Shown: positions 1-64,000 of the stretch, piece by piece | Position numbering within the stretch: position 1 is the first letter of the stretch | Layout of the letters: the number at the start of each line of letters is the position of its first letter | From: Flavobacteriales bacterium | Lineage (GTDB): Bacteria > Bacteroidota > Bacteroidia > Flavobacteriales > Weeksellaceae | Length of the DNA: 64,000 nucleotides | Reading direction: 5' to 3' | Assembly (NCBI GenBank): GCA_020635515.1 | Contig: JACJZS010000002.1 | Coordinates: 1,162,273 to 1,226,272, forward strand | Translations under genes and position numbers: made by a program | The notes under the pieces: generated by a model | Told to the model about the DNA's origin: nothing | Databases searched by the model: none | The model's input: the letters and a program-made list of their open reading frames with translations, nothing else

Positions 1-1
1 T

Positions 2-499
2 CGTCATATTCCCAAACTACTAGAAAATAAAAACAATGGATATTATGCCACCGATTACAATAAAAAAACGATAGAATGGAATCAAAAAAATATTCCAAAA
101 GTTTCGTTTAATCTCAATACGTTAGATGCAAAGCTACCTTACGAAGATAACTTTTTTGATTTCATTTATGGGATTTCTATTTTTACACATCTATCTGAAA
201 AAAAACACGAAGAATGGTTTGCGGAATTATACAGAGTTTTAAAACCTAAAGGAATCTTATTATTGACTACACAAGGGGAAAATTTCATTTCAAAATTATC
301 TCTTTCAGAAGTAGAGGCTTTTCGCGGAGGAAGTCTTGTTGTGCGAGGAAATGTAACACAGGGACATAGAACGTATTCTGCTTTTCAACCCAAATCTTAT
401 CTAGAAAATCTTTTTCAACCAATGGAAATCGTACAACATAGCGAGCCTCAAATCCAAGGAAATTACATTCCTCAAGACATTTGGATTGTTCGAAAATAA
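2..499 (+). CDS. Class I SAM-dependent methyltransferase, C-terminal fragment; the 5' end lies outside the window
   Basis: Frame 2 is open from position 2 to the stop at 499. The translation (...FIYGISIFTHLSEKKHEEWFAELYRVLKPKGILLLTTQGENF...) resembles the post-motif-II/III region of Rossmann-fold methyltransferases. The ORF track shows only the M-initiated tail, 263..499. Confidence 0.45.
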   Translation, partial: RHIPKLLENKNNGYYATDYNKKTIEWNQKNIPKVSFNLNTLDAKLPYEDNFFDFIYGISIFTHLSEKKHEEWFAELYRVLKPKGILLLTTQGENFISKLSLSEVEAFRGGSLVVRGNVTQGHRTYSAFQPKSYLENLFQPMEIVQHSEPQIQGNYIPQDIWIVRK

Positions 500-526
500 T
501 TTAAAAATGTAAGAGTAAAAAATGCT

Positions 527-784
527 TTATTTGGTTTCTTTATTGCTAACAATTACGGTAGCGAAATAAGGAATAATAAAGAAAACCCAAACTCCAATTT
601 TCCAAACAGCAAGCACTTCCAACCAATACATTTCAAAAGATGGTTTAGAAATATTCATGAAATAGCTAAAAACACTATAGAGACTATTATTAAAAAATAA
701 GTAAATAATTCCTATTAAAAATAATAATGCGAAGTTGATTACAGAGCACCAACCTAATAATGCTCTAATTTGTTTTAGATTCAT
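527..784 (-). CDS. Small hydrophobic membrane protein, hypothetical
   Basis: 85-aa ORF with two or three predicted TM helices. No recognisable family. Confidence 0.3.
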   Translation of the reverse strand: MNLKQIRALLGWCSVINFALLFLIGIIYLFFNNSLYSVFSYFMNISKPSFEMYWLEVLAVWKIGVWVFFIIPYFATVIVSNKETK

Positions 785-786
785 GG

Positions 787-1212
787 TTAATTCTTTTTTT
801 GACTTACAAATTCAAGTGCTTTATCAATCTGAGAAACATCAAAGTAACGCTCTTCAAAACCTTTTTTTAGTCGTTCAAAGAAAAAAGCGTCTAACGGAAC
901 TAGAGCTTTTAGTATTTTAGAGTGAGCAACAATGGCGATATTTCCCATGTTTTTATAGTTTCGTAACGTCCAAATTATATCTTCCATAAAAGCTTTTGTA
1001 CTGCTTTGATTCAATTTTAATTCATCTAATTTTATAAGTACATTTACATATTCAAACCCTTCATCTATTTTTTGCTTGAAGAAAGTCTGAGCGAGCTTTT
1101 CATCGGTTTCTGTAAAACTACCTATTACTTCAATTGCTAAGGTATTTTCGTTAAATGTTTTGATTTTTTCTATCATTCTATTTTGATTAAACTGCTTTAT
1201 AAATATACACAT
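787..1212 (-). CDS. STAS/SpoIIAA-like (DUF4180-like) small cytoplasmic protein, hypothetical
   Basis: 141-aa ORF. An alternative start at MIEKIK (about 1176) is more typical for this kind of protein. Family assignment is from overall pattern only. Confidence 0.35.
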   Translation of the reverse strand: MCIFIKQFNQNRMIEKIKTFNENTLAIEVIGSFTETDEKLAQTFFKQKIDEGFEYVNVLIKLDELKLNQSSTKAFMEDIIWTLRNYKNMGNIAIVAHSKILKALVPLDAFFFERLKKGFEERYFDVSQIDKALEFVSQKKN

Positions 1213-1326
1213 TTGGATTAGAATATTGAGATAGTATGCAAAATAATATTTATTTTTAAATGGAGTTTTTTAAAAGGAATTCAATTTTTTATCTTTTATT
1301 TGTATTGATAAAATTAGATAGTTTCT

Positions 1327-2196
1327 ATGAAAGTAAAAGTAGGTTTAATTCAAATGAGTTGCGTAGAAAATAAGCAACAAAACATAGATAAATCAGTAGA
1401 GAAAATCAGAGAGATCGCAAAGCAAGGAGCTCAAATTATTTGTTTACAAGAACTTTTCTCTAGTTTATACTTTTGTGATGTAGAAGATTATGAGAATTTT
1501 TCTTTGGCAGAGTCAATCCCAGGGAAAACAACAGAGCTTTTTGAGCAGTTAGCTAAGGAGTTAGGAGTTGTAATTGTAGCATCTTTATTCGAAAAAAGAA
1601 CACACGGAATTTATCATAATACCACTGCTGTAATAGATGCAGATGGTTCTTACTTAGGAAAATACAGAAAAATGCACATTCCCGATGATCCAGCATTTTA
1701 TGAGAAATTTTATTTTACACCAGGAGATTTAGGATATAAGGTTTTTGAAACTAAGTATGCAAAAATAGGCGTTTTAATTTGTTGGGATCAGTGGTATCCA
1801 GAAGCATCTAGAATTACAGCGTTAAAAGGAGCGGAAATTTTATTCTATCCTACGGCAATTGGTTGGGATACTTCTCAAGATGAATCAACGAATAAAGAGC
1901 AGTACAATGCTTGGCAAACGATTCAGAAAAGTCATTCTGTAGCAAATGGAGTTCCTGTTGTTTCGGTTAATCGAGTAGGATATGAGCAAGATGGAAAAAT
2001 GAAATTTTGGGGAGGAAGTTTTGTGACAAACTCTTTTGGTTCTGTTTTGTACCAAGCATCACACGACAAAGAAGAAAATATTGTACAAGAATTAGATTTA
2101 AACGAGATTAATGAGAAACGAATTCATTGGCCTTTTTTACGAGATAGAAGAATTGATTCGTACAATGAAATTAATCAACGGTTTATTGAGGAATAA
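1327..2196 (+). CDS. Carbon-nitrogen hydrolase (nitrilase superfamily), N-carbamoylputrescine amidase-like
   Basis: 289 aa. Starts MKVKVGLIQMS... with a conserved Glu region (CLQELF), a Lys region (KYRKMHIP) and the Cys nucleophile context (VLICWDQWYPE). These are typical CN-hydrolase catalytic triad neighbourhoods. Confidence 0.8.
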   Translation: MKVKVGLIQMSCVENKQQNIDKSVEKIREIAKQGAQIICLQELFSSLYFCDVEDYENFSLAESIPGKTTELFEQLAKELGVVIVASLFEKRTHGIYHNTTAVIDADGSYLGKYRKMHIPDDPAFYEKFYFTPGDLGYKVFETKYAKIGVLICWDQWYPEASRITALKGAEILFYPTAIGWDTSQDESTNKEQYNAWQTIQKSHSVANGVPVVSVNRVGYEQDGKMKFWGGSFVTNSFGSVLYQASHDKEENIVQELDLNEINEKRIHWPFLRDRRIDSYNEINQRFIEE

Positions 2197-3346
2197 TTTT
2201 TTTTAGCTTCAGAGCAATTATTTTTCCACAAGATTGAGTAAATAAATAAAAATTCTCTCCTCCGTCTTTTATTTTGTATTTGTTTTTGATTTGTTTTGCA
2301 TCAAGAGGATAGTTTTTAGAAATAATATTTGCCTGTGTTTTTTTGATGTTTTTTAAAACTAAATTACCTACTATTTCATAAGAATTTCCAGGGAAATTAA
2401 TTAATTTGTTTGAAGTGTAGATATGCGAGTTTAGGTCTAATTTTTCTAGGTTTAATTGAAAAGACAAGGATTTAAAACCATTAGATTTCATAATCGCAAC
2501 ATTGGGAATGTAGATGTATTTTTTAGGATTAGAAAGTTTAATTCCAAGTTCTTTCTCATCAAGATAAGAGAAAGAAACTATTTTTTGATTTGTTTCGAGA
2601 TTTACACAATGAATTGTTGGATTTTTATGCAAGTTTTTGTCTAAAATTAGCAAAACTTCTTTAAGTTCATTTTTGTGAGCAATTAAGTAGAGCGTATGAA
2701 TATTTGGGATTTGTAAGATTAATTGATAAATATCTATAAGTGGAGAAAGTTTTATGACTATATTTTTTCCAAAATTTAAGAGTTTATCTTTAATTTCAAG
2801 TATGTTTGGTTGTAAATCTTCTAAAAGGACATTTTTTTTATTGTTTTTACTTCTTCTATCTGGGTCTAAGTAGATAAGGTCAAATTTTTGGTTGTTTATT
2901 TCTAGGAATTCTTCGGAAGTACTATTTATGAATTGAGTTTGATTTTTGAGTACAGCAAAATTATGTTTTACGATTTCCAGTAATTCCAAATTAGGTTCTA
3001 CAGCAAAATAATCAGTAAAGTTTCTAGAGATAAAGTATGCATCTATGCCAGATCCACAACTTAAATCAATTCCTGTTTTTCCACTGAAAAGTGAGGATTT
3101 GAATTCTGCAACTATTTGTGAACTTGATTGTTCAAGATTTAGGTGTGGCGGAAAGATAATTTGATTGTGTGATAGTAAGAAAGGGATTTTTTTAGAAGCA
3201 ATTTTTTTTCCTTGCAGTTGAGTAGTCAGCTCAAAAGAAGAAACAGTAGAAAAAGGAGATTTTTGTAATGCAAACTTAGGAATATTTGCATTTATATTGT
3301 CCGTAAGGTAGTTTTGAACATCTTCGTTAAGTAGGTCTTTATTCAA
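2183..3346 (-). CDS. Class I SAM-dependent methyltransferase, probably RNA-modifying
   Basis: 387 aa. Carries a SAM-binding motif I (IDLSCGSGIDAYF) and a post-motif II (IYLDPDRR), resembling RsmD/THUMP-associated methyltransferases. The 3' end overlaps the upstream hydrolase by 14 bp on the opposite strand. Confidence 0.6.
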   Translation of the reverse strand: MNKDLLNEDVQNYLTDNINANIPKFALQKSPFSTVSSFELTTQLQGKKIASKKIPFLLSHNQIIFPPHLNLEQSSSQIVAEFKSSLFSGKTGIDLSCGSGIDAYFISRNFTDYFAVEPNLELLEIVKHNFAVLKNQTQFINSTSEEFLEINNQKFDLIYLDPDRRSKNNKKNVLLEDLQPNILEIKDKLLNFGKNIVIKLSPLIDIYQLILQIPNIHTLYLIAHKNELKEVLLILDKNLHKNPTIHCVNLETNQKIVSFSYLDEKELGIKLSNPKKYIYIPNVAIMKSNGFKSLSFQLNLEKLDLNSHIYTSNKLINFPGNSYEIVGNLVLKNIKKTQANIISKNYPLDAKQIKNKYKIKDGGENFYLFTQSCGKIIALKLKKIIPQ

Positions 3347-3702
3347 TTTTGTTTTTTTAAGGAATCTTGTTCATAAGTAACTATGATTATATCTTCGTTA
3401 TCTTTTTTCATAAAGTAATTTTCGCGTGCATATCTTTCGCGTGCTTCCTTGTCGTTTTTTAGACTTGTATATTTGGTTTCACTTTCTTCAATTTTCTTTT
3501 CTAGTGCATTCTTTTCTGATTGGTACTTGTTTATTTGTTTTTGTAAATCGTAGTGAGTTAGGATTGAATTTGTGTCAAAAAAAATCATCCATACAAGGAA
3601 CAAGAAACTAATCAAGAAGTACTTGTGCCAAAATAGTTTTTTTAGTAACACTTGTATTAGTTTGCTGTTAGATGTTTTATTTTCAGTATTATCTTGATTC
3701 AT
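3343..3702 (-). CDS. Septum formation initiator family protein (FtsB/DivIC-like)
   Basis: 119 aa with an N-terminal TM helix followed by a coiled coil (QINKYQSEKNALEKKIEESE...). Its 4-bp overlaps with the neighbouring genes suggest an operon. Confidence 0.55.
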   Translation of the reverse strand: MNQDNTENKTSNSKLIQVLLKKLFWHKYFLISFLFLVWMIFFDTNSILTHYDLQKQINKYQSEKNALEKKIEESETKYTSLKNDKEARERYARENYFMKKDNEDIIIVTYEQDSLKKQN

Positions 3703-4321
3703 TTTGTGTGTTTAGACGATTTTGAATAAAATTGGTAAGAATTTCTATAGAAGCTGGATTTCTTTTCATATTTGGGATTATGATGTCGGCGTATTTTTTT
3801 GAAGGCTCTATAAATTGTTCATGCATTGGTTTTAGTGTAGTTTGGTATCGAGATAGAACTTCCTCTAATGTTCTGTTTCGTTCTTTTATATCTCTTCTGA
3901 TTCTCCTTATCAATCTTTCATCATCATCAGTAGAAATGAAAACTTTTATATCTAATTCGTTTAGTAGTTCTAAGTTGGAAAAAATTAGTATTCCTTCAAC
4001 AAGTATTATTTTTTTAGGTTTAATGAGAGTAGTTTCTTGTTCTCGATTATGTTTTGCAAAGGAATATATTGGTTGATGTATTGTATTTCCTTTTTTTAAC
4101 TCTTTTATTTGATAGATTAATAAATCAAAATCAATGGAATTTGGGTGGTCGTAATTTAGTTTTTCTCTATCCTCAAAGGAAATAGAAGAATTATCTTTAT
4201 AGTAATTATCTTGCGTAAGAATTGTAATATTTTCTTTACCGATGATTCGCATGATTTCATCAACAACGGTGGTTTTTCCTGAACCTGTTCCTCCAGCAAT
4301 TCCAATAACTAGCATAACCAA
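3689..4321 (-). CDS. udk: Uridine kinase
   Basis: P-loop IGIAGGTGSGKTT at the N-terminus, then the typical Udk pattern (QDNYYKD..., DHPNSIDFDLL, LVEGIL). Confidence 0.9.
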   Translation of the reverse strand: MVMLVIGIAGGTGSGKTTVVDEIMRIIGKENITILTQDNYYKDNSSISFEDREKLNYDHPNSIDFDLLIYQIKELKKGNTIHQPIYSFAKHNREQETTLIKPKKIILVEGILIFSNLELLNELDIKVFISTDDDERLIRRIRRDIKERNRTLEEVLSRYQTTLKPMHEQFIEPSKKYADIIIPNMKRNPASIEILTNFIQNRLNTQNESR

Positions 4322-4408
4322 TCTGTTTTCACAAAAGTAATTAGAAAAAACGAAAAAATGAAAACCTAGTTTATGTAGTTTTAAAAGAAGTAATTTTATC
4401 TTTGCGAT

Positions 4409-5347
4409 ATGAAATTTCCAAGACCATATACATTAAAAGAAATATCCAATAGTATTGGTAGGCAATATGTTGGTGATGATGATTTCCTAATTGAAGGAAT
4501 AAATGAAATTCATAGAGTGCAAAAAGGAGAGATTGTTTTTGTGGATCATCCGAAATATTACGACAAAGCACTCAATAGTAATGCAAGTATTATACTTATA
4601 GACAAAATTGTAGATTGTCCTGAAGATAAATGCCTTATCATTTCAGAAGATCCATTTTCAGATTTTAATAAAATAACTTCTTTTTTTCGTCCATTTCTGC
4701 CTGCTAATACATCGATTTCGGATTCTGCAGAGATAGGAGAAGGAACTACGATTCAACCGAATGCATTTATAGGAAACAATGTAAAAATAGGAGAAAACTG
4801 TATTATCCATTCCAATGTTTCTATATATGATAATTGTGAAATAGGAAACAACGTAATCATTCATTCGGGAACAGTACTAGGTGGAGATGGATTTTATTAT
4901 AAAACACGAAAAGAGAAATATGACAAGTTTCATTCTGTTGGGAATGTGATAGTGGAAGATGATGTAGAAATTGGTTGTAATTGTACTATAGATAGAGGAG
5001 TTACGGATTCTACGATTATAGGGAAAGGAAGTAAATTAGATAATTTAATTCAAATAGGACACGAGGTAATTATAGGTGAAAAGTGTTTAATTGCCTCTCA
5101 AGTAGGAATTGCAGGTTGTGTAACTGTAGAAGATAACGTAACTATATGGGGACAAGTAGGAATTCGTTCTGATATAAAAATTGAGAAAAATGCAGTGGTT
5201 TTAGCACAAGCGGGAGTTTCCAAAGATTTAAAAGGCGGTGTTGTTTATTGGGGAACTCCAGCAGAGCCTGTAAGGGAACATAACAAGAAACTTATTCTTC
5301 TTAAAAACTTACCGAAACTCATCGAGGAAATAAAAAATAAATTCTAA
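4409..5347 (+). CDS. lpxD: UDP-3-O-(3-hydroxyacyl)glucosamine N-acyltransferase
   Basis: 312 aa. Hexapeptide-repeat left-handed beta-helix (many IGxN/VxIG repeats) with an LpxD-type N-terminal domain ([12 protein letters not shown]...). Confidence 0.8.
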
Positions 5348-5369
5348 ATTTGCACCAAAACATAAATAT

Positions 5370-6239
5370 ATGTCTGTATTAGTAAACAAAGATTCAAAAA
5401 TAATAGTACAAGGATTTACAGGAACTGAAGGAACTTTCCATGCAGAACAAATGATAGCATACGGCACTCAAGTAGTAGGAGGAGTTACGCCAGGAAAAGG
5501 TGGTACAGAGCATTTAGGTAAACCCGTTTTTAATACAGTTAGTGATGCTGTACAGCAGACAAGTGCAGATGTAAGTATTATATTTGTTCCTGCGGCATTT
5601 GCTCCTGATGCAGTAATGGAAGCTGCCGATGCGGGGATTAAAGTAATCGTATGTATTACAGAAGGAATTCCTGTAGGAGATATGGTAAAAGTAAAGGAAT
5701 ACATTAAAGATAAAGACTGTACGCTTATCGGTCCAAATTGTCCTGGAGTTATAACTTCTGATGAAGCAAAAGTAGGTATTATGCCAGGTTTTGTATTCAA
5801 AAAAGGACGAGTAGGTATAGTTTCTAAATCAGGAACACTTACTTATGAAGCGGCAGATCAAGTGGTAAAAGCAGGATTTGGAATTTCTACGGCAATAGGT
5901 ATTGGAGGAGATCCAATTATTGGAACAACTACAAAAGAAGCCTTAGAATTATTCATGAATGACTCTGAGACGGATTGTGTGGTAATGATAGGGGAAATAG
6001 GAGGTCAGTTAGAAGCTGAAGCAGCAAACTGGTACGATAGTATTGGTAGACCAAAACCAGTAGTTGGATTCATAGCAGGGCAAACGGCACCTAAAGGTAG
6101 GACTATGGGGCACGCAGGAGCTATTGTAGGCGGAAAAGATGATACCGCACAGGCAAAAATGGAAATCATGGCTTCTTGTGGAATCCACGTAGTTGATTCG
6201 CCAGCAGAGATTGGAGATACGGTTAAAAAGATATTATAA
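5370..6239 (+). CDS. sucD: Succinate--CoA ligase [ADP-forming] subunit alpha
   Basis: 289 aa. Highly conserved SucD sequence: [12 protein letters not shown], the CoA-binding fold, and the phospho-His region (TMGHAGAIV). Confidence 0.95.
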
Positions 6240-6262
6240 AAGGATTAAAAAAAGATAAAACT

Positions 6263-6856
6263 ATGAAAATTAAGTTCGCAACGATTTTGTTTATTGTTGC
6301 TGTTGGTTTCTCGTATTCACAATTAAGATTTGGAGTAAAAGGAGGAGTTCAAAGAACAGCATTAAAAGATATTAATAATCCATCTGAAAAAAGAGATTCT
6401 TTTCATGCTGGTATTTTTGGATTGTACAACCTTAGTTCTGATGATCAGTTCTATATACAGTTAGAGGCACTTTATTTTAACCATGGAGAGAAAAGTCCAC
6501 CATACAAATCATATTTAACCTATATTGCTGTTCCTGTTCTTTTTAAAACATACTTTTCCGAAGCTGAAAGTGAATTCTTTTTAGAAGTAGGTCCTCAGTT
6601 TGCATACGAGATAGGAAAAGATAATACATTGCCAAAGGATAGACAATACATTTATGGAGAAGGCGATGTAACAAAAACGGAGAAATTAGATATTTCGGCT
6701 GCCATAGGTTTTGGGTATAGTTACCAAAGAAATTGGGAATTAGGAGTTAGATACAATCACGGATTTACGGATTTGTTTCCTGATTATGAATCAGCTGTAA
6801 AGAAAAAGAATATTGGTTCTGCATTATCTTTGTATCTGAATTACATATTTGACTAA
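6263..6856 (+). CDS. Outer-membrane beta-barrel protein (porin/OmpA-like barrel family)
   Basis: Signal peptide, then alternating amphipathic beta-strands, ending in a C-terminal aromatic (YLNYIFD). Confidence 0.55.
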   Translation: MKIKFATILFIVAVGFSYSQLRFGVKGGVQRTALKDINNPSEKRDSFHAGIFGLYNLSSDDQFYIQLEALYFNHGEKSPPYKSYLTYIAVPVLFKTYFSEAESEFFLEVGPQFAYEIGKDNTLPKDRQYIYGEGDVTKTEKLDISAAIGFGYSYQRNWELGVRYNHGFTDLFPDYESAVKKKNIGSALSLYLNYIFD

Positions 6857-7626
6857 TGCCTTAAATTCTTACAAAGTTCGCTACATTTAGTAAGTAAATT
6901 ACCAATGATTTCGTAGTTGATGATTATTTCTTTGTAGTATATAGCACTTAGCGGTTTTATTTCATCTCTATTGGTAGATTTTAATAAATCTTTAAGTGCG
7001 TCTTCGTAAGCAATATTTATTTTCTCTTTTGTGATGTTGTATTCAGAGTTGGAAAAATCTCCCGAGTTTAAGTTTTGCGAGAACTCAGAACAAGATTGAT
7101 TGATTAATTCTTGTAGGTCAAAAATATGTTGTCGCAACCTTGGAGTCACATAAGAGTCTGATTTTCTTCTTTTAGAATGAATTCGAGAAGTTTTTACTAC
7201 GGTTTCTGCTATTATTTCTAAATGATTCGTTATAGCATATATTTTATTCATTGTAGCAAAGTGATGCTTTGAAAATAAACGAGCTCTATCTACAAAAATG
7301 ATTTGAGATAAGTTTTCTTTGTGTTCTGTAGTTACTTGTTTTATGTTTTTTATTCTTGTTGCAAGTTCGTGTATTTTAGAAGGATTGCTTTCGGTATTTA
7401 AGTCGCCAATTAAATTGATAATCTGTTTGATTGATGAGGTATATTGGCGAAGTAATATATAAGCTTGTTCTATATTTGACTTGGTTTTTTTTCTACATCT
7501 ATAACGCAAGAATAAGAACAATAGTAGAATGAAACCTACAACGATTACCACAGATGTATATATTATATGTGTACTATTTATTCCCATGTTTAAGGTACAA
7601 AAGTATAATAAATTGTGTAAATACAA
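6853..7626 (-). CDS. Membrane-anchored hypothetical protein
   Basis: 257 aa with one N-terminal TM helix followed by a helical domain. No confident family. Confidence 0.35.
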   Translation of the reverse strand: MYLHNLLYFCTLNMGINSTHIIYTSVVIVVGFILLLFLFLRYRCRKKTKSNIEQAYILLRQYTSSIKQIINLIGDLNTESNPSKIHELATRIKNIKQVTTEHKENLSQIIFVDRARLFSKHHFATMNKIYAITNHLEIIAETVVKTSRIHSKRRKSDSYVTPRLRQHIFDLQELINQSCSEFSQNLNSGDFSNSEYNITKEKINIAYEDALKDLLKSTNRDEIKPLSAIYYKEIIINYEIIGNLLTKCSELCKNLRH

Positions 7627-7648
7627 TGTTACCTATAAAGAACGAAAC

Positions 7649-8122
7649 TTAATGTAGATAACTTTTTGTTAATATAAAACCGAATTCATAAACCATTGCA
7701 GAATACGAAAAATCCTCATTATCAACAGGTTTCGGAATTAGATTAAAAGTTACAGCAATGTAAATTGCCAAACTAATTAGAATAAAACCTTTTAGAAAAC
7801 CCAATATAGCTCCAAAGAAGCGATTAGTGAAATTTAATCCAATATTTTTTAGTAATGATTCAAAAGCGGAAGTAAGAAATTTCACACATAGAATAATTAA
7901 AATTAAAAGGATAAGAAAACTAATAAAGTAAGACGTTTCTTCAGAAATTAAGTGACGCTCTATAAAGAAATTTCGAACAGGAATATGAAATAACTTTGTG
8001 CCGATAAAGGCAACAATCATAGAAAGAATCCAACTTATTTGTTTTATTAATCCTTTTGTATAGCCAAAGTAAACAAATAAAGAGGTAATTATAATTAATA
8101 TAAAGTCCATGTTTTCTTTCAT
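7649..8122 (-). CDS. cvpA: CvpA family membrane protein (colicin V production protein-like)
   Basis: Four-TM small protein of the CvpA size and pattern. An internal start at MDFILII (about 8110) is equally plausible. Confidence 0.65.
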   Translation of the reverse strand: MKENMDFILIIITSLFVYFGYTKGLIKQISWILSMIVAFIGTKLFHIPVRNFFIERHLISEETSYFISFLILLILIILCVKFLTSAFESLLKNIGLNFTNRFFGAILGFLKGFILISLAIYIAVTFNLIPKPVDNEDFSYSAMVYEFGFILTKSYLH

Positions 8123-8215
8123 CTGTCAAAGATAATAAAATAATATTTTTCGTTTTTAAATTTTGTGCTATATTGCATTAAGCAAAGCAAAAGAAGTATA
8201 TACACAAAAAAGTAA

Positions 8216-8737
8216 ATGAATTTAAAGATAAGTAAAGCAACAGAAAGTGATGCCGAGGTAATTGCGTTGTTAGGAAGAATTACATTTGATGATTCTATGG
8301 GGGATTTGTTTGTAGATAAAGAAGAACTGCTTAATTATTATGAAAAAGAGTTTTCTTTAGAAAAAACAGTATTAAGTATAAAAGATTCTAACAATATTTA
8401 TTGGATTGCACGTTATAATGGAGTTCCTGTTGGTTATTTAAAGTTAAAAATGGATTCAAAAATAGGATTCAGCACCTCTAAAAACATCTCAGAAATAAAT
8501 CGTGTTTTTGTTCTAAAAGATTACTTGAGCAAAGGTGTAGGGAATCAGCTTCATCAAGTACTGATGGAGGAAATAGAAAATATGTCAACGGAAGTTTTGT
8601 GGATTCGTATTTTGGAAGATAACGTTCCTGCACAGAATTTTTATACTAAGCAAGGTTTTCAAAAAAAAATCAACCAGCTGTATTCAGTAAGCAGGTATGA
8701 CTTAAAATTTGAAATCTTTTTGAAAGAAGTAAAATAA
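8216..8737 (+). CDS. GNAT family N-acetyltransferase
   Basis: 173 aa with an acetyl-CoA-binding motif (RVFVLKDYLSKGVGNQL). Confidence 0.7.
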   Translation: MNLKISKATESDAEVIALLGRITFDDSMGDLFVDKEELLNYYEKEFSLEKTVLSIKDSNNIYWIARYNGVPVGYLKLKMDSKIGFSTSKNISEINRVFVLKDYLSKGVGNQLHQVLMEEIENMSTEVLWIRILEDNVPAQNFYTKQGFQKKINQLYSVSRYDLKFEIFLKEVK

Positions 8738-8832
8738 AACACTGTTTTTTCGTATATTTGAGTTCGTCGAGTTAATCGTAAAAGAGTTTCTATGATAAAA
8801 ATCTATTCTTTATAAACTTTAAAATAAGATAA

Positions 8833-10371
8833 ATGAATATTCTTTGGATAGATGATGAAATAGAACTTCTAAAACCTCACTGTATTTTTTTAGAAAATAA
8901 AGGATACAAAGTTTCAACACTAAACAATGCCATAGATGCTTTTGATGTTATAGAAAATCAAAGTTTTTCTGCTGTACTGCTAGATGAAAATATGCCTGGA
9001 GTAGGAGGAATAGATGCATTAAAAAAAATAAAAGAAATTAGACCCAATCTTCCTGTGGTAATGATTACCAAGAATGAAGAAGAAGAAATTATGGAAGAAG
9101 CAATTGGCAGGCAAATTGCAGATTATATCCTAAAACCAGTAAACCCAAAGCAGATTTTACTTAGTTTAAAGAAAATTCTTTCTAGCGATAAAATAATCGA
9201 AGAAAAAACAGTAACGGATTACATGCAGGAATTTCGAGCTATTTCTACTGATTTAATGAATCTTAGAGATGAGAACGATTGGTTCAGTATCAATAAAAAG
9301 CTTATTTATTGGGATATTCGTTTAGAAAAATCCAAAGAGGAAAGCATGAATTCACTTTTAGAAGATCAAAAAAGTGAAGCAAATTCTTTGTTTTTTAAGT
9401 ATATAGAAAATGAGTATAAAGATTGGTTAAAATCAGAAGATGCACCTGTTTTGTCGCATACCGTTTTCAGAAAATGGGTTGCACCTGAAATTTCAAAAGA
9501 AAAAACATTACTTTTGGTAGTGGATAACTTACGTTTTGATCAGTGGACAACCATAGAACCATTATTCAAAAACCAATTTAATTCTATAGAAGAGCGAAGT
9601 TACTTTAGCATTCTGCCAAGTGCTACACAATATGCGAGAAATGCATTTTTCTCTGGAATGACACCTTTAGAAATGGAAAAGAAATTCCCTGAATATTGGC
9701 TTAACGACACAGACGAAGGGAATAAAAACCAATACGAAAAAGAGTATCTATCAGAACAATTAAAACGATTAGGATTAGGTCATAAAAAATCCAAATACAT
9801 CAAAATTCTGAATGTTGATTTTGAAAGAAAAATTTATGAAGATTACAATCAACTAAAAAAGAATGATTTTATAACTATTGTGTACAATTTTATAGATATT
9901 CTTTCCCATTCCAAAACAGATAATAAAATTGTAAGTGAGATGATTAGAGATGATCAAACGTTCCGTTCACTTACCAAAAATTGGTTTGAAAATTCATATA
10001 TTTTAAAATTAATTAATCAAGCAAAAGAAGACGGATTCAAGGTTATAATTACCACAGATCATGGAATGATTTACATTAAAAATCCTATAAAAGTAGTTGG
10101 AGACAAAGAAACATCTACCAACCTAAGATATAAATTAGGAAGAAGTTTAGCATACGATAAAAAGAATGTATTAGAAGCAAACAAACCAGAAGAGTTTATG
10201 CTTCCGAAGGTAAATATTACTTCTAAATATATTTTTGCCAAAGAGAATTATTTCTTTGCATATCCCAACAATTATCATCAGTTTGTTAATTATTACAAAG
10301 ATACCTACCAGCACGGAGGAGTTTCTATGCAGGAAATGATAATTCCTTTTGTTATTCTCCAAAATAAGTAA
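8833..10371 (+). CDS. porX: Response regulator receiver + PglZ domain protein, PorX-like T9SS regulator
   Basis: N-terminal CheY-like receiver (WIDDE... with a phospho-acceptor Asp in LLDENMPG). The following ~350-aa domain is an alkaline-phosphatase-like PglZ domain. The length of 512 aa matches PorX orthologues. Confidence 0.75.
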   Translation: MNILWIDDEIELLKPHCIFLENKGYKVSTLNNAIDAFDVIENQSFSAVLLDENMPGVGGIDALKKIKEIRPNLPVVMITKNEEEEIMEEAIGRQIADYILKPVNPKQILLSLKKILSSDKIIEEKTVTDYMQEFRAISTDLMNLRDENDWFSINKKLIYWDIRLEKSKEESMNSLLEDQKSEANSLFFKYIENEYKDWLKSEDAPVLSHTVFRKWVAPEISKEKTLLLVVDNLRFDQWTTIEPLFKNQFNSIEERSYFSILPSATQYARNAFFSGMTPLEMEKKFPEYWLNDTDEGNKNQYEKEYLSEQLKRLGLGHKKSKYIKILNVDFERKIYEDYNQLKKNDFITIVYNFIDILSHSKTDNKIVSEMIRDDQTFRSLTKNWFENSYILKLINQAKEDGFKVIITTDHGMIYIKNPIKVVGDKETSTNLRYKLGRSLAYDKKNVLEANKPEEFMLPKVNITSKYIFAKENYFFAYPNNYHQFVNYYKDTYQHGGVSMQEMIIPFVILQNK

Positions 10372-10382
10372 GATTTATAAAT

Positions 10383-10799
10383 ATGGAATTCAAAAATTAT
10401 ACATTGAATGATTTGCCCAAAATAGCAACGTATTTATTAAAGGAAACTCAATCTAAAGTTTTCTTTTTTAATGGAAACCTTGGAGCAGGAAAAACAACAC
10501 TTATTAAGGAAATAGTAAAACAACTTGGATCCGATGATGATGTTTCTTCGCCTACGTTTTCTGTTGTAAATGAATACCATACAGATAACGATGTAGTGTA
10601 TCATTTTGATTTGTATAGAATGAAAAGTCTAGAAGAAATTCTCGATTTTGGATTTGAAGAATACATATTTTCAGGGCATTATTGTTTTATTGAATGGACA
10701 CAACTAGTAGAAGAATGGTACGATGAATCAAAAGTAGATATTACGATAGAAAATACAAATGATATTCGTAAAATAGCTATAAATAACGCGATTAATTAA
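10383..10799 (+). CDS. tsaE: tRNA threonylcarbamoyladenosine biosynthesis protein TsaE
   Basis: 138 aa with the P-loop GNLGAGKTT and the SPTFS motif characteristic of TsaE/YjeE. Confidence 0.85.
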   Translation: MEFKNYTLNDLPKIATYLLKETQSKVFFFNGNLGAGKTTLIKEIVKQLGSDDDVSSPTFSVVNEYHTDNDVVYHFDLYRMKSLEEILDFGFEEYIFSGHYCFIEWTQLVEEWYDESKVDITIENTNDIRKIAINNAIN

Positions 10800-10811
10800 A
10801 ACTTAAAAACC

Positions 10812-12011
10812 ATGTCTATGAAATTTCATACTCCTTTCTCAAAACATGAACTTATACCAAAAGAAGAATGTTTGGAATTAAAAAGACAAAAAGGAAGTTA
10901 CAAAATTGGAATTCCAAAAGAAGATACTTCCGATGAAAATCGCGTATGCTTAACTCCCGATGCAGTATCGGTTTTGGTTAGAAATGGACATCAGGTATAT
11001 GTAGAATCAGGAGCAGGATTAGGTTCTCACTTTCCAGATAATTGGTATTCAGAGGCGGGAGCTCAAATAGAATACGACAAAAGAAAGGTATTTGATAATC
11101 CTATAATCTTAAAAGTTCAACCGCCTACCTTGGAGGAAATAGAAATGATGCAACTCAATGGTTTTCTATTTTCTACTTTACAAGTTAACAATCAGTGTAG
11201 AGCTTATTTTGAACACTTAAATAGAAAAAGAATCACGGCATTGAGCTTTGAATATTTAAAAGATAGCCATAATCAGCTTTCTCTTCTTAGAATGATTAGC
11301 GAAATTACAGGTACAGGTTCTATTTTATTAGCATCTGAGCTATTATCATCTTCTTCAGGCGGAAATGGATTGCTTTTAGGTGGAATTACAGGTGTTCGTC
11401 CTACCGAAATAGTAATTATTGGTGCAGGAACAGTAGGAGAGTTTGCTACACGTTCTGCTCTTGGTTTAGGAGCTTCGGTTCGTGTTTTTGATAATTCCAT
11501 CACCAAACTTCGTAGATTACAAAATCAATTAGGTAGAATTTCTACTTCAACCTTAGATCCAAAAGAATTAAGTAAAATGCTTAAAAGAACAGATGTGCTT
11601 ATCGTTGCGATTCGTTCTAAAGATAAGATTCCTGTTTGGATTACCGAAGAAATGGTAAAAGACATGAAGCAAGGAGCAGTAATTATAGATATAAGCATCG
11701 ATCAAGTGACTTGTGTAGAAACAAGCGAAATTACCACTCATACAAATCCAATAGCTATTAAACATGGTGTGGTGCATTATGGCGTTCCTAATTTTACTTC
11801 TCGTTATGCACGAACTACCTCAAAAGCCATTTCTAATTTTTTCTTGAGCTATTTTTTACATCTCGCAGATGAAGGGAATCTAGAATCTATTTTGTCACAA
11901 GATAAAGGTTTAAAAGAAGGTGCATATGCGTGCAAAGGAAGATGTACCAATAGGATTGTTTCAGAAAAATACAGATTAGATTATCACGATATTAATTTAT
12001 TGCTGTTCTAA
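10812..12011 (+). CDS. ald: Alanine dehydrogenase
   Basis: AlaDH/PNT N- and C-terminal domains with the NAD-binding GxGxxG (IIGAGTVGEFA). Confidence 0.7.
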   Translation: MSMKFHTPFSKHELIPKEECLELKRQKGSYKIGIPKEDTSDENRVCLTPDAVSVLVRNGHQVYVESGAGLGSHFPDNWYSEAGAQIEYDKRKVFDNPIILKVQPPTLEEIEMMQLNGFLFSTLQVNNQCRAYFEHLNRKRITALSFEYLKDSHNQLSLLRMISEITGTGSILLASELLSSSSGGNGLLLGGITGVRPTEIVIIGAGTVGEFATRSALGLGASVRVFDNSITKLRRLQNQLGRISTSTLDPKELSKMLKRTDVLIVAIRSKDKIPVWITEEMVKDMKQGAVIIDISIDQVTCVETSEITTHTNPIAIKHGVVHYGVPNFTSRYARTTSKAISNFFLSYFLHLADEGNLESILSQDKGLKEGAYACKGRCTNRIVSEKYRLDYHDINLLLF

Positions 12012-12029
12012 TAATGCTATTTTGAATCA

Positions 12030-13238
12030 ATGAAAAAGATTGTAATTTTAGGTGGAGGAGCTTCAGGTTTTTTTATTGCTTCTAACCTTGAAAAAAGTAA
12101 AAAATACAGCGTTACCATAGTAGAAAAATCTAAATCCGTGATGCAAAAAGTACGCATTTCAGGAGGAGGAAGATGCAATGTAACTCATGCGTGTTACGAA
12201 CCAGCACAATTGGTCAAATTTTATCCGCGTGGAGAACGAGAATTACAAAGTGTTTTTCATAGATTCAATCCTAAAGATACGATTCAGTGGTTTGAGAAAA
12301 ATAATGTTCCTTTAAAGATAGAGTCAGATAATCGAATATTCCCTAAATCTAATTCTTCCTCATCTATTGTAGAATGTTTGTACGATAAATCCATACAAAA
12401 CGGAACTCTTATAAAAACAGAATTCCCAATTAATTCCATAGAAAAAAAAGAAAATCAATTTATTGTTCATTCTAAAAACGAATCTCTTAGTGCGGATATA
12501 TTACTAGTTTGTAGTGGAAGTGCTCCCAAAATATGGGATTGTCTACAGGAATTAGGACATACTATTATTAATCCTGTTCCATCTCTTTTTTCTTTTAATA
12601 TCCAAGATAAATTGCTTCACGATTTATTGGGAACATCTTTTCAAAATGCAGAAATTTCCATTATTGGAATGAAAAAGTACAAGGAAAAAGGAGATTTACT
12701 CATTACGCATTGGGGATTGAGCGGACCTACAATACTCAGAATTTCTGCTTGGAAAGCAAGAGAATTAGCGGAATTAGATTATAATTTTGAAATTAAAGTA
12801 AACTTTTTAGGCATTTCCTACGAACAAGCATTACAAGAATTTATTGAGTTTAAAAACAACAACGGAAATAAAAAAATAGAAAAAAATAAACCGTTTTCCA
12901 TTACAAATCGATTTTGGAATCGTATTTTGGATAATCATAATATAAATAGTTCAAAAAACTATGCAGAACTAACTAAAAAAGAGCTAACAGCAATTGTAAA
13001 TACGCTTACTCAATCGGTTTTTAACGTTGAAGGGAAAAGCATAAACAAAGAAGAGTTTGTTACTTGTGGAGGAGTTAAACTCAGTGAAGTAAACTTTAAA
13101 ACTATGGAAAGCAAAAAACACAAGAATCTCTATTTTGCAGGAGAAGTACTTAATATTGATGGCATTACAGGTGGATTCAACTTTCAAGCTTGTTGGAGCG
13201 AAAGCTATATTATTTCAGAAGAGCTTAAATCGATTTGA
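12030..13238 (+). CDS. NAD(P)/FAD-dependent oxidoreductase, HI0933/BaiN family flavoprotein
   Basis: FAD-binding GGGASG at the N-terminus, with motifs typical of the HI0933-like family (RISGGGRCNVTH, HWGLSGP). Confidence 0.8.
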   Translation: MKKIVILGGGASGFFIASNLEKSKKYSVTIVEKSKSVMQKVRISGGGRCNVTHACYEPAQLVKFYPRGERELQSVFHRFNPKDTIQWFEKNNVPLKIESDNRIFPKSNSSSSIVECLYDKSIQNGTLIKTEFPINSIEKKENQFIVHSKNESLSADILLVCSGSAPKIWDCLQELGHTIINPVPSLFSFNIQDKLLHDLLGTSFQNAEISIIGMKKYKEKGDLLITHWGLSGPTILRISAWKARELAELDYNFEIKVNFLGISYEQALQEFIEFKNNNGNKKIEKNKPFSITNRFWNRILDNHNINSSKNYAELTKKELTAIVNTLTQSVFNVEGKSINKEEFVTCGGVKLSEVNFKTMESKKHKNLYFAGEVLNIDGITGGFNFQACWSESYIISEELKSI

Positions 13239-13253
13239 TATTGGTTAGTACAT

Positions 13254-14702
13254 TTAATTATTACTCTTCATTTTTAGAGTAATTTCTCCAATATTGTAAG
13301 CGTATACTGAAGCAGGAATAAAAGTAAAATTATATCCTAGTACTTCTTTCATTCCTAATTGGTCAATTGATGTGACAACAGCAGATTCAAATTTATTCTC
13401 TTCACAAAATTTAATTAAACTTTTTAACTCTTGAGGTTTTTCAAAGTACCTATTACTCCATTTAATCTCTACTCCCCAAAGAGGTTTATAACTTTTATCG
13501 TCAACTAAAACAAGGTCTACTTCTCCCTCTTTTCTTCCTTCTTTCCATCTTGCATAAGTTAAGTCGAGTTGCTCTCGATGCATCCATTGAGAAAGAATAG
13601 CCGTTTCTACTATATTTCCAATTTCTTGGTCTGTTTCATTTATTGGAGAAAATAAAGCTGTCCGAAGTGATGGATTTGTGAGGTATACTTTGAAACTTGT
13701 TATTCTTTTCAACCTTTTTGCATTGATTCCTACTTTATTTAAAACTTTAATAAGAAACGCAGCTTCTAAATATTCTAAATATTTTTTTAATGTATCCTTT
13801 TGAATTCCACTTTCCCTAGACATAGTTTCATATGAAAATTCATTTCCTGTATTGTATGCTATGTATGTGAAAAATCTATTTAATTCTTGAACATCTTTAA
13901 TTCCATATAAACTCGGCAAATCTCTGAGTAGAACTTTGTCAACAATATCATTTTTTACATACCTTCCCATATCATTTTGTATTTTTTCAGATAGTACAAC
14001 TTCAGGATATCCTCCAAAGTTTAAATACTGCACAAACTCTTTATTTAATGCCTTTGTATCATGTGCAATGCAATATTTGATATCCTTATTTCCATATTTT
14101 ACTTTACCTTCAAAAATTAAATGGTCTAATTTTTTTAAATGTATATATTCTTGAAAAGTTAAAGGAGGTAATAGAAAGTCAGTAAATCTACCTGCTCCAC
14201 TTTCCTTGCTGTGCCACCTTAAAGCAGCGGCGGCAGATCCAGAAACAATAAATTTAGTTTCAGGATATGTGTCCACCAAAACTTTTAAATGCCTTTCCCA
14301 ATCTTTCAAATATTGTATTTCATCAAAAAAGATAAAACATTCATTAAGGTTTTTAAGATTCAAAGACTCTTTGCAAAGACTTAAAATATCTTCTAAACTT
14401 AGGTTTACGTAGATGGGGTTATCAATTCCTATAAAAAATAGTTTATGAGGATTCACACCGTCTTTAAGCAACTTATCAATGCTATGAAATAGCATTACTG
14501 TTTTACCAACTCTCCTAGGTCCCATTAAAACTAAAGCTCTTTTAATATTCCGCTCAAGAACAAAAGGATAGAGTAATTTAAAATAGAGTCTTTTTGACAT
14601 TGAGCTATATGCTTTTGGTATTTCTTTAGTTATCCACCATGGATTTTCATATCGAAGACGCTCAATAATCTTTTCTGTTGGAATAAGGTTTGTTTTAGAC
14701 AT
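13254..14702 (-). CDS. AAA+ ATPase with DUF4143 C-terminal domain (COG1373-type ATP-binding protein)
   Basis: Walker A LMGPRRVGKT and Walker B IFFDEIQ. The architecture is common in Bacteroidetes. Confidence 0.8.
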   Translation of the reverse strand: MSKTNLIPTEKIIERLRYENPWWITKEIPKAYSSMSKRLYFKLLYPFVLERNIKRALVLMGPRRVGKTVMLFHSIDKLLKDGVNPHKLFFIGIDNPIYVNLSLEDILSLCKESLNLKNLNECFIFFDEIQYLKDWERHLKVLVDTYPETKFIVSGSAAAALRWHSKESGAGRFTDFLLPPLTFQEYIHLKKLDHLIFEGKVKYGNKDIKYCIAHDTKALNKEFVQYLNFGGYPEVVLSEKIQNDMGRYVKNDIVDKVLLRDLPSLYGIKDVQELNRFFTYIAYNTGNEFSYETMSRESGIQKDTLKKYLEYLEAAFLIKVLNKVGINAKRLKRITSFKVYLTNPSLRTALFSPINETDQEIGNIVETAILSQWMHREQLDLTYARWKEGRKEGEVDLVLVDDKSYKPLWGVEIKWSNRYFEKPQELKSLIKFCEENKFESAVVTSIDQLGMKEVLGYNFTFIPASVYAYNIGEITLKMKSNN

Positions 14703-14852
14703 GTTTTAATTTATATTTACAAATATACAAATAATAAATATATTTAAATCCATCTAAAATTACAAAAATGTAGTCTATAAATGATTTATAGATGTATATA
14801 TATACTTAATTATACAATCTACGCAAATCAAAATAAGAGTTCATATGAAATC

Positions 14853-14908
14853 AAAAAAAAGAAAGTATAAATATCAAATCGATTTGATATTGGTACTTTC
14901 TTTTTTTT
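14853..14908. terminator. 56-nt near-perfect palindrome (bidirectional intrinsic terminator) embedded in the last 13 codons of kdsC
   Basis: aaaaaaaagaaagta-taa-atatcaaatcgatttgatat-tgg-tactttctttttttt. Outer 15-bp arms and an inner 20-bp perfect palindrome. An A-run on one side and a T-run on the other give a U-tract in either orientation. Confidence 0.6.
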
Positions 14909-15410
14909 CAATATTAAACCATCGACTTTGAACTTTTAAGGTTTGTTCTATAACATCTCTTACGCAACCTTCTCCACCTTTGAATGGAGAAACATAATCG
15001 GTAATTGATTTTATTTCTTGGCAAGCATCATGAGGACAAGCAGAAACTCCACAAATTGTCATTACTTCGTAGTCAGGAATGTCATCTCCCATGTAAAGCA
15101 ATTCCTCATCTTTGAATCCGTATTTATATTTAAAATCTTCGTAATCTTCAATTTTATTGTGAGAATTTAAATAAATATCGGTAATCTGTAAACCTTTAAA
15201 ACGTTCAGCAACAGAATCATCTTTTCCTCCTGTGATAATACATATAGGAAATCCTTTTTTTACCGCAAATTGCATAGCAAAACCATCTTTTGTGTTCATA
15301 GAACGGCTCATAGTTCCGTCTTTTAGCAAGATTTTTCCGTCAGTTAAAACTCCATCAACATCAAATATAAAAGCTTTTATATTGTTTAGTTTTTCTTTGT
15401 AATTTATCAT
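14874..15410 (-). CDS. kdsC: 3-deoxy-D-manno-octulosonate 8-phosphate phosphatase (HAD superfamily, KdsC family)
   Basis: HAD motif I FDVDGVLTDG, plus the KdsC-specific pattern and its size of 178 aa. Confidence 0.8.
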   Translation of the reverse strand: MINYKEKLNNIKAFIFDVDGVLTDGKILLKDGTMSRSMNTKDGFAMQFAVKKGFPICIITGGKDDSVAERFKGLQITDIYLNSHNKIEDYEDFKYKYGFKDEELLYMGDDIPDYEVMTICGVSACPHDACQEIKSITDYVSPFKGGEGCVRDVIEQTLKVQSRWFNIEKKESTNIKSI

Positions 15411-15421
15411 TATAAAAGGAA

Positions 15422-16180
15422 TTAATTGTATTTAGAATTTATTTTTTTGCTGATTAAATCATAAATCAGTTTTAATTTATCGTCTTGCAATACGTTTAAG
15501 TGCTTTTCGATTACAATTTTATCGTTTCTTTTTGCGGGACCTGTTTGAGCTTTTTCAGGAGATAATTCTTCTATTTTGTCGGCAGTTTCCTTTATTAGTG
15601 GTTTTAATATATCAAAAGGTAAATTATTTTTTTTGCAAATATCATCTCCAACAGAGTACATATAATTTACGAAGTTACAAACCCAGACTGCACTCATTTG
15701 TAAAAATAAACGTTGCTGAGAATCGGTTTTGTATACATGTTCCGAAACCTTGGAGATAAGTTCTTCTAACTTTTTTGAGTCATCTTCATTTTCAGTTTCT
15801 ATAAAAAACGGAATTTCATTGTAGTTTAATTTTCTGTCTTTGGTAAATGTTTGTAATGGATACAAAACGCCTTTTCTGTATTTTCCTTTTAATGATTGTA
15901 TTGGCATAGAACCAGAAGTGTGTACTACCAAAGCATTTTCAAAAGGAATATGATATGAAATTTCTTCTATAGATGAATCTGATGAGGTAACAATATATAA
16001 GTCAGCTTTTTCAATCTCGGAAATCTTATCGGTGTATGCTATATTATTTTCTTCAGCTACTTTTTTTGCTTTTTCTAGTGTGCGATTGTATATTTGTTTT
16101 ACTTGAATGGTATTTTCTATAAAAGCACGCGTTAAGTGAAAAGCTACATTTCCCGCTCCTAAAATTACAACCGTTTTCAT
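15422..16180 (-). CDS. Rossmann-fold NAD(P)-binding protein, DUF2520 / ProC-like oxidoreductase family
   Basis: N-terminal VVILGAGNVAFHL dinucleotide-binding motif. The C-terminal DUF2520-like region is usual for Bacteroidetes. Confidence 0.55.
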   Translation of the reverse strand: MKTVVILGAGNVAFHLTRAFIENTIQVKQIYNRTLEKAKKVAEENNIAYTDKISEIEKADLYIVTSSDSSIEEISYHIPFENALVVHTSGSMPIQSLKGKYRKGVLYPLQTFTKDRKLNYNEIPFFIETENEDDSKKLEELISKVSEHVYKTDSQQRLFLQMSAVWVCNFVNYMYSVGDDICKKNNLPFDILKPLIKETADKIEELSPEKAQTGPAKRNDKIVIEKHLNVLQDDKLKLIYDLISKKINSKYN

Positions 16181-16220
16181 AAATGATTTTTTTTATCTGT
16201 GGTGTAAAGGTAATTCATTT

Positions 16221-16553
16221 TTAATGACTTGTATATATCCAACCTTGATTTCCCGATTCAAAAGTTACTAAAATTCTTTTGTAGTCAGAAACTTCATATT
16301 CATCGGAATGTTTCAGTTCTTCTTTAGTAATTTCATACAGAATTCCTTCTATTTCATCAGCTGGATTTCCTGTATACATAGCAATCGGATGAATATTTTT
16401 TCCACTTTGTTCAATTACTTTTTTGTCTTTTATTTCTAAATCCAATACTTTGTAGTTCTTTAAGACTTCATGATTTCCGTGTAATCTTCTTCCAAAATTT
16501 GCCATTTGAACCGATTCTAATTGCAATGTTCCGTACGAAAAAAGTTTTTCCAT
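16221..16553 (-). CDS. Gamma-glutamylcyclotransferase-like (AIG2/GGCT family) protein
   Basis: Starts MEKLFSYGTLQ, the characteristic YGTL motif of GGCT-like proteins. 110 aa. Confidence 0.65.
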   Translation of the reverse strand: MEKLFSYGTLQLESVQMANFGRRLHGNHEVLKNYKVLDLEIKDKKVIEQSGKNIHPIAMYTGNPADEIEGILYEITKEELKHSDEYEVSDYKRILVTFESGNQGWIYTSH

Positions 16554-16559
16554 TGTTTT

Positions 16560-17876
16560 TTAGTTGATTATATAAATTCCGTCAGTATCTATTTTATCCA
16601 GTAGTACAGTTTCTAATGTGTTGATTTTATTTTTATTGAACTTCGTTTTTACACGTACATAATTTTCTGTGAATCCAAACATCATTCCGCTTTTGTTTTC
16701 GTGTTCCCAAAGAGCAGTTTTTCTTTTTCCGAGCTGAGATAAATAAAATTGTTTTTTCTTTTTTTCTGAGAGAATTCGGAGCATTTTATTTCTCTTTTTT
16801 CGTTCAGAAACAGGGACAATACCTTCCATTTCTACTGCTTCTGTATTTTCTCTTTCAGAATAAGTAAATACGTGTAAATAACTAATGTCTAAGTTATTGA
16901 TGTAGTTGTATGTTTCCATGAATTTTTCTTCTGTTTCTCCCGGGAAACCTACGATTACATCAACACCTATACAACAGTCAGGAATTTGATTTCGAATTGC
17001 ATCTACTCTTTCTGAGTAGAGTTTTGTTAAGTATCTGCGTTTCATTTTATTTAGAAGCTCATCACTTCCTGATTGTAAAGGAATATGAAAATGAGGAACA
17101 AATACTTTACTTTTAGATACAAATTCTATGGTTTCATTTTTTAATAAATTTGGTTCTATAGATGAAATTCGCACACGATTGATTCCTTCTATATTTTCCA
17201 GATTTTTTACCAAATCAAAGAATGTATGCTCGTGTTTTTTATTTCCGAATTCTCCTTTTCCATAATCTCCTACATTTACACCTGTTAAAACAATTTCCTG
17301 AATTCCTTGTTCGGAGATTTCTTTTGCTTGTTTTAGTATGTTTTCTAGTGTATCGGAACGAGAAATTCCTCTTGCTAACGGAATCGTACAATACGTACAT
17401 TTGTAGTCACAACCATCTTGAACTTTCAAAAATGCACGTGTTCTATCTCCTATAGAATACGAACCAACATAAAAATCTGTTTCTTCTATTTCGCAGGAAT
17501 GAATCTTTTCGTCGTGATTTTTATCATACGATTCTAAAAATTCTATAATGTTAAATTTTTCTTTTGCACCTAATACTAAGTCAACTCCTTCTATTTCTGC
17601 AATTTCATTGGGTTTTAGTTGAGCATAACAACCAATAATGATTACAAATGAATCAGGATTTGCTTTTAATGCTCGTTTTACAATGGTTTTACATTCTTTA
17701 TCTGCATTTTCGGTAACCGAACATGTATTAATTACTACTACATCAGCAAAAGTTCCAAATTCAACTTTTTTATATCCGTTTTCCACTAATTGACGTGCAA
17801 TAGTTGAGGTTTCAGAAAAGTTTAGTTTACAACCTAACGTATAAAAGGCAACTGTTTTTGTTTCCACAGAAATCAT
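16560..17876 (-). CDS. mtaB: tRNA (N6-threonylcarbamoyladenosine) methylthiotransferase, radical SAM MiaB-like
   Basis: N-terminal MTTase domain (FYTLGCKLNFSE), a radical-SAM CxxxCxxC (CDYKCTYCTIP) and a TRAM-like C-terminus. Shorter than MiaB, consistent with MtaB. Confidence 0.8.
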   Translation of the reverse strand: MISVETKTVAFYTLGCKLNFSETSTIARQLVENGYKKVEFGTFADVVVINTCSVTENADKECKTIVKRALKANPDSFVIIIGCYAQLKPNEIAEIEGVDLVLGAKEKFNIIEFLESYDKNHDEKIHSCEIEETDFYVGSYSIGDRTRAFLKVQDGCDYKCTYCTIPLARGISRSDTLENILKQAKEISEQGIQEIVLTGVNVGDYGKGEFGNKKHEHTFFDLVKNLENIEGINRVRISSIEPNLLKNETIEFVSKSKVFVPHFHIPLQSGSDELLNKMKRRYLTKLYSERVDAIRNQIPDCCIGVDVIVGFPGETEEKFMETYNYINNLDISYLHVFTYSERENTEAVEMEGIVPVSERKKRNKMLRILSEKKKKQFYLSQLGKRKTALWEHENKSGMMFGFTENYVRVKTKFNKNKINTLETVLLDKIDTDGIYIIN

Positions 17877-17932
17877 TTTACAAAGGTATAAAAAGAAATG
17901 TTTATTACATTTGCAAAATATTCAAAATAAGA

Positions 17933-18316
17933 TTGAAATACGTAGTTGCATTAACGTTAATTATTATTTTTTCACTACCATCTTTACAAAAGATTTGGAT
18001 TGTTATTGATTTTAAAATTAATCAAGATTTTATTGCTGAAGTCTTGTGTATCAACAAAGAAAAGCCAGAAAAACATTGTAATGGTAAATGTTATTTAGCA
18101 AAAGAATTAGAGAAATCAGACGAAGAAAACGATAAAAAGCAACCAAAAGAAGTTTCTAAAAAGAAAATAGAGTTTAATTTTATTTGTCCTGATTTTCAGA
18201 TTGACTTACCTAGAAAGAGTAGAATTACAAAGAAAAAGTTTTATACTTTTAAAAATATACCAATTTCTTCCTATTCCGAGGAGTTGTTTCATCCTCCTGA
18301 ATTACGTTGTATTTAA
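17933..18316 (+). CDS. Small secreted/membrane-anchored Cys-containing protein upstream of a TonB-dependent receptor; start is uncertain (TTG proposed)
   Basis: The ORF-track version (17804..) has its first 73 bp overlapping the mtaB 5' end on the opposite strand. A TTG at 17933 gives M-KYVVALTLIIIFSLPSLQ, a clean signal/anchor sequence. The mature part carries CNGKC and CPDF motifs. Confidence 0.3.
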   Translation: MKYVVALTLIIIFSLPSLQKIWIVIDFKINQDFIAEVLCINKEKPEKHCNGKCYLAKELEKSDEENDKKQPKEVSKKKIEFNFICPDFQIDLPRKSRITKKKFYTFKNIPISSYSEELFHPPELRCI

Positions 18317-18375
18317 TTCAAAACTTGACGAACATATTCGTCAAAATCATCTTATTAATTAAATCAAACAAAGAA

Positions 18376-20637
18376 ATGAATCGAAATAAATACATTATAC
18401 GATTTGTTATGTGTATATTTTTATACTTTATGTATACGCATATATCGTATTCTCAAATTATAAATGAAATAAAACTAGTAGATAAAGAAGATAATTCTCC
18501 TATAGAAGGAGTGGTTTTTACCTACGGAAATCAATCAGGTATTTCTGATGAAAATGGGATTATCAATTTACAAGAAAAAGAAAATATTTCTCTAATTCTT
18601 TCTCATATTAAGTATGGGGAAAAAGAATTAAGTAAAGAAAAGCTGAAAGAGGTTTTTAAAACACAAATTTATTTTATGCAGGAAATTCCTTCTATGCTTT
18701 ATCCGATAACCATTATAGGAACAAAGGAAAATCCAAATGAAATTTCAGTAACGAGCCAAGATAGAATGACGCATGACGGAGCGGTACTACTGAATCAAAT
18801 CCCTGAATTTAACAGTATTAGAAAAAGTGGAAACTATGGTTTTGATCCTGTTTTTAGAGGATTTAAAGATGCTCAATTAAATGTGGTAATGAATGGAGTT
18901 CAGACTAGTACAACGGCTTGTCCCAATAGAATGGATCCAGTTACAAGCCAAATGTCGCCAAACATGATGGAAAAAGTTGAAATCATAAAAGGACCTTATG
19001 CATTGCGTTATGGTTCAGGATTGGGAGCAACAATTAATTTTGTTTCAAAAGAACTAAAGTATTCAAAACAAGAAAATCTTTATGGACGCTTATCGGGAAA
19101 ATACGAGAGTAATGGAGAAGTTTTACGTAGTGAAGGACAAATAGGATACAGCCAGAAAAACTACAATGTAAATGTGTTTTCCGCATGGTCACAAGGAAAT
19201 GATTATAAAGATGGAAATGGAGAAACAGTTCCAGCAAATTTTTCGCGAGGAAGTTTTGGTGTAAGTGGAGGAATTAAAATTACTGATAATCAAGAGTTGA
19301 AAGCTTCGGTAATTCATAATGTAGCAGATGATACAGATTTTCCAAGTTTAATGATGGATTTAAGGAAAGATGATGTTTGGATGTTAAATCTGGAACATAA
19401 AATAGAGTTAAATAAGAAGAATTTAAAATCATGGAATTCTAACGTTTATGGTTCTTTTGTAAATCATTTAATGGATAATAAATTAAAGGAATTAAATCCA
19501 AGAATGATGAATGCGGAAACGTCAATTAATACTAAAAATTATGGAGTTAGGACAGAAGGGAAATGGAAATTTAAAAATGATGAATTATATACGGGATTGG
19601 ATATTCGTCATGAGCAAGCTGAGGGAGAAAGAAAAAGAGAATTTTTAATGGGACCTAATGCAGGAAAGACATTTACAGAAACTGCTTGGCAAGATGGATT
19701 TATTACTAAATCAGCATTATTTGGAGAATACCACACCAATCTGAATGATTTTGAATTTGTTTTTTCTTCTCGATTAGAACTTAATTCTTCTGATGTAAAA
19801 AATCCTGATAGCGACTATACGAGTGTATATTCCGATGTTCAAAAAACTCAATTTAATCCAAATTTTAGTTTAGGAGTTTCAAAAGCAATTTCAAATAAAA
19901 TTAAGTTGGGAGCGTGGTTGGCACGAGTTCAAAGGAGTGGAAGTTTAACAGAAAGATATATTAATTACTTTACGGTTGGAAAAGATGCATACGAGATGTT
20001 GGGAAATCCAAATTTAAATCCTGAAGTAAATAATCAGATTGATGTAGTTTTTGATTGGAGCACTTCTAAAACAAAAGTTAATGTAGATGTTTTTGCTTCT
20101 TATCTGCAAGATTATATTTCTTCGGTAATCAATCCTAATTTAACTTCTATGATTGCTTCGAGTCCTGGTGTTCGGCAATACATAAATATAAGTAAAGCTC
20201 AGAAAATGGGATTTGAACTTAAATGGAAACAAGATTTAGTTAAAAATATTTATCAGAATGTAGCAATTGCGTATACATATGCTCAAGATTTAGAAAGAGA
20301 TAAACCTTTACCAGAAATTGCACCGTTGGATTTTAGGTATTCATTACAAGGAAATTATTTTGATGGAAAATTTAAACCTGAAATTTCTTTCCGTCATGTT
20401 TTGAGGCAATCGCGTATTTCTAGTGAATTTGGAGAAACTGAAACACCTTCTTTTTCGGTGTTTGATTTTGATGTAATGTATAAATTATCAAAAAAAGTAC
20501 ACTTGAATGCTGGAATTTTAAATTTATTTGATGAGAATTATTACGAGCACTTAAATAGAAATAGGATAAATACTCAAAAACCAATTTATGCTCCAGGAAG
20601 AAATTTTTATATTTCTTTTACGGCAGATTTCAACTAA
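18376..20637 (+). CDS. TonB-dependent receptor
   Basis: Signal peptide after the internal Met (MNRNKYIIRFVMCIFL...), a plug domain (DGAVLLNQIPEFNSIRKSG...FRGF) and a ~600-aa beta-barrel. The ORF-track start at 18307 looks like an N-terminal over-extension. Confidence 0.85.
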   Translation: MNRNKYIIRFVMCIFLYFMYTHISYSQIINEIKLVDKEDNSPIEGVVFTYGNQSGISDENGIINLQEKENISLILSHIKYGEKELSKEKLKEVFKTQIYFMQEIPSMLYPITIIGTKENPNEISVTSQDRMTHDGAVLLNQIPEFNSIRKSGNYGFDPVFRGFKDAQLNVVMNGVQTSTTACPNRMDPVTSQMSPNMMEKVEIIKGPYALRYGSGLGATINFVSKELKYSKQENLYGRLSGKYESNGEVLRSEGQIGYSQKNYNVNVFSAWSQGNDYKDGNGETVPANFSRGSFGVSGGIKITDNQELKASVIHNVADDTDFPSLMMDLRKDDVWMLNLEHKIELNKKNLKSWNSNVYGSFVNHLMDNKLKELNPRMMNAETSINTKNYGVRTEGKWKFKNDELYTGLDIRHEQAEGERKREFLMGPNAGKTFTETAWQDGFITKSALFGEYHTNLNDFEFVFSSRLELNSSDVKNPDSDYTSVYSDVQKTQFNPNFSLGVSKAISNKIKLGAWLARVQRSGSLTERYINYFTVGKDAYEMLGNPNLNPEVNNQIDVVFDWSTSKTKVNVDVFASYLQDYISSVINPNLTSMIASSPGVRQYINISKAQKMGFELKWKQDLVKNIYQNVAIAYTYAQDLERDKPLPEIAPLDFRYSLQGNYFDGKFKPEISFRHVLRQSRISSEFGETETPSFSVFDFDVMYKLSKKVHLNAGILNLFDENYYEHLNRNRINTQKPIYAPGRNFYISFTADFN

Positions 20638-20644
20638 AAAAAAG

Positions 20645-20673
20645 AAGCGTTCGGAACGAAGTTCCGAACGCTT
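20645..20673. terminator. Bidirectional rho-independent terminator between the convergent TonB-receptor genes
   Basis: Perfect 13-bp stem aagcgttcggaac / gttccgaacgctt with a gaa loop. An A-run precedes it and a T-containing tract follows it. It is the most GC-rich hairpin in the local AT-rich context. Confidence 0.75.
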
Positions 20674-20677
20674 TGTA

Positions 20678-23020
20678 TTATAAACTTAAGTCAATTCCTG
20701 CATAAACATTGGTTCCTTGTATAGGAGCATAAACCAATGATGAATCAAAATAATTTCCAAATGGATTTTTAGCATCAATAATAGGATAGGATTGAGTATA
20801 TCCGCCAATGTTTTCAAAGCCTAAATAAGCTCGGATTTTTTTAGAGAAATTTCTGCTGATTTGAGCATTTGCTAGAAAATAAGAATCTGAAAATGCTTTT
20901 CTTTGAAATGGAATAGGATTTTTGGACGTGTCGGGAATTCGCTGTTTGCTAAAGTATTGCAATGTAAAGTCAAAATTCCAATTGCGTTGCTGTTCAATTT
21001 TATTTGTTTGGTAACTTAGATTTAGAAAAGAACGATGTTTTGGTTGAAAAGGAGCTTGCTGAAGTTTTCCGTTGTACGTTGCTTTTACATCGTAATATTT
21101 ATATGCCAATCTCATCTCGAAACCTCGAAACCATTTAGCTATCCATTCTGCCTGAAAACTATTTGCAAATGTTTTTTTATCTTGGTTGGTAATTACGATT
21201 TCTTGTGAAGAGTAATCTAAATCGGGAATAATTTGATTTTTAAATTCGGTTCTATAAAAGTCAAAATTAAACGAAGTTTCTTTCCCAAAAATTTCTAAAC
21301 AATGTGTAATTGATGTTCCGTAATTGGTTGCAATTTCAGGTTTTAAACCGTATATTTTTCCATTGTTATTTTTAATTGTTAGCTTTCTGTTCGATATAAA
21401 GTATTTCTGATTTTCTGCCAATACATTTGCTGTTCTAAATCCTTTCCCAAAAGAAGCTCGTAAGGTAGTTTCTCTAAACAATTTGTACTTCAACATTACC
21501 TTAGGTAGAAATTGCGTTCCTGCAAGATTGTGGAAATCTACTCGTGAACCAATTATTGCATTAAACTTATCATTTAAAAACTCATATTCTCCAAATAGAG
21601 AATAGTTGTTTTCGGTTCGGTTGTATTCTGTATTTTCAAAGTTTTCTTTAAAATCATTGAACATGAAAGAAGAACCAATCTTATAGGAATGATTCGTGTT
21701 TTTAAATATATTCTGAAATACAATTTGTGATAAAAAGTAATTTTCTTTTCCAGTGTATGCTCTATTTCCGTATAGGTTATCTGTATTTGTAGAGTAATAT
21801 TTATTCATAAATCCGATGGATTTATACGGTTTGTTTTTGAAGTTATAGGCGGTTTTATTCCAAATTTGGAAGTGTTTATTATTTTGAGTAAGACCATAAA
21901 AAGCATTGTTCCTAGGAATGGAGAAGTATTGTTTTTGTCCACCTTCTTTTTCATCTATAGTTGCCTGAAATCCTGTTTTGGAAAATATTCCATTTTTACT
22001 TGTACCATCGTATTTGATTATATTCATGATGTTTAATTGCTTAGAAAGCGGATTATCTATAAAAGAATCGTTATTTCTGTCTTGTTTTTGAAATCGTCCA
22101 CTTGCATGACTCATAAAAGCATTGCTCCATAAGGAATCAATTTTTTGTACAGAGGTAAAGTTAGCTTCTGCTCTAGAGTTGTTATTGTAGTAAACATTTA
22201 GATTGGTTTCATTTTTATTTTTATAATCCAATGGATTTACAGATATAATTCCTGTTATAGATTCGTAACCATTTATTACAGAAGTACTTCCTTTAGAAAT
22301 ATCGATGGAGTTAATGAATCTTCCTGGAATGTAATTGATTCCTTGTGTTGTGTTTATACCGCGAACTTCAGGAAAACCATCAAGATTAATCTGAATGTAT
22401 TTTTGGTCTAAACCTAGCATTTTTATTTGTTTACTTCCTGTAACTGCATCAGCGTAAGAGACGTCTATAGATGAATTGGTATCAAAGCTTTCAGCTAAAT
22501 TACAACAAGCTGCTTTTTGCAATTCTCTTTTAGATAAAGTATACGTTAGTTGAGCATCTTTAGAGTTTATTTTTGTTGCTTCTAGTTTTTTTCTTACACT
22601 TACGGTTTCAAGAACTTTTGTCGAATCAGAAGAAAAAGAGTCGTACTTAAAAGGATTTTTATGTATAGAATCTTTTTCAGGAACTCTATATTGACAACAC
22701 ATAGGAAGGTCTTCATACGTTGTTTTATTTGCTTGGTATTTTTGATTATCATGACCAGCTTCTGCGACTTTCTTTAGAATAGTATCTAATGATGTTTGTA
22801 TAGAATCGTATTTTATTGTAGCGATTTTGGTATCTACGTTCCATATTCCTGATGATGTATTTTCTTTAAAAATAGCTTTTTCTATTCTATTTTTACACAT
22901 TTCGCAGTTTCCACTAATGTGTGCATTTTCTGTCTTTTCGTTTTGTATTTGTCCGTATACAACGGAATAGTTTAGTACTATTAACACAAGTACTAAAAAT
23001 GATTTTTTATTAAATAACAT
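20678..23020 (-). CDS. TonB-dependent receptor with an N-terminal heavy-metal-associated-like (CxxC) domain
   Basis: Signal peptide, then an HMA-like segment ISGNCEMCKNRIEKAI (CxxC), then a TonB plug (ETVSVR...) and a large beta-barrel. Confidence 0.8.
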   Translation of the reverse strand: MLFNKKSFLVLVLIVLNYSVVYGQIQNEKTENAHISGNCEMCKNRIEKAIFKENTSSGIWNVDTKIATIKYDSIQTSLDTILKKVAEAGHDNQKYQANKTTYEDLPMCCQYRVPEKDSIHKNPFKYDSFSSDSTKVLETVSVRKKLEATKINSKDAQLTYTLSKRELQKAACCNLAESFDTNSSIDVSYADAVTGSKQIKMLGLDQKYIQINLDGFPEVRGINTTQGINYIPGRFINSIDISKGSTSVINGYESITGIISVNPLDYKNKNETNLNVYYNNNSRAEANFTSVQKIDSLWSNAFMSHASGRFQKQDRNNDSFIDNPLSKQLNIMNIIKYDGTSKNGIFSKTGFQATIDEKEGGQKQYFSIPRNNAFYGLTQNNKHFQIWNKTAYNFKNKPYKSIGFMNKYYSTNTDNLYGNRAYTGKENYFLSQIVFQNIFKNTNHSYKIGSSFMFNDFKENFENTEYNRTENNYSLFGEYEFLNDKFNAIIGSRVDFHNLAGTQFLPKVMLKYKLFRETTLRASFGKGFRTANVLAENQKYFISNRKLTIKNNNGKIYGLKPEIATNYGTSITHCLEIFGKETSFNFDFYRTEFKNQIIPDLDYSSQEIVITNQDKKTFANSFQAEWIAKWFRGFEMRLAYKYYDVKATYNGKLQQAPFQPKHRSFLNLSYQTNKIEQQRNWNFDFTLQYFSKQRIPDTSKNPIPFQRKAFSDSYFLANAQISRNFSKKIRAYLGFENIGGYTQSYPIIDAKNPFGNYFDSSLVYAPIQGTNVYAGIDLSL

Positions 23021-23090
23021 TTTTTTGTTTTTAGAAATTAGTAAAATAGTATGTCTTTATTTAGAAAGCATACCATGAAGAGATGAGTTA

Positions 23091-23453
23091 CTAAATTTCT
23101 ATTTTTGGAGGCGTGAAAAGAGAGTAAGATAGTTCCTTTAGTTTCTTATTTTTATAATAAAATGAATGTTTTGTAAGTAATTTTGAGTTTTTAATAGGTT
23201 TGTAATTTTCTGATTTAGGTATTACAATATTACTGATGGTTTTGTGTATACAACAGCTATGATTACAACTGTGTTTTTCTTTTTGATGTTTACTACTACC
23301 ATGACAATCTGATTTCTCTTTTTCTAAAGAGGAACATGTATGTGTAGAGCAATCGTTATGACTCATGCTTGTAGAATAAATTCCTTCGATAGGAAACAAG
23401 AATACAAGCATTAATAAAGAGTAATTTATGTACGTTCTTAGAATCATTACCAC
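23091..23453 (-). CDS. Small secreted Cys/His-rich protein, putative metal-binding, co-directional with and upstream of the HMA-TonB receptor
   Basis: Signal peptide followed by HNDCSTHTCSSLEKEKSDCHGSSKHQKEKHSCNHSCCIHK. The high Cys/His density suggests metal coordination. It lies 70 bp upstream of the receptor gene. Confidence 0.45.
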   Translation of the reverse strand: MVMILRTYINYSLLMLVFLFPIEGIYSTSMSHNDCSTHTCSSLEKEKSDCHGSSKHQKEKHSCNHSCCIHKTISNIVIPKSENYKPIKNSKLLTKHSFYYKNKKLKELSYSLFTPPKIEI

Positions 23454-23550
23454 AAAGGTACGGAATATTTAGATTATGCACAAATTAATTACCTAACTCA
23501 CTTTAAAAAATTACAACAAAAAACGTACATTTGTATTTATAAAATAGCAC

Positions 23551-24408
23551 ATGAAATTTCCTGATTATATTACAACAGAAAAACTTAATTATTTTATAAA
23601 GAATGCATTAGAAGAAGATTTAGGAGGTGGAGATTATTCTACTCTTGCTACTATTCCCAAAAGTTTAATTCAAAAAGCACAGCTTATTGTTAAAGAAGAT
23701 TGTATTCTTGCAGGAGTTGAAATTGCTAATTATATCTTTAAGTATTTTGATGAATCCATACAAATTGAGAATCTAATTAAAGACGGAAGTAGTGTGAAAA
23801 AAGGAGATATTGCTTTTATTGTAGAAGGTAAAGCACAATCAATTTTAAGTACAGAAAGACTTATTCTCAACTGTATGCAACGAATGAGCGGAATTGCTAC
23901 GTATACTTACCAAATGAATCAACTGATTAAAGATACCAATTGCAAACTTTTAGATACCAGGAAAACAACTCCCAATTTTAGAATGCTAGAAAAACTTGCA
24001 GTTCTTATAGGTGGAGGAACGAATCATCGATTTGGATTGTATGACATGATTATGCTCAAAGACAATCACATAGATTACAACGGAAGCATTACCAATGCTG
24101 TAGAAATGACAAAAAAATACCTTAAAGAAAATAATTTAAACCTAAAGATAGAAGTAGAAACTAGAAATTTAGAAGAAGTAAAAGAAGCACTAAAAAGTAA
24201 GGTAGATAGAATCATGCTCGACAATATGAACTATGAAACCATGAAAAAAGCCGTAGCAATAATTGACAAGCAATGTGAAACGGAAGCTTCTGGTGGAATC
24301 ACAGAAAAAAACCTACGTCAAGTTTCAGAAACAGGAGTTGATTTTATCTCCATCGGTGCTTTAATTCACTCAGCAAAAAACATTGATTTAAGTTTAAAAG
24401 CGGTTTAG
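23551..24408 (+). CDS. nadC: Nicotinate-nucleotide pyrophosphorylase (carboxylating) / quinolinate phosphoribosyltransferase
   Basis: 285 aa with conserved NadC regions (RMSGIAT, LDTRKTTP, IMLDNM). Confidence 0.9.
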   Translation: MKFPDYITTEKLNYFIKNALEEDLGGGDYSTLATIPKSLIQKAQLIVKEDCILAGVEIANYIFKYFDESIQIENLIKDGSSVKKGDIAFIVEGKAQSILSTERLILNCMQRMSGIATYTYQMNQLIKDTNCKLLDTRKTTPNFRMLEKLAVLIGGGTNHRFGLYDMIMLKDNHIDYNGSITNAVEMTKKYLKENNLNLKIEVETRNLEEVKEALKSKVDRIMLDNMNYETMKKAVAIIDKQCETEASGGITEKNLRQVSETGVDFISIGALIHSAKNIDLSLKAV

Positions 24409-24410
24409 AT

Positions 24411-24492
24411 TTTTTAGAGGAGAGAAGATAGAGAAAAGAACAAAGACGTGGCAAAACCATATTCTATCCTCTTTGTTCTAATGTCTTTTTTC
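24411..24492. repeat. Direct repeat, left copy (~82 bp), flanking the TA cassette; contains a 10-bp-stem hairpin
   Basis: tttttagaggagagaagatagagaaaagaacaaagacgtggcaaaaccatattctatcctctttgttctaatgtcttttttc. It recurs at 25066..25160. Inside it, agaacaaaga and tctttgttct are inverted repeats. Confidence 0.7.
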
Positions 24493-24494
24493 TT

Positions 24495-24805
24495 CTAAGA
24501 AATAGGTTTTTCTCTAGTTCCTCTAAAATTAATGATTTCAATTAGCTTTTTTCTAGATTTTATTCGGTAAATTATGTAATTATTCTTGTCTATCAATTAT
24601 TCTTGTCTATCAATCCTTTATGAGTGTTTTTGAACCTTGAAGTTTGAGGAAACATCAAAGGATATTCCTTAATGGATTCAATAAATTTTTCAATTTTAGA
24701 TTCCAGTTGTTTAATTTCTCTAGTTGTCCATTCTTTTTCTAAGTAATTTATGGCTTTATCAAGTCCCTTAAGAGCTTGAGGAGTCCAAAGTACTTTTACT
24801 TCCAT
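24495..24805 (-). pseudogene. ParE/RelE-family type II toxin gene disrupted by a 17-bp tandem duplication; the track-called remnant is 24593..24805 (70 aa)
   Basis: The called ORF ends at GLIDKNN*, with the stop created inside the second copy of the duplicated 17-mer. Deleting one copy in silico restores the frame and gives MEVKVLWTPQALKGLDKAINYLEKEW...GLIDKNNYIIYRIKSRKKLIEIINFRGTREKPIS*, 98 aa. That is the canonical ParE/RelE N- and C-terminal signature, with a stop at 24495-24497. Confidence 0.7.
24580..24613. repeat. Perfect 17-bp tandem duplication (ttattcttgtctatcaa x2) causing the toxin frameshift
   Basis: Copies read directly at 24580-24596 and 24597-24613. 17 is not divisible by 3, and on the minus strand the junction reads ...aataaTTGAtag..., introducing a TGA. 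Confidence 0.9.
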
Positions 24806-25023
24806 TTGGAAAATCTTTTCATTGCCTCTTTATGAGAAATTCCTTCTTCATGATTTGCCTCTTTAATTCCTTGAGCAATTTCTTCTTGTTCTGTTTCTGA
24901 AAGATTAATCCACCAATCCGTTTTTTCTTCTCTCAGTACCTGATCTAAATGTTTAATAACACTCTCTTTATTTAAAGCAATGATTCTTTGAATGATGTCT
25001 AATTTAGTAAGTTCCAAATTCAT
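24796..25023 (-). CDS. Type II antitoxin, putative addiction-module component (ParD/Phd-like small helical protein)
   Basis: MNLELTKLDIIQRIIALNKESVIKHLDQVL...AMKRFSKWK. Its stop overlaps the toxin start by 10 bp, the classic TA arrangement. The ORF-track start (25041) adds MYIWSI; the internal Met at 25023 is preferred. Confidence 0.6.
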   Translation of the reverse strand: MNLELTKLDIIQRIIALNKESVIKHLDQVLREEKTDWWINLSETEQEEIAQGIKEANHEEGISHKEAMKRFSKWK

Positions 25024-25065
25024 GATACTCCAAATATACAAAATTATTTATTTGACTTTTAGATT

Positions 25066-25160
25066 TTTTAGAGGAAAGAAGATAGAGGAAAGAAGATAGA
25101 GAAAAGAACAAAGATGTGGCAAAACCATATTCTATCCTCTTTGTTCTAATGTCTTTTCTC
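25066..25160. repeat. Direct repeat, right copy (~95 bp), with an internal 14-bp tandem duplication
   Basis: Matches the left copy except for three point mismatches (g/a, c/t, t/c) and an extra gaaagaagatagag. It ends 16 bp before the stop of the TPR gene. Confidence 0.7.
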
Positions 25161-25176
25161 TATCTTTTACTATCTC

Positions 25177-28131
25177 TCAAAATTTCTTCTTCACTTTATT
25201 AGCTTCTTCTATAATATCCGAATATTCGGTATAATTTTCCAATACTTGGTTTATAGTGTAGTTTGCTTGATACAAATCATTTAAATAGAAATAATTTTCA
25301 GACATTACAACCAAAGATTTTGCTCCCCAGTATTGTTGTTCAGAATAATTAGATACCAAATTGAATATTACTTCGTTGGATTCTTTATACTTTTTATCTT
25401 TATTTAGAAAGTATGCCTTGTAATACAAACTTTCTGCTTTTACGGCTTCATTACTCGAATTTTCTAATTCTTTGTATAATTCTTTTGCTTTATTTTCTTC
25501 TCCTAAACTTAATTCTGATTTTGCTATAATTACTTTTGCCGTTTCTTTGATTGTTTGTGAATTAGTATCATTTGAAATCACTTTATTTGCCATTTCTACA
25601 GCATTTTTATATTGTTTCTTTTCTGCATACAAATGCATCAATTCCAGTTCACAGAAACTTAAATAATTAGGATTATTAGAAACTTGATACAATGCTTCTA
25701 ATGATAAAAATGCTTCATCTTTTTTGTTTTGATTCAAATAAATTTGAGATAACCTAAGTAACGCTTCTTCTTGATTTTCATTTGGTTTTCCTGCTACTTT
25801 TGTAAAATAAGGAATTGCTTTTTCAAGTTGTTTTAACTGATAATAACTTTCTGCTAAATAGAAATTTACCAAGGTAGTTTTAGTGCTTTTAGGGAAATTA
25901 ATATCAAAACCAGTCAAATCATTGATAGTTTGTTGGTATTTTTGGGAACTGAAACTTTTCTGAGCAACAGCGAATACAAATTCTTCTTTTTCTTGGTTGG
26001 TAATGGAATAATTGATGCTTTTAATCCAGCTTTCAAAACCTTTAACATTTCCTGTTTTTACATAAAGTGATTGAGCTTCAGAAACTGCTCGCTTTACATA
26101 ATCGGTTTGTGCGTATTTTTTTGCGATTGATTTATACTCATTAATTGCTCTTTCATCTTGATTTAACTGTGCATAACTATCGGCACGAGCAAAATAAGAG
26201 TTTGTTAGGATTTCATTTTGCTTATCCATAGAAATTACTTTGTCGTAATAACTAATTGCATCATTGTATTTTTGTAGAGAATAGTATGCATTTGCAATTT
26301 CGTAATAAGCGGTTTGTTTTTTATCGCTATTAGGATAGTTTTGTATATAATCTTGAAGTGTTTTTATTTTTTCACTTTGTTTTCCTTGCAATCCATATAG
26401 ATTTGCTCGCTGAAATGTTGCATATTCAGAATTTTCCGTTTCTTCTGCTGTATCATAAATTGCAATAGCTTTATCGTAATTATTCAATCCTAAATACGCA
26501 TCTGCAAGGCGAAGTTTTGCATCTTCTTCTAACTCTTTTGTTGGATTATTTAAAAAACGCTCAAAGTATTCAACAGATTTTTCATAATTCTTTACTTTTA
26601 AATACGTAAATCCAAACAAATAAGGAAGTTGTATTTTTTCTGAATAATTAATGTTGATTTTCTCTAAGGTTTTTAAATTTAGGAGAGTTTCAGTATAATT
26701 ACCTAACTGAAAATTAGATTCTGCACTCCAGAAAAGAGATTTTGCTAACACTTCTTGATTAGACGTAATTTCTATTGCGTGTTTAAAGTTATCTATTGCT
26801 TGCTGGTACTTTCCTTCATTAAAAAGACGTACTCCATTTAGGTACGAAACTTCTTGGTATGCATTTTTTAATTCAGGAGATTTATTTGATTTTGTTTTTA
26901 GAATGTTTACAGCATCGTCTAACTGATTTGATTTCACATAGGATTTTACCAAAAGTTGGTTCATTTTTGCTTGATGTGGATTTTTAGGATAGTTGTCCAA
27001 AAAACGCTGAATTGCATTTGGTGTAGATTCAAATGGATTCCCAATATCAAAACTTAATTTCGCATAGTTGTAATGAGCATTTTCAGCAACTTTTGCATTA
27101 AAGTTCATTTCGCTTGCAGATTTATACGCAGTTAATGCTTCCTGCTTTTTGTTGGTTTTTAGATACGAATTACCTAATTGATAATATGCATTTTGTCCTA
27201 ATTCCGAATTTTCAGAAGTTATCTTATTAAAGTTATCTACCGCTTTTTGGTAGTTTCCGTTCACATAATACACATATCCTAATTGGTAAAAGTCTGATGC
27301 TTTTGGATTTTCTTGCGAATCAATATAATTTTCTAAGTATGGAATAGCTTGTTTGTATTCTTGAAGTTTAAAGTAACTTTCTCCTATAATTTTTGAGATT
27401 TCTGATTTCATCTCAGGAAATGCTCCCGAATTGAGAAGTTTTTTCCCTTCCTCTATTGCTTGATTGTATTTTTTGTCGTTAAAATAAATTTGAATCAAAT
27501 ATGGACGAACTTTTTGAGAATAATTTTCATGATTTAAAAGAGGTTCAAAATAGTTCATTACTTGAGCATATTTTCCTTCATGATAAAGAATATGTCCTAT
27601 CATGTAATCGGTTTCATTTTTATAATGATTTGCTTTATTGACTTTTTTTAGTGGAGATAATGCTTTTTGATATTCCTCACTCATAAAATAAGCATATCCT
27701 AGTTTGTAATAATGATTAATTTTTTCTTCTTCATTAAAATCGCTCGGTAAAACTTTAGATAAATAATATGCAGAATTTTCATATTGTCCATTTATCAAAT
27801 AGAAATTTCCAAGCGGTTCATATAGAGAATATTCTTGTTTTATTTCTGGATTTTCATTTGCATACTTTTCATATTCTTCTAGTGCATATTTCTCTTGAAG
27901 AACCAAATCAGCAACTACTTTTTTGAATGTTAAATCATTAGCAATAACAGCATTTGGTTTCTGAAAACTCAGTATATCTCTTGCTGAATTTTGTACAGCA
28001 GAATATGCTTTGTCATTAAACTGACTTTCTGCTTTTGTGATTTCGTATGTAATTTGTTTATAATAATCAGATTGTTGACCAAAAGAAAATGTAGTAAATA
28101 ATATATATATATAAAGACTTTTGAATTTCAT
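25177..28131 (-). CDS. Tetratricopeptide-repeat (TPR) protein with signal peptide, 984 aa
   Basis: An N-terminal signal peptide, then TPR-like 34-aa repeats along the whole length (recurrent Y..G..Y..A motifs). Confidence 0.8.
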   Translation of the reverse strand: MKFKSLYIYILFTTFSFGQQSDYYKQITYEITKAESQFNDKAYSAVQNSARDILSFQKPNAVIANDLTFKKVVADLVLQEKYALEEYEKYANENPEIKQEYSLYEPLGNFYLINGQYENSAYYLSKVLPSDFNEEEKINHYYKLGYAYFMSEEYQKALSPLKKVNKANHYKNETDYMIGHILYHEGKYAQVMNYFEPLLNHENYSQKVRPYLIQIYFNDKKYNQAIEEGKKLLNSGAFPEMKSEISKIIGESYFKLQEYKQAIPYLENYIDSQENPKASDFYQLGYVYYVNGNYQKAVDNFNKITSENSELGQNAYYQLGNSYLKTNKKQEALTAYKSASEMNFNAKVAENAHYNYAKLSFDIGNPFESTPNAIQRFLDNYPKNPHQAKMNQLLVKSYVKSNQLDDAVNILKTKSNKSPELKNAYQEVSYLNGVRLFNEGKYQQAIDNFKHAIEITSNQEVLAKSLFWSAESNFQLGNYTETLLNLKTLEKININYSEKIQLPYLFGFTYLKVKNYEKSVEYFERFLNNPTKELEEDAKLRLADAYLGLNNYDKAIAIYDTAEETENSEYATFQRANLYGLQGKQSEKIKTLQDYIQNYPNSDKKQTAYYEIANAYYSLQKYNDAISYYDKVISMDKQNEILTNSYFARADSYAQLNQDERAINEYKSIAKKYAQTDYVKRAVSEAQSLYVKTGNVKGFESWIKSINYSITNQEKEEFVFAVAQKSFSSQKYQQTINDLTGFDINFPKSTKTTLVNFYLAESYYQLKQLEKAIPYFTKVAGKPNENQEEALLRLSQIYLNQNKKDEAFLSLEALYQVSNNPNYLSFCELELMHLYAEKKQYKNAVEMANKVISNDTNSQTIKETAKVIIAKSELSLGEENKAKELYKELENSSNEAVKAESLYYKAYFLNKDKKYKESNEVIFNLVSNYSEQQYWGAKSLVVMSENYFYLNDLYQANYTINQVLENYTEYSDIIEEANKVKKKF

Positions 28132-28275
28132 TAGATGTGTTTTAAAATTGAACGTAATTCAGATAAGTATATTTTACTAATGTGCAAAATAAGAGCGAAT
28201 TTACTTAAAAATCCACTCTTACTAAAATTAATCCGAAAGTTTTAATATATCTTGACATTCGTCTGAAAAGAATGA

Positions 28276-28923
28276 TTATCTTTTCTCTAAATTTTCAATT
28301 CGTTTTTCCAGCTCAAATAATTTAGAATAGTACTTGTTATCTTTTGTAGTACTGAGATGTGTCACTACGGAATAAACATTACCTTCACTTATTTTAAAAG
28401 TTTTATTTGTTTTTATCAGTGTTAAGTTTTCTTCTTTTACGCTAATTTTATCTATAAATATAAATCCATTTAAATTAACTATATATTCCCTTGAATCAAG
28501 AGTATTTTCATTCAGATTTAATTTAATAAGTAATAATAAATCTCCTTTTTGATAGAAATCTTGCGGGTTATCTAAAATTATAAAATGATTAAAAAATGTT
28601 TTTAGTTTTTCAGCTTGAACTTCATAGATAATACCATCTTTTTTTTCTAATTCTAGATTTTGAAGTAATTTACTTTGAATTACTTTTTCTGCTTCAGTAT
28701 AGTTGGCGATTTGATTTACAGTTAGTTTCTTTTTCAATAAATCATCAGTAGATAGTTCAAAATGATCCGATATGCGTAATAACGTCTCTATTTTCGGTTC
28801 AGCTCTTCCTTCCTCATACGAACTCACTACTCCTCTATTTAAATTAACCAATTCTCCAAACTGAGTTTGACTTAATCCCTTTAACTGCCTGATTTTTTTA
28901 ATATTTGTGCCAAAATACGACAT
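28276..28923 (-). CDS. XRE-family helix-turn-helix transcriptional regulator with a LexA/S24-like (apparently non-catalytic) C-terminal beta domain
   Basis: The HTH is IKKIRQLKGLSQTQFGELVNLNRGVVSSYEEGRAEP. The C-terminal ~120 aa have an S24-like strand pattern (GDLLLLI, NGFIFIDKI, VYSVVTHL) but no obvious Ser-Lys dyad. The start is taken at the internal Met (28923); the track start at 28977 adds a hydrophobic extension. Confidence 0.6.
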   Translation of the reverse strand: MSYFGTNIKKIRQLKGLSQTQFGELVNLNRGVVSSYEEGRAEPKIETLLRISDHFELSTDDLLKKKLTVNQIANYTEAEKVIQSKLLQNLELEKKDGIIYEVQAEKLKTFFNHFIILDNPQDFYQKGDLLLLIKLNLNENTLDSREYIVNLNGFIFIDKISVKEENLTLIKTNKTFKISEGNVYSVVTHLSTTKDNKYYSKLFELEKRIENLEKR

Positions 28924-28935
28924 AATGCAAAATGT

Positions 28936-29002
28936 ATTTGCAAATATACAGAAATAAATTGTTAATTTTATTTGCATTTATGATTTTTAACTGTATATTT
29001 GC
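28936..29002. promoter_or_regulatory. Candidate operator/promoter elements in the divergent regulator / psp-like operon intergenic region
   Basis: A perfect 10-bp palindrome ATTTGCAAAT (28936-28945). A 12-bp inverted repeat gcaaatatacag (28940-28951) / ctgtatatttgc (28991-29002). Further TTTGCAT half-sites at about 28971 and 29112. Confidence 0.25.
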
Positions 29003-29147
29003 TAATATAATTATCAATAAACTCGATTATCGTTTAAAAACAACCGATTAAATGAAAATCATACCGAATATAAAAATCAGATTATTTATATAAAATAAAA
29101 AACATTAATTTGCATTAAATATTCAAGATAAATAAACACATAATAAT

Positions 29148-29540
29148 ATGAAAAAAAAGAACCTTATAAAAGAGCTATTATTAGAACTAGAATATACAAT
29201 TACGCATCAAACTGACGATTTATCTGTATTTGTGATTGATAAAGAAGTAGATGGAATCAAAAATTTGGTAATTGCTTATTCCGAACCAATTCTTATCATA
29301 GAGCAGTTCTTATTCGAGATAAAAAATGAATCTCTCTTTATGTATAAAAATTTACTTAAAAAGAACAGAGATATTGTGCATGGAGCTTTTGTATTAGATG
29401 ATTCGGGAACTAAAGTGATTTTTAGAGACACCTTACAAACCGAAAATTTAGATAAAAATGAACTAGAAGCAAGTTTGAATTCTCTAAGTCTTTTACTAAG
29501 CGAATACTCAAAAGAAATTGTAGAATTTTCAAAAAATTAA
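29148..29540 (+). CDS. YbjN-fold / YjfI-like (DUF2170-like) small cytoplasmic protein, first gene of the psp-like operon
   Basis: 130 aa. It has the size and motif pattern of YbjN-type domains (hydrophobic core PILIIEQFLFEI, then LLKKNRDIVHGAFVLDDSGTKVIFRDTL, then an acidic helical tail). Only 30 bp separate it from pspA. The assignment is by pattern recognition only. Confidence 0.35.
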   Translation: MKKKNLIKELLLELEYTITHQTDDLSVFVIDKEVDGIKNLVIAYSEPILIIEQFLFEIKNESLFMYKNLLKKNRDIVHGAFVLDDSGTKVIFRDTLQTENLDKNELEASLNSLSLLLSEYSKEIVEFSKN

Positions 29541-29570
29541 AAATAGATTAACTAAAAAATTAAAAATACC

Positions 29571-30272
29571 ATGAACATATTTAAACGATTATTCAGAATA
29601 GGTGAAGCACAAGTTCATTCCACTATAGATAAACTTGAAGATCCAATCGCTATGACCGAACAAGGAATACGCGAAATGAAAGAGCAATTAGATAAAGCGA
29701 TTCAAGCATTAGCCGAAATAAAAGCTCTTGCCATTAGAAAGAAAAATGAAGTAGAATCCTCAAAAAATCAAGCAGATGAATACCAAAACAAAGCTATGAT
29801 TATACTAAAGCGTTCTTCAGAAGGAGAAATACCTCAAGAAGACGCAGATAGATTAGCTTCGGAAGCGATTAAAAAGAAAAATCAAGCACTAAATAATAGT
29901 AAAATTGCCACTCAAGCACAAGAAAAATATGAAACTGATGTTGCAAAAATGCAAAAAAACATCAATGAATTAAAAGCTGATATCTCTAAGTGGGAAGGAG
30001 AATTAAAAACATTAAAAGCAAGAGTAAAAGTATCGGAAGCAACAAAAAACATAAACAAAAGCATGGCGGCGATTGATTCTAACTCTACAGTTTCATTACT
30101 TGAAAGAATGAAAGAAAAAGTGGAAGAACAAGAATCATTAGCCGAAGCATACGGAGAAATTGTGGATTCATCAAAGAGCATAGATGAGGAAATTGACAGT
30201 TATACCAATCAAGAAGATATGCAAGTAGCATCTGAACTAGAAAAATTAAAAAACCAATTAAATAGACAATAA
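29571..30272 (+). CDS. pspA: PspA/IM30 family protein (phage-shock protein A / Vipp1-like, bacterial ESCRT-III)
   Basis: 233 aa. It opens with MNIFKRLFRIGEAQVHSTIDKLEDPIAMTEQGIREMKEQL, the canonical PspA N-terminus, and continues as a long coiled coil. Confidence 0.9.
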   Translation: MNIFKRLFRIGEAQVHSTIDKLEDPIAMTEQGIREMKEQLDKAIQALAEIKALAIRKKNEVESSKNQADEYQNKAMIILKRSSEGEIPQEDADRLASEAIKKKNQALNNSKIATQAQEKYETDVAKMQKNINELKADISKWEGELKTLKARVKVSEATKNINKSMAAIDSNSTVSLLERMKEKVEEQESLAEAYGEIVDSSKSIDEEIDSYTNQEDMQVASELEKLKNQLNRQ

Positions 30273-30275
30273 AAA

Positions 30276-30935
30276 ATGAATATAGAAGAGTTGATTTCTA
30301 TTTCCTTTTCTCCTGTAAATACAGTACTTACGATTTTCCTTATTTTAAGCGTTATCTACTGGTTATTTACAATTATATCGGGAATGGATATAGATTTGGG
30401 TATTGATTTTGATGCAGATATAGATGTTGATACCGATTTTGAGCATCCAGACTCTACTGTTGAAGTACCTCAAGACCCTTCTATGTTTATTCAATTTTTA
30501 AAATTTCTTAACCTAGATGTTATTCCTATCACATTTTTCATAACACTTACAATTCTATTTTCTTGGTTAATTTCGGTCAATTTAAATTACTATTTTCCAA
30601 TTCCAAATTGGTTAGGATTCCTTTTACTAATTCCCATATTTTTTGCAAGTATTACCGTAACTAAATTTGTCACTTTTCCTTTAAAAGGTATTTTTAAAAA
30701 CTTAAATCATCAAGGAGAAAAGACATATGATTTTTTAGGAAGAACAGGAAAACTAAAAGCAACTATACAAGAAAATAAGCTAGGAACAATGGAACTTTAT
30801 ATTCAAGGTGATCCTATAAAAATTTTAGTAAAAAGCAAAGACGGAATTAAACTAGAAGAAAATAGTTCTGTGGTTGTGGTGAACGAAAATCCAGACAAGA
30901 AATTTTACATCGTAGAACAAGATTATCAATTATAA
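30276..30935 (+). CDS. YqiJ-like inner-membrane protein with a C-terminal NfeD-type OB-fold (DUF1449-like)
   Basis: Acidic DxD-rich periplasmic loop, then TM helices, then a C-terminal beta-barrel GRTGKLKATIQENKLGTMELYIQGDPIKILVKS...VVVVNEN typical of NfeD partners of SPFH proteins. It starts 3 bp after the pspA stop. Confidence 0.75.
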   Translation: MNIEELISISFSPVNTVLTIFLILSVIYWLFTIISGMDIDLGIDFDADIDVDTDFEHPDSTVEVPQDPSMFIQFLKFLNLDVIPITFFITLTILFSWLISVNLNYYFPIPNWLGFLLLIPIFFASITVTKFVTFPLKGIFKNLNHQGEKTYDFLGRTGKLKATIQENKLGTMELYIQGDPIKILVKSKDGIKLEENSSVVVVNENPDKKFYIVEQDYQL

Positions 30936-30953
30936 AATTATTTATTTAACATT

Positions 30954-33047
30954 ATGAACATATCATTTATTATTACAGTTGCGGTAATTGCGATTGTAGC
31001 TTTAGGTCTTATTTTTTGGATTCTTTCCATGTATAAAAAGACAACTCAAGGTATCGTAATTGTGCGTACTGGATACGGAGGGACAAAAGTATTCTTTAAC
31101 GCAGGAATTGTAATTCCAATTATTCACAGAATGGAACTGATGGATATTTCCGTGAAAAAGTTAGAAATTGAAAGAGAAGCAAAAGACGGATTAATCTGCA
31201 AAGATAATATGCGTGCAGACATACAAGTTGCTTTTTTTATCCGAGTTAACAAATCTGCAGGAGACATTATTAATGTTGCTCAAACCATTGGTTGCAGTCG
31301 TGCTTCGGATATTGAAACATTACGTCAGCTTTTTGAAGCTAAATTTTCAGAAGCATTAAAAACCGTAGGTAAAAAGTTTGAATTTATAGAACTTTACGAA
31401 GCAAGAAGTGAATTTAGAAACGAAATTCTAAACATTATAGGTACAGATTTAAATGGTTACGTACTAGATGATTGTGCTATTGATTACCTAGAGCAAACTT
31501 CATTGCAATACCTAAATAAAGACAATATTCTCGATTCCGAAGGTATCAAAAAAATAACAGAACTAACTGCTGAACAGAATGTTAAAGCAAACTTTGTTCG
31601 TAGAGAAGAAGAAAAAACCATAAAAAAACAAAACGTAGAAGCTCGTGAAGCAATTCTTGAATTAGAAAAACAATTGGTAGAGAAAGAAGAATCCCAAAGA
31701 AGAGAAGTAGAAAACATTAAATCCAAGGAAAATGCTACTATTTTAAAGGTTCAAGAAGAAGAACGTTTAAAATATGAAACGGTACGAATTGCTACCGAAG
31801 AGCAACTTGCTATTGCAGAAGAAAATAAGTTACGCCAAGTTGTTATTGCTTCTAAAAATAAAGAACGTGCAGAGCTAGTAGAAACCGAAAGAGTAGAAAA
31901 AGACAGAGCATTAGAACAAACCGAAAGAGAAAGAATTGTTGCTCTTGCAGATATAGAAAAAGAAAAAGCGGTAGAGGTAGAAAAGAAAAACATTCAAGAT
32001 GTAATTCGAGATAGAGTTGCAATGGAAAAAACTGTAGTACAAGAAGAACAAAACAAACTCGACATAGAAGCATTTAAAACTGCAGATAGAAAGAAACAAG
32101 TAGAAATCACTCTTGCTCAACAAGAAGCAGAAAAAAGATTAATTCAAGAAATTAAAGCTGCCGAAGCGAGAAAACTTGCCGCAGAAAAAGATGCAGAAAA
32201 ATACGTTATCGAAGCACAAGCCAAAAGAGATGCTGCAGAAAAAGAAGCAAATGCAAGAATCATAATTGCCGAAGCTCAATCAAAAGAAGAAGCAGTTGTT
32301 GGCCTTTCAGAAGCTCAAGTAATGCATGCAAAAGCCGATGCATCAGAAAGACAAGGTATTGTAGAAGCTAGTATAATTGAGAAAAAAGCAAAAGCGGAAG
32401 CTGTAGGAATCAAAGAAAAAGCATCTGCAAAAAAAGACGATGGTCTTGCAGAAGCACTTGTGATTCAAGAAAAACTAACAGCACAAGCGACAGGAGAAAA
32501 AGAAAAAGCTCTTGCCGAAGCTGCTGGAATTACAGAAAAAGCGGAAGCAATGAAAAAACTAAACGAAGCAGGAAGAGAACACGAAGAGTTTAGACTGAAA
32601 CTTGCCAAAGAAAAAGAAGTAGAGCTTGCTCATATAAATATTCAAAAAGATATTGCACAAGCACAAGCTAGCGTTCTTGCCGAAGCATTTAAAACTGCTG
32701 ATATAGACATTGTTGGTGGAGATAATACATTCTTCGAAAATGTAATCAAACAAATTTCTGCAGGACAAGGAATAGACAAATTCATTAAACATTCCGAAAA
32801 TGCACAAATTATTAAAGAATCTTTATTAAGCGATGATTCTAGTGACAATATAATTGGTAAAGTTTTAAACCTTGTAGATAAATATAATGTTTCCTCAGAA
32901 GACATCAAGAACCTAACCATTTCCAGTTTGATTTTTAAACTCAATGGAATGGTAGAAACTTCTTCCGAAAAAGGAATCCTAAACCAAGCACTTGATTTTG
33001 CTAAACAATTAGGCGTTGAAAACAAACCAATTAGCAAAGTAAAATAA
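30954..33047 (+). CDS. Flotillin family (SPFH/band-7) protein, YqiK/FloT-like, with an expanded Ala/Glu/Lys-rich coiled coil
   Basis: N-terminal TM helix, then an SPFH domain (IVRTGYGGTKVFFNAGIVIPIIHRMELMDISVKKLEIEREAKDGLICKDNMRADIQVAFFIRV), then a ~350-aa low-complexity EA-repeat coiled coil and a flotillin C-terminal domain. Confidence 0.9.
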   Translation: MNISFIITVAVIAIVALGLIFWILSMYKKTTQGIVIVRTGYGGTKVFFNAGIVIPIIHRMELMDISVKKLEIEREAKDGLICKDNMRADIQVAFFIRVNKSAGDIINVAQTIGCSRASDIETLRQLFEAKFSEALKTVGKKFEFIELYEARSEFRNEILNIIGTDLNGYVLDDCAIDYLEQTSLQYLNKDNILDSEGIKKITELTAEQNVKANFVRREEEKTIKKQNVEAREAILELEKQLVEKEESQRREVENIKSKENATILKVQEEERLKYETVRIATEEQLAIAEENKLRQVVIASKNKERAELVETERVEKDRALEQTERERIVALADIEKEKAVEVEKKNIQDVIRDRVAMEKTVVQEEQNKLDIEAFKTADRKKQVEITLAQQEAEKRLIQEIKAAEARKLAAEKDAEKYVIEAQAKRDAAEKEANARIIIAEAQSKEEAVVGLSEAQVMHAKADASERQGIVEASIIEKKAKAEAVGIKEKASAKKDDGLAEALVIQEKLTAQATGEKEKALAEAAGITEKAEAMKKLNEAGREHEEFRLKLAKEKEVELAHINIQKDIAQAQASVLAEAFKTADIDIVGGDNTFFENVIKQISAGQGIDKFIKHSENAQIIKESLLSDDSSDNIIGKVLNLVDKYNVSSEDIKNLTISSLIFKLNGMVETSSEKGILNQALDFAKQLGVENKPISKVK

Positions 33048-33063
33048 GATTTGATGTATAAGT

Positions 33064-33103
33064 TTAAGAAGTTAAGTTTTAGATAAATAACTTAACTTCT
33101 TAA
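33064..33103 (+). terminator. Perfect 15-bp-stem hairpin 17 bp after the flotillin stop; candidate terminator or attenuator without a strong U-tract
   Basis: ttaagaagttaagtt - ttagataaat - aacttaacttcttaa. Confidence 0.4.
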
Positions 33104-33116
33104 TTATGAGTAAGTA

Positions 33117-33326
33117 ATGTTTTCAATAATTATAAATATATTTTCTATTTCTATTGTGTTTTTTTGTATTCTAAAATGCATTAAATATGATAAAATTATC
33201 AAAAAAAAAATAAACAATATTTTACTAACCTATGAAGAAAGTAAAGTATATCAAAAGCTTAAAAGCTATTTTCTATATGCATTTATTACATTACTAATTT
33301 TACAATTTTTAGGCTTAATTCTGTGA
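33117..33326 (+). CDS. Small two-TM ORF in the 378-bp AT-rich spacer between the flotillin and giant ATPase genes; may be spurious
   Basis: 69 aa with two hydrophobic helices, in a very AT-rich region that favours chance ORFs. Confidence 0.2.
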   Translation: MFSIIINIFSISIVFFCILKCIKYDKIIKKKINNILLTYEESKVYQKLKSYFLYAFITLLILQFLGLIL

Positions 33327-33425
33327 TTATTTATCTCATTAGAAAAATAAAATTTGTAAAAATGCATTCATTTAAAGACAAGAATTAAATATAATTCATC
33401 ATTAATAATTTATAATTAACAATTA

Positions 33426-36400
33426 ATGTCCGAAGAGTCACAAAACAATCAAGTTTCCAAGGAAACGTACGAAATCATAAAAACTCGTCTTAATAAGCAA
33501 AAAGACGATCTAATTCTGCGTTTAAAAAAGTTAAACGAAAATAGAAATGAAGTTTTTGGAAACAAAGAGTTTAGTTTAATTGCAAACGAAAGAATCTCCA
33601 CAGAACAAGCATGCAAACCAAAGGATATTTTTTCCATTGAAAATCATGTAATCCTCGGATACAACGTGCATCTAGGTTTAAAAAATGAAATTGATATTTC
33701 CGATATTTTTTCTGTTTATTCTTTTGAGAACAATACGTTTGAACCATCTCATCTTAACTTCTTGTCTGATGCAAATTTTATAGACGAAATAAAAAACCTG
33801 TATAAATACTACCGAAATACCAATTTTAAACGTTTTTACTCTACCGAAAATTATCTTTATTTCGTATTTCAACTTTCGGAATCTGTATCGGATATCAAAG
33901 CATTTAAATTTCTAATTGAAAAAGAACAAATTACTTATATTGACTCTCGTTCGGCATCAGAAGTTACTTTCCCTCAACAACACAGTTTTAAATGGGAAAA
34001 AGCCACACGCGACATGCAAAAAACGGGAAAATTTCCTCACGTTTCTCTTGCAAATAAAGTTTTTGTAGAGGCAATTGACGGAGATATTACCATAAAAGTG
34101 GAAGATAACACCGACTCTGGTCTTGGAATCTATTCGGAAGAAGTACAGCACAAAGATCAATCGTTAGACGATGCCGAAATTCATTTTTGTGATTTAGGTA
34201 ATTTAGTTATTTTCAAGATAAAACCGTATCGAGAAGAAGAGCGATATTTTATTTATAATCACAAAGAAAAAAAGGTTTTTAAAGTTGATTCTTTGGAAAA
34301 TTCTGGTATTCTTTTGCCAGAAAATCAAGGAATCATATTTCCAAACGGATACATTCTGCAAAATGGAGAATCGAAAGTAATACATCAAGAAAACCAAGAT
34401 ATTCGTTTTTTGAAACGTATTGCTAGTTCAAATGGAGAAAACTTTCTCTTCGTATACTACAACATTACCTCATCAGATTATTTAATTCTTCCTTACAGCA
34501 TCATTTCTCAAACCATAGATACTCCTATTAGCTGTACGGGTTTTTCTATATTTGATGATGGAACTTTAATTTATTTAAAAGCTAATGAAGAAACAACTAA
34601 AAACCATTTGGTACAACTTTGGGAAACACCTTTTTCCAAGGAAATTAAAATTAACAAGGAACTTGAAAATAATCTTTTGTTTAAAATTGGCAATAAAGAT
34701 TTGGTTCGTCTTCTCGCTGATTGCAACGAATTAATTACATTATTAGAAAAAGAAGATTCTTACTCAGGATTATACAACGATATTGTAACAGAATCTACCG
34801 ACATTTTAGATGCGTATTATTTTTTAAATGAAGAAAAAGTAGGAGAAATTCAAATTCCGTTACTTGAAATTCGAAAAATTGCTCATTCTGCAATAAATGA
34901 ATACGAGAAAGTAGTTGAAATTCGAAAAAATACAAAACAAAAAGTATCCGAAGTTCAAGAAAAATGTGAGAATATTCTTCAAACTACCAAACATTTAGAA
35001 TACAATACTCTTACAGAATACATAGATAATCTTTCTGAACTAAGGAAAATCGTTGGAGAAATTATTTCTGCTCGAAACCTTTCTTATGTAGATATTTCAC
35101 TATTAGACGAACTAGAAAATAAAATTAAAGAACGTTCCGAAGAGCTTTCAGGTGCATGTGTTAAATTTTTACTTCAAGATAACGCTTTAACTCCTTACGA
35201 AGAAAAAGCAAATAATCTATCCCAAAAGATTGAGAATTTAACAAAAGCTATACAGAAAAAAGAAATTGAATCCGAACTCGATGAACTCGCTTTCCAATTG
35301 GAGCTTTTAGTTGATGTTGTAAATAATTTAAAAATAGAAGATACTTCTCAATCAACTGAAATTATTCAAAATATTTCTGTAATCTTTTCACGAATCAATA
35401 CAGAGAGAATAGAACTCAACAAAAAGGTAAAAGAAGTTTCTTCTAAAGAATTATCTGCTGACTTTCAAGCTCAAATTACACTTTTCGACCAATCTGTAGT
35501 CAACTTTATGGAGCTTGCAAATACTCCAGAAAAATGCGATGAATACCTTACCAAATTATCTTTAAGTTTAGAAGAACTAGAAACCAAATTTGTAGATTTT
35601 GAGGAATTTATTGAGGAAATAGCAGAAAAACGAGAAAATGTATACAATCATTTTCAAGCAAAAAAAGTTCAACTCAACGAACAAAGAAATAAAAGAACCA
35701 ACACTTTGTTTTCTTCTGCCAAAAGAATTCTAAATGGAATAAAAAACAAAGCAGAAAACTTTAAATCAGAAACTGAAATCAATGGTTTTTTTGCTTCGGA
35801 TTTAATGGTAAATAAAGTAATTGACTTTTCTAATCAACTGTTAGAATTAGAAGATTCTGCAAAATCGGAAGAAATTCTCACGTTGCTCAAAACAACGCAA
35901 CAAGAAGTAATAAGGAAACTAAAAGATAAAAACGAACTTTTTAAAGACGGAGATAATATTATTTCTTTTGGCGAATACAAATTTGCAATCAATACTCAAA
36001 AGTTAGATTTATCTCTTGTTTTAAGAGAAAATCAATACTATTTTCATCTAACAGGAACTAGCTTTTACGAAAAAATTAAAGATGAATCCATTTATCATTT
36101 AAAAGAAGTTTGGAATCAAGAATATAAATCCGAAAACAAATCAGTTAAGCATTTCGAATACTTAGCTTTTCAAATCTTCTCTAAGAACAAAGAGCTAAAT
36201 AATGTCGATAAAAACACTTCTCTCATACAAGAGTATATGTCCTCTAACTATTCCGAAGGATATGTAAAAGGAATACACGATTCAGATGCTTTGCAATTAA
36301 CAAATGTTTTACAGCATCTTCATAATGAACTGGGAATTCTAAAGTTTAATCCAAAAGAACGAGCATTAGCTCAGCTTTTTTGGAATCAACAATCCAGCGA

Positions 36401-38249
36401 ATATAAAGAGCTTTTAGAAAAGCAATTCAGTGCAATTCAGTTGGTAAATGAAACCTTGAATAGCAATGCAACATTTGATTATATTGTTGATGAGGTAGCT
36501 GAAAAAATTGCGGAATTTTCTATCGAATTTCAAGAATTTAAAAATACAAATCTAAATAACTCTGTAAGTTACTTAATCAAAGAAAATAGAAATGAATTTA
36601 CAATTTCTAAAACTGCATCGGATTTTTACCTCTCATTTCTAAAATACTTAAAAAATAAAACAAAAGATATTGACTTCTTAAATAAAATTGAAAACTTAAA
36701 AAATCATGTAGAAGAATGTTTTTCGATTATTTATAGTTCGTTGAAAAGTTATGCTGAAATCGAAAATTATTCCATAGAAGAATCGTATTTAGTAGAAGTT
36801 GCGGTACTTTACTTATTGAATAATTATCATGAAAATCAAGTGCTAAATGTTCCAACTCAAATCGAACTGAAAGAACTAAAGTCTCTTGAAAGCAATCAAA
36901 TATACAAGCTAGATTATCATCAATTTACTCGAAAACTCGATTTATACACACATGAAATTGTTCCGAAGTTCGATGAGTTAAAAAAGCTAAAACATCAATT
37001 GGTAGTTGAGAAAAAAAATCAATTAAAAATTGATAGCTTCCAGTCAAATGTATTGAGCTCATTTGTAAGAAACAAACTTATCAACCAGGTATATTTTCCT
37101 CTTATTGGAGCAAATCTATCCAAACAATTAGGAACAGTAGGCGAAAATAAACGCACAGATAAAATGGGAATGTTGCTTTTAGTTTCTCCTCCAGGATACG
37201 GAAAAACTACACTTATGGAATACCTCGCCAATCGACTTGGGTTAATTTTTATGAAAATAAATGCTCCATCAATAGGACATTCCATTACTTCTGTAGATCC
37301 TTCTCAGGCAGATAATTCTGCTGCTAAACAGGAGTTAGAAAAATTAAATCTTGCTTTTGAGATGGGAGATAATGTAATGTTGTATTTAGATGACATTCAG
37401 CATTGTAATCCTGAGTTTTTACAAAAATTCATTTCTCTTGCAGACGGACAAAGAAAGATAGAAGGTATTTACAACGGAGAGTCAAAAACCTATGATTTAC
37501 GTTCCAAAAGATTTTGTTTGGTAATGGCAGGAAATCCATATACAGAAAGTGGAGAAAAATTCAAAATACCAGATATGCTTTCCAATCGTGCAGATATCTA
37601 CAATTTAGGAGATATTGCAGGTAATAAACGAGATTTATTCGATTTAAGTCTTATAGAGAATGCGTTAATGTCTAATGTGTACCTTAGAAAACTAACGGAA
37701 TTATCATTAGAAAATCTGTATAGTTTACTCAGTTTAATTCAAAACCCAAATAGTTCTAGTAAAATTAAAGGTAACTTTTCTAATCAAGAAATAGAAGATT
37801 TTAAATCTGTGTTGTTAAAGTCAATTCAAATTAGAAATACGGTAATAAAAGTAAATGAATTGTACATAAAATCTTCTGCGATGAGCGACGACTATCGTAA
37901 AGAACCAGTATTTAAACTGCAAGGTTCATACAGAGATATGAATAAACTGTTAAGTAAAGTGCAACCGATACAAAATGAAAGTGAAATTACAGATATTGTA
38001 TTAGAGCATTATCAGAATGAAAGTCAAACACTTACTATCGATGCAGAAGCAAATCTACTTAAACTTCGTGAATTGATGAATCTTCTATCTAATGAAGAAA
38101 AAAGCAGATGGGAGGAAATAAAAACTACTTTCCAAAAAAATCAAAAGTTTAAATCACTAGGAGATAATGATAGAATGAGTCAGATAGTTGCCTTGCTTTC
38201 TGAGTTTTCTGACGGTTTAAATGGAATCAAAGATGTTTTAAAAAAGTAG
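33426..38249 (+). CDS. Giant (1607 aa) protein: N-terminal ~400-aa beta-rich domain, a long helical/coiled-coil middle, and a C-terminal AAA_5-type (MoxR/McrB/dynein-like) ATPase module
   Basis: Walker A LLLVSPPGYGKTT (about nt 37186-37212). Walker B plus sensor region MLYLDDIQHCNPEFLQKFISLAD. Sensor-1/Arg region LVMAGNPYTESGEKFKIPDMLSNRADIYNL. This collinear pattern matches AAA_5 ATPases (LLDEINRA-NPEV...; ..TMNP.....L..AL.NRF). The ORF is uninterrupted, with no frameshifts. Confidence 0.85.
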   Translation: MSEESQNNQVSKETYEIIKTRLNKQKDDLILRLKKLNENRNEVFGNKEFSLIANERISTEQACKPKDIFSIENHVILGYNVHLGLKNEIDISDIFSVYSFENNTFEPSHLNFLSDANFIDEIKNLYKYYRNTNFKRFYSTENYLYFVFQLSESVSDIKAFKFLIEKEQITYIDSRSASEVTFPQQHSFKWEKATRDMQKTGKFPHVSLANKVFVEAIDGDITIKVEDNTDSGLGIYSEEVQHKDQSLDDAEIHFCDLGNLVIFKIKPYREEERYFIYNHKEKKVFKVDSLENSGILLPENQGIIFPNGYILQNGESKVIHQENQDIRFLKRIASSNGENFLFVYYNITSSDYLILPYSIISQTIDTPISCTGFSIFDDGTLIYLKANEETTKNHLVQLWETPFSKEIKINKELENNLLFKIGNKDLVRLLADCNELITLLEKEDSYSGLYNDIVTESTDILDAYYFLNEEKVGEIQIPLLEIRKIAHSAINEYEKVVEIRKNTKQKVSEVQEKCENILQTTKHLEYNTLTEYIDNLSELRKIVGEIISARNLSYVDISLLDELENKIKERSEELSGACVKFLLQDNALTPYEEKANNLSQKIENLTKAIQKKEIESELDELAFQLELLVDVVNNLKIEDTSQSTEIIQNISVIFSRINTERIELNKKVKEVSSKELSADFQAQITLFDQSVVNFMELANTPEKCDEYLTKLSLSLEELETKFVDFEEFIEEIAEKRENVYNHFQAKKVQLNEQRNKRTNTLFSSAKRILNGIKNKAENFKSETEINGFFASDLMVNKVIDFSNQLLELEDSAKSEEILTLLKTTQQEVIRKLKDKNELFKDGDNIISFGEYKFAINTQKLDLSLVLRENQYYFHLTGTSFYEKIKDESIYHLKEVWNQEYKSENKSVKHFEYLAFQIFSKNKELNNVDKNTSLIQEYMSSNYSEGYVKGIHDSDALQLTNVLQHLHNELGILKFNPKERALAQLFWNQQSSEYKELLEKQFSAIQLVNETLNSNATFDYIVDEVAEKIAEFSIEFQEFKNTNLNNSVSYLIKENRNEFTISKTASDFYLSFLKYLKNKTKDIDFLNKIENLKNHVEECFSIIYSSLKSYAEIENYSIEESYLVEVAVLYLLNNYHENQVLNVPTQIELKELKSLESNQIYKLDYHQFTRKLDLYTHEIVPKFDELKKLKHQLVVEKKNQLKIDSFQSNVLSSFVRNKLINQVYFPLIGANLSKQLGTVGENKRTDKMGMLLLVSPPGYGKTTLMEYLANRLGLIFMKINAPSIGHSITSVDPSQADNSAAKQELEKLNLAFEMGDNVMLYLDDIQHCNPEFLQKFISLADGQRKIEGIYNGESKTYDLRSKRFCLVMAGNPYTESGEKFKIPDMLSNRADIYNLGDIAGNKRDLFDLSLIENALMSNVYLRKLTELSLENLYSLLSLIQNPNSSSKIKGNFSNQEIEDFKSVLLKSIQIRNTVIKVNELYIKSSAMSDDYRKEPVFKLQGSYRDMNKLLSKVQPIQNESEITDIVLEHYQNESQTLTIDAEANLLKLRELMNLLSNEEKSRWEEIKTTFQKNQKFKSLGDNDRMSQIVALLSEFSDGLNGIKDVLKK

Positions 38250-38293
38250 ATAAAATGTCTATATATACTATATGTCATATTGTCATATTTTTG

Positions 38294-38301
38294 TAAATTT
38301 G
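38294..38301 (+). promoter_or_regulatory. Bacteroidetes-type -7 promoter element (TAnnTTTG) upstream of miaB
   Basis: taaatttg lies 16 bp upstream of the miaB ATG, with TTG-containing sequence about 20 bp further upstream. Motif match only. Confidence 0.25.
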
Positions 38302-38316
38302 CACAAATCATAATTA

Positions 38317-39765
38317 ATGCAAGAAGGCGAAAAAATAATTGTGGAGTCTATACAAGGTACGACTACTCAAATTGTAGAAGATAAAAAGAATACAAAAAAA
38401 GTATTTTTAGAAAGTTACGGATGCCAAATGAACTTTTCTGATAGCGAAATTGTAGCTTCTATTTTGCAAAAACAAGGATACAATACAACATCTGATTTAA
38501 AAGATGCAGACTTAATTTTACTTAATACGTGTTCCATTAGAGATAAAGCAGAACAAACCGTTAGAAAAAGGCTATCTGAATTTAATTCGCTTAAAAAAAA
38601 CGAAAAAAAACCTACCATTGGAGTTTTAGGTTGTATGGCAGAGCGACTAAAAGCTAAATTTTTAGAAGAAGAAAAATTAGTTGACTTAGTTGTTGGTCCT
38701 GATGCGTATAAAGATTTGCCAAACCTTTTACAGGAAACAGATGACGGTAGAAATGCAATTAACGTTATTCTTTCTAAAGATGAAACCTACGGAGATATTC
38801 AACCTGTTCGTCTAGGAGGAAATGGTGTAACGGCATTTGTTACCATTACGCGTGGTTGCGATAATATGTGTACATTTTGTGTAGTTCCGTTTACTCGTGG
38901 TAGAGAACGTTCTCGTGACCCGCATTCTATACTAAATGAATGTGTAGATTTATATGAAAAAGGATACAAAGAAATAACACTTCTCGGACAAAATGTTGAC
39001 TCTTATCTTTGGTTTGGAGGTGGACCCAAAAAAGATTTTGAGAAAGCATCTGATATTCAAAAGGAAACTGCAATAAACTTTGCTCAACTGCTAGAAATGA
39101 TTGCTAAAAAACTTCCTGAAACGCGTATTCGTTTTTCTACTTCCAACCCTCAAGATATGAGTTTAGAGGTGTTTGAAGCAATCAAAAAATACAATAATAT
39201 TTGTAAATATGTTCATTTACCTGTACAAAGTGGAAGTACATCTGTTTTAAAAAGAATGAATAGACAACATACACGAGAAGAATATATAGATTTAATCAAA
39301 AAAGCTAAAGAAATCGTTCCTGATATTGCCTTCTCTCACGATATGATTGCAGGTTTTTGTGGAGAAACAGAAGAAGAACACAAAGATACATTGTCTTTAA
39401 TGGAAGAAATTAAATACGACTTTGGTTATATGTTTGCGTACTCTGATCGTCCAGGCACTCCTGCTCACAAAAAAATGGAAGATGATGTTCCTCATGAAAT
39501 CAAAAAGCGACGGTTAAGTGAAATCATTGAATTGCAAAGTCAACATTCTTTGTTTAGAATGAAATCTTATGTTGGGAAAACATACGAAGTACTGATTGAA
39601 GGAGATTCCAAAAAGGATAAAAACCAATGGAAAGGAAGAATTTCTCAGAATGCTATGGTAGTATTCAACAAAACAGAAAACGAAAACATAGGAGATTTTG
39701 TTCAAGTGAAAATCAATGATTGTACTTCTGCAACTTTGATAGGAGAAGTGATTAATACTATTTGA
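38317..39765 (+). CDS. miaB: tRNA-2-methylthio-N6-dimethylallyladenosine synthase
   Basis: MTTase N-terminal (YGCQMNFSDSE), a radical-SAM CxxxCxxC (CDNMCTFCVVP) and a C-terminal TRAM domain. 482 aa. Confidence 0.9.
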   Translation: MQEGEKIIVESIQGTTTQIVEDKKNTKKVFLESYGCQMNFSDSEIVASILQKQGYNTTSDLKDADLILLNTCSIRDKAEQTVRKRLSEFNSLKKNEKKPTIGVLGCMAERLKAKFLEEEKLVDLVVGPDAYKDLPNLLQETDDGRNAINVILSKDETYGDIQPVRLGGNGVTAFVTITRGCDNMCTFCVVPFTRGRERSRDPHSILNECVDLYEKGYKEITLLGQNVDSYLWFGGGPKKDFEKASDIQKETAINFAQLLEMIAKKLPETRIRFSTSNPQDMSLEVFEAIKKYNNICKYVHLPVQSGSTSVLKRMNRQHTREEYIDLIKKAKEIVPDIAFSHDMIAGFCGETEEEHKDTLSLMEEIKYDFGYMFAYSDRPGTPAHKKMEDDVPHEIKKRRLSEIIELQSQHSLFRMKSYVGKTYEVLIEGDSKKDKNQWKGRISQNAMVVFNKTENENIGDFVQVKINDCTSATLIGEVINTI

Positions 39766-39769
39766 ATTT

Positions 39770-40774
39770 ATGGAAATAAAAGAGTATAATACACTTTTTG
39801 TAGATATAAAGCAAAAAATACAGAACGCTCAAATAAAGGCTATTGTTGCTGTAAATACCGAATTAATTATACTTTATTGGAATATAGGAAATAGTATTTT
39901 AAAACAACAACAAAGCCTAGGATGGTCAGCTAGCGTTATTCCTCTTTTATCAAAAGATTTAAAAAAATCATTCCCTAAAATTAAAGGGTATTCGGAAAGG
40001 AATTTAAGTTATATGCTTCGTTTTGCTAAGGAATATAATGATGAGGTATTTTTGCAACAGACTGTTGCAAAAATACCTTGGGGGCATAATATTTTACTTA
40101 TTGAAAAATTAAAAAATATTAAAATACGAAAATGGTATATTCAAAAATGCATAGAAAACAACTGGAGTAGAGATGTATTAGATTTTCAAATTAAATCTAA
40201 CTTATATAAAAGGGAAGGAAGTTCAATTAATAATTTTAAGAATACTTTGCCTAAACCTTTTTCTGATTTAGCAAACCAAACATTAAAAGATCCTTATATT
40301 TTTGATTTTCTTTCATTAGATGAAAAAATTAGAGAAAAAGATATAGAACGACAATTAATTGAACATATCAGTAAATTTTTATTAGAACTTGGTAAAGGGT
40401 TTGCTTATATAGGAAATCAATATCATTTAAAAATAGCAGAAAATGATTATTATTTAGATTTACTTTTTTATCATACTAAATTAAAATGTTATGTCGTAAT
40501 TGAATTAAAAAACACAAAATTTATTCCAGAGTTTGCGGGGAAATTAAACTTTTATTTATCTGCTGTTGATACCCTGATAAAAGATGAATCTGATAATCCT
40601 ACTATTGGTATTCTGTTATGTAAAGATAAAAATAATATAGAGGCTGAATTTGCCTTAAGAGATTTAAATAAACCAATGGGTATAAGTGAATTGAAATTAA
40701 TAGAAAACTTACCTGAAGACCTTAAAAGTAGCTTGCCTACTATTGATGAAATTGAAAAAGAATTCAAGAAATAA
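39770..40774 (+). CDS. PDDEXK-nuclease domain protein, DUF1016 / YhcG family
   Basis: The N-terminal YhcG-like region, the WSRDVL motif and a C-terminal restriction-endonuclease-like core (D...ELK). This family is frequently found in accessory contexts. Confidence 0.8.
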   Translation: MEIKEYNTLFVDIKQKIQNAQIKAIVAVNTELIILYWNIGNSILKQQQSLGWSASVIPLLSKDLKKSFPKIKGYSERNLSYMLRFAKEYNDEVFLQQTVAKIPWGHNILLIEKLKNIKIRKWYIQKCIENNWSRDVLDFQIKSNLYKREGSSINNFKNTLPKPFSDLANQTLKDPYIFDFLSLDEKIREKDIERQLIEHISKFLLELGKGFAYIGNQYHLKIAENDYYLDLLFYHTKLKCYVVIELKNTKFIPEFAGKLNFYLSAVDTLIKDESDNPTIGILLCKDKNNIEAEFALRDLNKPMGISELKLIENLPEDLKSSLPTIDEIEKEFKK

Positions 40775-40783
40775 ATTCAACTG

Positions 40784-41344
40784 ATGAAGAAAATGGATTT
40801 CAAAACATTAAACTTACAATATCCAATAGGAACTTTTGAAGAATCAGATTATTATGGCAATCAGAAAATTTTTGAAATGATATCCGAAATAGAAAAATTC
40901 CCATTAAAGCTAAAAGAAATAGTATCTTCTTTAAGTGAAGAAGAGTTAAATATTCCTTATAGAGAAAAAGGTTGGAATTCTAAACAAGTGGTTCATCATT
41001 TAGCTGATAGTCATTTAAATGCTTATTTAAGATTTAAACTAGCGTTAACAGAAAATAATCCTACTATAAGACCTTATTTAGAAGATAAATTTGGAGAATT
41101 AGAAGAATACAATACAACTCCAATTAAGTTATCATTAGAATTCATTGATGTATTACATCAAAAGTGGATTATTTTACTCAATACATTGTCGGAAAATGAT
41201 TTAGAAAAGACGTATTTTCATCCAGAGTTAAATGAAAATGTATCATTAAAAACTGCTGTTAAAATGTATGCTTGGCATTCGGAACATCATTTTCAGCATA
41301 TAGTTTTAGTTAAAAATGAAAAACAATCCTTTTCTAAATTCTAA
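40784..41344 (+). CDS. DinB/YfiT-family putative metal-dependent hydrolase
   Basis: 186 aa. Carries a His triad typical of the DinB_2/YfiT four-helix bundle (HHLADSH..., WHSEHHFQH). Confidence 0.75.
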   Translation: MKKMDFKTLNLQYPIGTFEESDYYGNQKIFEMISEIEKFPLKLKEIVSSLSEEELNIPYREKGWNSKQVVHHLADSHLNAYLRFKLALTENNPTIRPYLEDKFGELEEYNTTPIKLSLEFIDVLHQKWIILLNTLSENDLEKTYFHPELNENVSLKTAVKMYAWHSEHHFQHIVLVKNEKQSFSKF

Positions 41345-41382
41345 TTACTAACCACCAAAACCTAACCACTCAAACTTAAACA

Positions 41383-42639
41383 ATGATAAACCTACAAACC
41401 ATAAAACAACGTTTTGAAATCATAGGGAACGACCCTCAACTTAATCGTGCACTAGAAAAAGCAGTACAAGTTGCTCCTACAGAAATATCGGTACTTGTAG
41501 TGGGAGAAAGTGGTGTAGGTAAAGAATTTATACCTAAAATCATTCATCAGAATTCTGCACGAAAACATGAAAAATACATTGCTGTAAATTGCGGAGCAAT
41601 TCCAGAAGGAACCATAGATTCAGAACTTTTTGGTCACGAAAAAGGTGCGTTTACCGGAGCTGATAAAACGCGAAAAGGTTATTTTGAAGTTGCAGATAAC
41701 GGAACCATTTTTCTAGATGAAATAGGAGAACTACCAATGTCTTCTCAAGTACGTCTTTTACGTGTGCTAGAAAATGGAGAATTTATAAAAGTTGGTTCAT
41801 CAAACGTTCAAAAAACAAATGTAAGAATTATTGCAGCGACCAATGTTAATATGATGTCTGCCGTTGAAAATGGAAAATTTAGAGAAGATTTGTATTACCG
41901 CCTGAATACCGTACAGATTGATATGCCTGCATTACGAAACAGAAAAGAAGATATTCATTTGCTTTTCAGGAAGTTTTCAGGAGATTTTGCTGAAAAATAT
42001 GGGATTCCTAACGTAAAATTAACTTCTGATGCAGTACATTACATCGCTAATTATTATTGGCCAGGAAACATTCGTCAGCTAAAAAACTTTGCCGAACAAA
42101 TAACAGTTCTCGAAAAAGAACGTGAAATTTCCCTTCAAAAAGTACAGGAATACTTACCAAACAATACTTCATTAATCCTCTCAAAAGAAGGTAAGAGAAA
42201 TGCAGAAACCGATTTTTCTAATGAACGAGAAATACTTTACAAAATCCTTTTTGATATGAGAAAAGATTTAAACGATTTAAAATCTCTTACGTTGGAACTC
42301 ATCAATAATCCGAATGAAAATCTATCTTCTACTCAGCAGGATTTAGTAGATAAAGTGTTTAATTCTCGTAAAGAGGAAAGTACACCTTTACTCTTGGTTG
42401 AAAATAAATCCGATAATTATACTAAATTTGAAGACGAAAACGATAATCAATTTGAAGAACTGGAATACGAAGAATTACAAATGCCACAAGATGAATCGTT
42501 ATCTATAGTAGACAAAGAAATAGAGCTTATAAGAAAAGCCCTCGATAAATACAAAGGAAAAAGGAAATCAGCTGCTAAAGAATTAGGAATCTCAGAAAGA
42601 ACATTATACAGGAAAATTAAACAATATGACTTGGAATAA
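41383..42639 (+). CDS. Sigma-54-dependent transcriptional activator (bEBP) lacking an N-terminal receiver/sensor domain
   Basis: It starts directly in the AAA+ sigma-54 interaction domain (GESGVGKE Walker A, GAFTGA loop, DEIGEL Walker B, R-finger) and ends in a Fis-type HTH (ELGISERTLYRKIK). An acidic linker separates the two. Confidence 0.85.
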   Translation: MINLQTIKQRFEIIGNDPQLNRALEKAVQVAPTEISVLVVGESGVGKEFIPKIIHQNSARKHEKYIAVNCGAIPEGTIDSELFGHEKGAFTGADKTRKGYFEVADNGTIFLDEIGELPMSSQVRLLRVLENGEFIKVGSSNVQKTNVRIIAATNVNMMSAVENGKFREDLYYRLNTVQIDMPALRNRKEDIHLLFRKFSGDFAEKYGIPNVKLTSDAVHYIANYYWPGNIRQLKNFAEQITVLEKEREISLQKVQEYLPNNTSLILSKEGKRNAETDFSNEREILYKILFDMRKDLNDLKSLTLELINNPNENLSSTQQDLVDKVFNSRKEESTPLLLVENKSDNYTKFEDENDNQFEELEYEELQMPQDESLSIVDKEIELIRKALDKYKGKRKSAAKELGISERTLYRKIKQYDLE

Positions 42640-43159
42640 ATATAATAAAATCTCGTTCGTACTTTGTGCTTTGTGTTTTGTGCTTTGTACTATGAATTCT
42701 TGTTACTCATTTTCAGGTGCATCTATTCATCCTGATGCTAAAACTATTGCAATTCCTACTTTTTCTAATCAATCTGCATACTTCGATCCTAATATCAGTC
42801 AAGAATTTACACTTGCTCTTCAAGATATATTTATACAAAGAACTCAACTAAATCTTACAGAAGAACAAGCAGACATGACCATTTCTGGAAACATAACTTC
42901 TTATACAATTTCTTCTGTAAATGTGCAAGCAGGAACTTCCGATACCGCTGATTCTTCCGCCCAAAACAGACTTACAATGACTGTTCAAGTAAATTATGAA
43001 AGCAAATACGAACCCGAAAAAAACTTTCAGAAAACCTATTCCGATTATGCTGATTTTGAGGGAAATAAAACACTAAATCAAGCAATAGGCGAATTGGTTC
43101 CACTATTAAATAAACGTCTAATCAATCAAATTTTTAATGATATAGCTGTCGACTGGTAA
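42626..43159 (+). CDS. lptE: LptE-like LPS-assembly lipoprotein (Bacteroidetes type)
   Basis: Lipoprotein signal with Cys (FVLCTMNSC) and a beta-rich ~150-aa domain. The conserved position downstream of the sigma-54 activator is inferred from Flavobacteriia synteny. The ORF overlaps the upstream gene by 14 bp. Confidence 0.45.
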   Translation: MTWNKYNKISFVLCALCFVLCTMNSCYSFSGASIHPDAKTIAIPTFSNQSAYFDPNISQEFTLALQDIFIQRTQLNLTEEQADMTISGNITSYTISSVNVQAGTSDTADSSAQNRLTMTVQVNYESKYEPEKNFQKTYSDYADFEGNKTLNQAIGELVPLLNKRLINQIFNDIAVDW

Positions 43160-43161
43160 TT

Positions 43162-44115
43162 ATGAACACAGAACGAATTTTAACTTTATTAGAAAATCCA
43201 CTAGAAATACAACCTTCAGATGCAAAAATCCTGAAAGAAACTTCAGAACAATATCCGTATGCTCAATTCATTCATGCTTTGCATTTAAAAAGTATTTATA
43301 ATGAAGAAAATATCTTTGAGCAAGAGTTAAAAAAAACAGCGAGTATTACATTAAATAGATTTCAGCTGAATGATTTCTTACAATTTGGAAAACCAATAAC
43401 TCAAGAAACAGTTTCTATTTCTGAAAATATTCAACCCGATGAATTACCTCAAAAATTAGAAAATAATAAAGAAAAAGAAGAACAGACAAATGCTTTAGAA
43501 GAAATAAAGCAAGATGTTGCTGAACAAGATGCCTTTATAGAAGATCCCAAAGAGCAAGAAAAATTAAAAAATGCTAACTTAGAAGATTATTTGGGAATAT
43601 TAGGTCTTACGCATCTTTCAGAGAAGTTAAATCATGAAGAAAATTCAAAACTTCAGACGGAAATTAAACCAGAAATTACATTTGATTTAGATACCAGCAT
43701 AGAAGAAATTAGCATTGAGAAACCCAAAAAACAAGAGGAAAATAATAAAATATCCATTAAGAAAAATAAGCTAAGGTTTGAAGATTGGGTTTCATTAAAT
43801 ACCAAAATAAACTCACTAAATACTAAAAATATCCAATCTAAAATCATTGATGATTTTATAGATAAAAATCCAAGAATATCTCCTCTTCAAAATAAAAATA
43901 CAACTTCAAAAGAAATCTCAAATACTTCTGACTCTAAAAACAACAATCCTTTTGAACATACTGTTACAGAAACGTTAGCAAAATTGTATGTAGAACAAGC
44001 AAAGTACGATAAAGCAATTCAAGCATATAAAATTTTAAGTTTGAATAATCCAAAAAAAAGTAGTTACTTTGCAAATCTTCTAGAAGAAGTAGAAAAACTA
44101 AAAAATACAAAATAG
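43162..44115 (+). CDS. Hypothetical protein with a low-complexity middle and a TPR-like C-terminal helix pair
   Basis: 317 aa with no catalytic motifs. The C-terminus LAKLYVEQAKYDKAIQAYKILSLNNP is TPR-like. Confidence 0.4.
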   Translation: MNTERILTLLENPLEIQPSDAKILKETSEQYPYAQFIHALHLKSIYNEENIFEQELKKTASITLNRFQLNDFLQFGKPITQETVSISENIQPDELPQKLENNKEKEEQTNALEEIKQDVAEQDAFIEDPKEQEKLKNANLEDYLGILGLTHLSEKLNHEENSKLQTEIKPEITFDLDTSIEEISIEKPKKQEENNKISIKKNKLRFEDWVSLNTKINSLNTKNIQSKIIDDFIDKNPRISPLQNKNTTSKEISNTSDSKNNNPFEHTVTETLAKLYVEQAKYDKAIQAYKILSLNNPKKSSYFANLLEEVEKLKNTK

Positions 44116-44117
44116 TT

Positions 44118-44459
44118 ATGAGTAGTGCTTTTATTCTTTTAATGATATGCGTAGTGGTGTTATGCATCATTTTGATTTTTTTAATCCTTTCTCAAAACCC
44201 AAAAGGTGGAGGATTATCGAGTACTTTCGGTGGTAGCGGAACACAGATGTTTGGTGTTAAAAATACCAACGATTTTATGGATAAAGCAACGTGGACAGTA
44301 GCTTCTGCTATAGCTATTATTATAATTCTTTCGGGAATAATGATTGCAAATCCTACTTCTGTTGTTGAGGACGAAGAAGCAGATATACAAACAGAACAAA
44401 CAGACACAAATGGAAATATGCAAAACGAATTACCTAAAGCAGAAGTTCCAACAGAATAA
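44118..44459 (+). CDS. secG: Preprotein translocase subunit SecG
   Basis: Two TM helices flanking the conserved loop LSQNPKGGGLSSTFGGSGTQMFG. 113 aa. Confidence 0.85.
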   Translation: MSSAFILLMICVVVLCIILIFLILSQNPKGGGLSSTFGGSGTQMFGVKNTNDFMDKATWTVASAIAIIIILSGIMIANPTSVVEDEEADIQTEQTDTNGNMQNELPKAEVPTE

Positions 44460-44484
44460 AGCATATAGATAATATCTTAAAAAA

Positions 44485-44516
44485 AGTCTGTATGATTCAA
44501 AATACAGACTTTTTTT
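44485..44516 (+). terminator. Rho-independent terminator after secG
   Basis: Stem agtctgtat / atacagact, loop gattcaaa, followed by TTTTTT. Confidence 0.75.
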
Positions 44517-44561
44517 ATATACTTTGAGTATGTATCTTTGTTAGATAAAAGTTAATTAAAC

Positions 44562-44978
44562 ATGAAAATACGTGTAGAAAGACAAGACGGTTTATTTCAT
44601 TTTGTAGGAAAAGATAATAATGGAACCGAAATTCACATGGATGCAGCAGAGAAAATTGGTGGAACCGATAAAGGTGTCCGTCCTATGCAAATGCTTTTGT
44701 ACGGAATTGCAGGTTGTAGTGGAATTGATGTAGTTTCAATTCTAAATAAACAAAAACAAACCTTAGATGATATAGCTATTGACATCGAAGCGGAAAGAGA
44801 AGAAGGTAAAATCCCTTCATTATTTACAAAAATAAACGTTCATTATACATTAAAAGGGAATTTAGATGAAAATAAAGTAAAAAGAGCTTTGGAGCTTACT
44901 TTTACAAAATATTGTTCGGTTTCTAAAATCATTGAAAAAACAGCAGAAATCACTTATTCTTATTCCATAGAAAACTAA
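44562..44978 (+). CDS. OsmC/Ohr family peroxiredoxin-like protein
   Basis: 138 aa with the OsmC pattern and two conserved Cys (GIAGCSG and YCSVS). Confidence 0.8.
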   Translation: MKIRVERQDGLFHFVGKDNNGTEIHMDAAEKIGGTDKGVRPMQMLLYGIAGCSGIDVVSILNKQKQTLDDIAIDIEAEREEGKIPSLFTKINVHYTLKGNLDENKVKRALELTFTKYCSVSKIIEKTAEITYSYSIEN

Positions 44979-44985
44979 TATACTT

Positions 44986-46146
44986 ATGCACAACGAAACC
45001 AAACTGATACGCACACAAATAGAGAGAAGTCAATACAACGAACATTCGAATCCTATTTTTATGACTTCGAGCTATGTTTTTGATTCTGCTGAAGATATGG
45101 CATCAAAATTTTCTGGAGAAATACCAGCAAATATTTACTCTAGGTATTCTAATCCTAATGTTGCGGAGCTTATTCAAAAAGTTGCTCAATTAGAGGAAAC
45201 AGAATCGGGTTGGGCAACAGCAACAGGAATGTCTGCTATTTATACTACTTTTATGGCGTTGCTTTCTTCGGGAGATCATATTGTTTCTTCACGTTCAGTA
45301 TTTGGTTCTACACATCAATTATTTACCAAAATATTCCCTAAGTTTAATATCACTACTTCGTATGCGGAAATTTTAGATATAGATAGTTGGGAAAAAGAAA
45401 TAACTGAAAATACCAAAATCTTATACTTAGAAACTCCATCTAATCCAGGAATAGATTTAGCTGATTTAGAAAAAATAAGCATTCTTGCCAAAAAGTATAA
45501 TTTATTAGTCGCTGTAGACAATTGCTTTTCTACACCTTATTTACAAATTCCTAAAAGGTTTGGTGCAGATATTATCATACACTCTGCAACTAAACACATA
45601 GACGGACAAGGAAGAACTCTCGGCGGATTAATTCTTTCATCAAATGAAATAATTGCGAAAGTAGAAGAATATGCCCGTCATTCAGGTCCTGCGATATCTC
45701 CTTTTAATGCTTGGATTTTATCTAAAAGTCTTGAAACCTTGCATGTAAGAATAGAAAAGCATTCAGAAAACGCATTGAAACTTGCTCAAAAGTTAGAGCA
45801 AAACCCAAATGTAGAACTGGTAAAATATCCTTTTTTAGAAAGTTTTCCACAGTATGAATTAGCAAAAAAACAGATGAAAGCAGGAGGAGGAATCGTTACT
45901 TTTTATATAAAAGGCGGATTAGAAGAAGGAAAAAAATTCATTAATTCCATAAAAATGTGTTCTGTTTCTGCAAATTTAGGAGATACCAGAACCATAGTTA
46001 CACATCCTGCAAGTACCACACACGCAAAACTAACTCCCGAAGAGAGAAATTCTGTTGGAATAACAGATAATTTAATTCGTGTAAGTGTTGGTTTGGAACA
46101 CGAAGAGGATATTATCAATGATATAGAAAATGCATTGTTAAAATAA
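44986..46146 (+). CDS. PLP-dependent trans-sulfuration family enzyme (O-succinyl/acetylhomoserine sulfhydrylase or cystathionine gamma-synthase-like)
   Basis: Cys/Met-metabolism PLP-enzyme fold with the Schiff-base Lys context SATKHIDGQG. 386 aa. Confidence 0.8.
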   Translation: MHNETKLIRTQIERSQYNEHSNPIFMTSSYVFDSAEDMASKFSGEIPANIYSRYSNPNVAELIQKVAQLEETESGWATATGMSAIYTTFMALLSSGDHIVSSRSVFGSTHQLFTKIFPKFNITTSYAEILDIDSWEKEITENTKILYLETPSNPGIDLADLEKISILAKKYNLLVAVDNCFSTPYLQIPKRFGADIIIHSATKHIDGQGRTLGGLILSSNEIIAKVEEYARHSGPAISPFNAWILSKSLETLHVRIEKHSENALKLAQKLEQNPNVELVKYPFLESFPQYELAKKQMKAGGGIVTFYIKGGLEEGKKFINSIKMCSVSANLGDTRTIVTHPASTTHAKLTPEERNSVGITDNLIRVSVGLEHEEDIINDIENALLK

Positions 46147-46228
46147 TTACAATCTTTTCATTTTCTTTAACTTAAAATCTCTAACATGATAAATTTCAGT
46201 ATAGAGATAGTTTTTATTTCTCTTATTT

Positions 46229-46477
46229 TTGCTTCTAATGATTGTCAAAGAATTAGTAACAAGAGTAGCTTATTTTTACTTTAGTTTGTACAGAAATGGT
46301 TTCCGTTCTATGTCCAAACAAAGTAAGACCTTATGGATTATTGCTGTAATTAAGCTGGTTATTATGTTTGGCATTTTAAAAGTTTTTTTCTTTGGTAATT
46401 ATCTTGATAGTAAATACGATACGGAAAAAGAAAAAATAGAACATATTCATAAAGAATTAACTGAAATAAAAAAATAA
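46229..46477 (+). CDS. Small membrane protein upstream of cydA (DUF4492-like)
   Basis: 82 aa with two TM helices. It sits 11 bp upstream of cydA, a conserved position in Bacteroidetes. Confidence 0.45.
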   Translation: MLLMIVKELVTRVAYFYFSLYRNGFRSMSKQSKTLWIIAVIKLVIMFGILKVFFFGNYLDSKYDTEKEKIEHIHKELTEIKK

Positions 46478-46488
46478 AAGCTACTTAT

Positions 46489-48024
46489 ATGGAAACAGTA
46501 GATTGGAGTTTAGTTGACTGGTCTAGAGCTCAGTTTGCACTTACAGCTATGTATCATTGGTTGTTTGTTCCTCTTACTCTAGGAATTACTTTCATTATTG
46601 CTATTATGGAAAGTATTTATGTGAAAACAGGTGATGAGAAGTGGAAAGAAATCACTAAATTTTGGATGAAACTTTTTGGAATCAATTTCGCAATAGGAGT
46701 AGCAACGGGAATCATTCTAGAGTTTGAGTTTGGAACCAATTGGTCTAATTATTCTTGGTTTGTAGGAGATATTTTTGGAGCTCCACTTGCAATAGAAGGA
46801 ATCATGGCTTTTTTTATGGAAAGTACTTTTATTGCTATTATGTTTTTCGGTTGGGAAAAAGTAAGTAAAAAATTTCATTTGGTATCCACTTGGTTGGTTG
46901 CGTTTGGTTCAAACCTATCTGCTCTTTGGATTTTAATTGCCAACGGTTGGATGCAAAATCCTGTAGGTATGGAATTTAATCCTGATACAATGCGTAATGA
47001 GATGATTGATTTTTGGGAGGTTTTATTTAATCCTGTAGCTGTTAATAAATTTTTGCATACCATTATATCTTCTTATGTAGTAGCTGCCGTATTTGTTGCG
47101 GGGATAAGTGCTTGGTTTTTACTGAAAAATAGAGAAATAGTATTAGCAAAAAGAAGTTTAGTTGTTGCTGTTGTTTTTGGACTTACTTCGAGTATAATGA
47201 CATTATGGACAGGAGATGAATCTGCTAGAACAGTTGCTAAATACCAACCTATGAAACTAGCAGCGATGGAAGGTTTATACAAAGGAGATAGACAAGCACC
47301 ACTAATCGCATTAGGTATTTTTGGAGATCCTGAAGATACGTTTCATAAGAAAGAGCAGTTGGTGGTTGAGGTAAAAATACCCAAACTGCTTTCTTATTTA
47401 GCTTTTTTAAATGGAGATGCATTTGTTCCTGGTATTGAAGATTTAATTCATGGTAATGAAAAAGAAAACATAGTGTCTTATGAAGAGCGAATTAGAAAAG
47501 GGAAAATAGCTATTGATGCTTTGGCTTTATACAAAAAGAAAAAAGAATTAGGAAATGAAATAGAAGCACAACAGCAATTGGACTTATTTCAGCAAAATTT
47601 CGAATATTTTGGCTACGGTTATTATTTTGGGAAAGATCCTCATTTATTGATTCCGAATGTAAAAATGTCTTTCTATTCTTTTCATATAATGGTACTACTT
47701 GGTATGCATTTTTTGGTTCTTTTTATTCTCCTTTTATATTTTATTTGGAAAGGAACATTGCAAACTAAAAAAACATTATTACGAGTTACTTTATTTACGA
47801 TTCCTTTGGCATACTTGGCTTCTCAATCAGGTTGGGTTGTAGCAGAAGTAGGACGTCAACCATGGACAATTCAAGATTTGATGCCAAATATAGCAGCTGT
47901 TTCTCAGATAGATGCTTACAGTGTGCAAATCACTTTCTTTTTATTCCTTATTATATTTACGTGCTTACTGATTGCGGAAATAAAAATTATGCTTTCTGCA
48001 ATTAAAAGCGGAACTAAACATTAA
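46489..48024 (+). CDS. cydA: Cytochrome bd ubiquinol oxidase subunit I
   Basis: 511 aa with the conserved CydA N-terminus (WSRAQFALTAMYHWLFVPLTLG) and a Q-loop. Confidence 0.9.
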   Translation: METVDWSLVDWSRAQFALTAMYHWLFVPLTLGITFIIAIMESIYVKTGDEKWKEITKFWMKLFGINFAIGVATGIILEFEFGTNWSNYSWFVGDIFGAPLAIEGIMAFFMESTFIAIMFFGWEKVSKKFHLVSTWLVAFGSNLSALWILIANGWMQNPVGMEFNPDTMRNEMIDFWEVLFNPVAVNKFLHTIISSYVVAAVFVAGISAWFLLKNREIVLAKRSLVVAVVFGLTSSIMTLWTGDESARTVAKYQPMKLAAMEGLYKGDRQAPLIALGIFGDPEDTFHKKEQLVVEVKIPKLLSYLAFLNGDAFVPGIEDLIHGNEKENIVSYEERIRKGKIAIDALALYKKKKELGNEIEAQQQLDLFQQNFEYFGYGYYFGKDPHLLIPNVKMSFYSFHIMVLLGMHFLVLFILLLYFIWKGTLQTKKTLLRVTLFTIPLAYLASQSGWVVAEVGRQPWTIQDLMPNIAAVSQIDAYSVQITFFLFLIIFTCLLIAEIKIMLSAIKSGTKH

Positions 48025-48036
48025 AAACTCATAACT

Positions 48037-49221
48037 ATGTTTTCACTATTAGATTACTCGGAACTGCAACATTATTGGTGGATAATTGTTTCTCTATTGG
48101 GAGCTTTATTGGTATTTTTACTTTTTGTTCAAGGAGGACAATCTCTTATTTATTCTTTGGCAAAGACAAAAGAAGATCAAGCTCTTTTATTGAATGCAAC
48201 AGGCAGGAAATGGGAATTAACTTTCACGACTTTAGTAACGTTTGGAGGAGCTTTTTTCGCTTCATTTCCACTTTTTTATTCTACTAGTTTTGGAGGAGCA
48301 TATTGGGTTTGGATGATGATTTTATTTGCTTTTGTAATACAAGCTATTTCGTATGAATACCGAAGCAAAGCAAATAATTTTTTAGGAATTAAAACATTTA
48401 ATTTCTTTTTGTTTTTGAATGGTGTTTTAGGAACTATTTTACTTGGAGTTGCTGTTTCTACATTTTTTACAGGATCAGAATTTTCTGTGGATAAAAATAA
48501 TTTAGTAAACTTATCTTTACCTAAAATGCCTGTAATTTCTTCTTGGGAAACGCCTTTTCATGGATTAGAAGCTCTTTGGACAATAAAGAATTTATCTTTT
48601 ATACAGAATATTTCATTAGGTTTGGCTGTGTTTTTTTTAGCTAGAACATTAGGATTGCTTTATTTTCAGAAGATAATTAATGATGAAATCATTCAGAAAC
48701 GAGCAAAAAAATCATTAATACTAAACAGTTTATTGTTTTTAGTTTTTTTCTTATTTTGGATAATTAGATTGATGTTTCTAGATGGATTTGCGGTAAATCC
48801 TATAAATCAAGAAATTTATATGCAACCACATAAGTACTTTTTGAACTTTTTAGAGATGCCTTTAGTTAGTATGTTATTTCTAGTAGGAATTGTTTTGGTT
48901 TTAATTGGTATAGGAATAAATGTTTTCAACAACAATAAAAATGGGATTTGGTATACAGGATTAGGAACAGTACTTACTGTTTGGATGTTGTTTCTAAATG
49001 TAGGATTTAACAATACTGCATACTATCCGAGTACATATAATATTCAAAATTCTTTAACGATTGGCAATAGCTCTTCTAGTGAATTTACGTTACTAACTAT
49101 GAGTTATGTTTCGTTATTGGTGCCTTTTGTAGTTGCTTATATCTGGATTGTCTGGAAAAAAATAGATTCTAAATCCATTACTAGAGAAGAATTAACATCT
49201 ACTGAATCTCACATCTACTAA
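48037..49221 (+). CDS. cydB: Cytochrome bd ubiquinol oxidase subunit II
   Basis: 394-aa polytopic membrane protein, 12 bp after cydA. The CydB N-terminus (LQHYWWIIVSLLG...) is recognisable. Confidence 0.85.
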   Translation: MFSLLDYSELQHYWWIIVSLLGALLVFLLFVQGGQSLIYSLAKTKEDQALLLNATGRKWELTFTTLVTFGGAFFASFPLFYSTSFGGAYWVWMMILFAFVIQAISYEYRSKANNFLGIKTFNFFLFLNGVLGTILLGVAVSTFFTGSEFSVDKNNLVNLSLPKMPVISSWETPFHGLEALWTIKNLSFIQNISLGLAVFFLARTLGLLYFQKIINDEIIQKRAKKSLILNSLLFLVFFLFWIIRLMFLDGFAVNPINQEIYMQPHKYFLNFLEMPLVSMLFLVGIVLVLIGIGINVFNNNKNGIWYTGLGTVLTVWMLFLNVGFNNTAYYPSTYNIQNSLTIGNSSSSEFTLLTMSYVSLLVPFVVAYIWIVWKKIDSKSITREELTSTESHIY

Positions 49222-49233
49222 ATAAAAATAAAA

Positions 49234-49353
49234 ATGGAATATTTAAAAGAGATATCACAGTTTATAGGTTGGCCAATAATGATTTATGTTATGTATCGTT
49301 TATCTTTTTGGTTGTTTAAAAAACTAAATGATAAGGACTTTCTAAATGATTAA
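49234..49353 (+). CDS. Candidate CydX/CydS-like single-TM small protein (39 aa); not in the ORF track
   Basis: MEYLKEISQFIGWPIMIYVMYRLSFWLFKKLNDKDFLND. It has one TM helix and starts 12 bp after the cydB stop, which is the position, size and topology of bd-oxidase small subunits. Confidence 0.3.
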   Translation: MEYLKEISQFIGWPIMIYVMYRLSFWLFKKLNDKDFLND

Positions 49354-49422
49354 TACCTTCAAGTATTTATGTTTTTTTTATTAAATTTGAAAATGCTTAA
49401 ATCTAGATAACTAACTTATTTT

Positions 49423-50013
49423 ATGATAAATAAGAAGATAGAATTTCTACCAAATGAACGATTAAAAAAGGTTTCTCTAGAAGGGAAAAACAGCTATAAT
49501 TACGCTATTTCAGATTATGGTAGAATGATTCGTTATCAGAATGATATGTCAAAAGATGGAGAATTCTTGAAAGGTGGACTCACTTCAGGTTATCCTTCAT
49601 TTCATTATAAACATAACAATAAAAGTTATTGCATTTATTTTCATAAACTTGTTGCTCAATGTTTTTTAGGGAAAAATTCAAATGAGCAAGACATGGTACT
49701 TCATTTAGATTACGATAAAACGAACAATCATTATTCTAATTTAAAGTGGTGTACAAAGCAAGAATCGTTAGAACATCAACGAAAAAATGCTAAATACGTA
49801 GTTGGAAATTCAAATCCTAAAAAAGGTGCCAAATTAGATGCAAAAAAAGTAATTAGTATTAAAAAAAAGTTACTCAAGCTGGAAAAAACTACCAATAAAG
49901 TACAGAGAAAGATGTTAATACAAAATCTCACAAAATACTACAAAATAAGCAAAGTGCAACTTTATAGGATTAAAAACGGACAAAGCTGGAAACATATCCA
50001 AGTGGAGGATTAA
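49423..50013 (+). CDS. Free-standing HNH endonuclease with NUMOD4-like N-terminal motif (phage/homing-endonuclease-like)
   Basis: The N-terminus is NUMOD4-like (NERLKKVSLEGKNSYNYAISDYGRM). The core HKLVAQCFLGKNSNEQDMVLHLDYDKTNNHYSNLKWCTKQE is an HNH_3 His-Asn-His core. The basic C-terminal tail suggests DNA binding. The gene sits between cydB and an ABC ATPase gene. Confidence 0.65.
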   Translation: MINKKIEFLPNERLKKVSLEGKNSYNYAISDYGRMIRYQNDMSKDGEFLKGGLTSGYPSFHYKHNNKSYCIYFHKLVAQCFLGKNSNEQDMVLHLDYDKTNNHYSNLKWCTKQESLEHQRKNAKYVVGNSNPKKGAKLDAKKVISIKKKLLKLEKTTNKVQRKMLIQNLTKYYKISKVQLYRIKNGQSWKHIQVED

Positions 50014-50023
50014 CTCAATTATT

Positions 50024-50683
50024 TTAGATGATATTCCCGTCTTTCATGGTTAGAATTCTATCGGACATTTTTGCAAGTTCATGGTTATGAGTAACAATTA
50101 TAAATGTTTGATTAAATTCTTCTCGCAACTTAAAAAATAGTTGATGCAGTTCTTCTGCGTTTTTAGAATCAAGATTTCCAGAAGGTTCATCGGCGAAAAT
50201 AACTTTTGGTTGGTTAATAAGAGCTCTAGCAACTGCCACACGTTGTTGTTCTCCTCCTGAAAGTTCCGAAGGCTTATGATTGATTCTATGCGATAAATTC
50301 AAGAAGTCTAAAAGCTCTTTGGCTTTGTTTGTAAGCTCTTTTTTTTGCCTTTTTGCAATCATTCCAGGAAGCATTACGTTTTCTAATGCAGTAAATTCAG
50401 GAAGTAATTGATGAAATTGGAAAATAAAACCAATATTTTTATTTCTAAATTCCGAAAGTTCTTTGTCTTTTAGTGAAAGAATTTCGTTGGAATCAAAAAG
50501 AAGTTTAGTTTTGGAATCTTTATTTGGCTTGTCTAACGTTCCTAAAATTTGTAGCAATGTTGATTTTCCTGCACCTGATTCGCCTACTATAGAAACGATT
50601 TCTCCTTGTTTAAAGGAAACATCAATTCCTTTTAGAACTTCTACCAATCCGTAGTTTTTATAAATGTTTTTTGCTTGAATCAT
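50024..50683 (-). CDS. ABC transporter ATP-binding protein (LolD/FtsE-like)
   Basis: Walker [10 protein letters not shown], the signature LSGGEQQRV and Walker B IFADEP. 219 aa. Confidence 0.85.
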
Positions 50684-50704
50684 AATGCGAAAAAGACATT
50701 AATC

Positions 50705-51307
50705 TTACTTCTTGTAAAGCACAGGATTTAATTCCTCGTCGTTGTACATTTTCATTTGTTTGTATGATTTCATGTACTTGTTTCCTTGCTCTAAATCTTC
50801 TAAAAGTTCCTCTATTGCAGTAGATAAATCGTTGTGTTGCGTTTCTAGAATAAAAAGTTTTTCTTTACATTTTTTTATATGACTTTCAGATGCATTTTCG
50901 CGAGTAGTTTCTTCTTTCATGTGGTATATTTTTAATGAAAGAATAGAAAGTCTATCGATTGCCCAAGCAGGAGATTCGGTATTAATTTTTGCGTTTTCTT
51001 TTACGTTTACCTCTTTAAATTGATTCTGAAAATAATCATCAAACAGTTCTACAACGTCGGTTCTTTCTTGATTGGAGTTATCAATCCAACGTTTTATTTC
51101 TAATGCTTTTTCTGGATTGATGTTCGGGTCTCTTATAATGTCTTCTAAATGCCATTGAACGGTATCAATCCAATTTTTTTTATACAGAACAGCTTCTATG
51201 GATTCCTCGTTGTAAGGATTATTGATTTTGGTGTTTACGTCGTCGATTTTGTGATAATCGTTTATACTTTCGTTGAATATTTTCCAAGCAAGTTCTGTAA
51301 ATTTCAT
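50705..51307 (-). CDS. DUF4254-like conserved Bacteroidetes protein
   Basis: 200-aa soluble helical protein. The family call is by recall only. Confidence 0.4.
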   Translation of the reverse strand: MKFTELAWKIFNESINDYHKIDDVNTKINNPYNEESIEAVLYKKNWIDTVQWHLEDIIRDPNINPEKALEIKRWIDNSNQERTDVVELFDDYFQNQFKEVNVKENAKINTESPAWAIDRLSILSLKIYHMKEETTRENASESHIKKCKEKLFILETQHNDLSTAIEELLEDLEQGNKYMKSYKQMKMYNDEELNPVLYKK

Positions 51308-52284
51308 TATGGTATATTTTTTAGCGTTAGAAAGATGTTTTCTGATTCCAGTATGTATTCTCTTTTCTTTTTGCTTTGAGCAAGTGCAACAATAGAAGAA
51401 GTTCCTATAGTAATGGTGTTTTTTACTTTATCAAGGATTATTTTAGCAACCAAAGGACCTCCGAGTTGTTCGTTTTGCATCGACCAATTTCCTTGAATTA
51501 AGTATTCTTCTGTTTGTTTTGAATCAAGTGTTTTTGTAATATATACAGGTAGATTTCTTTCTATTTCTGCGTGATTTTCTTTTTTAGCACCTTTTATTTT
51601 CTGCAACGTATATGCATCAATTAAGTGAAGTGCAATCGTGTCATTTATTTGTTTGGCTTGATTTGGAACCTTAGTAAAAATTAGGTTTACAAAATCCCAA
51701 CCTTTATTGACATTTCGTTTATCTTTTCTAAACCAAATTAAATCATCTTTCTGTTCTACAACGACAAATGAGTCAGGAATGTTTGCCGAAATTCCTATTT
51801 TTTCTATTTTCTTTTTGTTGTTGGTTGCTTTTGTTCTAGAGCGAATAAAGTCGAGGTCGGTTTTTACAAATTCGTTGTAAATGGAATCTCTATACTGATT
51901 GATGACTGCTGTTTGTTCATTTTGATTTTCCCCAAAAACCTCTATGTATGCTTGATGTCTTGCATTTTTATCTTCTTCGAATTTGATGTTTGGTTTTCCT
52001 TTAGAAAGTTTTAGAACAAGCCGAGTTTGTGGGAATTTTTTAAAATCGTTTGGCGTAAAATTTCTTATTGCAAAACGAGATTCAGGTACTGTCATTCCTT
52101 TGAGAGTAGTTCCTAGTACTGCAGTATCTTTTAAAAAATGAACAATATTTTTATACTCGGTAGTATCAGCAACAACCGTAATGGTGTTTGTAGGGCCTTT
52201 GGAATCGCTGTATTTTTCAGAACTATTCTTTTTGCAGGAAAAAATAAAAAGAGAAAGTATGAAAGTAACTGCAAAAATTCTCAT
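51307..52284 (-). CDS. Lipoprotein, hypothetical (DUF4837-like)
   Basis: Signal peptide with a lipobox (FIFSC). 325 aa. Follows tatA directly. Confidence 0.45.
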   Translation of the reverse strand: MRIFAVTFILSLFIFSCKKNSSEKYSDSKGPTNTITVVADTTEYKNIVHFLKDTAVLGTTLKGMTVPESRFAIRNFTPNDFKKFPQTRLVLKLSKGKPNIKFEEDKNARHQAYIEVFGENQNEQTAVINQYRDSIYNEFVKTDLDFIRSRTKATNNKKKIEKIGISANIPDSFVVVEQKDDLIWFRKDKRNVNKGWDFVNLIFTKVPNQAKQINDTIALHLIDAYTLQKIKGAKKENHAEIERNLPVYITKTLDSKQTEEYLIQGNWSMQNEQLGGPLVAKIILDKVKNTITIGTSSIVALAQSKKKREYILESENIFLTLKNIP

Positions 52285-52286
52285 AA

Positions 52287-52463
52287 TTATTCCTTGTTTT
52301 CTTTGTTTCCCTTTGAATCTTCTTCGTCTTCTTTGGTTGCTTTCTTGAATTCTTTGATTCCATTTCCAAGACCTTTCATAAGCTCTGGAATTTTTCTTCC
52401 TCCAAATAAAATTAATACAACAACAACGATTGCAATGATTGTACCTGTGCTAAAATGTCCCAT
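52287..52463 (-). CDS. tatA: Twin-arginine translocase subunit TatA/E (58 aa); not in the ORF track
   Basis: Hand translation of the minus strand gives [58 protein letters not shown]. This is the canonical TatA TM helix, hinge and amphipathic helix (FGxxKLPELxxxLGxxxKxFKKA). The stop abuts the ATG of the downstream lipoprotein gene. Confidence 0.8.
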
Positions 52464-52504
52464 TTTTTTGTATTTATCTTTTACAAAGATACGTAATTAA
52501 ATGT

Positions 52505-53878
52505 TTATTGCTGTAAGATATTTTCTTCCTTTTTTATAAATGTTGGGTCGTTTAACCAATTAATTGTAAAGGAACAATCTTTATAATCATCAGTTATAGA
52601 AATGAAAGTACCTTGTATTTGTTCTACAATCCAATCTTCGAGTATTTTGTTCTCCTTTTGGTTTTCTGCTATTTTTTTGATTTTTGCATAATCTTTATTC
52701 AACGAAAGTTGATGTTCGGGGATTATTTGGTTTAAGCGAAGTAATCGAATTGCTTTTTTATCGTTAAAAGTATCTTCAAACACACCAGACATTTCATTTT
52801 CTTTTAAACCAGAAATATGGATAAGTTCCTTAGAAGATAAGTCTAACTTTTCGGTTCTATTTTCGCCTGTATTTTGATCTACAATATCTCCTGAGTTATA
52901 ACGAGTGTATTTGTCATCAGAAAACTTTAAGGCAGCTTCTTTAAACGTGATTTTATTGTCTTTTATAAGATTCCGAATGGAGTCGAGCTTTTGTTTTGTT
53001 TTCGAAATTTCCTCGCTGTTGGGAACGGTTTTGATTAAAATATGCCTTAAATCTAGAATTTGACCTCGCCTTTTTTCCAACTTTATAATGTGGTATCCAA
53101 ATTCTGTTTCAAAAGGACTGGAGATTTCGCCTTCCTTTAAATTGAAAGCAACGGCATCGAACTCTTTTACCATTTTTCCTCTTTTCACATTTTGGTATAA
53201 ACCACCTTTAGATGCACTTCCTGGATCTTCAGAATAAATAATTGCTTTGTTTTCGAAAGTAGAAATACCATCTTCTACATCTTTTTTCATAGCATTTAGT
53301 TTATCTATGACTTTTTGTTTTGATTCCTTTGTTAGCTCAGGATACATTACAATATGAGAAAGACTTACTTCTTCTTTTACATTAGGAAGTTTGTCTTTGT
53401 ATTTTTCAAAGAATTCTTGGAGTTCGTATGGAGAAACATCAACATCTTTTGTGATTGACATTCTTTTTTGGCGAGAATATTCATTGTTTTCAACTTCTCT
53501 TTGCATTTGTTCTTTTAAGTCTTTCATTGATGCTACACCAAAACCTTCGAGTAGTACTTTTTCTGAACCAGCACGAGCAATGTATTGTTCTAATTGCATA
53601 TCAACTTGTTTTTCTACATCTTCTGGGGAAATTTGAATCAAAGTATCTTGTTTTGCTTGATAAAGCAATACTTTATTCATAAGTATATTTTCTAGAACTT
53701 GGCATTTATCGGTATCATCAAAACCTTGAGCTTTGCTGTATTGCATTAATTCTGCTATATCTGAATCTAGTACTATTTCATCTCCTACCACAGCAACAAT
53801 TCCGTCTATTTGTTTTTGCTGAGCATAATTTATTAGAGAAAGTGTAAGTGTAAAAAGGTATAATGTTTTTTTTATCAT
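52505..53878 (-). CDS. Peptidyl-prolyl cis-trans isomerase, SurA-like (SurA_N + PpiC parvulin domain)
   Basis: Signal peptide, a SurA N-terminal chaperone domain and a parvulin domain (SKGGLYQNVKRGKMVKEFDAVAFNLKEGEISSPFETEFGYHIIKL). Confidence 0.75.
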   Translation of the reverse strand: MIKKTLYLFTLTLSLINYAQQKQIDGIVAVVGDEIVLDSDIAELMQYSKAQGFDDTDKCQVLENILMNKVLLYQAKQDTLIQISPEDVEKQVDMQLEQYIARAGSEKVLLEGFGVASMKDLKEQMQREVENNEYSRQKRMSITKDVDVSPYELQEFFEKYKDKLPNVKEEVSLSHIVMYPELTKESKQKVIDKLNAMKKDVEDGISTFENKAIIYSEDPGSASKGGLYQNVKRGKMVKEFDAVAFNLKEGEISSPFETEFGYHIIKLEKRRGQILDLRHILIKTVPNSEEISKTKQKLDSIRNLIKDNKITFKEAALKFSDDKYTRYNSGDIVDQNTGENRTEKLDLSSKELIHISGLKENEMSGVFEDTFNDKKAIRLLRLNQIIPEHQLSLNKDYAKIKKIAENQKENKILEDWIVEQIQGTFISITDDYKDCSFTINWLNDPTFIKKEENILQQ

Positions 53879-53889
53879 GATCGCTTTGT

Positions 53890-55746
53890 TTAAAGTTTAT
53901 ATCGTTTTTTTAATGTATTTATTGCTTCTTGGTTTATATCTATTTTTGCTTCTCGCTTAATTTCATAGATTTTCTTTTGAACGAGTTTTGATTTTAAATC
54001 AGGTAAGAAATCATCTTTAGCTTCTTGGAATGTTTTGCTTCTTGCTTCGTCTATAGAGTATACTTGTACAACTATGAATTTTTTATCATTTTTTAATTTT
54101 TGAATTCCTTTTTTTAGTTCAAATTCCTTAGGTAATTCTTTGCTGTTCTTTGAGAATTTTCCAGAAATAATAAAGACATTTAATTCGTTATTTTCGTTTT
54201 TAGAATTTTGAAATTTTGCTTTAATTTCTTCTTTGGAAGTATTTTTTTCTAATAGATTATAAATCTCATTAGCTATTTTTTCGCTTTCACAGTTGTATAT
54301 AGTTGCATTTGCGTGCTCTGGAAGAATGTATTTTTCTTTATGTTTTCTGTAGAATTCGTGTTGTGCTTTTTCGTTATCTAATTCTTCTTTAATGATAACA
54401 TCAAAAAAGTATTCCAATGCGATTGCATTTTTAACATCTTTGGAATAGTTAATTACGTGAGGCATTTGGTCAAAATTTCCATTGTAATATTTAATTATTT
54501 CATCGTTTAGATAGTTGGAAATTATATTTTTAGCAAAAGGTACTAAATTATTGTAACTGGGATTTATATCTATACTTTTAGATAGTGAATCACAGATTTT
54601 ATGCATAGGTACAACATACTTGTTTATAGAAAATAGATCTTTGTTTTTAATTTCAGAAAGCATTTTCTTGTCAGAATTTTTAACTGCTAAAAGAGTAGAG
54701 TCGATGGCATTTTGATTTAATTTAAAAGGAAGTTTCTCAGTTACTACTTGTTTTATTGAGTTGTTGAGTCTGTTTGAATAATACGAAGTTTCTAATCTTT
54801 CTTTGATGTATTTTCTATCTTTAGCATCTCCTTTTTTAGGTTTGTACACATTATCTACTTTAAATATATGGTACTTATCTCCAATTAATACAGGAATACT
54901 CACTTGATTAACGTTTAGATTAACTAGCACGTCGTATACATTTTCGGAAACAGCATTTGTAATGGAAGGAAGTATTCCATTTGATTTTTTTGATTCCTCA
55001 TCATCAGAATATTTTTCTACTGCTTTAGCAAAATCAAGACCTTCGTCTATTTCTGTTTTTATCTTCTTTGCTTTTTCTAGGTTATCTGCTCCATTTACCA
55101 CAATTTGACTAAGGAATAATTCTCCTAAAGCTTTTCTTTCATCTATAATGTGAAATAAAAATAAATGATTATTTTCTTCATATAAGCTACTAATGGTGTT
55201 TATAGGTGTTTGGAATAAGGTGTTTTCTGCAGGAGAGTTAAATTCAAAATAGGCGTAGTACTGCGGTTTGTTTTTGTATTCGGAATATTTTTCTACTGCA
55301 TCATTAAAGGAGATTTTTTCAGAAGTTATTTCGTCTTTTATATTTTGTAGTTCTTTTATTTTTTGTTTTCTTTCTTCTGCATTATTATAAGAAAGGAAAA
55401 TATACTGAGCTTTTCTTTCTATTTTGCTTCGTTCTAATTGTTGATTTATAATTGGGTTAATGACTTCAGGAGGATATTGTAGCGAGTCTTTTAGTTTGAG
55501 GAGTTGATTGCTGTATTTTACATGAAAAAAAGTATTGTTTTCCATTCCTTTTTTTCTAGCATATTGTCCAATTAGTTGAGATTCTATGAAGTAATCTAAA
55601 GATTTATTGATTCCTTGTATTTCTAGGTTTTTTTTATACTTATTCTCAAATTCTTGTAGAGAAAATGATTCTCCATTTATAGTTACGATATTTTGTCCAA
55701 AAACATTACAAACAACAAGTAATAGGATAATATAAAAATGTTTCAT
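53890..55746 (-). CDS. Peptidyl-prolyl cis-trans isomerase, second SurA/PpiD-like paralogue (618 aa)
   Basis: Signal peptide and a parvulin-like domain (SNGILPSI...GDKYHIFKV). This tandem arrangement with the preceding PPIase is common in Flavobacteriia. Confidence 0.55.
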   Translation of the reverse strand: MKHFYIILLLVVCNVFGQNIVTINGESFSLQEFENKYKKNLEIQGINKSLDYFIESQLIGQYARKKGMENNTFFHVKYSNQLLKLKDSLQYPPEVINPIINQQLERSKIERKAQYIFLSYNNAEERKQKIKELQNIKDEITSEKISFNDAVEKYSEYKNKPQYYAYFEFNSPAENTLFQTPINTISSLYEENNHLFLFHIIDERKALGELFLSQIVVNGADNLEKAKKIKTEIDEGLDFAKAVEKYSDDEESKKSNGILPSITNAVSENVYDVLVNLNVNQVSIPVLIGDKYHIFKVDNVYKPKKGDAKDRKYIKERLETSYYSNRLNNSIKQVVTEKLPFKLNQNAIDSTLLAVKNSDKKMLSEIKNKDLFSINKYVVPMHKICDSLSKSIDINPSYNNLVPFAKNIISNYLNDEIIKYYNGNFDQMPHVINYSKDVKNAIALEYFFDVIIKEELDNEKAQHEFYRKHKEKYILPEHANATIYNCESEKIANEIYNLLEKNTSKEEIKAKFQNSKNENNELNVFIISGKFSKNSKELPKEFELKKGIQKLKNDKKFIVVQVYSIDEARSKTFQEAKDDFLPDLKSKLVQKKIYEIKREAKIDINQEAINTLKKRYKL

Positions 55747-55754
55747 AGTTTTTC

Positions 55755-57008
55755 TTAATTGTTTTGTATGGTTATACGTACTTCTTCTATTTTTGTATTT
55801 GAAACCTTTTCTATAGAGAATTTTATATTGTTTAATATGAAGTTTTCGCCTATTTGTGGAATGTCTTCAAGATGAGAAACGATAAAGCCTCCGAGAGTTT
55901 CATAATTATCTGAAGTTTCTATTTTTAATCCATATTCTTGATTGATGTAATCGATTTCTAGGCGAGCAGAAAAAAGATATTCGTTTTTAGTGATTTTTTG
56001 TTCGGTTAGCTGAGGTTTGTCGTGCTCATCTTCTATTTCGCCAAAAAGCTCTTCCACTATATCTTCAAGAGTTACCATTCCTGCAGTTCCTCCATATTCA
56101 TCGATAACAATGGCAATACTTCTTCTTTTTTTGATAAGTACATTCATTATATTTTTCACAGACGCCGTTTCATGAACAAATTCCACTGGCATAAGTACAT
56201 TTTTAATGTATTTAGGTTTTTTGAACATATCAAAAGCATGCACATAACCGATGATATTATCGATATTTTCTTTGTAAATCAGTATTTTACTAAATCCTGC
56301 ATCTATAAATTTTTGTTTGACAGAATTTATGGAATCATTGAGTTCAAAACCTATAATTTCCTTTCTAGGAATCATGCAATCTCTAGCTCTTACATCGGAA
56401 AAATGTAAGGCATTTTTAAAAATTTGAACTTCTGAATCTACTTTTTCTTCGTCAGCTTCTTCCATCTTTTGACTTATGAAATAGCTCATTTCTTCTTTAA
56501 ACTCAAGATTTTCCTCTTCTTCGTGTCCTTTTTTTAGAAGTTTTAGTATGAATTCAGAAAATCCATTGACGATAAATACCAAAGGAGAGAGAATGATGTA
56601 AAAGAAATAAGCAGGAGCTGTAAAAAATTTAAAATAACGATACGGATTTGTACTAAATAAAGCTTTTGGAAGATATTCGGCAGTTACTAAGATTATAAAA
56701 GTAGAGATGAATGTTTGAATTAATAATAGAGCGAACTGATTAATATCTATAAGAGCGGTAATCCACTGAGTGAGTATTTTTCCCGTATAATAACTATATA
56801 CAACTAGAGCGACGGTATTCCCAATTAGAAGTGAGGTTATAAATCTTTTGGGTCTATCGCAAAGAAAAATAAAGAGTTTAGAAAAATAGTTTTTCTTTTT
56901 CCGTTCGAGTTCAATCTGCATTCTTCCCGTAGAGACAAACGCTATTTCGGTTCCAGAGAAGAATGCAGATAAGATGATTGAAAGTGCTATTATAAAAAAT
57001 TCAAACAT
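55755..57008 (-). CDS. Hemolysin-family protein (DUF21 TM domain + CBS pair + CorC/HlyC), GldE-like
   Basis: An N-terminal four-TM DUF21 region, a CBS pair and a C-terminal CorC_HlyC transporter-associated domain. GldE of gliding bacteria has this architecture, but an orthology call needs synteny with gldD. Confidence 0.75.
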
Positions 57009-57083
57009 ATTGTTTTCTCGATTTCACAATACAGAAAGGCTTTATTTGCATCGAATAGGCATATAAATAGGTGTGGAAAAAGA

Positions 57084-58514
57084 TTAGATAGTTGTAATCC
57101 TTAATGTATTCGTTTTTCCGTTTTCATTTTCAGGCATTGCGTTTAGATTAATTACAAAATCTCCCCAATTTACCAATTTTTCATTTACGGTATTTAAATT
57201 AACGTCTATTACGGTTTCATCGGAGCTGTCTTTCGCTTCGTAGTAGAATGCTTTAACTCCCCACAGAAGGTTTAGCATAGGAATAATATCTCTGTTTTCG
57301 GTATAAACCACAATGTATGCATTAGGTCTATGAGATGATATTTGGAATGCTGTATATCCTGTGTGTGTAAGTGTTATGATTGCTGTTGCTTCTATTTGAG
57401 TAGCAATTTTGGTTGCGTTGTAGCAAATTATATCTGTTATGTATCTGTCGTTTAGGCAACTAGGTTTGTGTTCAGGTATGTTTATGTGCGGATCGTCTTC
57501 TACTTTTTGAATGATTTTAGTCATGGTTTTAATCACTTCGACAGGGTATTGTCCCACAGAAGTTTCTCCACTAAGCATCACTGCATCAGCACCGTCTAAT
57601 ACGCTGTTAGCAACATCATTTACTTCTGCTCTAGTAGGTGTCATGCTTGTAATCATGGTTTCCATCATTTGAGTAGCAATGATTACAGGTTTTCTTCTAA
57701 TTTTAGCTTTATCTACTAGTTTCTTTTGAATAAGAGGAACATCTTCGTAAGGAACTTCAACTCCTAAATCTCCTCTAGCAACCATCAATCCATCTGCGTA
57801 ATCTAATATTTCATCAATATTTTTAACACCTTCTGGTTTCTCGATTTTTGCAATGATAGGTATTTTTTTATTTGATTTTTCTTGTATAAGAGAAATTAGA
57901 GATTTTATATCGTCTGCATGCCTTACAAAAGATAATGCAATCCAATCTACACCTTGTTCTATAGCAAAAGTTGCATCTTCTATGTCTTTTTCAGTAAGTG
58001 CTGGCAAAGATACGTTTGTGTTGGGAAGGTTTACGCCTTTTTTTGATTTTAAAGGACCACCTTGTATTACTTTTGCTTTTACTTCTTTGTCGTTGTCTGT
58101 GCTTACTACTTCAAGCACTAATTTTCCATCGTCAATCAGAATTCTTTCGCCAACTTTTACATCGTTTGGGAAATTTTGGTAGGTCATGTATACTCTAGTA
58201 GAATCACCTTCGCATTTGTCATTGGTAAAAGTTAGTATATCTCCAGGTTCTAGTTTTGAACCTTCTTTTACAACACCAACTCTAAGTTTAGGACCTTGAA
58301 GGTCTGCAAGTATTGCAATTGCGAATCCATACTCTTCATTGATTTCGCGTACGTATTTAATTCTTTGTTTTACGTCTTCGTAGTCGGCATGGGAAAAATT
58401 AATACGGACAACATTCAATCCGCATTGTACCATTTTTAGGATTGTTTCTTTATCTCCACATGCAGGACCTAGTGTTCCTACGATTTTTGTCTTTTTTAGG
58501 TATTTGTTATTCAT
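57084..58514 (-). CDS. pyk: Pyruvate kinase
   Basis: 476 aa. TKIVGTLGPA at the N-terminus, and the regions MVARGDLG and K+/Mg-binding are conserved. Confidence 0.95.
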   Translation of the reverse strand: MNNKYLKKTKIVGTLGPACGDKETILKMVQCGLNVVRINFSHADYEDVKQRIKYVREINEEYGFAIAILADLQGPKLRVGVVKEGSKLEPGDILTFTNDKCEGDSTRVYMTYQNFPNDVKVGERILIDDGKLVLEVVSTDNDKEVKAKVIQGGPLKSKKGVNLPNTNVSLPALTEKDIEDATFAIEQGVDWIALSFVRHADDIKSLISLIQEKSNKKIPIIAKIEKPEGVKNIDEILDYADGLMVARGDLGVEVPYEDVPLIQKKLVDKAKIRRKPVIIATQMMETMITSMTPTRAEVNDVANSVLDGADAVMLSGETSVGQYPVEVIKTMTKIIQKVEDDPHINIPEHKPSCLNDRYITDIICYNATKIATQIEATAIITLTHTGYTAFQISSHRPNAYIVVYTENRDIIPMLNLLWGVKAFYYEAKDSSDETVIDVNLNTVNEKLVNWGDFVINLNAMPENENGKTNTLRITTI

Positions 58515-58532
58515 ACAATAGAATGATGTTTT

Positions 58533-58988
58533 TTAAATTAATTTTTTATAGTTTCTTAACTCGCTGGATTTGATGTCTTCAAATCCGATGACAAATTTAG
58601 AACTTCGCAAAAATAAATAAAAGTTATTAGAAATAGGATAAATATATTTAATTATATAACTAAATGTCTTTTTTTGGGGGATTAAGTAGTTTATTACAGG
58701 TATTTCTGAGAACAGCAGGTTGTTAGATGTATTGATTTCCTTAGGTATAGAAATATTCCGTATAAGTTCTATAGGATATTCAATAAAGTTTTTTGTACTT
58801 TTATAATGAATGAATTCAAATTCTTCGTTTTTTTCTTTTACTTTATGATTTTTTATTTGAGTGAGATGTATATTGAATTCTTGGTTGATTAGATATGCAA
58901 ATTTATGAGGTTCAATAAAATGTGTATTTATGAATATGACGTGAAATTCATTATCCTCTTCCTCTTCTATGGAGAACTTTCTAATCAT
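58533..58988 (-). CDS. Conserved hypothetical protein between pyk and rnc (possibly the Bacteroidetes 'IPExxxVDY' family)
   Basis: 151 aa. The position between rnc and pyk is conserved in Flavobacteriia by recall. The family name was not verified from the motif. Confidence 0.35.
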   Translation of the reverse strand: MIRKFSIEEEEDNEFHVIFINTHFIEPHKFAYLINQEFNIHLTQIKNHKVKEKNEEFEFIHYKSTKNFIEYPIELIRNISIPKEINTSNNLLFSEIPVINYLIPQKKTFSYIIKYIYPISNNFYLFLRSSKFVIGFEDIKSSELRNYKKLI

Positions 58989-59697
58989 TTTGTGGAATTT
59001 TTAACGAATAAAATGCTCTTTTTGCAGCAATTTCTTCGGCTTTTTTCTTTGATAGTTCTCTTCCTTTTGAAATTTTATTTCCATTTAGTTTAAGGATAGA
59101 CACAAATACAGTGTGATTTTGTGCATTTTTCTCTTCTGAGGTTTCAAATGAAATATTAATTTTATGTTTTTGAGAATGTTCTATAATCATGCCTTTGTAA
59201 CTGGAAATTTGATTTTCTAGGTTTTCTAGATTCTCCTTGTTGAGTATGTTTTTGTGTATGAAATTTTTACATTCTTTAGTTCCATAGTCTAAGTAAATAG
59301 CACCTATTAGAGATTCAAGAATGTTTCCATGAATATTTTCTCCAAGAGAAGATTCTTTGTCTTTCCGAATTAAATCAATTAAATGAAGTTCTTTTGAGAT
59401 TTTATTTAATTTTTTTCTACTGACTAATTTAGAACGCATTTGTGTAAGATATCCTTCTTGCTGATTAGGAGCACTATGAAAAAGATATTCTGATACAATA
59501 CATCCTAAAACGGAATCTCCCAAGAATTCCAGTCGCTCATAATTTGCAGAATATGATTTGTTTCTATAAAACGATTTATGAGTGAGAGCTTCTTTATATA
59601 ACTCTATATTTTTTGGTTTAAAACCTATAACTTGATGTATTTTTTGACTGAAAGTATCGGTTTTTTTTTTCGAAAAAAAAGATTTGAGGGATAACAT
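58981..59697 (-). CDS. rnc: Ribonuclease III
   Basis: RNase III signature ERLEFLGDSVLG and a C-terminal dsRBD. 238 aa. Confidence 0.9.
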   Translation of the reverse strand: MLSLKSFFSKKKTDTFSQKIHQVIGFKPKNIELYKEALTHKSFYRNKSYSANYERLEFLGDSVLGCIVSEYLFHSAPNQQEGYLTQMRSKLVSRKKLNKISKELHLIDLIRKDKESSLGENIHGNILESLIGAIYLDYGTKECKNFIHKNILNKENLENLENQISSYKGMIIEHSQKHKINISFETSEEKNAQNHTVFVSILKLNGNKISKGRELSKKKAEEIAAKRAFYSLKIPQND

Positions 59698-60945
59698 TTA
59701 GTATTTTTTGAACAAAACACAAGCATTGTGTCCTCCAAATCCAAAAGTATTACTCAAGGCATAAGTTACATCTTTTTCTTTAGGTGTATTGAATGTGAAA
59801 TCTAGTTTAGGGTCTATATTTTCATCATCGGTAAAATGGTTTATAGTTGGAGGTACTTTTGAGTGAAGTATCGCACCAATTGAAGCAATTGCTTCAACAA
59901 CACCTGCGGCACCTAATAGGTGTCCTGTCATTGATTTTGTAGAGTTTATTTGAATATTGTATGCACTTTCTCCAAATAAATCAACTATAGCTTTTGATTC
60001 TGCTATATCTCCTAATGGAGTAGAAGTACCATGCATATTGATTGCATCTACCATATCTGGCGTAACTCCAGCATCTTCTAAAGTAGCTTTCATTACATTG
60101 TATGCACCTAGGCCTTCTGGGTGTGGAGCGGTCATATGATACGCATCTGCACTTAAACCTCCACCTACTAGTTCAGCGTAAATAGTAGCTCCTCGTGTTA
60201 TAGCATGTTCATACTCTTCTAGGATTAAGCAACCAGCACCTTCACCAAGAACAAACCCATCTCTGTCTTTATCAAATGGTCTTGAAGCGGTTTTATAATC
60301 ATCGTTTCGAGTGGATAATGCGTGTAGAGAATTAAATCCACCAACACCACTTGCTGTAACAGCCGCTTCAGAACCTCCTGCAACTATTATATCTGCTTTT
60401 CCTAATTGAATTAGCATTCGGGCATCAATTAAGGCGTTTGTAGAAGAGGCACATGCGGAAACAGTTGCGTAATTAGGTCCACGGAAACCATATTGTATCG
60501 AAATATTTCCAGGAGTAATGTCTGCAATCATTTTAGGAATGAAAAATGGGTTAAACCTTGGTGTTCCATTTCCTGTTGCATAGTTTGTAACTTCTTCTTC
60601 AAAAGTTTTAAGTCCACCAATTCCAGATCCCCAAATAACACCAACTCTATTTTTGTTTATTGAGTCGTTATTTATTCCTGAATGTTCAACAGCTTCTCTA
60701 GCGGCAATTATACCAAGCTGAGTACAACGATCCATTTTTCGAACTTCTTTTCTGTCGAAATGGTCTTCTGGATTGTAGTTTTTTACTTCGCAAGCGAATT
60801 GGGTTTTAAAGTGAGTAGCATCAAATAGGGTAATGGGAGCAGAACCACTGGTTCCCTCAATTATGTTGTTCCAAAATTCCGTATAGGTATTTCCGACAGG
60901 TGTAAACGCACCAATCCCTGTAACTACTACTCGCTTTAATCCCAT
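59698..60945 (-). CDS. fabF: Beta-ketoacyl-[ACP] synthase II
   Basis: 415 aa with KRVVVTGIG at the N-terminus, the active-site Cys context (ATVSACASS), the His regions and GHNA at the C-terminus. Confidence 0.95.
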   Translation of the reverse strand: MGLKRVVVTGIGAFTPVGNTYTEFWNNIIEGTSGSAPITLFDATHFKTQFACEVKNYNPEDHFDRKEVRKMDRCTQLGIIAAREAVEHSGINNDSINKNRVGVIWGSGIGGLKTFEEEVTNYATGNGTPRFNPFFIPKMIADITPGNISIQYGFRGPNYATVSACASSTNALIDARMLIQLGKADIIVAGGSEAAVTASGVGGFNSLHALSTRNDDYKTASRPFDKDRDGFVLGEGAGCLILEEYEHAITRGATIYAELVGGGLSADAYHMTAPHPEGLGAYNVMKATLEDAGVTPDMVDAINMHGTSTPLGDIAESKAIVDLFGESAYNIQINSTKSMTGHLLGAAGVVEAIASIGAILHSKVPPTINHFTDDENIDPKLDFTFNTPKEKDVTYALSNTFGFGGHNACVLFKKY

Positions 60946-60953
60946 AAATAATA

Positions 60954-61190
60954 TTATTTATTAACTTCTTCTATATAAGATACCGCTTGTCCTACAGTTG
61001 CTATTTTTTCAGCTTGATCGTCTGGTATTTGAATATCGAATTCTTTTTCAAATTCCATAATTAATTCTACTGTATCCAATGAATCTGCACCTAAATCATT
61101 AGTGAAACTTGCTTCTGTAGTAACTTCTGATTCGTCAACTCCTAATTTGTCAACGATAATCGCTTTAACTCTAGATGTAATATCTGACAT
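60954..61190 (-). CDS. acpP: Acyl carrier protein
   Basis: 78 aa with the DLGADSLD phosphopantetheine-attachment motif. Confidence 0.95.
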
Positions 61191-61322
61191 AACTTAATAA
61201 AATTTAAATTCAACGGCAAAGATATAAAATAAACTTTAATTCAAAAAAAGATTTGTGCTCAGTTGATTTTTTTGTAATAAAAGGAAAGGTTTTCTACATT
61301 TACGAAATTAAAAAGTAAAATA

Positions 61323-61937
61323 ATGCATATTGCAATAACAGGGAACATAGGAGCAGGTAAGACAACATTAACTAAATTATTAGCAAAACATTATAAGTGG
61401 ACTCCGCAGTTTGAAGATGTAGATACGAATCCGTATTTGAATGATTTTTATACGGATATGGAAAAGTGGTCGTTTAATTTGCAGATTTACTTTCTTGGTT
61501 CACGTTTTCGTCAAATAAAAGAAATTCGTGAAAGTGGAATGGATATTATTCAAGATAGAACGATATATGAAGATGCATATATATTTGCGGATAATTTACA
61601 TGATATGAACTTGCTTTCTGCTAGAGATTATAAAAATTATTTAAGTCTTTTTGAGCTTATGAAAGAGCATGTACAAGCTCCTGATCTATTAATTTATCTT
61701 CGTGGGTCTGTTCCTGTATTGGTAAATCAAATCTATAAAAGAGGGAGGGATTATGAGTCTTCAATCAGTATTGACTATCTTTCTCGTTTGAATGAAAAGT
61801 ATGAAAATTGGATACAATCTTATGACGAAGGAAAATTGTTAATTATAGATGTAGACAAGGTAAATTTTGTAGATAAGGAGGAAGATTTGGGATTAGTGAT
61901 AGAAAATATAGATGCAGAGATTAATGGATTATTTTAA
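61323..61937 (+). CDS. Deoxynucleoside kinase (dNK family)
   Basis: P-loop GNIGAGKTT, and the ERS/DRY-like motif region typical of dAK/dGK/dCK-type kinases. 204 aa. Confidence 0.85.
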   Translation: MHIAITGNIGAGKTTLTKLLAKHYKWTPQFEDVDTNPYLNDFYTDMEKWSFNLQIYFLGSRFRQIKEIRESGMDIIQDRTIYEDAYIFADNLHDMNLLSARDYKNYLSLFELMKEHVQAPDLLIYLRGSVPVLVNQIYKRGRDYESSISIDYLSRLNEKYENWIQSYDEGKLLIIDVDKVNFVDKEEDLGLVIENIDAEINGLF

Positions 61938-61964
61938 ATTTTAACAAAATAAACGATAAGAATT

Positions 61965-63614
61965 ATGAGTACATTGAAACCTACAAATTATCCTGCATTG
62001 TATATGCTGATAGTTGTTTTCTTTTTTTGGGGATTTATAGCAGCAGGAAACAGTGTTTTTATTCCATTTTGTAAGCACTATTTTGGTCTTGACCAGTTTC
62101 AGAGTCAGCTGGTTGATTTTGCTTTTTATGGTGCATACTATTTGGGAGCACTAGTCTTGTTTATTTCAGGCAATTCCTCAGGAAAAGATTTAGTTGGGCA
62201 ATGGGGATATAAAAAAAGTATCGTTTATGGATTGCTTTTTTCTGCATTAGGAGCCGCGGCTATGATATTTGCAGTAAATGGAAAATCCTTCCCTGGAATG
62301 TTGATAGGTTTATTTGTGGTGGCACTTGGGTTTTCGATTCAGCAAACTGCAGCAAATCCTTTTGCAATATTATTAGGTGATCCTTCTACAGGTTCTACAC
62401 GTGTGAATTTAGGTGGAGGAATCAACTCTTTTGGAACGATGATAGGTCCTTTGATTGTCGCATTTGCTCTTTTTGGTTCTTCCAAGGCAGTAACCGATGA
62501 TATGATTTCCTCGTTGGATTTGAATAAAGTTATTGTTTTATATGTGGTGGTAGGAGTTCTTTTTGTGTTGGCAGCATCGCTGTTTGGTTTTTCTAAATCA
62601 GTTCCTAATGGAGTTAGTGAAGAAAAAACGGAAAAGGCGAATAAGGCAATGAAAAGTCTGATGATTATCACAGGATTGCTCATTGTTATTTTTAGTCAAG
62701 TATTTAATAGTTATTCTGCTTCTTATTTGACTACACATCAAGATTTAGAGCAAGTAGAATATTTTAGAGTGTTGATGTTATTTTTGGCGTTGGTAGTGAT
62801 TGTAGGAGGTTTGGTGTATTCTTATTTTTTATCTCAGAAGAAATCAGAAGGTTGGGGAGCAATGCAGTATCCGCAATTGGTTTTAGGTATGTTGGGTATA
62901 TTTATTTATGTAGGAGTGGAAGTTGCTATCGGTTCTAATCTTGGAGAACTTTTAAAGCAAAAGGAATTTGGAGGGTACGAGTCTTCGAGTATAGCACCGT
63001 TTATTTCTATGTATTGGGGGAGTTTAATGATTGGACGTTGGGCAGGAGCGATTTCTGCATTTAATTTTTCTAATCAGTGGAGGAAAATATTGACTTTTGT
63101 AGTTCCGCTAGTGGCTTTTGGTTTAATTTTATTATCAAATTCTATTGCTAAATACGATGTTTCTGATTTGTATTGGTATATAATATGTGTGGTAGTTCAA
63201 ATTATAGCATTTTATATAGCTGATGACAGACCTGCAAAGTCGTTAATTATTTTTGGAATTTTAGGAATTATCTCTATGATTATAGGAATGCTTACGAGTG
63301 GATTGGTTGCGGTATATGCATTTTTAAGTGGAGGATTGTTTTGTTCCATTTTGTGGCCTTGCATCTTTACACTTTCTATTGCAGGTTTAGGAAAATACAC
63401 TTCTCAGGGTTCTGCGTTTTTAATTATGATGATTCTTGGAGGAGCAATAATTCCACCGATTCAAGGGAAACTTTCTGATATTATAGGAATTCATTTTTCA
63501 TTTATAATACCTGTACTATGCTTCGGTTATTTGGCATTTTTTGGTATAAAAGTAAAGTCAATTCTCAAAAGTCAAGGTATAGATTTCGATGAAAAAGTAG
63601 AAAGTTTACATTAA
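61965..63614 (+). CDS. MFS transporter, FucP/glucose-galactose (FHS) family sugar:H+ symporter
   Basis: A 12-TM MFS topology with an FHS-family N-terminus ([29 protein letters not shown]). Confidence 0.7.
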
Positions 63615-63624
63615 AGGAGGGAAT

Positions 63625-64000
63625 ATGCATAAAATAATTTTCATAGTATTTTTTATGATTTCAATATTCATAAATGCACAAGTTTTATACTCTCCGAATA
63701 AAGATTTTAAAATGGAATTTTCATTGGAAGATGGTATTCCTCAGTATAAATTGACGTATAAAGGAGAGCCAATAATTAAAAAAAGCCAATTGGGACTTGA
63801 GCTAAAGGGAAAGAAATTAGTGGAAGATTTTGATGTTTTGGGTTCAAGTACTTCAACTTTTAATGAAACATGGAGTCCAGTTTTGGGAGAATATTCTGAA
63901 ATTAGGAATAATTACAATGAACTGTTAGTTGAGTTGCAACAGCAAGACTCAGAAATTAAGTTAAATCTTGTTTTTAGATTGTACGATAGCGGTTTAGGGT
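63625..64000 (+). CDS. Glycoside hydrolase family 97-like protein, N-terminal fragment; continues beyond the window
   Basis: Signal peptide, then SPNKDFKMEFSLEDGIPQYKLTYKGEPIIKKSQLGLEL, which resembles the GH97 N-terminal beta-sandwich. Immediately downstream of the sugar transporter. Confidence 0.5.
   Translation, partial: MHKIIFIVFFMISIFINAQVLYSPNKDFKMEFSLEDGIPQYKLTYKGEPIIKKSQLGLELKGKKLVEDFDVLGSSTSTFNETWSPVLGEYSEIRNNYNELLVELQQQDSEIKLNLVFRLYDSGLG

Follow-up and report, generated by a model that had tools for sequence, protein, structure and literature searches.

The window, by which we mean the whole stretch of 64,000 nucleotides analysed in this work, comes from a Flavobacteriales MAG and contains two convergent genes, nadC and a gene encoding a TPR-repeat protein, whose facing ends are separated by a compact pair of genes read from the minus strand. 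This pair is bracketed by two copies of a direct repeat, which together with the short cassette they enclose fill nearly the whole space between the two neighbours (Table 1).

Table 1. Features of the nadC-TPR locus (positions in the window)
Feature	Position	Strand	Basis and remarks
nadC (quinolinate phosphoribosyltransferase)	23551..24408	+	Pfam QRPTase_C, E = 6e-61; QRPTase_N, E = 7e-20
Left copy of the ~90-bp direct repeat	24404-24493		Repeat search and blastn; nadC-proximal
Cassette as a whole	24494..25057	-	564 bp between the inner repeat ends; 547 bp before the 17-bp duplication
ParE/RelE-family toxin pseudogene	24495..24805	-	Pfam ParE_toxin and homologues of the repaired frame
17-bp perfect tandem duplication, AATTATTCTTGTCTATC, 2 copies	24578..24611		Repeat search; top TRF score of the window (74)
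Antitoxin gene, 75 aa, intact	24796..25023	-	ORF list and translation
Predicted promoter box, TATATTTG	25031..25038	-	Fits TAnnTTTG; within the 34-nt cassette leader
Right copy of the direct repeat	25058-25161		TPR-proximal; 104 nt, against ~90 nt for the left copy
TPR-repeat protein gene, 984 aa	25177..28131	-	ORF list; many Pfam TPR families, best E = 7e-38

Judging from its sequence, the gene pair is a type II toxin-antitoxin (TA) module of the ParE/RelE superfamily whose toxin is now dead. The present toxin ORF (24593-24805, 70 aa) matches Pfam ParE_toxin (PF05016) with 28.6 bits (cut-off 23) over positions 1-48 of the 89 positions of the profile, while its score against NCBIfam RelE_StbE lies under the cut-off of that model. 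The nearest solved structures to the toxin profile are the ParE toxins 5cw7 and 3kxe. The toxin is not intact, as its frame is shifted after codon 70 by the 17-bp tandem duplication (units at 24578-24594 and 24595-24611). Removing one of the two units restores a frame of 97 aa ending at a TAG stop codon (24495-24497), and this repaired toxin has 70 homologues of 96-100 aa, with identities up to 65% and, for 68 of them, a coverage of 95-100%. It had been proposed that the 3' end of the ancestral toxin extends into the left repeat copy; the repaired frame stops 1 nt outside of it.

The antitoxin gene overlaps the start of the toxin by 10 nt. Of 88 related loci, 87 carry an antitoxin homologue (28-48% identity, tblastn) immediately upstream of the toxin. 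The motif TAnnTTTG is the consensus of the -7 promoter box of Bacteroidetes, and in related cassettes such a box precedes the antitoxin at a comparable position. From one inner repeat end to the other, the cassette is made up of a 34-nt leader, the antitoxin, the toxin, and 1 nt, with the toxin stop codon 1 nt away from one repeat copy and the ATG of the antitoxin 34 nt away from the other. Ends as tight as these are seen more typically in a defined mobile cassette than after random illegitimate capture. The insert holds the TA unit only, with no mobility gene in its 564 bp, and no recombinase or transposase was found among 20 mid-size ORFs of the window scanned against Pfam, which among these ORFs bears out the earlier remark that there is no integrase nearby.

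The direct repeat had originally been described as an ~82-bp sequence. It is present, and at ~90 bp it is slightly longer than this. Its core of 75-79 nt is 96-97% identical between the copies. The three mismatches announced between them (24422, 24447, and 24490) and the internal 14-bp tandem duplication of the right copy (TAGAGGAAAGAAGA, 25069-25096, TRF score 73) were both found. The placement of the outer ends had to be revised. Instead of lying 3 bp away from the nadC stop codon, the repeat overlaps it: the final 5 bases of nadC (TTTAG, 24404-24408, i.e., two bases of the last codon and the stop) belong to the repeat, and the right copy opens with a duplicate of this TTTAG. On the other side, the right copy is indeed close to the stop codon of the TPR gene (25177-25179), but at a distance of 15 nt rather than 16. 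Read on the minus strand, the left copy directly follows the toxin gene. The pattern of the 41-nt repeat core, GAACAAAGAYGTGGCAAAACCATATTCTATCCTCTTTGTTC, matches exactly 2 places in the window and none in 100 shuffled versions of it. As regards a possible dispersed repeat, blastn-short revealed no further copy within the 64 kb of the window, and a 22-mer taken from the repeat had no match in the genome contig collection searched. The window has no match to Rfam at gathering thresholds and contains no tRNA genes.

Each copy contains a hairpin, as originally predicted. In the left copy, the inner stem does have 10 bp (24437-24446 / 24470-24479), but it closes a loop of 23 nt and not of 24, and it is extended by an outer stem, giving arms at 24423-24446 and 24470-24493. 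The palindrome of the repeat is imperfect, with stems of 13 bp and 9 bp, a 7-nt bulge, and the 23-nt loop, and it shows no layout of R box, spacer, and L box. Folded as plus-strand RNA, the left copy reaches -31.2 kcal/mol (z = -4.2) and the right copy -36.7 kcal/mol (z = -4.3). The reconstructed single-copy site forms a single long hairpin on either strand (-34.1 and -31.7 kcal/mol, with z = -4.7 and -3.8, respectively). Given its position between convergent genes and its fold, the repeat hairpin is probably a two-way transcription terminator; a scan for canonical terminators (G+C-rich stem and T-tract rule) did not call it.

The repeat is most likely native DNA of the nadC-TPR spacer. This is supported by the inclusion of the TTTAG of nadC in the repeat, by the conservation of the end of nadC, whose C-terminus (...LSLKAV*) is common to the 79%-identical homologue P0002 and to P0038, by the fact that the repeat covers the spacer except for 15 nt, and by the folding of the single copy as a hairpin. 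The 5-nt overlap with nadC could alternatively have arisen by chance, with a probability of roughly 1 in 1000. The single-copy ancestral site is known here by reconstruction from the repeat copies. The synteny between nadC and the TPR gene is not kept in relatives at 70-79% nadC identity. A search for loci based on nadC yielded relatives of at most 71% identity, which lack this synteny, and the two loci with nadC homologues at 79% and 73% (L081 and L082) have different downstream genes and an unrelated spacer.

Flanking direct repeats are a recurrent trait of this TA family. Among homologous TA pairs, 13 of 50 independent contexts had them, with lengths of 36-180 nt and identities of 82-99%. 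The same was observed at only 1 of 370 ordinary genes used as a control (150-370 aa, from 80 Bacteroidota loci; Fisher p = 3e-12), which amounts to an enrichment of ~100-fold around the TA family, in unrelated genomes. An all-against-all comparison revealed no significant sequence similarity of the flanking repeats between loci. At one of these loci (L153), a convergent gene with an Nmad3 domain supplies the downstream copy with its genuine 3' coding end, and the upstream copy consists of a piece of that gene with a shifted frame: the repeat there is duplicated target DNA. Two other loci, L160 and L168, share the same left context with and without repeats, but their right flanks differ and they do not provide a clean comparison. 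On closer reading, one subgroup of the relatives has conserved junction motifs.

Target duplication is nevertheless not the origin of all the flanking repeats in the TA family, because several relatives sit in arrays of repeated units, some of which are clearly attC-like. The homologous cassettes are discrete units, with 78-95% DNA identity, found in many contexts. At four loci (L113, L119, L098, and L114), they are flanked by palindromic units of ~135 nt that start with GCCAAC or GCTAAC and end with GTTG; the identity between units ends precisely at G|TT, and the long stem has compensatory changes. Elsewhere, one unit occurs in four copies, each beginning at or just after the stop codon of a gene (L170), and two loci (L171 and L173) have long runs of co-oriented accessory genes whose spacers open with ...AAC and close with GTT.... 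We built a covariance model, R1, from the attC-like units flanking related TA cassettes. It gave 18 matches at E <= 1, at loci that include L111 and L105 in addition to all those just named. These relatives reveal large integron-like cassette arrays in Flavobacteriaceae, where integrons are reportedly very rare. Such arrays lie in Aurantibacter crassamenti (JAFBGM010000001.1, around 3,001,581-3,016,606) and on contig_11608 of ENA ERZ21849166 (40578-60871), and no description of such arrays in this family was found in the literature searched, itself not exhaustive.

We consider it reasonably likely that the window locus arose by insertion of a TA cassette in the nadC-TPR spacer with a target duplication of ~90 bp, followed by decay. 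Insertion of the module into a terminator-bearing intergenic element with duplication of the latter was one of the readings originally offered, and it is the best supported, by the nearly complete coverage of the spacer by the repeat, the inclusion of the nadC stop codon, and the single-copy hairpin. A compact type II TA cassette, consisting of a leader with its promoter box, the antitoxin, and the toxin, would have entered the short spacer between the convergent genes, which before the insertion would have been essentially a single long hairpin. The target, from the last codon of nadC to 15 nt before the TPR stop codon, would have been duplicated over ~90 bp, so that both neighbours would have retained their stop codon and a hairpin, and the TA operon would have acquired a hairpin directly after its own stop. 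The route may have involved break and repair or recombination rather than a dedicated transposase. Candidates are the capture of a fragment where a double-strand break, staggered or re-synthesised, had formed at the palindrome, and the single-crossover integration of a circular fragment bearing a copy of the spacer. In the subsequent decay, the 17-bp duplication would have killed the toxin, leaving the antitoxin intact, and the right repeat would have gained its 14-bp duplication. Now that the toxin is dead, loss of the cassette through recombination between the repeats may carry no penalty.

Insertion with long target duplication of restriction-modification gene units was reportedly described in 2000 by Nobusato et al., in Gene 259:99. 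The class is defined by an insert smaller than 20 kb, the lack of mobility genes, and a repeat longer than 30 bp (Furuta et al. 2010, PMC2853133). The insert analysed here has 564 bp (the antitoxin, the toxin, and the 34-nt leader), without a mobility gene, and its repeats have ~90 and 104 nt. As in the restriction-modification insertions, a small post-segregational-killing module without mobility gene lies between long locus-specific repeats (>30 bp, on the order of 100 bp) whose length varies from case to case. The repeats of that class often cover start or stop codons, leaving the target gene intact (Furuta et al. 2010, PMC2853133), and those of the window likewise cover the stop codon of a neighbour that remains intact. 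In other respects the locus departs from that class. Its passenger belongs to the classical type II TA modules, it comes from a Flavobacteriales MAG, the spacer taken as its target is palindromic and terminator-like and separates convergent genes, and the single-copy target was reconstructed, whereas the restriction-modification class is defined by the empty site. One review (PMC3874152) lists long target duplication for restriction-modification systems only, and we found no paper reporting it for classical TA modules in the literature searched, itself not exhaustive. If our reading is right, the phenomenon extends to a classical TA family and to Bacteroidota, and would point to a common entry route for addiction modules.

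Transposons and MITEs also lie between direct duplications of their target, but these typically have less than 15 bp, as compared with ~90 bp here, and the extreme cases reach 19-26 bp (cited by Furuta et al. 2010, PMC2853133). We rejected this origin, as no terminal inverted repeats pair the cassette's own ends. The sole inverted match across the cassette (I3) is a by-product of the copying of the palindrome.

The original prediction had also suggested that the repeat could be a recombination site mobilising small cassettes, a reasonable suspicion because close relatives of the TA pair do lie in attC-like arrays. The two copies would then form a minimal two-site array resembling an integron CALIN, the TA module having been captured site-specifically by a recombinase encoded elsewhere. 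We regard this as rather unlikely, even if the integron-like arrays of Flavobacteriaceae keep it alive. Much of the anatomy would fit: as in integron cassettes and CALIN, including the TA cassettes of Vibrio, (Cury et al. 2016, PMC4889954; Neron et al. 2022, PMC9024848), the cassette is compact, has its own promoter, and is bracketed by two similar, directly oriented hairpin elements, with no integrase found close to it. Its homologues behave as discrete units in many contexts, among them the ~135-nt palindromic units ending at G|TT, the four-copy unit, and the co-oriented runs mentioned above, and the window unit has the same geometry, following the toxin stop at a distance of 1 nt and that of the TPR gene at a distance of 15 nt. 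The details of the repeat point the other way. Its sole AAC...GTT pair (GAACAAAGA / TCTTTGTTC) lies in the middle and not at the ends, with the two motifs 41 nt apart, and the flanking bases do not fit the pattern of the R'' (RYYYAAC) and R' (GTTRRRY) boxes. There is no G|TT junction: identity between the copies extends beyond the pair for 35 nt on one side and 14-40 nt on the other, running past GTT for 14 nt on the plus strand or 40 nt on the minus strand. The cassette has neither the GTTGGC... start nor the GCCAAC end of its relatives, and model R1 has no match in the window at E <= 1. Moreover, unlike an integron element, the repeat is most likely native spacer and includes a neighbour's stop codon, it occurs in two copies only in the 64 kb, its flanks are housekeeping genes rather than a co-oriented run of cassettes, and none of the 20 ORFs tested encodes a recombinase.

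The duplication might also be a local accident unrelated to the arrival of the TA module, either by slippage in the spacer before the module landed there or by the copying of one flank across a module already in place. The locus does hold the two best tandem duplications of the window, those of 17 bp and 14 bp, but relaxed selection on dead DNA accounts better for these. Two independent events at an identical junction would be required, and the ~100-fold enrichment of flanking repeats around the TA family would be left unexplained, and we find this scenario distinctly improbable. Less credible still is that the locus is what remains of a larger integrated element whose target was the 3' end of nadC, with the repeats as attL and attR and everything but the TA module deleted. 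A repeat covering the stop codon of a gene is the mark left by islands that integrate into the 3' ends of genes. However, the repeat copies closely abut the TA unit on both sides (at 1 nt and 34 nt), which in a remnant would demand two exact deletions, neither an integrase, among the 20 ORFs scanned, nor other DNA of such an element was seen, and the repeats of the relatives vary between 36 and 180 nt with locus-specific sequences.

Under insertion with long target duplication, the locus would offer a clean anatomy for one route by which solitary TA modules enter chromosomal spacers without a visible mobility gene. As the terminator-like target would have been duplicated whole, both neighbours and the newcomer would keep one hairpin each. 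The flanking repeats also predict that a cassette is readily lost once its toxin has died, as it has at this locus.

When a CRISPR spacer or a casposon integrates at the two borders of a palindromic unit, the entire unit is duplicated, and repetition of this would build arrays in which units and inserts alternate. The length of these duplications is fixed, at that of the repeat in CRISPR and at 14-15 bp in casposons, and they require Cas1-type integrases, whereas the repeats around the TA family range from 36 to 180 nt and no Cas1-type integrase was seen. It is a long shot, in our opinion, that this TA family, and perhaps the small accessory cassettes of Flavobacteriia in general, are inserted by a dedicated machinery that acts in trans and duplicates its target in the manner of CRISPR spacers. 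Were this the case, repeated use of the machinery at one site would produce cassette arrays such as those of L170, L171, and L173, and the window would represent the first step, in which the native terminator hairpin of a naive site becomes the first pair of "units". Such a machinery would bear on the origin of integron-like arrays and of their homogeneous repeats.

The intergenic region in which nadC and a gene for a TPR-repeat protein converge contains two directly repeated copies of an element of about 90 bp (see table). Their cores are 96-97% identical, and both the three mismatches and the 14-bp tandem duplication in the right copy that had been predicted are present. A 41-nt core pattern matched the two copies only, with no match in 100 shuffles of the window (G+C content of 30.4%), and blastn-short gave no third copy in the 64 kb. 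Both copies fold into the expected long hairpins (-31.2 and -36.7 kcal/mol, plus strand, z about -4.2). The repeat indeed lies at the ends of the two genes, but the distances had to be corrected. There is no 3-bp gap after nadC, because the repeat begins with TTTAG, the end of the last codon followed by the stop codon, and the right copy is 15 nt, not 16, from the TPR stop. Housekeeping genes surround the repeat, and no recombinase or transposase domain turned up in the 20 mid-size ORFs of the window that we tested, in line with the predicted lack of a nearby integrase.

Features of the repeat-flanked locus, in window coordinates
Feature	Position	Strand	Remark
nadC	23551-24408	plus	converges with the TPR-repeat gene
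Repeat, left copy	24404-24493		direct orientation relative to the right copy
17-bp tandem duplication, perfect	24578-24611		shifts the toxin frame
Toxin ORF, 70 aa	24593-24805	minus	Pfam ParE_toxin profile, first half only
Antitoxin gene, 75 aa, intact	24796-25023	minus	upstream of the toxin
Repeat, right copy	25058-25161		direct orientation relative to the left copy
14-bp tandem duplication, perfect	25069-25108 (tandem repeat call)		inside the right repeat copy
TPR-repeat gene, 984 aa	25177-28131	minus	converges with nadC

The 564 bp between the copies consist of two overlapping genes on the minus strand, a toxin-antitoxin (TA) pair whose toxin is broken. Deleting one copy of the 17-bp duplication restores a 97-aa toxin that ends at TAG 24495-24497. 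Hence, the ancestral toxin adjoins the left copy without entering it, contrary to the original prediction that it ran into this copy. For the repaired protein, 70 homologues were found, with up to 65% identity; nearly all measure 96-100 aa and match it end to end. The profile of the repaired protein matches ParE structures in the PDB. In 87 of 88 related loci, a homologue of the antitoxin gene immediately precedes the toxin gene. The antitoxin ATG is 34 nt from the right copy, and this leader contains TATATTTG, which we take to fit the Bacteroidetes -7 box, a putative promoter element; a box of this type occurs at a similar position in the cassettes of relatives. Given the two-gene content, the 34-nt leader, and the frameshifted toxin, the insert is a minimal TA operon that is dead on its toxin side. 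The 17-bp and 14-bp duplications are the two top-scoring tandem repeats of the window (TRF scores of 74 and 73, the next being 57) and both fall within the same 750-bp locus, which fits relaxed selection on its DNA.

The DNA on either side of the minimal TA unit is native spacer, present in two copies. The NadC protein ends in ...LSLKAV*, and a 79%-identical homologue and one further relative end at the same residue. The TTTAG that opens both copies is therefore nadC's own end, part of which is duplicated in the right copy. We reconstructed a nadC-TPR spacer of ~105 nt from the outer half of each copy; on either strand, it forms one hairpin when folded (-34.1 and -31.7 kcal/mol, z = -4.7 and -3.8). 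By position and fold, it resembles a two-way terminator between convergent genes; a simple rule-based scan for G+C-rich terminators did not call this hairpin. A 22-mer query found no match to the repeat in species-representative genomes. The nearest nadC loci (70-79% identical, in Weeksellaceae-like genomes) have not kept the nadC-TPR arrangement, and we found there no empty-site allele, i.e., one repeat copy without the insert.

For restriction-modification units, Kobayashi's group described such an organization and named it insertion with long target duplication (PMC2853133). There, the inserts are smaller than 20 kb and lack mobility genes, the variable repeats exceed 30 bp and are of the order of 100 bp, and a related genome has a one-copy empty site (PMC2853133). 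These repeats often cover the start or stop codon of the neighbour, which leaves that gene intact (PMC2853133). Our locus agrees in size, content, and repeat length, the three features that we compared. A later review gives such insertions for restriction-modification systems only, though it treats these beside TA systems (PMC3874152), and our literature search found no report of them for classical TA modules. The locus is best regarded as a further case of this known, poorly understood kind, and the first option of the original prediction, insertion of a TA module into a terminator-bearing intergenic element or duplication of this element, explains it best.

Break-and-repair or recombination would have brought in the TA unit and duplicated about 90 bp in the process. 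A transposase with a fixed stagger is disfavoured, since the repeat length varies among relatives (36-180 nt). The unit may have been captured at a double-strand break at the palindrome once both ends had been extended, may stem from a replication template switch, or may have come in on a circular fragment with a copy of the spacer that integrated by a single crossover; for the restriction-modification units, double-strand breakage is likewise a proposal (PMC2853133). The duplication would leave a hairpin 3' of nadC, of the TPR gene, and of the TA operon, and the two tandem duplications would represent decay after insertion.

The pattern of long flanking repeats recurs around this TA family. 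For homologues of the TA pair in assemblies and metagenomes, we compared the 700 nt upstream with the 700 nt downstream, merging loci with common flanks into 50 independent contexts. Direct repeats of at least 50 bits, 36-180 nt long and 82-99% identical, flank the pair in 13 of them. The highest score of mismatched flank pairs was 29.5 bits, and only 1 of 370 control genes (150-370 aa, from 80 Bacteroidota loci) reached 50 bits (odds ratio about 130, Fisher p = 3e-12). The same comparison gave no comparable excess of inverted repeats. The repeats of different loci have no sequence relation to each other. At the locus L153, a convergent gene with a match to Pfam Nmad3 has the downstream copy within its 3' coding end, and the ~57 residues encoded there recur in the upstream copy, where a frameshift interrupts them. 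In this case the repeat was certainly duplicated from the target and takes in coding sequence, just as the window repeat takes in 5 nt of nadC. The segment inserted there with the TA pair (L153:568-986) has an additional 62-codon ORF (MKASTLKKHLIKIAESL...) without Pfam match, which could be a second antitoxin-like gene.

Single in-frame premature stops, at varying positions, were found in the toxins of seven other independent contexts (L114; L123-125, in the same context as L106; L127; L132; L149; L150/L152; and L151), which suggests recurrent toxin-first decay in the family. The remainder of the toxin gene and the antitoxin look intact at these loci. The toxin of the short contig L121, outside the 50 contexts, likewise has a single in-frame stop. 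In Aquimarina macrocephali (L083), a 52-nt element occurs twice on one side of the TA pair (L083:4296-4347 and L083:4532-4583, 88-94% identical), 2 nt past the toxin stop and 236 nt further downstream.

The original prediction also considered that the repeat could be a recombination site mobilising small cassettes, which in this family calls to mind the attC sites of integrons. TA cassettes with 78-95% DNA identity and sharp ends occur in differing contexts, and the ~135-nt units flanking those of L113, L119, L098, L114, and L111 resemble attC sites. Units of the L113 group begin with GCCAAC, GCTAAC, or GTAAAC a few nt past the toxin stop and end in ...CACGTTG, copy-to-copy similarity ends exactly at G|TT, the long stem shows compensatory changes, and all the cassettes begin with GTTGGCTTTAAT. 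A different unit of ~190 nt is present in L170 in four copies within 5 kb, each at the stop of a gene. However, a covariance model of the ~135-nt unit has no match in the window. The AAC and GTT of the window repeat are in its middle, 41 nt apart, identity extends beyond them on both sides, the cassette lacks GTTGGC and GCCAAC ends, and the repeat includes the stop codon of the neighbouring gene. As this layout differs from that of the units, we did not class the repeat as attC-like; that it is a cassette recombination site seems to us unlikely, and we retain insertion with duplication of the spacer.

While the single locus is modest, the family-wide enrichment of repeats and the integron-like arrays of relatives merit a dedicated study. 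The covariance model identified additional copies of the ~135-nt unit in L171, L173, L170, and L105, each in the orientation of the genes. The stretches L171:1-15026 (Aurantibacter crassamenti JAFBGM010000001.1, 3001581-3016606), L173:1-12403, and L170:1-11200 are long runs of unrelated co-oriented accessory genes with spacers of 130-290 nt, which have ...AAC right after each stop codon, GTT(G/A)... before the next gene, and recurring palindromic units. These stretches of Flavobacteriaceae DNA resemble large cassette arrays of the integron type. Integrons are reported to be very rare in this family (PMC9024848), and none of the stretches showed an integrase. The gene ahead of the L170 array (L170:5016-6053, homologues P0191-P0310) is NmrA/epimerase-like and usually follows a gene for a cNMP-binding regulator. 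The protein that it encodes shows 86-97% identity among many genera of Flavobacteriaceae and also outside this family, and the gene also occurs within the L171 and L173 runs. From this conservation, the gene seems to have spread horizontally as a cassette in recent times. Its downstream unit is not the same from array to array; the two were thus not inherited as a pair, unlike gene and unit in classical integron cassettes.

One TA cassette, found in L086:3661-4336, L105, L113, L119, and L098 with 89-95% DNA identity, has three types of flanking unit with only the 5' motif AACA-NN-CGTATATAA in common. On the left it ends sharply at about -122 relative to the ATG of the antitoxin, and on the right just after AAAAGCCAACA. 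In L114, a perfect 15-nt direct repeat, CGATAGTTATCGGAA (L114:1436-1450 and L114:2251-2265), part of the palindromic target TTCCGATAGTTATCGGAA, surrounds a TA cassette and one attC-like unit, an arrangement that would not arise from simple site-specific recombination at G|TT. Elsewhere in the window, a 1607-aa ORF, a 482-aa ORF, and a YhcG/DUF1016 PD-(D/E)XK nuclease-family gene (39770-40774) lie in a row (33426-40774) and, from a domain scan of the last gene only, may form a defence or restriction-type island.

Follow-up and report, generated by a model that had tools for sequence, protein, structure and literature searches.

Does a type II toxin gene that is broken by a short, perfect tandem duplication directly behind an undamaged partner gene record the decay of a toxin-antitoxin module, one position of a reversible switch, or an error of assembly? 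The question is raised by a minus-strand locus on the chromosome of an uncultured Flavobacteriales bacterium, lying in the window, i.e. the whole 64,000-nt stretch of DNA that was analysed. The initial annotation had described the locus as a ParE/RelE toxin gene recently inactivated by a 17-bp duplication, with the antitoxin left intact, and had proposed that loss and gain of one copy could act as an ON/OFF switch. The features of the locus are collected in the table below.

The duplication was found as claimed. Positions 24580-24596 are identical to positions 24597-24613, and the perfect tandem 17-mers (plus-strand unit TTATTCTTGTCTATCAA) stand in the context aattatgtaa TTATTCTTGTCTATCAA TTATTCTTGTCTATCAA tccttt. 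Tandem Repeats Finder reports a period of 17, 2.2 copies, 100% matches and a score of 74 for the duplication. Counting 3 nt of microhomology in addition to the two units, the full period-17 tract extends over 24578-24614. At the base composition of the 64-kb window (30.4% G+C), chance would produce about 4e-5 perfect tandem 17-mers, and apart from this repeat the window has just two perfect tandem repeats whose unit is at least 10 nt long. Hence, the 17-nt repeat is a real feature and not a chance one. On the coding (minus) strand the unit reads TTGATAGACAAGAATAA and encodes L-I-D-K-N-N. The toxin frame runs for 70 codons and ends, as described in the initial annotation, at GLIDKNN, followed by TGA and TAG, the second copy being read out of frame. 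When one copy is deleted in silico, a continuous ORF ending in YIIYRIKSRKKLIEIINFRGTREKPIS* is obtained, which encodes 97 aa, one residue fewer than the 98 aa first given for the restored protein.

Features of the putative toxin-antitoxin cassette and its borders (positions are those of the window)
Feature	Position	Strand	Basis or remark
Two perfect tandem 17-nt copies	24580..24613	.	Sequence, Tandem Repeats Finder
Predicted ParE-family toxin pseudogene, ancestral ORF plus 17-bp insertion	24495..24805	-	PF05016, homologs, fold
Truncated frame, 70 aa, then TGA and TAG	24593..24805	-	ORF translation, secondary structure of model
Out-of-frame 3' remnant, codons 71-97 (YIIYRIKS...REKPIS*), open and conserved	24495..24579	-	ORF, alignment
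Putative antitoxin gene, 75 aa, MCB9202516.1 'hypothetical protein'	24796..25023	-	ORF, homologs
Candidate -7 promoter box of Bacteroidetes type (TATATTTG), 7 nt ahead of the antitoxin ATG	25031..25038	-	By eye
Left bracketing direct repeat, long imperfect hairpin	24404..24496	+	Sequence comparison, folding
Right bracketing direct repeat	25058..25165	+	95% identical to the left repeat over 83 nt
14-nt unit TAGAGGAAAGAAGA, 2.9 copies, in the right repeat	25069..25108	.	Exceeds the left repeat by one unit
nadC	23551..24408	+	
Gene for a 984-aa TPR protein	25177..28131	-	

The identity of the broken gene was assessed on the restored protein. Its match to the Pfam family ParE_toxin (PF05016; cut-off 23 bits) reaches 38.1 bits (E 2.3e-9) over residues 5-94 and spans positions 1-88 of the 89-position profile, whereas the truncated 70-aa product (28.6 bits) covers positions 1-48 only. 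Against TIGR02385 (RelE_StbE) the restored protein scores 24.3 bits, under the 27.9 cut-off of that model. A search of 5.8 billion proteins identified 70 homologs, nearly all of 96-97 aa and with 45-65% identity over 95-100% coverage, whose hosts are Flavobacteriia and other Bacteroidota; the named ones carry the label 'type II toxin-antitoxin system RelE/ParE family toxin'. By tblastn, this toxin clade had no match among the plasmids of PLSDB or the phages of INPHARED. The AlphaFold2 model of the restored toxin (pLDDT 86.2, pTM 0.75) comprises the elements E4-7, H9-25, H28-47, E61-65, E70-77 and E82-90, corresponding to beta1, alpha1, alpha2, beta2, beta3 and beta4. The predicted fold follows the pattern of the superfamily, with an N-terminal strand, a two-helix hairpin and a three-stranded antiparallel C-terminal sheet. 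Foldseek comparison of the model with the PDB returned 39 matches at E<=1e-3, all of them toxins of toxin-antitoxin systems belonging to the ParE/RelE superfamily, the best being ParE2 of PaaA2-ParE2 (5czf_C; TM 0.81, E 9e-7). ParE-type structures, including PfiT and ParE of ParDE systems, matched with TM values of 0.75-0.81 (other ParDE toxins 0.75-0.77), and the structures of YoeB, RelE and YafQ lie farther from the model (TM 0.58-0.71). Since ParE toxins are the top structure matches and a search of the PDB with the toxin sequence profile was significant only for ParE2 and ParE1, the gene is assigned, from homology and predicted fold, to the ParE branch of the ParE/RelE superfamily, as a putative member of a Flavobacteriia clade. 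The ParE/RelE identity first proposed thus held, and the C-terminal motif named in its support is present, though as YxxYR (YIIYR) and not as YxxxYR.

The position of the duplication bears directly on its effect. The restored toxin aligns without gaps with 25 homologs, and in this 26-sequence alignment the duplication junction sits in the most conserved block, IDKNNYIIYR, in which D67, K68, N69, Y71 and Y74 are invariant, which supports the earlier reading of the duplication as an inactivating lesion. According to the model, the 70-aa product keeps beta1, the alpha1-alpha2 hairpin and beta2, and loses beta3 (70-77), beta4 (82-90) and the C-terminal tail. Because these elements of the predicted fold are lost, the truncated product would very probably be non-toxic. 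Programmed frameshifting across the duplication, which was considered as a means of restoring the full-length protein, was rejected: the re-entry (-1) frame has a TAA just upstream, a slippery heptamer is absent, and the product would bear a 6-residue insertion within a beta-strand. A further possibility is that the fragment itself has a role, either as a non-toxic, antitoxin-binding co-repressor or decoy, or as one half of a split toxin expressed via an overlapping TTGA stop/start. The fragment would indeed keep the helical hairpin and, with it, much of the surface that contacts the antitoxin in solved ParE-antitoxin complexes, and a TTG-start ORF of 33 codons (24596..24495, residues 66-97) overlaps the new stop. 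A four-stranded sheet deprived of two strands is, however, unlikely to fold, judging from the model, and a TTG start that lacks ribosome-binding context is weak. Toxins of the family are, moreover, broken at many positions, very early stops included (K24*, W26*), which points to simple loss of function and makes a residual role of the fragment extremely improbable.

The partner gene, in turn, was compared across a survey of 62 related loci, with one genome per species, 60 of which were assessable. About 58 of these 60 loci have an antitoxin homolog directly upstream of the toxin, with the same overlap as here, where the final 10 nt of the antitoxin ORF overlap the toxin start codon region; across the 62 loci, the exceptions are essentially only those cut by a contig end. 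The homologs share 30-47% identity and have a modal length of 75 aa, which is the length of the antitoxin in the window. The ORF of the latter is uninterrupted and keeps the invariant residues D36, W37, E45, G52, A56, F71 and W74, so that, judged by its reading frame, the antitoxin is intact, as had been stated. A single-sequence homology search with this protein returned only itself, and a profile search retrieved a family of 573 members at E<=1e-3, which is unannotated. The antitoxin has no match in Pfam or NCBIfam and no relative in the PDB by sequence. Its AlphaFold2 model consists of five helices at moderate confidence (pLDDT 70.8), for which Foldseek found no significant structural neighbour, and no recognisable DNA-binding domain is seen in the Pfam and NCBIfam searches or in the model. 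In this locus two small, co-directional and adjacent genes thus overlap, with the antitoxin first, and the pair is conserved among relatives; as far as sequence can tell, the cassette is a two-gene type II toxin-antitoxin module on the minus strand. The candidate promoter box ahead of the antitoxin may be compared with the Bacteroidetes -7 consensus, TAnnTTTG. The closest relatives of known structure are ParE2 of the E. coli O157 PaaA2-ParE2 system (5czf, 5cw7) and Caulobacter ParE1 (3kxe), which resemble the restored toxin in predicted fold (TM 0.81 and 0.75), in length (about 95 aa), in having a small helical antitoxin encoded upstream and, weakly but significantly, in sequence profile (E 5e-4). 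The identity to these toxins is, however, only about 20%, the antitoxins differ in that the one described here lacks a relative in the databases named above, and no third regulator gene adjoins the cassette described here.

The sequence around the duplication also suggests how it arose. On the coding strand the single-copy ancestor would have been ATT-GATAGACAAGAATA-ATT, in which a 3-nt microhomology recurs at a spacing of 17 nt, an arrangement known as a classic substrate of duplication by strand slippage. Slipped-strand mispairing of these two ATT triplets when the DNA is replicated would therefore be the most likely origin of the lesion; the resulting duplication would shift the frame inside IDKNNYIIYR and stop translation after residue 70. 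The alternative that the repeat is the 17-bp target-site duplication of an excised transposon was set aside as unlikely: bacterial cut-and-paste elements leave no clean target-site-duplication footprints, 17 bp is atypical for them, and the ATT microhomology fits slippage. As for the age of the lesion, the perfect 17-mer pair dates it imprecisely, as such perfection can last very long. The 27 codons of the out-of-frame tail are still open, with a mean identity to homologs of 0.63, compared to 0.64 among the homologs over the same region, and no second lesion was found in the toxin gene. Since the tail shows no extra decay, the duplication appears to be evolutionarily young, in accordance with the recency first inferred from inspection.

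A frame this well preserved is also what would be expected if the toxin gene were truly intact in the population and the extra 17 nt had been introduced by the assembler, by the polisher or from a minority variant. Such an artefact is made easier to envisage by the source, a metagenome-assembled genome (MAG) in which the locus lies on a 1.55-Mb contig, and by the fact that no independent copy of the locus exists in the collections searched. The closest homologs of the toxin locus in the genome scan have at most 76% identity, the protein collection holds no relatives of nadC or the antitoxin at 90% identity or more, and neither the hairpin core nor a 29-mer that the single-copy and duplicated alleles share had a match in the JGI metagenomes. 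The errors typical of sequencing and assembly, however, are homopolymer indels and collapsed repeats, and a perfect, non-homopolymer duplication of 17 nt with microhomology is atypical as an error. Nor were other frameshifted genes seen in the 64-kb window. One candidate, the ORF pair 17804-18316 and 18307-20637, was rejected, the short ORF being without a family and the TonB-dependent receptor domains being complete in the long one. Given that the window is densely filled with long intact ORFs and that the neighbouring ORF pairs tested proved to be complete, distinct domains, the assembly is not generally error-ridden. A broken toxin is, furthermore, unsurprising in a family in which a quarter of the toxins, isolate genomes included, are genuinely broken. 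Taken with these points, an assembly or consensus artefact is considered unlikely, though less so than any of the functional readings of the duplication discussed here. The public annotation is in agreement with a disrupted gene: the products of nadC and the antitoxin gene are exact matches to the consecutive accessions MCB9202515.1 and MCB9202516.1 (H6604_05665), and an exact look-up among 15 billion proteins found no record of either the 70-aa or the 97-aa toxin, which suggests that the toxin gene was taken for a pseudogene during annotation.

The survey of related loci shows that breakage of the toxin is frequent. The toxin is broken in 15 of the 60 assessable loci, by frameshift or truncation in nine (L045, L048, L050, L051, L052, L053, L055, L057 and L060), by a nonsense mutation in five (Y48* in L015, K24* in L025, W26* in L032, K57* in L035 and Q77* in L044) and by loss of the start codon in one (L036). 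Of these 15 loci, 12 keep an intact antitoxin ORF, and the reverse combination, an intact toxin with a broken antitoxin, was found in none of the 60 (sign test p about 5e-4). At least six of the broken toxins are from isolates in culture (Aquimarina rubra, Galbibacter marinus, Polaribacter sp. IC073, Gillisia sp. Q332, Maribacter sp. and Marixanthomonas spongiae), and toxin breakage across the family is hence not a MAG artefact. The locus studied here combines an inactivating toxin lesion and an intact antitoxin ORF with independent lesions in its homologs, and the scattered, heterogeneous nature of those lesions fits plain decay.

We therefore consider it probable that the duplication is a young loss-of-function mutation, generated by slippage, in the ParE-type toxin of a chromosomal cassette, and that it represents an ordinary first step of erosion. 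Retention of an intact antitoxin would be in keeping with how chromosomal toxin-antitoxin modules usually begin to erode, and the order of events is explained by the fact that loss of the toxin is safe for the cell, whereas loss of the antitoxin first is not. Decay of chromosomal modules through inactive toxin mutants is treated by Fraikin et al. (PMC7167474), who cite the ccdO157 case. For Photorhabdus, Belot et al. 2026 (PMC13617665) give 185 toxin-only, 186 toxin-plus-antitoxin and 8 antitoxin-only pseudogenizations. The ccdO157 module of E. coli (Mine et al. 2009, cited in PMC7167474) and the eroding modules of Photorhabdus (PMC13617665) resemble the present locus in being chromosomal two-gene modules with a mutated toxin and a retained antitoxin ORF, in repeated, independent lesions among homologs (15 of 60 here) and in antitoxin-only loss being absent or rare. 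They differ from it in toxin family and host phylum, the present module belonging to a ParE clade of Flavobacteriia, and in the type of lesion, since mostly point mutations and deletions have been described, while the lesion here is a 17-bp tandem duplication.

The family data also bear on the proposal that the duplication is a contingency switch, gained and lost at high frequency so that the toxin, and with it addiction or an abortive-infection capacity, is turned OFF and ON in subpopulations. Adjacent perfect 17-nt copies with 3 nt of microhomology are, by general knowledge, a substrate for RecA-independent deletion; as the toxin ORF is otherwise undamaged and so is the antitoxin, a revertant would be functional. 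Reversible duplications within ORFs are, moreover, documented in other systems. One is reportedly present in Ralstonia phcA, in work of 2003 ascribed to Poussier. In pneumococcus, reversible in-ORF tandem duplications phase-vary capsule genes, according to Waite et al. 2001 and 2003, cited in PMC4022640. Pneumococcal cap3A, cap8E and tts and Ralstonia phcA resemble the toxin gene in that a short, perfect in-ORF duplication causes a frameshift and exact loss of one copy restores the gene. In those systems, however, both states interconvert measurably under selection, whereas the toxin gene is known in a single state from one assembly, and its duplication does not recur in relatives. The ON allele was found neither among the 15 billion proteins nor in the JGI metagenomes. 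The longest perfect tandem duplication in the other frameshifted or truncated toxins is 6 nt, in a scan of those nine copies; the lesions of the family are of many types and at scattered positions, and the alignment reveals no pre-existing repeat tract in homologs at the site of the duplication. In addition, as long as the antitoxin is present, toxin ON versus toxin OFF would have no obvious selectable phenotype. The switch put forward in the initial annotation is thus not borne out, and we regard it as very improbable. Under toxin-first erosion, the same slippage could drop one copy again, but this would be incidental reversion and not a designed switch.

The surroundings of the eroding cassette pose a question of their own. 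The cassette lies between the convergent genes nadC and the TPR-protein gene, with a gene for an XRE-HTH protein and genes for TonB-dependent receptors nearby, and it is bracketed by two direct repeats, of which the 64-kb window has no further copy. The left repeat opens with the final 5 nt of nadC (TT+TAG), and its end overlaps the toxin stop codon. The right repeat has a copy of this TTTAG, stops 11 nt short of the TPR gene's stop codon, and lies 34 nt from the antitoxin ATG. On the plus strand both repeats fold into long imperfect hairpins, at -31 and -38 kcal/mol (z about -4). Comparison of the hairpins with Rfam gave only sub-threshold, generic matches of the miRNA-precursor type, and no canonical intrinsic terminator was found in them. 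The difference in the count of the 14-nt unit between the two repeats is a second short, slippage-type difference at the same locus.

Bracketing of this kind extends to other members of the family. Direct repeats on both sides within 500 nt, called by blastn at E<=1e-8, were identified in 10 of 52 family cassettes, compared to 4 of 192 control positions offset within the same loci (Fisher p = 4.5e-5), and among 155 pseudo-cassette positions in the window only one scored as bracketed, namely the toxin-antitoxin cassette itself. The repeats of the family are 29-258 nt long and unrelated in sequence between loci, and in four loci (L023, L027, L031 and L057) their start falls at or across the stop codon of the host gene that lies upstream. 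On these sequence features, the bracketing looks like the outcome of insertion with duplication of a segment from a gene's 3' end or terminator, or of Campbell-type integration of a one-copy circle. No recombinase or integrase gene lies near the cassette in the window. Integron cassettes come to mind as a parallel: integron arrays often hold toxin-antitoxin cassettes, and these short, promoter-proximal cassettes are likewise bounded by similar hairpin repeats (attC) of about 90-105 nt. In contrast to attC, however, no GTTRRRY/RYYYAAC core sites were seen by eye in either repeat, only two copies of the repeat are present in 64 kb, and an integrase is absent from the window. Furthermore, unlike cassette-borne attC sites, the repeats of related loci are unrelated to one another and in many cases take in a host gene's 3' end, which gives them the look of duplicated target sequence. 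An integron origin of the repeats is accordingly not supported, core sites being absent from the two repeats on inspection, and an integrase and an array of sites from the 64-kb window.

The two peculiarities of the locus could in principle be combined, the duplication being one state of a reversible switch within a mobile cassette that excises and re-integrates via the hairpin direct repeats of about 90 nt. We give this combined reading very little credence; if it were true, the population would contain armed, disarmed and cassette-free cells. By themselves, the locus-specific repeats with their host gene 3' ends hint at an undescribed insertion route for two-gene toxin-antitoxin cassettes, and this repeat-bracketed architecture is perhaps of more value than the duplication. 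The same may hold for the antitoxin family, which has more than 500 members and is modelled in neither Pfam nor NCBIfam.

Read as toxin-first erosion, the locus would be a textbook-clean case of a chromosomal toxin-antitoxin module caught at its first mutational step. It is notable only for the legibility of the mutational mechanism, a slippage duplication between 3-nt microhomologies, and it adds a data point from the Flavobacteriia, in which the biology of these modules is little studied. About a quarter of the toxins of this ParE clade are inactivated while the antitoxins persist. This pattern of toxin loss fits the view that chromosomal toxin-antitoxin modules are selfish elements with a short lifetime and that orphan antitoxins may act as anti-addiction factors.

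Two direct repeats of approximately 90-105 nt each, sharing 95% identity over 83 nt, flank the toxin-antitoxin (TA) cassette in the window. The left copy starts with the final 5 nt of nadC and its stop codon, and a copy of the TTTAG that ends nadC is also present in the right repeat. The bracketing repeats suggest that the TA cassette arrived either through an insertion accompanied by a long target duplication or through the integration of a circle. No further copies of the bracketing repeat were detected elsewhere within the 64-kb window, and neither repeat matched any Rfam family.

Features of the TA locus and of the tandem repeats in the window
Feature	Position	Strand	Remarks
Left bracketing direct repeat	24404-24496		Long imperfect hairpin
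Antitoxin	24796-25023	-	
Candidate Bacteroidetes-type -7 box TATATTTG	25031-25038	-	7 nt upstream of antitoxin ATG
Right bracketing direct repeat	25058-25165		Long imperfect hairpin
Copies of 14-nt unit TAGAGGAAAGAAGA	25069-25108		In right repeat
Perfect 10-nt tandem repeat, GCAATTCAGT x2	36422-36441		
1607-aa ORF	33426-38249		Contains the 10-nt repeat

Homologous TA cassettes in related loci (one genome per species) were found to be bracketed by direct repeats in 10 of 52 cases (L002, L004, L008, L009, L023, L027, L031, L047, L052 and L057), versus 4 out of 192 for the offset controls (Fisher p = 4.5e-5). These repeats, located in the flanks of the TA pair, are locus-specific, spanning 29-258 nt and presenting sequences that are unrelated between loci, and in several instances the host gene's stop codon is where the upstream repeat begins.

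The 64-kb window contains only three perfect tandem repeats whose unit is at least 10 nt long, and two of the three fall inside this 0.8-kb TA locus. The right bracketing repeat exceeds the left by a single copy of the 14-nt unit. The 10-nt tandem repeat lies within an intact ORF, the frame of which, as read, it does not break.

The candidate -7 box lies so close to the antitoxin start codon that the TA transcript would be leaderless or nearly so. The entire TA promoter must be confined to a 34-nt spacer, or else reach into the hairpin repeat. The window antitoxin and its homologs (P0073-P0192) are members of a family that numbers over 500 proteins, around 75 aa in length and annotated mostly as 'hypothetical protein' and sometimes as 'Addiction module component'. 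The family matched no Pfam or NCBIfam model and no sequence relative in the PDB, and its helical AF2 model (pLDDT 71) returned no significant structural neighbour.

A Flaviramulus contig (CANKVS010000020.1) carries two TA pairs, L012 and L013, approximately 7.5 kb apart and equal in percent identity to the window's toxin (57.7%) and antitoxin (44.6%). At L048, where the toxin of the TA pair is truncated at residue 78, a second antitoxin homolog (5125-5325) lies roughly 2 kb downstream of the pair.

Across the family, the toxin gene is broken by frameshift, truncation, nonsense mutation or start loss in 15 of 60 related loci (L015, L025, L032, L035, L036, L044, L045, L048, L050, L051, L052, L053, L055, L057 and L060), 12 of which retain a whole antitoxin ORF; in none of the 60 is the antitoxin broken while the toxin is intact. 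Isolate genomes account for at least six of the broken toxin copies. In three separate loci (L032, L045 and L053) the codon of the invariant toxin residue Trp26 is a stop, probably reflecting recurrent TGG-to-stop transitions.

Follow-up and report, generated by a model that had tools for sequence, protein, structure and literature searches.

We know of no ATPase dedicated to bacterial flotillin cages or to PspA/ESCRT-III polymers, the two membrane scaffolds whose genes meet at the locus described here. In the Escherichia coli yqiJ-yqiK and Bacillus subtilis yuaF-floT pairs, a three-TM NfeD/YqiJ-type protein is encoded directly upstream of a flotillin of TM-SPFH-coiled-coil organization, and to our knowledge neither pair is accompanied by a giant ATPase. 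The pspA-ydjGHI operon of B. subtilis likewise encodes an SPFH protein and a PspA/ESCRT-III homolog together, and the SPFH protein, YdjI, recruits PspA and is needed to bring it to the membrane (PMC8581546). Cage-forming flotillins are the subject of PMC11260169, and in the HflK/C-FtsH complex (PMC13220708), where an SPFH cage surrounds an AAA+ protease, there is an earlier example of SPFH proteins and an AAA+ machine working together at the inner membrane. The closest described system was reported by Popp et al. (mSystems 2024; PMC11237479, section 19, Table S3), who found the same operon in Dokdonia donghaensis (exemplar ANH61663.1) and proposed ATP-dependent membrane remodeling for its genes, which encode CesT/Tir, PspA, YqiJ/YuaF, Band-7/flotillin, and β-propeller-coiled-coil-AAA+ proteins. 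Their Table S3 includes a divergent "cHTH+Protease" regulator, and of the abbreviated pair operons they state that the giant ATPase is present only "in some cases" (PMC11237479).

The locus studied here lies in a 64,000-nucleotide stretch of a Flavobacteriales genome (the window), and every open reading frame (ORF) of the original prediction was found in its place between positions 28276 and 38249 (Table 1). The operon has the same six genes as that of PMC11237479, in the same order and orientation, with no difference of substance, and the two host lineages share a phylum and belong to related families; the abbreviated triad of YqiJ-like protein, flotillin, and ATPase is widespread too. Class features given there recur here: a CesT/Tir-PspA dyad, a three-TM YqiJ/YuaF-type protein, a divergent cHTH+protease regulator, and a flotillin-like protein with a TM segment, Band_7, and a long charged coiled coil. 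As a Bacteroidota member of an operon class already published on computational grounds, the locus is nothing out of the ordinary, a known predicted system and not a new one; it had been put forward as an uncharacterized candidate, but the operon and the remodeling idea are already in PMC11237479. Since the idea has been published as a prediction, the value of the window lies in one more clean instance and a few refinements, not in discovery. The additions to PMC11237479 are an invariant Asp-Asp (DD) Walker B, a missing pore loop, the loss of the regulator Ser/Lys dyad, a recurrent hairpin after the flotillin gene, and a count of linkage across related loci. Most of the gene identities first proposed stand; those corrected below are the small protein, the flotillin and YqiJ scores, the regulator start, the micro-protein, and the AAA+ label. 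The genes from CesT through flotillin are tightly packed, with gaps of 3 to 30 bp (30 bp between CesT and PspA), and the flotillin-ATPase gap is 378 bp, with the hairpin inside it.

Table 1. Features of the operon, in positions of the window.
Feature	Position	Strand	Evidence or remark
Divergent regulator, XRE-type HTH + degenerate LexA/CI-fold (S24-like) C-terminal domain	28276..28923	-	HTH_3, synteny
Divergent control region, 224 bp	28924..29147	.	pattern search and sequence
CesT/Tir-like small chaperone-type protein, 130 aa	29148..29540	+	PF22550 CesT_Tir_1, E 5.1e-50
PspA/IM30 (bacterial ESCRT-III superfamily), 233 aa	29571..30272	+	PF04012 PspA_IM30
YqiJ/YuaF-type (NfeD-like) diverged membrane protein, 219 aa	30276..30935	+	family-level profile matches
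Flotillin-like scaffold, 697 aa	30954..33047	+	TM anchor, SPFH/Band_7, coiled coil
Perfect 15-bp stem/10-nt loop hairpin, 17 nt past flotillin stop	33064..33103	+	folding
Two-TM ORF, 69 aa, in AT-rich spacer	33117..33326	+	probably not a gene
Giant cytoplasmic ATPase, 1607 aa	33426..38249	+	DUF3686, DUF7902, AAA/AAA_5
Walker A GYGKTT, aa 1257-1262	37194..37211	+	invariant in 77/77 sequences
Walker B region Y-L-D-D-I-Q-H-C, aa 1320-1327	37383..37406	+	Asp-Asp replaces usual Asp-Glu

The neighborhood comparison suggested with the original prediction was run on 80 related loci, of which 63 have enough upstream sequence for counts; the 80 are the best matches to the Flavobacteriales query, and so the proportions given here are no global census. 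The ATPase gene sits directly downstream of a YqiJ-like gene and a flotillin gene, in that order and on the same strand, in 59 of the 63 loci, from at least seven phyla; the groups with this triad are Bacteroidota, Planctomycetota, Verrucomicrobiota, Desulfobacterota, Clostridia, Kiritimatiellota, and Omnitrophota. Flotillin is present in 60 loci and the YqiJ-like protein in 59, and only three (L058, L061, and L068) have the ATPase without a nearby flotillin. Such clustering is far beyond chance. Co-occurrence with flotillin/PspA had been proposed as a test; the flotillin part holds, whereas a nearby PspA was not seen in the sampled loci outside Bacteroidota, and PspA shares the operon in 31 of the 63 loci. 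CesT accompanies PspA in 30 Bacteroidota loci, the block of regulator, CesT, and PspA is found only in Bacteroidota (30 loci), and the full six-gene layout occurs in 30 loci, all Bacteroidota; the divergent regulator is conserved in 32 of 63. Because the triad is so nearly constant and PspA so restricted, it is flotillin and YqiJ that count as obligate partners of the ATPase, and PspA does not. The operon is built in two layers, a multiphylum core of YqiJ/YuaF-type (NfeD-like) membrane protein, flotillin-like SPFH scaffold, and giant AAA+ protein, and a Bacteroidota add-on of CesT/Tir-like chaperone, PspA/ESCRT-III paralog, and divergent HTH repressor, the last with a sensor domain of LexA fold. 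Unbiased ORF clustering of the related loci returned flotillin, the YqiJ-like protein, HTH, PspA, and CesT as the only recurring neighbors and no further conserved partner; linkage of the 69-aa ORF, miaB, yhcG, or the TPR gene to the cluster was never seen there. Synteny across phyla bears out a genuine conserved multigene membrane-scaffold system, and because the ATPase-flotillin linkage is tight, the lack of enrichment by flotillin or PspA genes that had been named as evidence against such a system did not occur.

The small protein encoded upstream of PspA had been called YbjN/YjfI-like, but its YbjN match is weak (1.7e-4) and CesT_Tir_1 is far stronger (Table 1). The PspA/IM30 identity of its neighbor is confirmed (PF04012, 137.8 bits against a cutoff of 33.9; E 5e-40). 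Assignment as the E. coli PspA equivalog was rejected (TIGR02977, 58 bits against a cutoff of 243), and the protein is of the paralog type. The analogy first drawn with B. subtilis pspA-ydjGHI is sound in that YdjI recruits PspA (PMC8581546), although that operon has YdjG/H instead of CesT-like and YqiJ-like partners, an SPFH protein of another subfamily, and no AAA+ ATPase.

Three TM segments are predicted in the YqiJ-like protein, which also has an acidic loop rich in DxD and, at its C terminus, a β-rich (OB-like) domain. As a whole protein the window copy matches nothing in Pfam or NCBIfam, and its assignment as an NfeD-type YqiJ stands at the level of the family, in which YqiJ_N is matched by 8 of 18 homologs (4.5e-7) and NfeD by 2 of 18; a profile search of the PDB gave a single match, to YuaF (2k14; E 0.089), located at the C-terminal domain. 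The flotillin-like protein has a TM segment at aa 1 to 19, followed by KK, and a charged coiled coil of ~400 aa with a C-terminal tail; the SPFH and coiled-coil parts of this membrane-anchored scaffold face the cytoplasm. Scanned whole, it has no Pfam or NCBIfam match, Band_7 matches when aa 1 to 229 are scanned alone (E 3.6e-13), and the profile matches the SPFH cage protein QmcA (8z5g, 3.4e-4). Its TM anchor, Band_7, and coiled coil make it flotillin-like, but the Flot-specific domain (PF15975) is insignificant on the isolated C-terminal part (E 0.37) and is matched by 0 of 20 homologs; more sensitive profile-profile methods were used to assign the flotillin C-terminal domain in PMC11237479. 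The two genes follow the logic of yqiJ-yqiK and yuaF-floT, but their products are too diverged for Pfam Flot or YqiJ_N to score directly.

The giant ATPase begins with a helix (aa 4 to 44) and a β-propeller (aa ~50 to 400; Pfam DUF3686 at aa 29 to 465, E 6e-170), which is likely a partner-binding platform. There follow a helical/coiled-coil rod (aa ~417 to 836, including DUF7902) that matches spectrin-like bundles, a helical middle (aa ~887 to 1202), a diverged AAA+ core (aa ~1217 to 1404; AAA/AAA_5 at aa 1250 to 1375), and a helical C-terminal region. Within the Walker B region, Y1320, D1322, D1323, I1324, Q1325, and H1326 are invariant in 77 of 77 sequences from at least seven phyla, and so are the sensor-1 Asn and several Arg; together with the invariant Walker A, they indicate that nucleotide binding is under selection. 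The C-terminal AAA+ module originally proposed is present, though strongly diverged. AAA_5 scores 26.7 bits against a cutoff of 22, the similarity of the core to solved AAA proteins is confined to the P-loop region (Rix7/p97), and its Foldseek matches are weak, the best being NorQ/MoxR (E 6e-3, on a modeled core with pLDDT <50). We read the arrangement that follows Walker B as MoxR-like; a VWA-domain partner, typical of the MoxR class, is not among the recurring neighbors of the related loci. The label "MoxR/McrB/dynein-type" is plausible but not established.

An AAA+ gene adjoining a gene of the ESCRT-III superfamily recalls Vps4/CdvC with ESCRT-III, a parallel also drawn in PMC11237479. On this account the AAA+ protein would primarily disassemble PspA/ESCRT-III polymers, with flotillin and YqiJ as mere membrane anchors, in keeping with the PspA gene sharing the operon in the window and in part of the related loci and with a P-loop region most similar to classical AAA proteins (Rix7, p97/Cdc48). 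We regard such a role, one of those first proposed, as quite unlikely, because flotillin and YqiJ accompany the ATPase in all phyla sampled, whereas PspA does so in Bacteroidota alone; in about half of the loci, among them all those sampled outside Bacteroidota, flotillin/YqiJ are kept without a nearby PspA. The similarity to classical AAA proteins, moreover, goes no further than the P-loop. Pfam gave no match to an MIT domain, the N terminus being helix and then propeller, the aromatic-hydrophobic-Gly pore-loop motif ([YFW][VILMA]G) was not found at aa 1265 to 1320, and the Walker B glutamate of Vps4/CdvC is an aspartate here. FtsH differs as well, as a membrane-anchored classical AAA protease, from the soluble window ATPase with its DD Walker B and no protease domain.

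An unfoldase of the classical threading type is hard to reconcile with the DD Walker B and the lack of a pore-loop motif, and as far as motifs can tell, the AAA+ module may be a switch or scaffold instead of a motor. The giant protein could then be a nucleotide-gated structural element that polymerizes on or around flotillin domains. Besides the two motif features (its "DDIQ" Walker B we take to resemble that of the slow ATPase DnaA), the long spectrin-like rod would suit this role, as would Foldseek matches of the propeller-plus-helix to clathrin heavy chain, IFT-A, and Nup84-complex proteins. However, the matches to coat proteins are due to the generic propeller fold, with low TM-scores (0.08 to 0.21), and the helical part is coiled-coil/spectrin-like and not an α-solenoid, which leaves a purely structural role rather improbable.

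We favor, with a probability of about 0.6, a flotillin/YqiJ scaffold that is remodeled by the giant ATPase, with PspA in Bacteroidota, as an envelope-stress and membrane-maintenance module comprising the whole operon. At the inner face of the membrane, flotillin and YqiJ would assemble into an oligomeric cage or microdomain, the giant ATPase would dock on it via propeller and rod, and ATP binding and slow hydrolysis would bring about assembly, reorganization, or release of the scaffold. In Bacteroidota the same action would extend to PspA polymers recruited to the scaffold, and the CesT-like protein would keep PspA soluble. Beyond what was observed, namely the identities of the genes, their domains, synteny, conserved motifs, and a recurrent hairpin, we infer all physical interactions among the operon proteins and the direction of remodeling. 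In many phyla the operon ties a conserved ATPase to the flotillin/NfeD pair, and in Bacteroidota to PspA as well, and it offers a concrete experimental handle on the assembly, turnover, and recycling of flotillin cages and PspA/ESCRT-III polymers. A bolder proposal, which we hold only tentatively and think unlikely, is that the giant ATPase is the first protein dedicated to a bacterial flotillin (SPFH) cage as its ATP-driven remodeler or its nucleotide-gated coat, and that it also services PspA/ESCRT-III polymers in Bacteroidota. Propeller and rod together would bind the flotillin/YqiJ assembly from the cytoplasm, and the unusual Asp-Asp AAA+ module would control how the assembly forms and is released; if true, two membrane scaffolds would share one functional equivalent of Vps4 that is not its homolog.

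The divergent regulator was expected to combine an XRE-type HTH with a LexA fold, and at the family level it does: HTH_3 is matched (E 2.5e-13; aa 8 to 62, counted from the corrected start), Peptidase_S24 is matched by 9 of 14 family members (best 5.3e-10), and the family profile matches LexA/UmuD C-terminal domains, although the window copy itself has no Peptidase_S24 score. Conservation places the start at M19 of the ORF ("MS[FY]FG"), so the gene probably has the extent given in Table 1 (215 aa); the mechanical ORF extends to 28977. The LexA Lys156 column of the family is R16/G9/gap7/D1, without a single K, and that of Ser119 is mixed, with both columns placed by what we take to be the LexA reference sequence. 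The catalytic Ser-Lys dyad of self-cleaving LexA/CI repressors (Peptidase S24) was not found in the family, and so the regulator is not an SOS-cleavable repressor.

The missing dyad also counts against the database name of the giant protein, "DNA repair ATPase" or "ATPase involved in DNA repair" (NCBI/Pfam), under which it would have an independent function and merely adjoin membrane genes. A LexA-fold regulator nearby and weak RuvB P-loop matches would agree with the name, but the RuvB matches cover the P-loop only, profile searches detected no nuclease, helicase, or DNA-binding domain in the giant ATPase, and DUF3686 was not found in the literature searched. Given the strict synteny with flotillin and YqiJ over at least seven phyla, we consider a repair function extremely improbable.

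A phage-defense context had also been raised, in which the cluster would act through the membrane as an antiphage or abortive-infection system. The window has a candidate defense gene, a YhcG-type PDDEXK nuclease (PADLOC PDC-S02, E 1e-147), 1.5 kb downstream, and the regulator HTH resembles defense-associated control proteins, generically only. YhcG is, however, absent from 80 of 80 related loci, and the cluster proteins match PADLOC-DB v2 only as generic HTH, weak P-loop, or coiled-coil. Relatives were not found on viral contigs, and the composition of the cluster equals that of its flanks. A defense role is, in our view, very unlikely.

The control region holds an exact Bacteroidota-type -7 motif (TATATTTG) at 28941 to 28948 on the minus strand, where it precedes the corrected start of the regulator by 18 nt, and a second (TATATTTG) at 28994 to 29001 on the plus strand, upstream of the CesT gene; these sites are motif matches alone, and the 127 found window-wide are barely above the 108 expected by chance. 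A pattern search of the flotillin-ATPase spacer found no exact -7 box. The two-TM micro-protein once suspected there is unsupported as a gene, with no family match and no homolog in any of the 80 related loci, and from locus to locus this position holds unrelated inserts or nothing. The hairpin, by comparison, recurs. In the window, the region from 33040 to 33125 folds at -19.2 kcal/mol (z -3.63; 0 of 200 shuffles as good), and folding after the flotillin stop in related loci has a median z of -3.48, with 71% below -2; the corresponding shares are 34% downstream of the ATPase stop and 19% within the gene. A T-run is absent, so this is not a canonical intrinsic terminator; it is a candidate intraoperon attenuator or mRNA-stabilizing element. 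Independent regulation of the ATPase, first raised for its AT-rich spacer, may apply, but a stable, recurrent hairpin in the spacer hints more at attenuated read-through than at a separate ATPase promoter, and it probably lowers expression of the ATPase relative to the scaffold.

All of the open reading frames (ORFs) originally predicted for the cluster (28276-38249) are present, at the positions collected in the table. The four genes from the CesT/Tir-like gene to the flotillin-like gene are tightly spaced, lying 30, 3, and 18 bp apart; 378 bp then separate the flotillin-like gene from that of the giant ATPase, and miaB starts 67 bp past the ATPase gene. GC content is low (~30%) throughout the window, and the cluster region lacks a compositional break.

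Features of the cluster and its surroundings (window positions)
Feature	Position	Strand	Size	Remark
Divergent regulator ORF	28276-28977	-	233 aa	gene probably 28276-28923
ORF extension past conserved start	28924-28977	-	18 codons	
-7-type motif	28941-28948	-		TATATTTG
CesT/Tir-like protein	29148-29540	+	130 aa	
PspA/IM30 protein	29571-30272	+	233 aa	
YqiJ-like protein	30276-30935	+	219 aa	
DxD acidic loop	30381-30440			aa 36-55 of the YqiJ-like protein
Flotillin-like protein	30954-33047	+	697 aa	
Antisense ORF	31484-32123	-		within flotillin coiled-coil region
Antisense ORF	32642-33037	-		within flotillin coiled-coil region
Hairpin	33064-33103		15 bp, perfect	shortly past flotillin stop; z -3.63
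Small spacer ORF	33117-33326	+	69 aa	
Giant ATPase	33426-38249	+	1607 aa	
Walker B Asp-Asp	37389-37394			D1322-D1323 within YLDDIQH; invariant in 77 sequences
YhcG-type PDDEXK nuclease	39770-40774	+		DUF1016_N + YhcG_C; begins 4 bp past miaB

Twelve homologues were aligned, and 80 related loci (L001-L080) were drawn from a one-genome-per-species collection; the six-frame ORFs of these loci were searched with each window protein. Iterative HMM rounds over the 80 loci gave no match beyond phmmer round 1. Only loci with 6.5 kb or more of upstream sequence, 63 in all, entered the linkage count. In 59 of these, from Bacteroidota, Planctomycetota, Verrucomicrobiota, Desulfobacterota, Clostridia, Kiritimatiellota, and Omnitrophota, genes for a YqiJ-like protein and a flotillin lie in that order and on the same strand directly upstream of the ATPase gene, whereas the full layout of divergent regulator, CesT, PspA, YqiJ-like protein, flotillin, and ATPase was found in 30 loci, all from Bacteroidota. 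The system thus has a core of three genes, to which Bacteroidota add three more. In this gene-neighbourhood test, which the original prediction had itself proposed, the steady partners of the ATPase are flotillin and YqiJ rather than PspA. The miaB, yhcG, and TPR genes and the 69-aa ORF recurred in none of the 80 loci. Unbiased all-against-all clustering of the ORFs gave no further recurrent partner, the remaining recurrent clusters being antisense shadow ORFs within the flotillin and ATPase genes. In three rare exceptions (L058, L061, and L068) the ATPase gene is preceded by at least 7 kb that lacks both flotillin and YqiJ; in a fourth (L057), flotillin is present but no YqiJ-like gene is detectable.

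The labels given to the individual proteins proved correct in substance, although for two of them domain-wise and family-wise scans were needed. In the Pfam scan the 130-aa protein matched CesT_Tir_1 (E = 5e-50) and, weakly, YbjN, and the 233-aa protein downstream of it matched PspA_IM30 (E = 5e-40). The latter scores 58 bits, far under the NCBIfam PspA equivalog cut-off of 243; it is not PspA itself but a paralogue within the PspA superfamily. Scanned at full length against Pfam and NCBIfam, the 697-aa and 219-aa proteins had no match even at E = 10. The first 229 aa of the flotillin-like protein, scanned separately, matched Band_7 (E = 3.6e-13), while the flotillin C-terminal domain reached only an insignificant E = 0.37. 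A phmmer search of the PDB with this protein found no match; the sole match of a 20-member family profile was the SPFH cage protein QmcA. For the 219-aa protein, YqiJ_N was matched by 8 and NfeD by 2 of 18 diverse homologues, and the sole PDB match of the family profile was the soluble domain of Bacillus subtilis YuaF (E = 0.089), at the corresponding C-terminal position. It has three predicted transmembrane (TM) segments and the DxD-rich acidic loop typical of the YqiJ-like family. "Flotillin" here denotes a TM segment, an SPFH domain, and a long coiled coil, and the name "YqiJ" draws on family-level evidence. The alternating DxD loop lies between TM1 and TM2 family-wide (median of 6 motifs; acidic fraction of ~0.28 over aa 36-75), and it might bind cations or a partner. 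Long antisense ORFs in the coiled-coil region of the flotillin gene have counterparts at matching positions in 61 loci; we rejected them as genes, as they are shadow ORFs of a repetitive E/K/A-rich coding strand.

The giant protein matched DUF3686 (aa 29-465; E = 6e-170), DUF7902 (aa 586-670), and AAA/AAA_5 (~aa 1250-1375) in Pfam, and no TM segment was predicted in it. For aa 1-730, AF2 gave a confident model (pLDDT 84.8) with a long N-terminal helix, ~30 β-strands at aa 50-400, and then long helices. The family defined by this helix-plus-propeller module comprises 608 clusters at 50% identity (205 of them at E ≤ 1e-30), and the module forms the N terminus of proteins that are mostly 1600-2000 aa long. 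The model of aa 681-1607 (pLDDT 71.9) shows two helical parts with confidence, a rod and a middle domain (aa ~887-1202), and is poor in the AAA+ core (pLDDT < 50), probably due to an alignment that is shallow and too conserved. A fold search with this second model gave nothing at E ≤ 1e-3; among the weak matches, which involve the low-confidence core, NorQ/MoxR was best (E = 6e-3). A profile of the AAA+ region (44 sequences) matched solved classical AAA proteins and RuvB around the P-loop only, and assignment to an AAA+ clade was dropped on both grounds. An NCBI protein 100% identical to the giant protein, from a Flavobacteriales metagenome-assembled genome, is annotated "DNA repair ATPase," a name supported by nothing beyond the label itself.

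Across 77 sequences from at least seven phyla, the Walker A motif (GYGKTT), the sensor-1 Asn, and several Arg residues never vary, and Walker B is always Y-h-D-D-I-Q-H, with Asp-Asp in place of Asp-Glu. The β2 strand of the AAA+ core is not followed by a pore-loop motif of the aromatic-hydrophobic-Gly type. A classical threading unfoldase is less likely on these sequence features, since Walker B is Asp-Asp and the pore loop is absent; a slow, switch-like or scaffold role for the ATPase is a live alternative. The Asp-Asp Walker B resembles the "DDIQ" motif of DnaA, a slow switch ATPase.

The best-supported reading is that a cytoplasm-facing flotillin/YqiJ scaffold would be serviced by a soluble propeller-rod-AAA+ protein. 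The propeller and rod may dock on the scaffold, the ATPase may drive its ATP-dependent assembly or release, and the cluster may act in envelope stress. Bacteroidota would have added a CesT-chaperoned PspA paralogue, with the system placed under a putative LexA-fold repressor that has lost its catalytic dyad. The original prediction was of a real system and read its outline correctly, but the system is not new. The operon class is known from a computational description (Popp et al., mSystems 2024; PMC11237479), where the six-gene layout of the window is already on record, since the exemplar in Table S3, the flavobacterium Dokdonia donghaensis, includes the divergent "cHTH+Protease" regulator too. 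The same work notes that shortened flotillin/YqiJ(/ATPase) operons occur more widely and proposes ATP-dependent membrane remodelling. Experimental precedent for part of the logic comes from B. subtilis, where the SPFH protein YdjI brings PspA to the membrane (PMC8581546), and published work on flotillin cages (PMC11260169) and on the HflK/C-FtsH complex (PMC13220708) appears to offer further precedent. Our literature searches found no experimental study of the giant ATPase, nothing on DUF3686 or on "DNA repair ATPase" together with flotillin, and no mention of such an ATPase in a survey of Pseudomonas aeruginosa SPFH proteins. The interest of the operon class is that it is experimentally untouched. 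To its description we add the linkage count, a coupling centred on flotillin rather than PspA, the invariant Asp-Asp Walker B, the loss of the regulator dyad, the recurrent hairpin past flotillin, and the rejection of a micro-protein and of a defence role.

The phage-defence context that had been suggested found no support: no cluster protein had a specific match among the PADLOC models, and a scan of viral contigs found no ATPase relatives. The nearby YhcG-type nuclease does match a PADLOC candidate single-gene defence family (PDC-S02; E = 1e-147), but none of the 80 related loci has it beside the cluster. An anti-phage role was rejected on these grounds.

The predicted XRE/LexA-like regulator was borne out. 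The divergent gene matched HTH_3 in the Pfam scan, and because Peptidase_S24 was matched by 9 of 14 family members (best E = 5.3e-10) and the family profile matches LexA/UmuD C-terminal domains, we assign it an XRE-type HTH and a LexA/CI fold. Alignment of 32 homologues places the conserved start, MS[FY]FG, at M19 of the window ORF, so the gene is probably the shorter one. Compared with E. coli LexA, the column of the general base Lys156 is never Lys and that of Ser119 is mixed; an SOS-type self-cleaving repressor was rejected accordingly, and the LexA-fold domain more probably serves in dimerisation or sensing. Two Chryseobacterium loci (L001 and L006) retain the regulator and have lost CesT and PspA, so the regulator seems to control the flotillin/ATPase core and not to be tied to PspA. 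The 224-bp divergent region holds two exact Bacteroidota-type -7 motifs (TATATTTG), one in each direction, of which the reverse-strand copy sits 18 nt upstream of the corrected regulator start. Since TAnnTTTG is only marginally enriched window-wide, these promoter assignments are tentative. Scans for sigma-70 promoters (68 versus 61 expected) and intrinsic terminators (5 versus 4.6) stayed at background and carry no information for a genome from Bacteroidota.

Across the related loci, flotillin and ATPase genes lie 1 to 1667 bp apart. The gap between them holds unrelated inserts elsewhere (such as IS200-like, DUF559-like, and lipoprotein genes); the junction evidently accommodates insertions, in keeping with some transcriptional autonomy of the ATPase. 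Because the spacer varies in length and carries such inserts, the predicted 69-aa micro-protein is unsupported as a gene. The idea of a conserved small gene at this position was also rejected. The window spacer contains no exact TAnnTTTG box; miaB has two just 5' of its start. Recurrence of the hairpin was measured on the first 95 nt or fewer past the flotillin stop in 63 related loci: the median z was -3.48, and 71% of loci fell below -2, compared with 34% past the ATPase stop and 19% within the ATPase gene. It recurs across phyla, which suggests intra-operon attenuation or stabilisation of the mRNA 3' end, which would set the scaffold:ATPase ratio, and it is compatible with an internal promoter being present or absent. 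IS200-like transposase-like, DUF559-like, and PDDEXK-like ORFs occupy the gap in L008, L066, L045, L048, and L046. Some Bacteroidota loci (L011, L055, L027, and L039) have there one or two tail-anchored proteins of ~80 aa, in L011 ~470-720 nt past the flotillin stop; unrelated to the 69-aa ORF, these share a conserved IK(I/V)EP(V/I)SEE...KLKKQR segment followed by a C-terminal TM segment.

Follow-up and report, generated by a model that had tools for sequence, protein, structure and literature searches.

A CesT-PspA-NfeD-flotillin-AAA+ gene cluster with a divergent XRE-type regulator as a candidate membrane-maintenance operon in a Flavobacteriales bacterium

The window analysed here is a contiguous stretch of 64,000 nucleotides from a Flavobacteriales bacterium. 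Five genes were found in one same-strand array, preceded by a divergently oriented gene for an XRE-family regulator (Table 1). Genes 1 to 4 span positions 29148 to 33047 and are separated, according to the ORF coordinates, by gaps of 30, 3 and 18 bp; 378 bp lie between the flotillin gene and the AAA+ gene. By their homologues and domain matches, these four are genuine genes rather than chance ORFs. The original prediction had described a four-gene cluster in which a yjfI-yjfJ-like pair is fused upstream of a yqiJ-yqiK-like pair, and the four plus-strand ORFs were indeed present with the tight spacing that it had given. The extent of the cluster was drawn too narrowly, however: the prediction ended at position 30935 and left the flotillin gene of its own title outside, and the 1607-aa DUF3686/AAA+ gene as well as the divergent HTH regulator gene were missed. 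A 69-aa ORF at 33117-33326 was considered as a sixth gene and dropped because no tblastn match to it was obtained in 84 loci. An Rfam search of positions 28000 to 39000 returned nothing meaningful. Comparisons of gene order were based on 80 related Flavobacteriia loci (Flavobacterium, Chryseobacterium, Riemerella), and those of sequence motifs on 84 related loci and the window.

Table 1. Genes and sequence elements of the cluster, with positions counted from the first letter of the window
Feature	Position	Strand	Length	Description
XRE-family HTH regulator gene	28276..28923	-		divergent from gene 1
Operator-like imperfect palindrome TGTTAATTTTATTTGCA	28960..28976	+		family consensus TTGCTAAnAATATTTGCAA
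Putative Bacteroidota-type -7 box TATATTTG (TAnnTTTG)	28994..29001	+		19 nt downstream of the -33 TTTG
Gene 1	29148..29540	+	130 aa	CesT/Tir/YbjN-fold chaperone-like protein (Pfam PF22550 CesT_Tir_1)
Gene 2	29571..30272	+	233 aa	PspA/IM30/Vipp1 (bacterial ESCRT-III) family
Gene 3	30276..30935	+	219 aa	three TM helices and C-terminal NfeD-type OB-fold domain
Gene 4	30954..33047	+	697 aa	YqiK-like flotillin: TM, SPFH/Band-7, coiled coil
Long A+T-rich stem-loop	33057..33108	+		directly 3′ of the flotillin stop codon
Gene 5	33426..38249	+	1607 aa	DUF3686, DUF7902, coiled coil, C-terminal AAA+ ATPase domain

The product of gene 1, for which more than 3100 homologues were found, matched the Pfam family PF22550 CesT_Tir_1 with an E-value of 5e-50 (169 bits, cut-off 27). 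The match to YbjN (PF10722; E 1.7e-4, 22.2 bits) barely reached the gathering score of 22, and the match to CesT (PF05932) stayed with 16.5 bits under the cut-off of that model. The fold is alpha-beta(3-4)-alpha-beta(2)-alpha, as in class I chaperones of type III secretion systems (T3SS). It had been proposed that this protein is of the YbjN-fold/DUF2170 type. The YbjN/CesT fold was borne out by the PF22550 and YbjN matches, but the DUF2170 sequence family was not: no match to PF09938 (DUF2170) was obtained in Pfam at E<=1, BLASTP against E. coli YjfI (DUF2170) gave a non-significant E-value of 5.2, and hhalign of the gene 1 and YjfI alignments gave a probability of 1% (E 0.053) with shallow alignments (Neff ~2) that limit the power of the comparison. 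The protein resembles a solved DUF2170 protein in structure, and its gene likewise opens the cluster, just ahead of pspA. In structure it is an analogue of YjfI and BacA (both DUF2170), but its sequence family is PF22550.

Gene 2 was assigned to the PspA/IM30 family, as predicted, by a match to PspA_IM30 (PF04012; E 5.4e-40, 137.8 bits) that extends over residues 2-229 of 233. The alignment to Vipp1/PspA structures (E 4e-17) starts at residue 1, and the N-terminal amphipathic helix is included, since it aligns from this residue to both the E. coli PspA and the Vipp1 structures. No closer relationship to YjfJ than to canonical PspA was seen: the identity was 22% to YjfJ (33.5 bits) and 23% to E. 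coli PspA (43.1 bits). The PspA orthologue of Dokdonia was placed in the yjfJ family by Ravi et al. 2024 (PMC11237479).

Gene 3, with 183 homologues, encodes an N-terminal multi-TM region followed by the C-terminal NfeD-type OB-fold domain. Its description as YqiJ/NfeD-like agreed with this architecture and with the position before flotillin, but not with the profile searches, in which neither YqiJ_N (PF21001) nor YqiJ_OB (PF07290) was matched at E<=10 and hhalign against YqiJ gave a non-significant probability of 1.9% from shallow alignments (Neff ~2). E. coli YqiJ itself matches both models, and YqiJ_N was matched only weakly (E 0.037) by 2 of 28 gene 3 homologues. By its sequence, gene 3 is best regarded as a distinct subfamily with the architecture of YqiJ/YuaF. 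The NfeD-like gene, which lies 18 bp upstream of flotillin in the window, is kept directly upstream of it in 79 of the 80 related loci and likewise in Pseudomonas and Proteus records. On its other side, the gap between the PspA and NfeD-like genes measures -4 to +6 nt (median 3) in all 63 loci with both genes, whereas in relatives the remaining gaps range between 12 and 445 nt. The tight spacing that had been taken as evidence of translational coupling is thus robust for the PspA-to-NfeD junction and not for the others.

The YqiK-like flotillin was recognized as such: gene 4 shares 31% identity with E. coli YqiK over 465 aa (residues 5-463, E 3e-48), and residues 1-241 matched Band_7 with an E-value of 6.6e-13. 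The sequence starts with a hydrophobic N-terminus and contains a long coiled coil rich in Ala, Glu and Lys. The match to the C-terminal Flot domain (PF15975) was partial and weak (E 0.074, 13.6 bits, cut-off 27), as compared with an E-value of 6e-41 for E. coli YqiK. Full-length gene 4 gave no match in hmmscan, where the repetitive coiled coil may trip the composition filter of HMMER.

The stem-loop behind the flotillin gene has an RNAfold dG of -16.3 and a z-score of -4.1 against shuffled sequences. Comparable hairpins follow the flotillin stop codon in 73% of the related loci but the stops of the CesT, PspA or NfeD genes in at most 3%; hairpins are conserved after the flotillin and AAA+ stops. 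No stable hairpins were found after the stops of genes 1 to 3. A scan of positions 28000-39000 for terminator-like sites on the plus strand found none; it depends on stems rich in G+C, and the A+T-rich stem-loop behind flotillin escaped it. This element is possibly an attenuator, a partial terminator or an RNA-stabilising element between flotillin and the AAA+ gene.

Gene 5 matched the Pfam families DUF3686 (E 6e-170) in its N-terminal part, DUF7902 (E 6e-22) and AAA (E 8e-7), with the Walker A motif PPGYGKT and the Walker B motif LYLDD. Ravi et al. 2024 (PMC11237479) describe the DUF3686 region as a beta-propeller. The AAA domain was weakly closest to AAA proteins of the classical clade (Rix7, p97; E ~1e-6, Walker A region), and no match to an MIT domain was obtained for the protein.

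The divergently encoded regulator (HTH_3, E 3e-13) has, besides a C-terminal helix, an S24-like C-terminal domain that is reduced and non-catalytic; in the alignment, the S24 segment GDSM is missing or lacks the Ser. Mechanically, the ORF extends to position 28977, and the homologues begin at the Met at 28923. Of the 80 related loci, 78 have a homologue that is placed in the same divergent way, and homologues also stand beside CesT-PspA dyads with other downstream genes. The palindrome between regulator and gene 1 is represented by the motif T[GT][CT]TAA-N5-TTTGCA, which 81 of 85 sequences (the window and 84 related loci) carry at the corresponding place. In 1.65 Mb the motif had 155 matches, nearly all of them at this site or at one site within the HTH gene, and it is kept across different downstream cargo genes. 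Its putative function is that of an operator bound by the XRE-type regulator. The palindrome includes a putative -33 TTTG at 28971-28974, so that part of the motif is simply a -33 promoter element. The consensus of Bacteroidota promoters, -33 TTTG and -7 TAnnTTTG, is well established, and TAnnTTTG is conserved 18-19 nt past the palindrome across loci. A sigma-70 promoter scan was uninformative in this sequence of 30% G+C (58 sites as against 51 expected). The second copy of the motif, which many Chryseobacterium loci have within the HTH gene and the window lacks, was not accepted as separate operator evidence, since it encodes the conserved peptide LQKILA and is inseparable from this coding constraint.

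The order HTH(-)||CesT-PspA-NfeD-Flot-AAA(+) was fully collinear in 62 of the 80 related loci, and three more were cut by contig ends; the genes flanking the cluster are not conserved. Genes 1 to 5 probably form a single operon. The AAA+ gene, preceded by the conserved hairpin and a gap of 378 bp, could also be transcribed separately or with attenuation.

Operons of exactly this type were described by Ravi et al. 2024 (PMC11237479, section 19, Table S3), which the original prediction had overlooked. In their example, ANH61663.1 of Dokdonia donghaensis DSW-1, the gene order, the domain architectures and the class Flavobacteriia are shared with the window, as is the divergent regulator, given in Table S3 as '<-cHTH+Protease'. 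Nothing substantive differs, and the window contributes a further orthologue of this operon, on a 1.55-Mb contig of a Flavobacteriales MAG. The locus is an ordinary member of a known, little-tested system with an arrangement previously described in related bacteria, and it adds no new kind of system. Some details go beyond that description: a PspA-to-NfeD junction that hardly varies, the operator/promoter motif, the flotillin hairpin and the loss of the CesT-PspA dyad in some Chryseobacterium.

The bacABCDEF operon of P. aeruginosa (PA3732–PA3727, 'biofilm-associated cluster'; PMC2587700, PMC10948618; BacA structure PDB 8Q8O) is probably a counterpart, on the basis of its DUF2170–PspA start, the reported protein sizes and the proteobacterial variant described by Ravi et al. 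For BacC to BacF and genes 3 to 5, sizes alone match (a 23 kDa TM protein and a 76 kDa protein). The six genes are one transcript by RT-PCR, BacB-F accumulate 6- to 13-fold in a bacA mutant and a BacA–BacB interaction was reported (PMC10948618); PA3731 is induced by osmotic shock (PMC2587700). The two operons differ in that BacA is a DUF2170 protein with no detectable sequence similarity to gene 1, in the sixth gene bacF, and in the sigma-54 promoter proposed for bac as opposed to the XRE-type regulator and putative Bacteroidota-type promoter of the window.

For E. coli the gene orders given in the original prediction were correct. A CesT-superfamily protein precedes the PspA paralogue in yjfI–yjfJ (18 bp apart), like genes 1 and 2, and an NfeD-like 3-TM/OB protein precedes flotillin in yqiJ–yqiK (26 bp apart), like genes 3 and 4. 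The two pairs are unlinked there, however; yjfIJ(KLMC) runs on with polyamine-related genes and yqiJK is without an AAA+ partner. In B. subtilis, PspA and flotillin/NfeD are encoded in different operons, namely pspA-ydjGHI (PspA and SPFH protein YdjI) and yuaFGI (NfeD protein YuaF and flotillin FloT), without a CesT-like chaperone and without a DUF3686 AAA+ ATPase. A B. subtilis SPFH protein is reported to be needed for the attachment of PspA to the membrane (PMC8581546). ESCRT-III/Vps4 of archaea and eukaryotes is a more distant parallel: PspA/Vipp1 proteins are ESCRT-III-fold polymers, the structures matching gene 2 being those named above, and the co-encoded AAA+ ATPase suggests an ATP-driven polymer turnover, as Ravi et al. 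2024 propose. Gene 5 is not a Vps4 orthologue, in view of the missing MIT match, the huge N-terminal DUF3686/coiled-coil region and the weak similarity to classical AAA proteins.

Taken together, the five genes and the regulator are best interpreted, with a probability of about 0.6, as a Bacteroidota PSP-type membrane-maintenance (envelope-stress) operon, and a PspA-based membrane maintenance on a flotillin platform is its likely role. For the operon type, chaperone-assisted, ATP-dependent membrane dynamics were proposed by Ravi et al. 2024 (PMC11237479). In such a mechanism, the XRE-type regulator would control the operon by binding the palindrome that overlaps the -33 box. A dimer of the CesT/YbjN-fold protein would bind PspA and keep it soluble or inactive, and may, like BacA of P. 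aeruginosa, also exert a negative feedback on expression. The NfeD-like protein and flotillin would build an inner-membrane SPFH scaffold, as in the solved QmcA–YbbJ complex, and where the membrane is damaged or specialised this scaffold would draw in the ESCRT-III-like PspA polymer, in the way that YdjI recruits PspA in B. subtilis. The large AAA+ ATPase would then remodel or recycle PspA and/or flotillin assemblies, in the manner of Vps4 on ESCRT-III. Were PspA and the NfeD-like protein translationally coupled, their stoichiometry would be fixed, which would point to the NfeD-like protein as the direct membrane partner of PspA.

A further-reaching version is more tentative and, on balance, rather doubtful: the DUF3686/AAA+ protein would be a Vps4 analogue that disassembles PspA polymers nucleated on an NfeD/flotillin cage, the PF22550 protein would be a PspA 'cap', and the XRE-type regulator, with its degenerate S24-like domain, and the conserved TTGCTAAnAATATTTGCAA operator would constitute a Bacteroidota-wide envelope-stress switch driving interchangeable PspA cargo operons (flotillin/AAA+, polyamine, or the dyad alone). 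The operon would package PspA with a candidate holder (CesT-fold), a platform (NfeD and flotillin) and a recycler (AAA+ ATPase), and it may therefore serve as a compact test system for PspA/ESCRT-III targeting and recycling without PspF or Vps4. The practical value of the window lies in the correct annotation of genes 1, 3 and 5. Gene 1 should be annotated as a PspA-associated chaperone-like protein and not as a type III secretion factor, gene 3 as an NfeD/YqiJ-like protein, and the conserved place beside flotillin points gene 5 to a flotillin- or PspA-linked role.

The cluster could also consist of two independent neighbours, a CesT-PspA stress dyad beside an NfeD-flotillin-AAA+ microdomain operon with no functional interaction. 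Both modules do occur separately, so 'fused' was a fair wording for the pairs. The CesT-PspA dyad stands alone in loci L003 and L004 or is combined with a polyamine module. Fifteen Chryseobacterium loci and Proteus have NfeD-Flot-AAA but no dyad, and the flotillin-AAA pair of Streptomyces is also dyad-less, its upstream 144-aa protein having no detectable match to the NfeD-like protein of the window. Moreover, yjfIJ and yqiJK lie ~1.2 Mb apart in E. coli. From the 15 dyad-less Chryseobacterium loci it follows that NfeD-flotillin-AAA+ can work without cis-encoded PspA. Nevertheless, independence of the two units appears unlikely, because the junction between them is the tightest and most conserved of the cluster, no hairpin or terminator was found there, and full and dyad-less forms alike have the same regulator and operator-like motif in front of them. 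The linkage also recurs in Proteobacteria with DUF2170, a chaperone family that is non-homologous in sequence, as in the array YjfI-PspA-YjfKLMC-NfeD-SPFH-AAA of plasmid pQBR103.

Less probable still, the 1607-aa protein might be a DNA-repair ATPase that is merely co-located with the membrane genes and unrelated to them. This is how databases name it: DUF3686 stands in Pfam as 'ATPase involved in DNA repair', and homologues in RefSeq are called 'DNA repair ATPase'. A weak RuvB_N match (E 2.5e-4) and the conserved hairpin with a gap of 84-445 nt, which set the AAA+ gene apart from flotillin, would agree with the name. The RuvB_N match covers the P-loop alone, however, and no published evidence for the name was found, DUF3686 being unmentioned in the literature searched. 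In 78 of 80 Flavobacteriia loci, and in Pseudomonas, Proteus and Streptomyces records too, the AAA+ gene is the next one downstream of flotillin, and flotillin-adjacent homologues of gene 5 in Bacteroidota, Pseudomonadota and Actinomycetota share 30-42% identity over the full length. The adjacency across phyla indicates a functional linkage of gene 5 to flotillin.

An abortive-infection type of anti-phage or conflict system, with XRE-type control of a membrane effector and the AAA+ beta-propeller protein as sensor or effector, is very improbable: the divergent XRE-type regulator and the very large NTPase resemble many defence loci, the cluster is carried by large plasmids (pQBR103, Streptomyces and probably Deinococcus plasmids) and its non-conserved flanks mean that it behaves as a portable module, but PADLOC gave no specific match for any of the five proteins and thus left this reading unsupported, the cluster occupies a single conserved, non-patchy chromosomal locus throughout Chryseobacterium and Flavobacterium, and every component has housekeeping relatives in membrane biology. 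The PADLOC output was limited to noise from coiled coils, generic matches to HTH domains and two AAA matches below the threshold, with E-values of ~2e-3 to 6e-3.

The cluster in the window (G+C content of about 30%) comprises four ORFs arranged head-to-tail on the + strand (29148-33047), followed by a fifth gene and preceded by a divergently oriented regulator gene. The gaps between genes 1/2, 2/3 and 3/4 were measured as 30, 3 and 18 bp, in agreement with the tight spacing reported in the original prediction; its end coordinate of 30935 leaves out the flotillin gene that its own title had named, and the AAA+ ATPase and the regulator were overlooked.

Coordinates of the genes and sequence elements of the cluster in the window
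Feature	Coordinates	Strand	Size or sequence	Remark
HTH gene (XRE-type regulator)	28276-28977	-		mechanical ORF; divergent, upstream of gene 1
Operator-like palindrome	28960-28976		TGTTAATTTTATTTGCA	
TAnnTTTG box	28994-29001		TATATTTG	
Gene 1 (CesT-fold chaperone-like)	29148-29540	+	130 aa	
Gene 2 (PspA/IM30)	29571-30272	+	233 aa	
Gene 3 (NfeD-like)	30276-30935	+	219 aa	
Gene 4 (flotillin, Flot)	30954-33047	+	697 aa	
Stem-loop	33057-33108			long, A+T-rich, right after the flotillin stop; dG -16.3, z -4.1
Hydrophobic ORF	33117-33326		69 aa	in the flotillin-AAA+ gap; probably not a gene
Gene 5 (DUF3686/AAA+ ATPase)	33426-38249	+	1607 aa	378-bp gap after gene 4

The product of gene 1 matched the Pfam family PF22550 (CesT_Tir_1) with an E-value of 5e-50 and also attained the YbjN gathering score (E 1.7e-4), and its AlphaFold2 model (pLDDT 87.5) has the topology of T3SS chaperones and YbjN, so that the predicted YbjN fold was confirmed. 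The assignment to DUF2170 was not supported: the Pfam search gave no DUF2170 match, BLASTP found no similarity to E. coli YjfI (E 5.2), and hhalign comparison of the gene 1 family (alignment A2, 28 sequences) with YjfI (alignment A3, 18 sequences), both alignments being shallow, returned a probability of 1%. The solved BacA structure of P. aeruginosa (8q8o) is a true member of the YjfI family (E 1.2e-20 against the YjfI profile). Because it belongs to PF22550 and not to DUF2170 and its model shows this topology, gene 1 is YjfI-like by fold and operon position, yet of another sequence family; the original prediction is largely right for fold and architecture and imprecise at the family level.

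Gene 2 encodes a full-length PspA/IM30 protein (E 5e-40), as had been predicted, including the N-terminal helix, since with E. coli PspA as well as with solved Vipp1/PspA structures the alignment starts at residue 1. The scores did not favour the narrower label yjfJ-like, the one for YjfJ (33.5 bits) being no better than that for PspA (43.1 bits). Gene 3 is NfeD-like but belongs to a divergent subfamily without significant match to YqiJ, to which it had been likened. The expected YqiK-like flotillin after the NfeD-like gene was found in gene 4 (31% identity to YqiK over 465 residues, E 3e-48), which carries an N-terminal transmembrane segment and a Band_7/SPFH domain (E 6.6e-13, residues 1-241) together with a weakly detectable C-terminal 'Flot' domain. 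Gene 5 consists of DUF3686 (E 6e-170), DUF7902 and a C-terminal AAA+ domain weakly resembling classical-clade AAA ATPases. The regulator carries an HTH_3 domain and a reduced S24-like C-terminal domain without the Ser nucleophile. Compared with its homologues, which all begin at Met 28923, the mechanical ORF is 18 codons longer at the 5′ end (28924-28977), an extension that would reach into the operator-like motif; Met 28923 is probably the true start.

For the analysis of conservation, GTDB species genomes were scanned with a pattern derived from the gene 3 alignment. The scan yielded 80 loci (Flavobacterium, Chryseobacterium and Riemerella), whose gene content was read by tblastn with the window proteins. 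The order HTH(-)||CesT-PspA-NfeD-Flot-AAA(+) was retained in 62 loci, three were truncated by contig ends, and the remaining 15, all from Chryseobacterium, kept HTH(-)||NfeD-Flot-AAA(+) and were devoid of the CesT-PspA dyad (L046, L049, L053, L055, L060, L064, L071, L073, L075, L078-L082 and L084). In these 15 species, the lost dyad is replaced by a 5′ leader roughly 130 nt long. Conversely, the dyad stands alone with the same divergent HTH gene in locus L004 and without it in Rapidithrix (L003), and in Tenacibaculum (L001) dyad and divergent HTH gene precede a DUF4178–DUF350–spermine-synthase–AdoMetDC module. As each part occurs without the other, the proposed joining of two modules, a yjfI-yjfJ-like and a yqiJ-yqiK-like pair, was right; NfeD–flotillin–AAA+ is the more constant unit and the chaperone–PspA dyad a 5′ add-on. 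Homologues of the AAA+ protein from outside Bacteroidota are 30-42% identical to it over the full length, and their genes follow a flotillin gene in three records, namely Pseudomonas fluorescens pQBR103 (YjfI–PspA–rhomboid–YjfK–YjfL–YjfM–YjfC–NfeD-like–SPFH–AAA+), Proteus mirabilis (NfeD-like–Flot–AAA+) and Streptomyces (hypothetical–flotillin–AAA+). On the pQBR103 megaplasmid (L088, NC_009444.1 84437-97641), ten genes on one strand join a whole yjfIJKLMC-type polyamine/PspA operon and a rhomboid protease to NfeD-like–SPFH–DUF3686 AAA+, so that all three module types meet in one array. RefSeq gives homologues of this DUF3686 AAA+ protein the name 'DNA repair ATPase'; no published evidence for this name was found, DUF3686 being unmentioned in the literature searched, and the consistent linkage to flotillin genes makes a true DNA-repair ATPase less likely.

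The intergenic distances varied between 12 and 142 nt for CesT to PspA (63 loci), 30 and 362 nt for NfeD to Flot (79 loci, one gap of 1340 nt) and 84 and 445 nt for Flot to AAA+ (78 loci), whereas PspA and NfeD were separated by -4 to +6 nt (median 3, 63 loci). Constraint is thus confined to the junction between the two 'modules', where it would fit a translational coupling between PspA and the NfeD-like protein; the coupling deduced earlier from tight spacing is robustly backed at this junction only, the other gaps being variable. That the neighbouring units are unrelated is considered less likely. Among the related loci, stable hairpins (z < -2 against shuffles) were present after 73% of the flotillin stops and 90% of the AAA+ stops, and after at most 3% of the CesT, PspA and NfeD stops. 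Judged from sequence, genes 1-4 would be transcribed as a single unit, and the conserved stem-loop ahead of the AAA+ gene would attenuate or stabilise; in the window it may act as an attenuator or RNA-stability element setting the flotillin to AAA+ ratio. Rfam gave no relevant match. The 69-aa hydrophobic ORF in this gap had no tblastn match in 84 related loci.

Of 85 sequences compared (the window and 84 related loci), 81 share a palindrome-like motif between HTH gene and operon (consensus TTGCTAAnAATATTTGCAA), with TAnnTTTG 18-19 nt downstream. Promoters of Bacteroidota are characterized by -33/-7 boxes, and the TTTG within the palindrome and the TAnnTTTG box match this consensus. Conservation extends beyond these boxes into a roughly palindromic flank, a plausible candidate operator for the divergent XRE-type regulator. 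The motif was seen in intergenic regions of L001 and L005-L084, and is common to flotillin-type, polyamine-type (Tenacibaculum) and dyad-less Chryseobacterium operons, so that regulator and putative operator are the constant element. A second copy, TGCTAATATTTTTTGCA, absent from the window, was located in most Chryseobacterium loci and in some of the Flavobacterium loci (L013-L083). It lies within the HTH gene, with the promoter motif about 385 bp downstream of it (e.g., L015, 8417-8433). On the coding strand it corresponds to the conserved peptide LQKILA, and a regulatory role is therefore inseparable from coding constraint.

The system type is already present in the literature, and the window is one more instance. 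Ravi et al. (2024, PMC11237479) described this type of operon, noted the CesT/Tir superfamily domain in YjfI (DUF2170) and abbreviated operon forms without PspA, and their Table S3 includes an example from Dokdonia donghaensis with a divergent 'cHTH+Protease' gene. The bac cluster of P. aeruginosa, a six-gene operon by RT-PCR, starts with BacA (DUF2170) and BacB (PspA homologue), followed by 23-kDa transmembrane and 76-kDa proteins (PMC10948618, PMC2587700); judged by sizes and the description of Ravi et al., BacC-F are probably equivalent to genes 3-5. BacB-F over-accumulate 6- to 13-fold in a bacA mutant, mutants show defects in biofilm formation, rhamnolipid production, swarming and virulence, and osmotic shock raises PA3731 (PMC10948618, PMC2587700). 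According to the title of PMC8581546, a B. subtilis SPFH protein is needed to link PspA to the membrane.

Beyond the observed part identities, gene order, modularity, constrained junction and conserved promoter/operator, we propose a stress-responsive operon under an XRE-type repressor, in which PspA would be held by a CesT-fold dimer that may feed back on expression. The NfeD-like protein and flotillin would build an SPFH platform with PspA polymers recruited to the inner membrane, and the AAA+ ATPase would recycle PspA and/or flotillin assemblies. A defence system, for which PADLOC gave no support, is less likely than this stress-responsive operon.

The flanks of the cluster are not conserved among relatives on either side, and the next gene downstream is miaB-like. 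Judged by eye from their translations, the genes at 39770-48024 look unrelated to the cluster (miaB-like, YhcG/PDDEXK-like, DinB-like, sigma-54-dependent regulator, LptE-like lipoprotein, secG, OsmC-like, Cys/Met-metabolism PLP enzyme and cytochrome bd subunit I).
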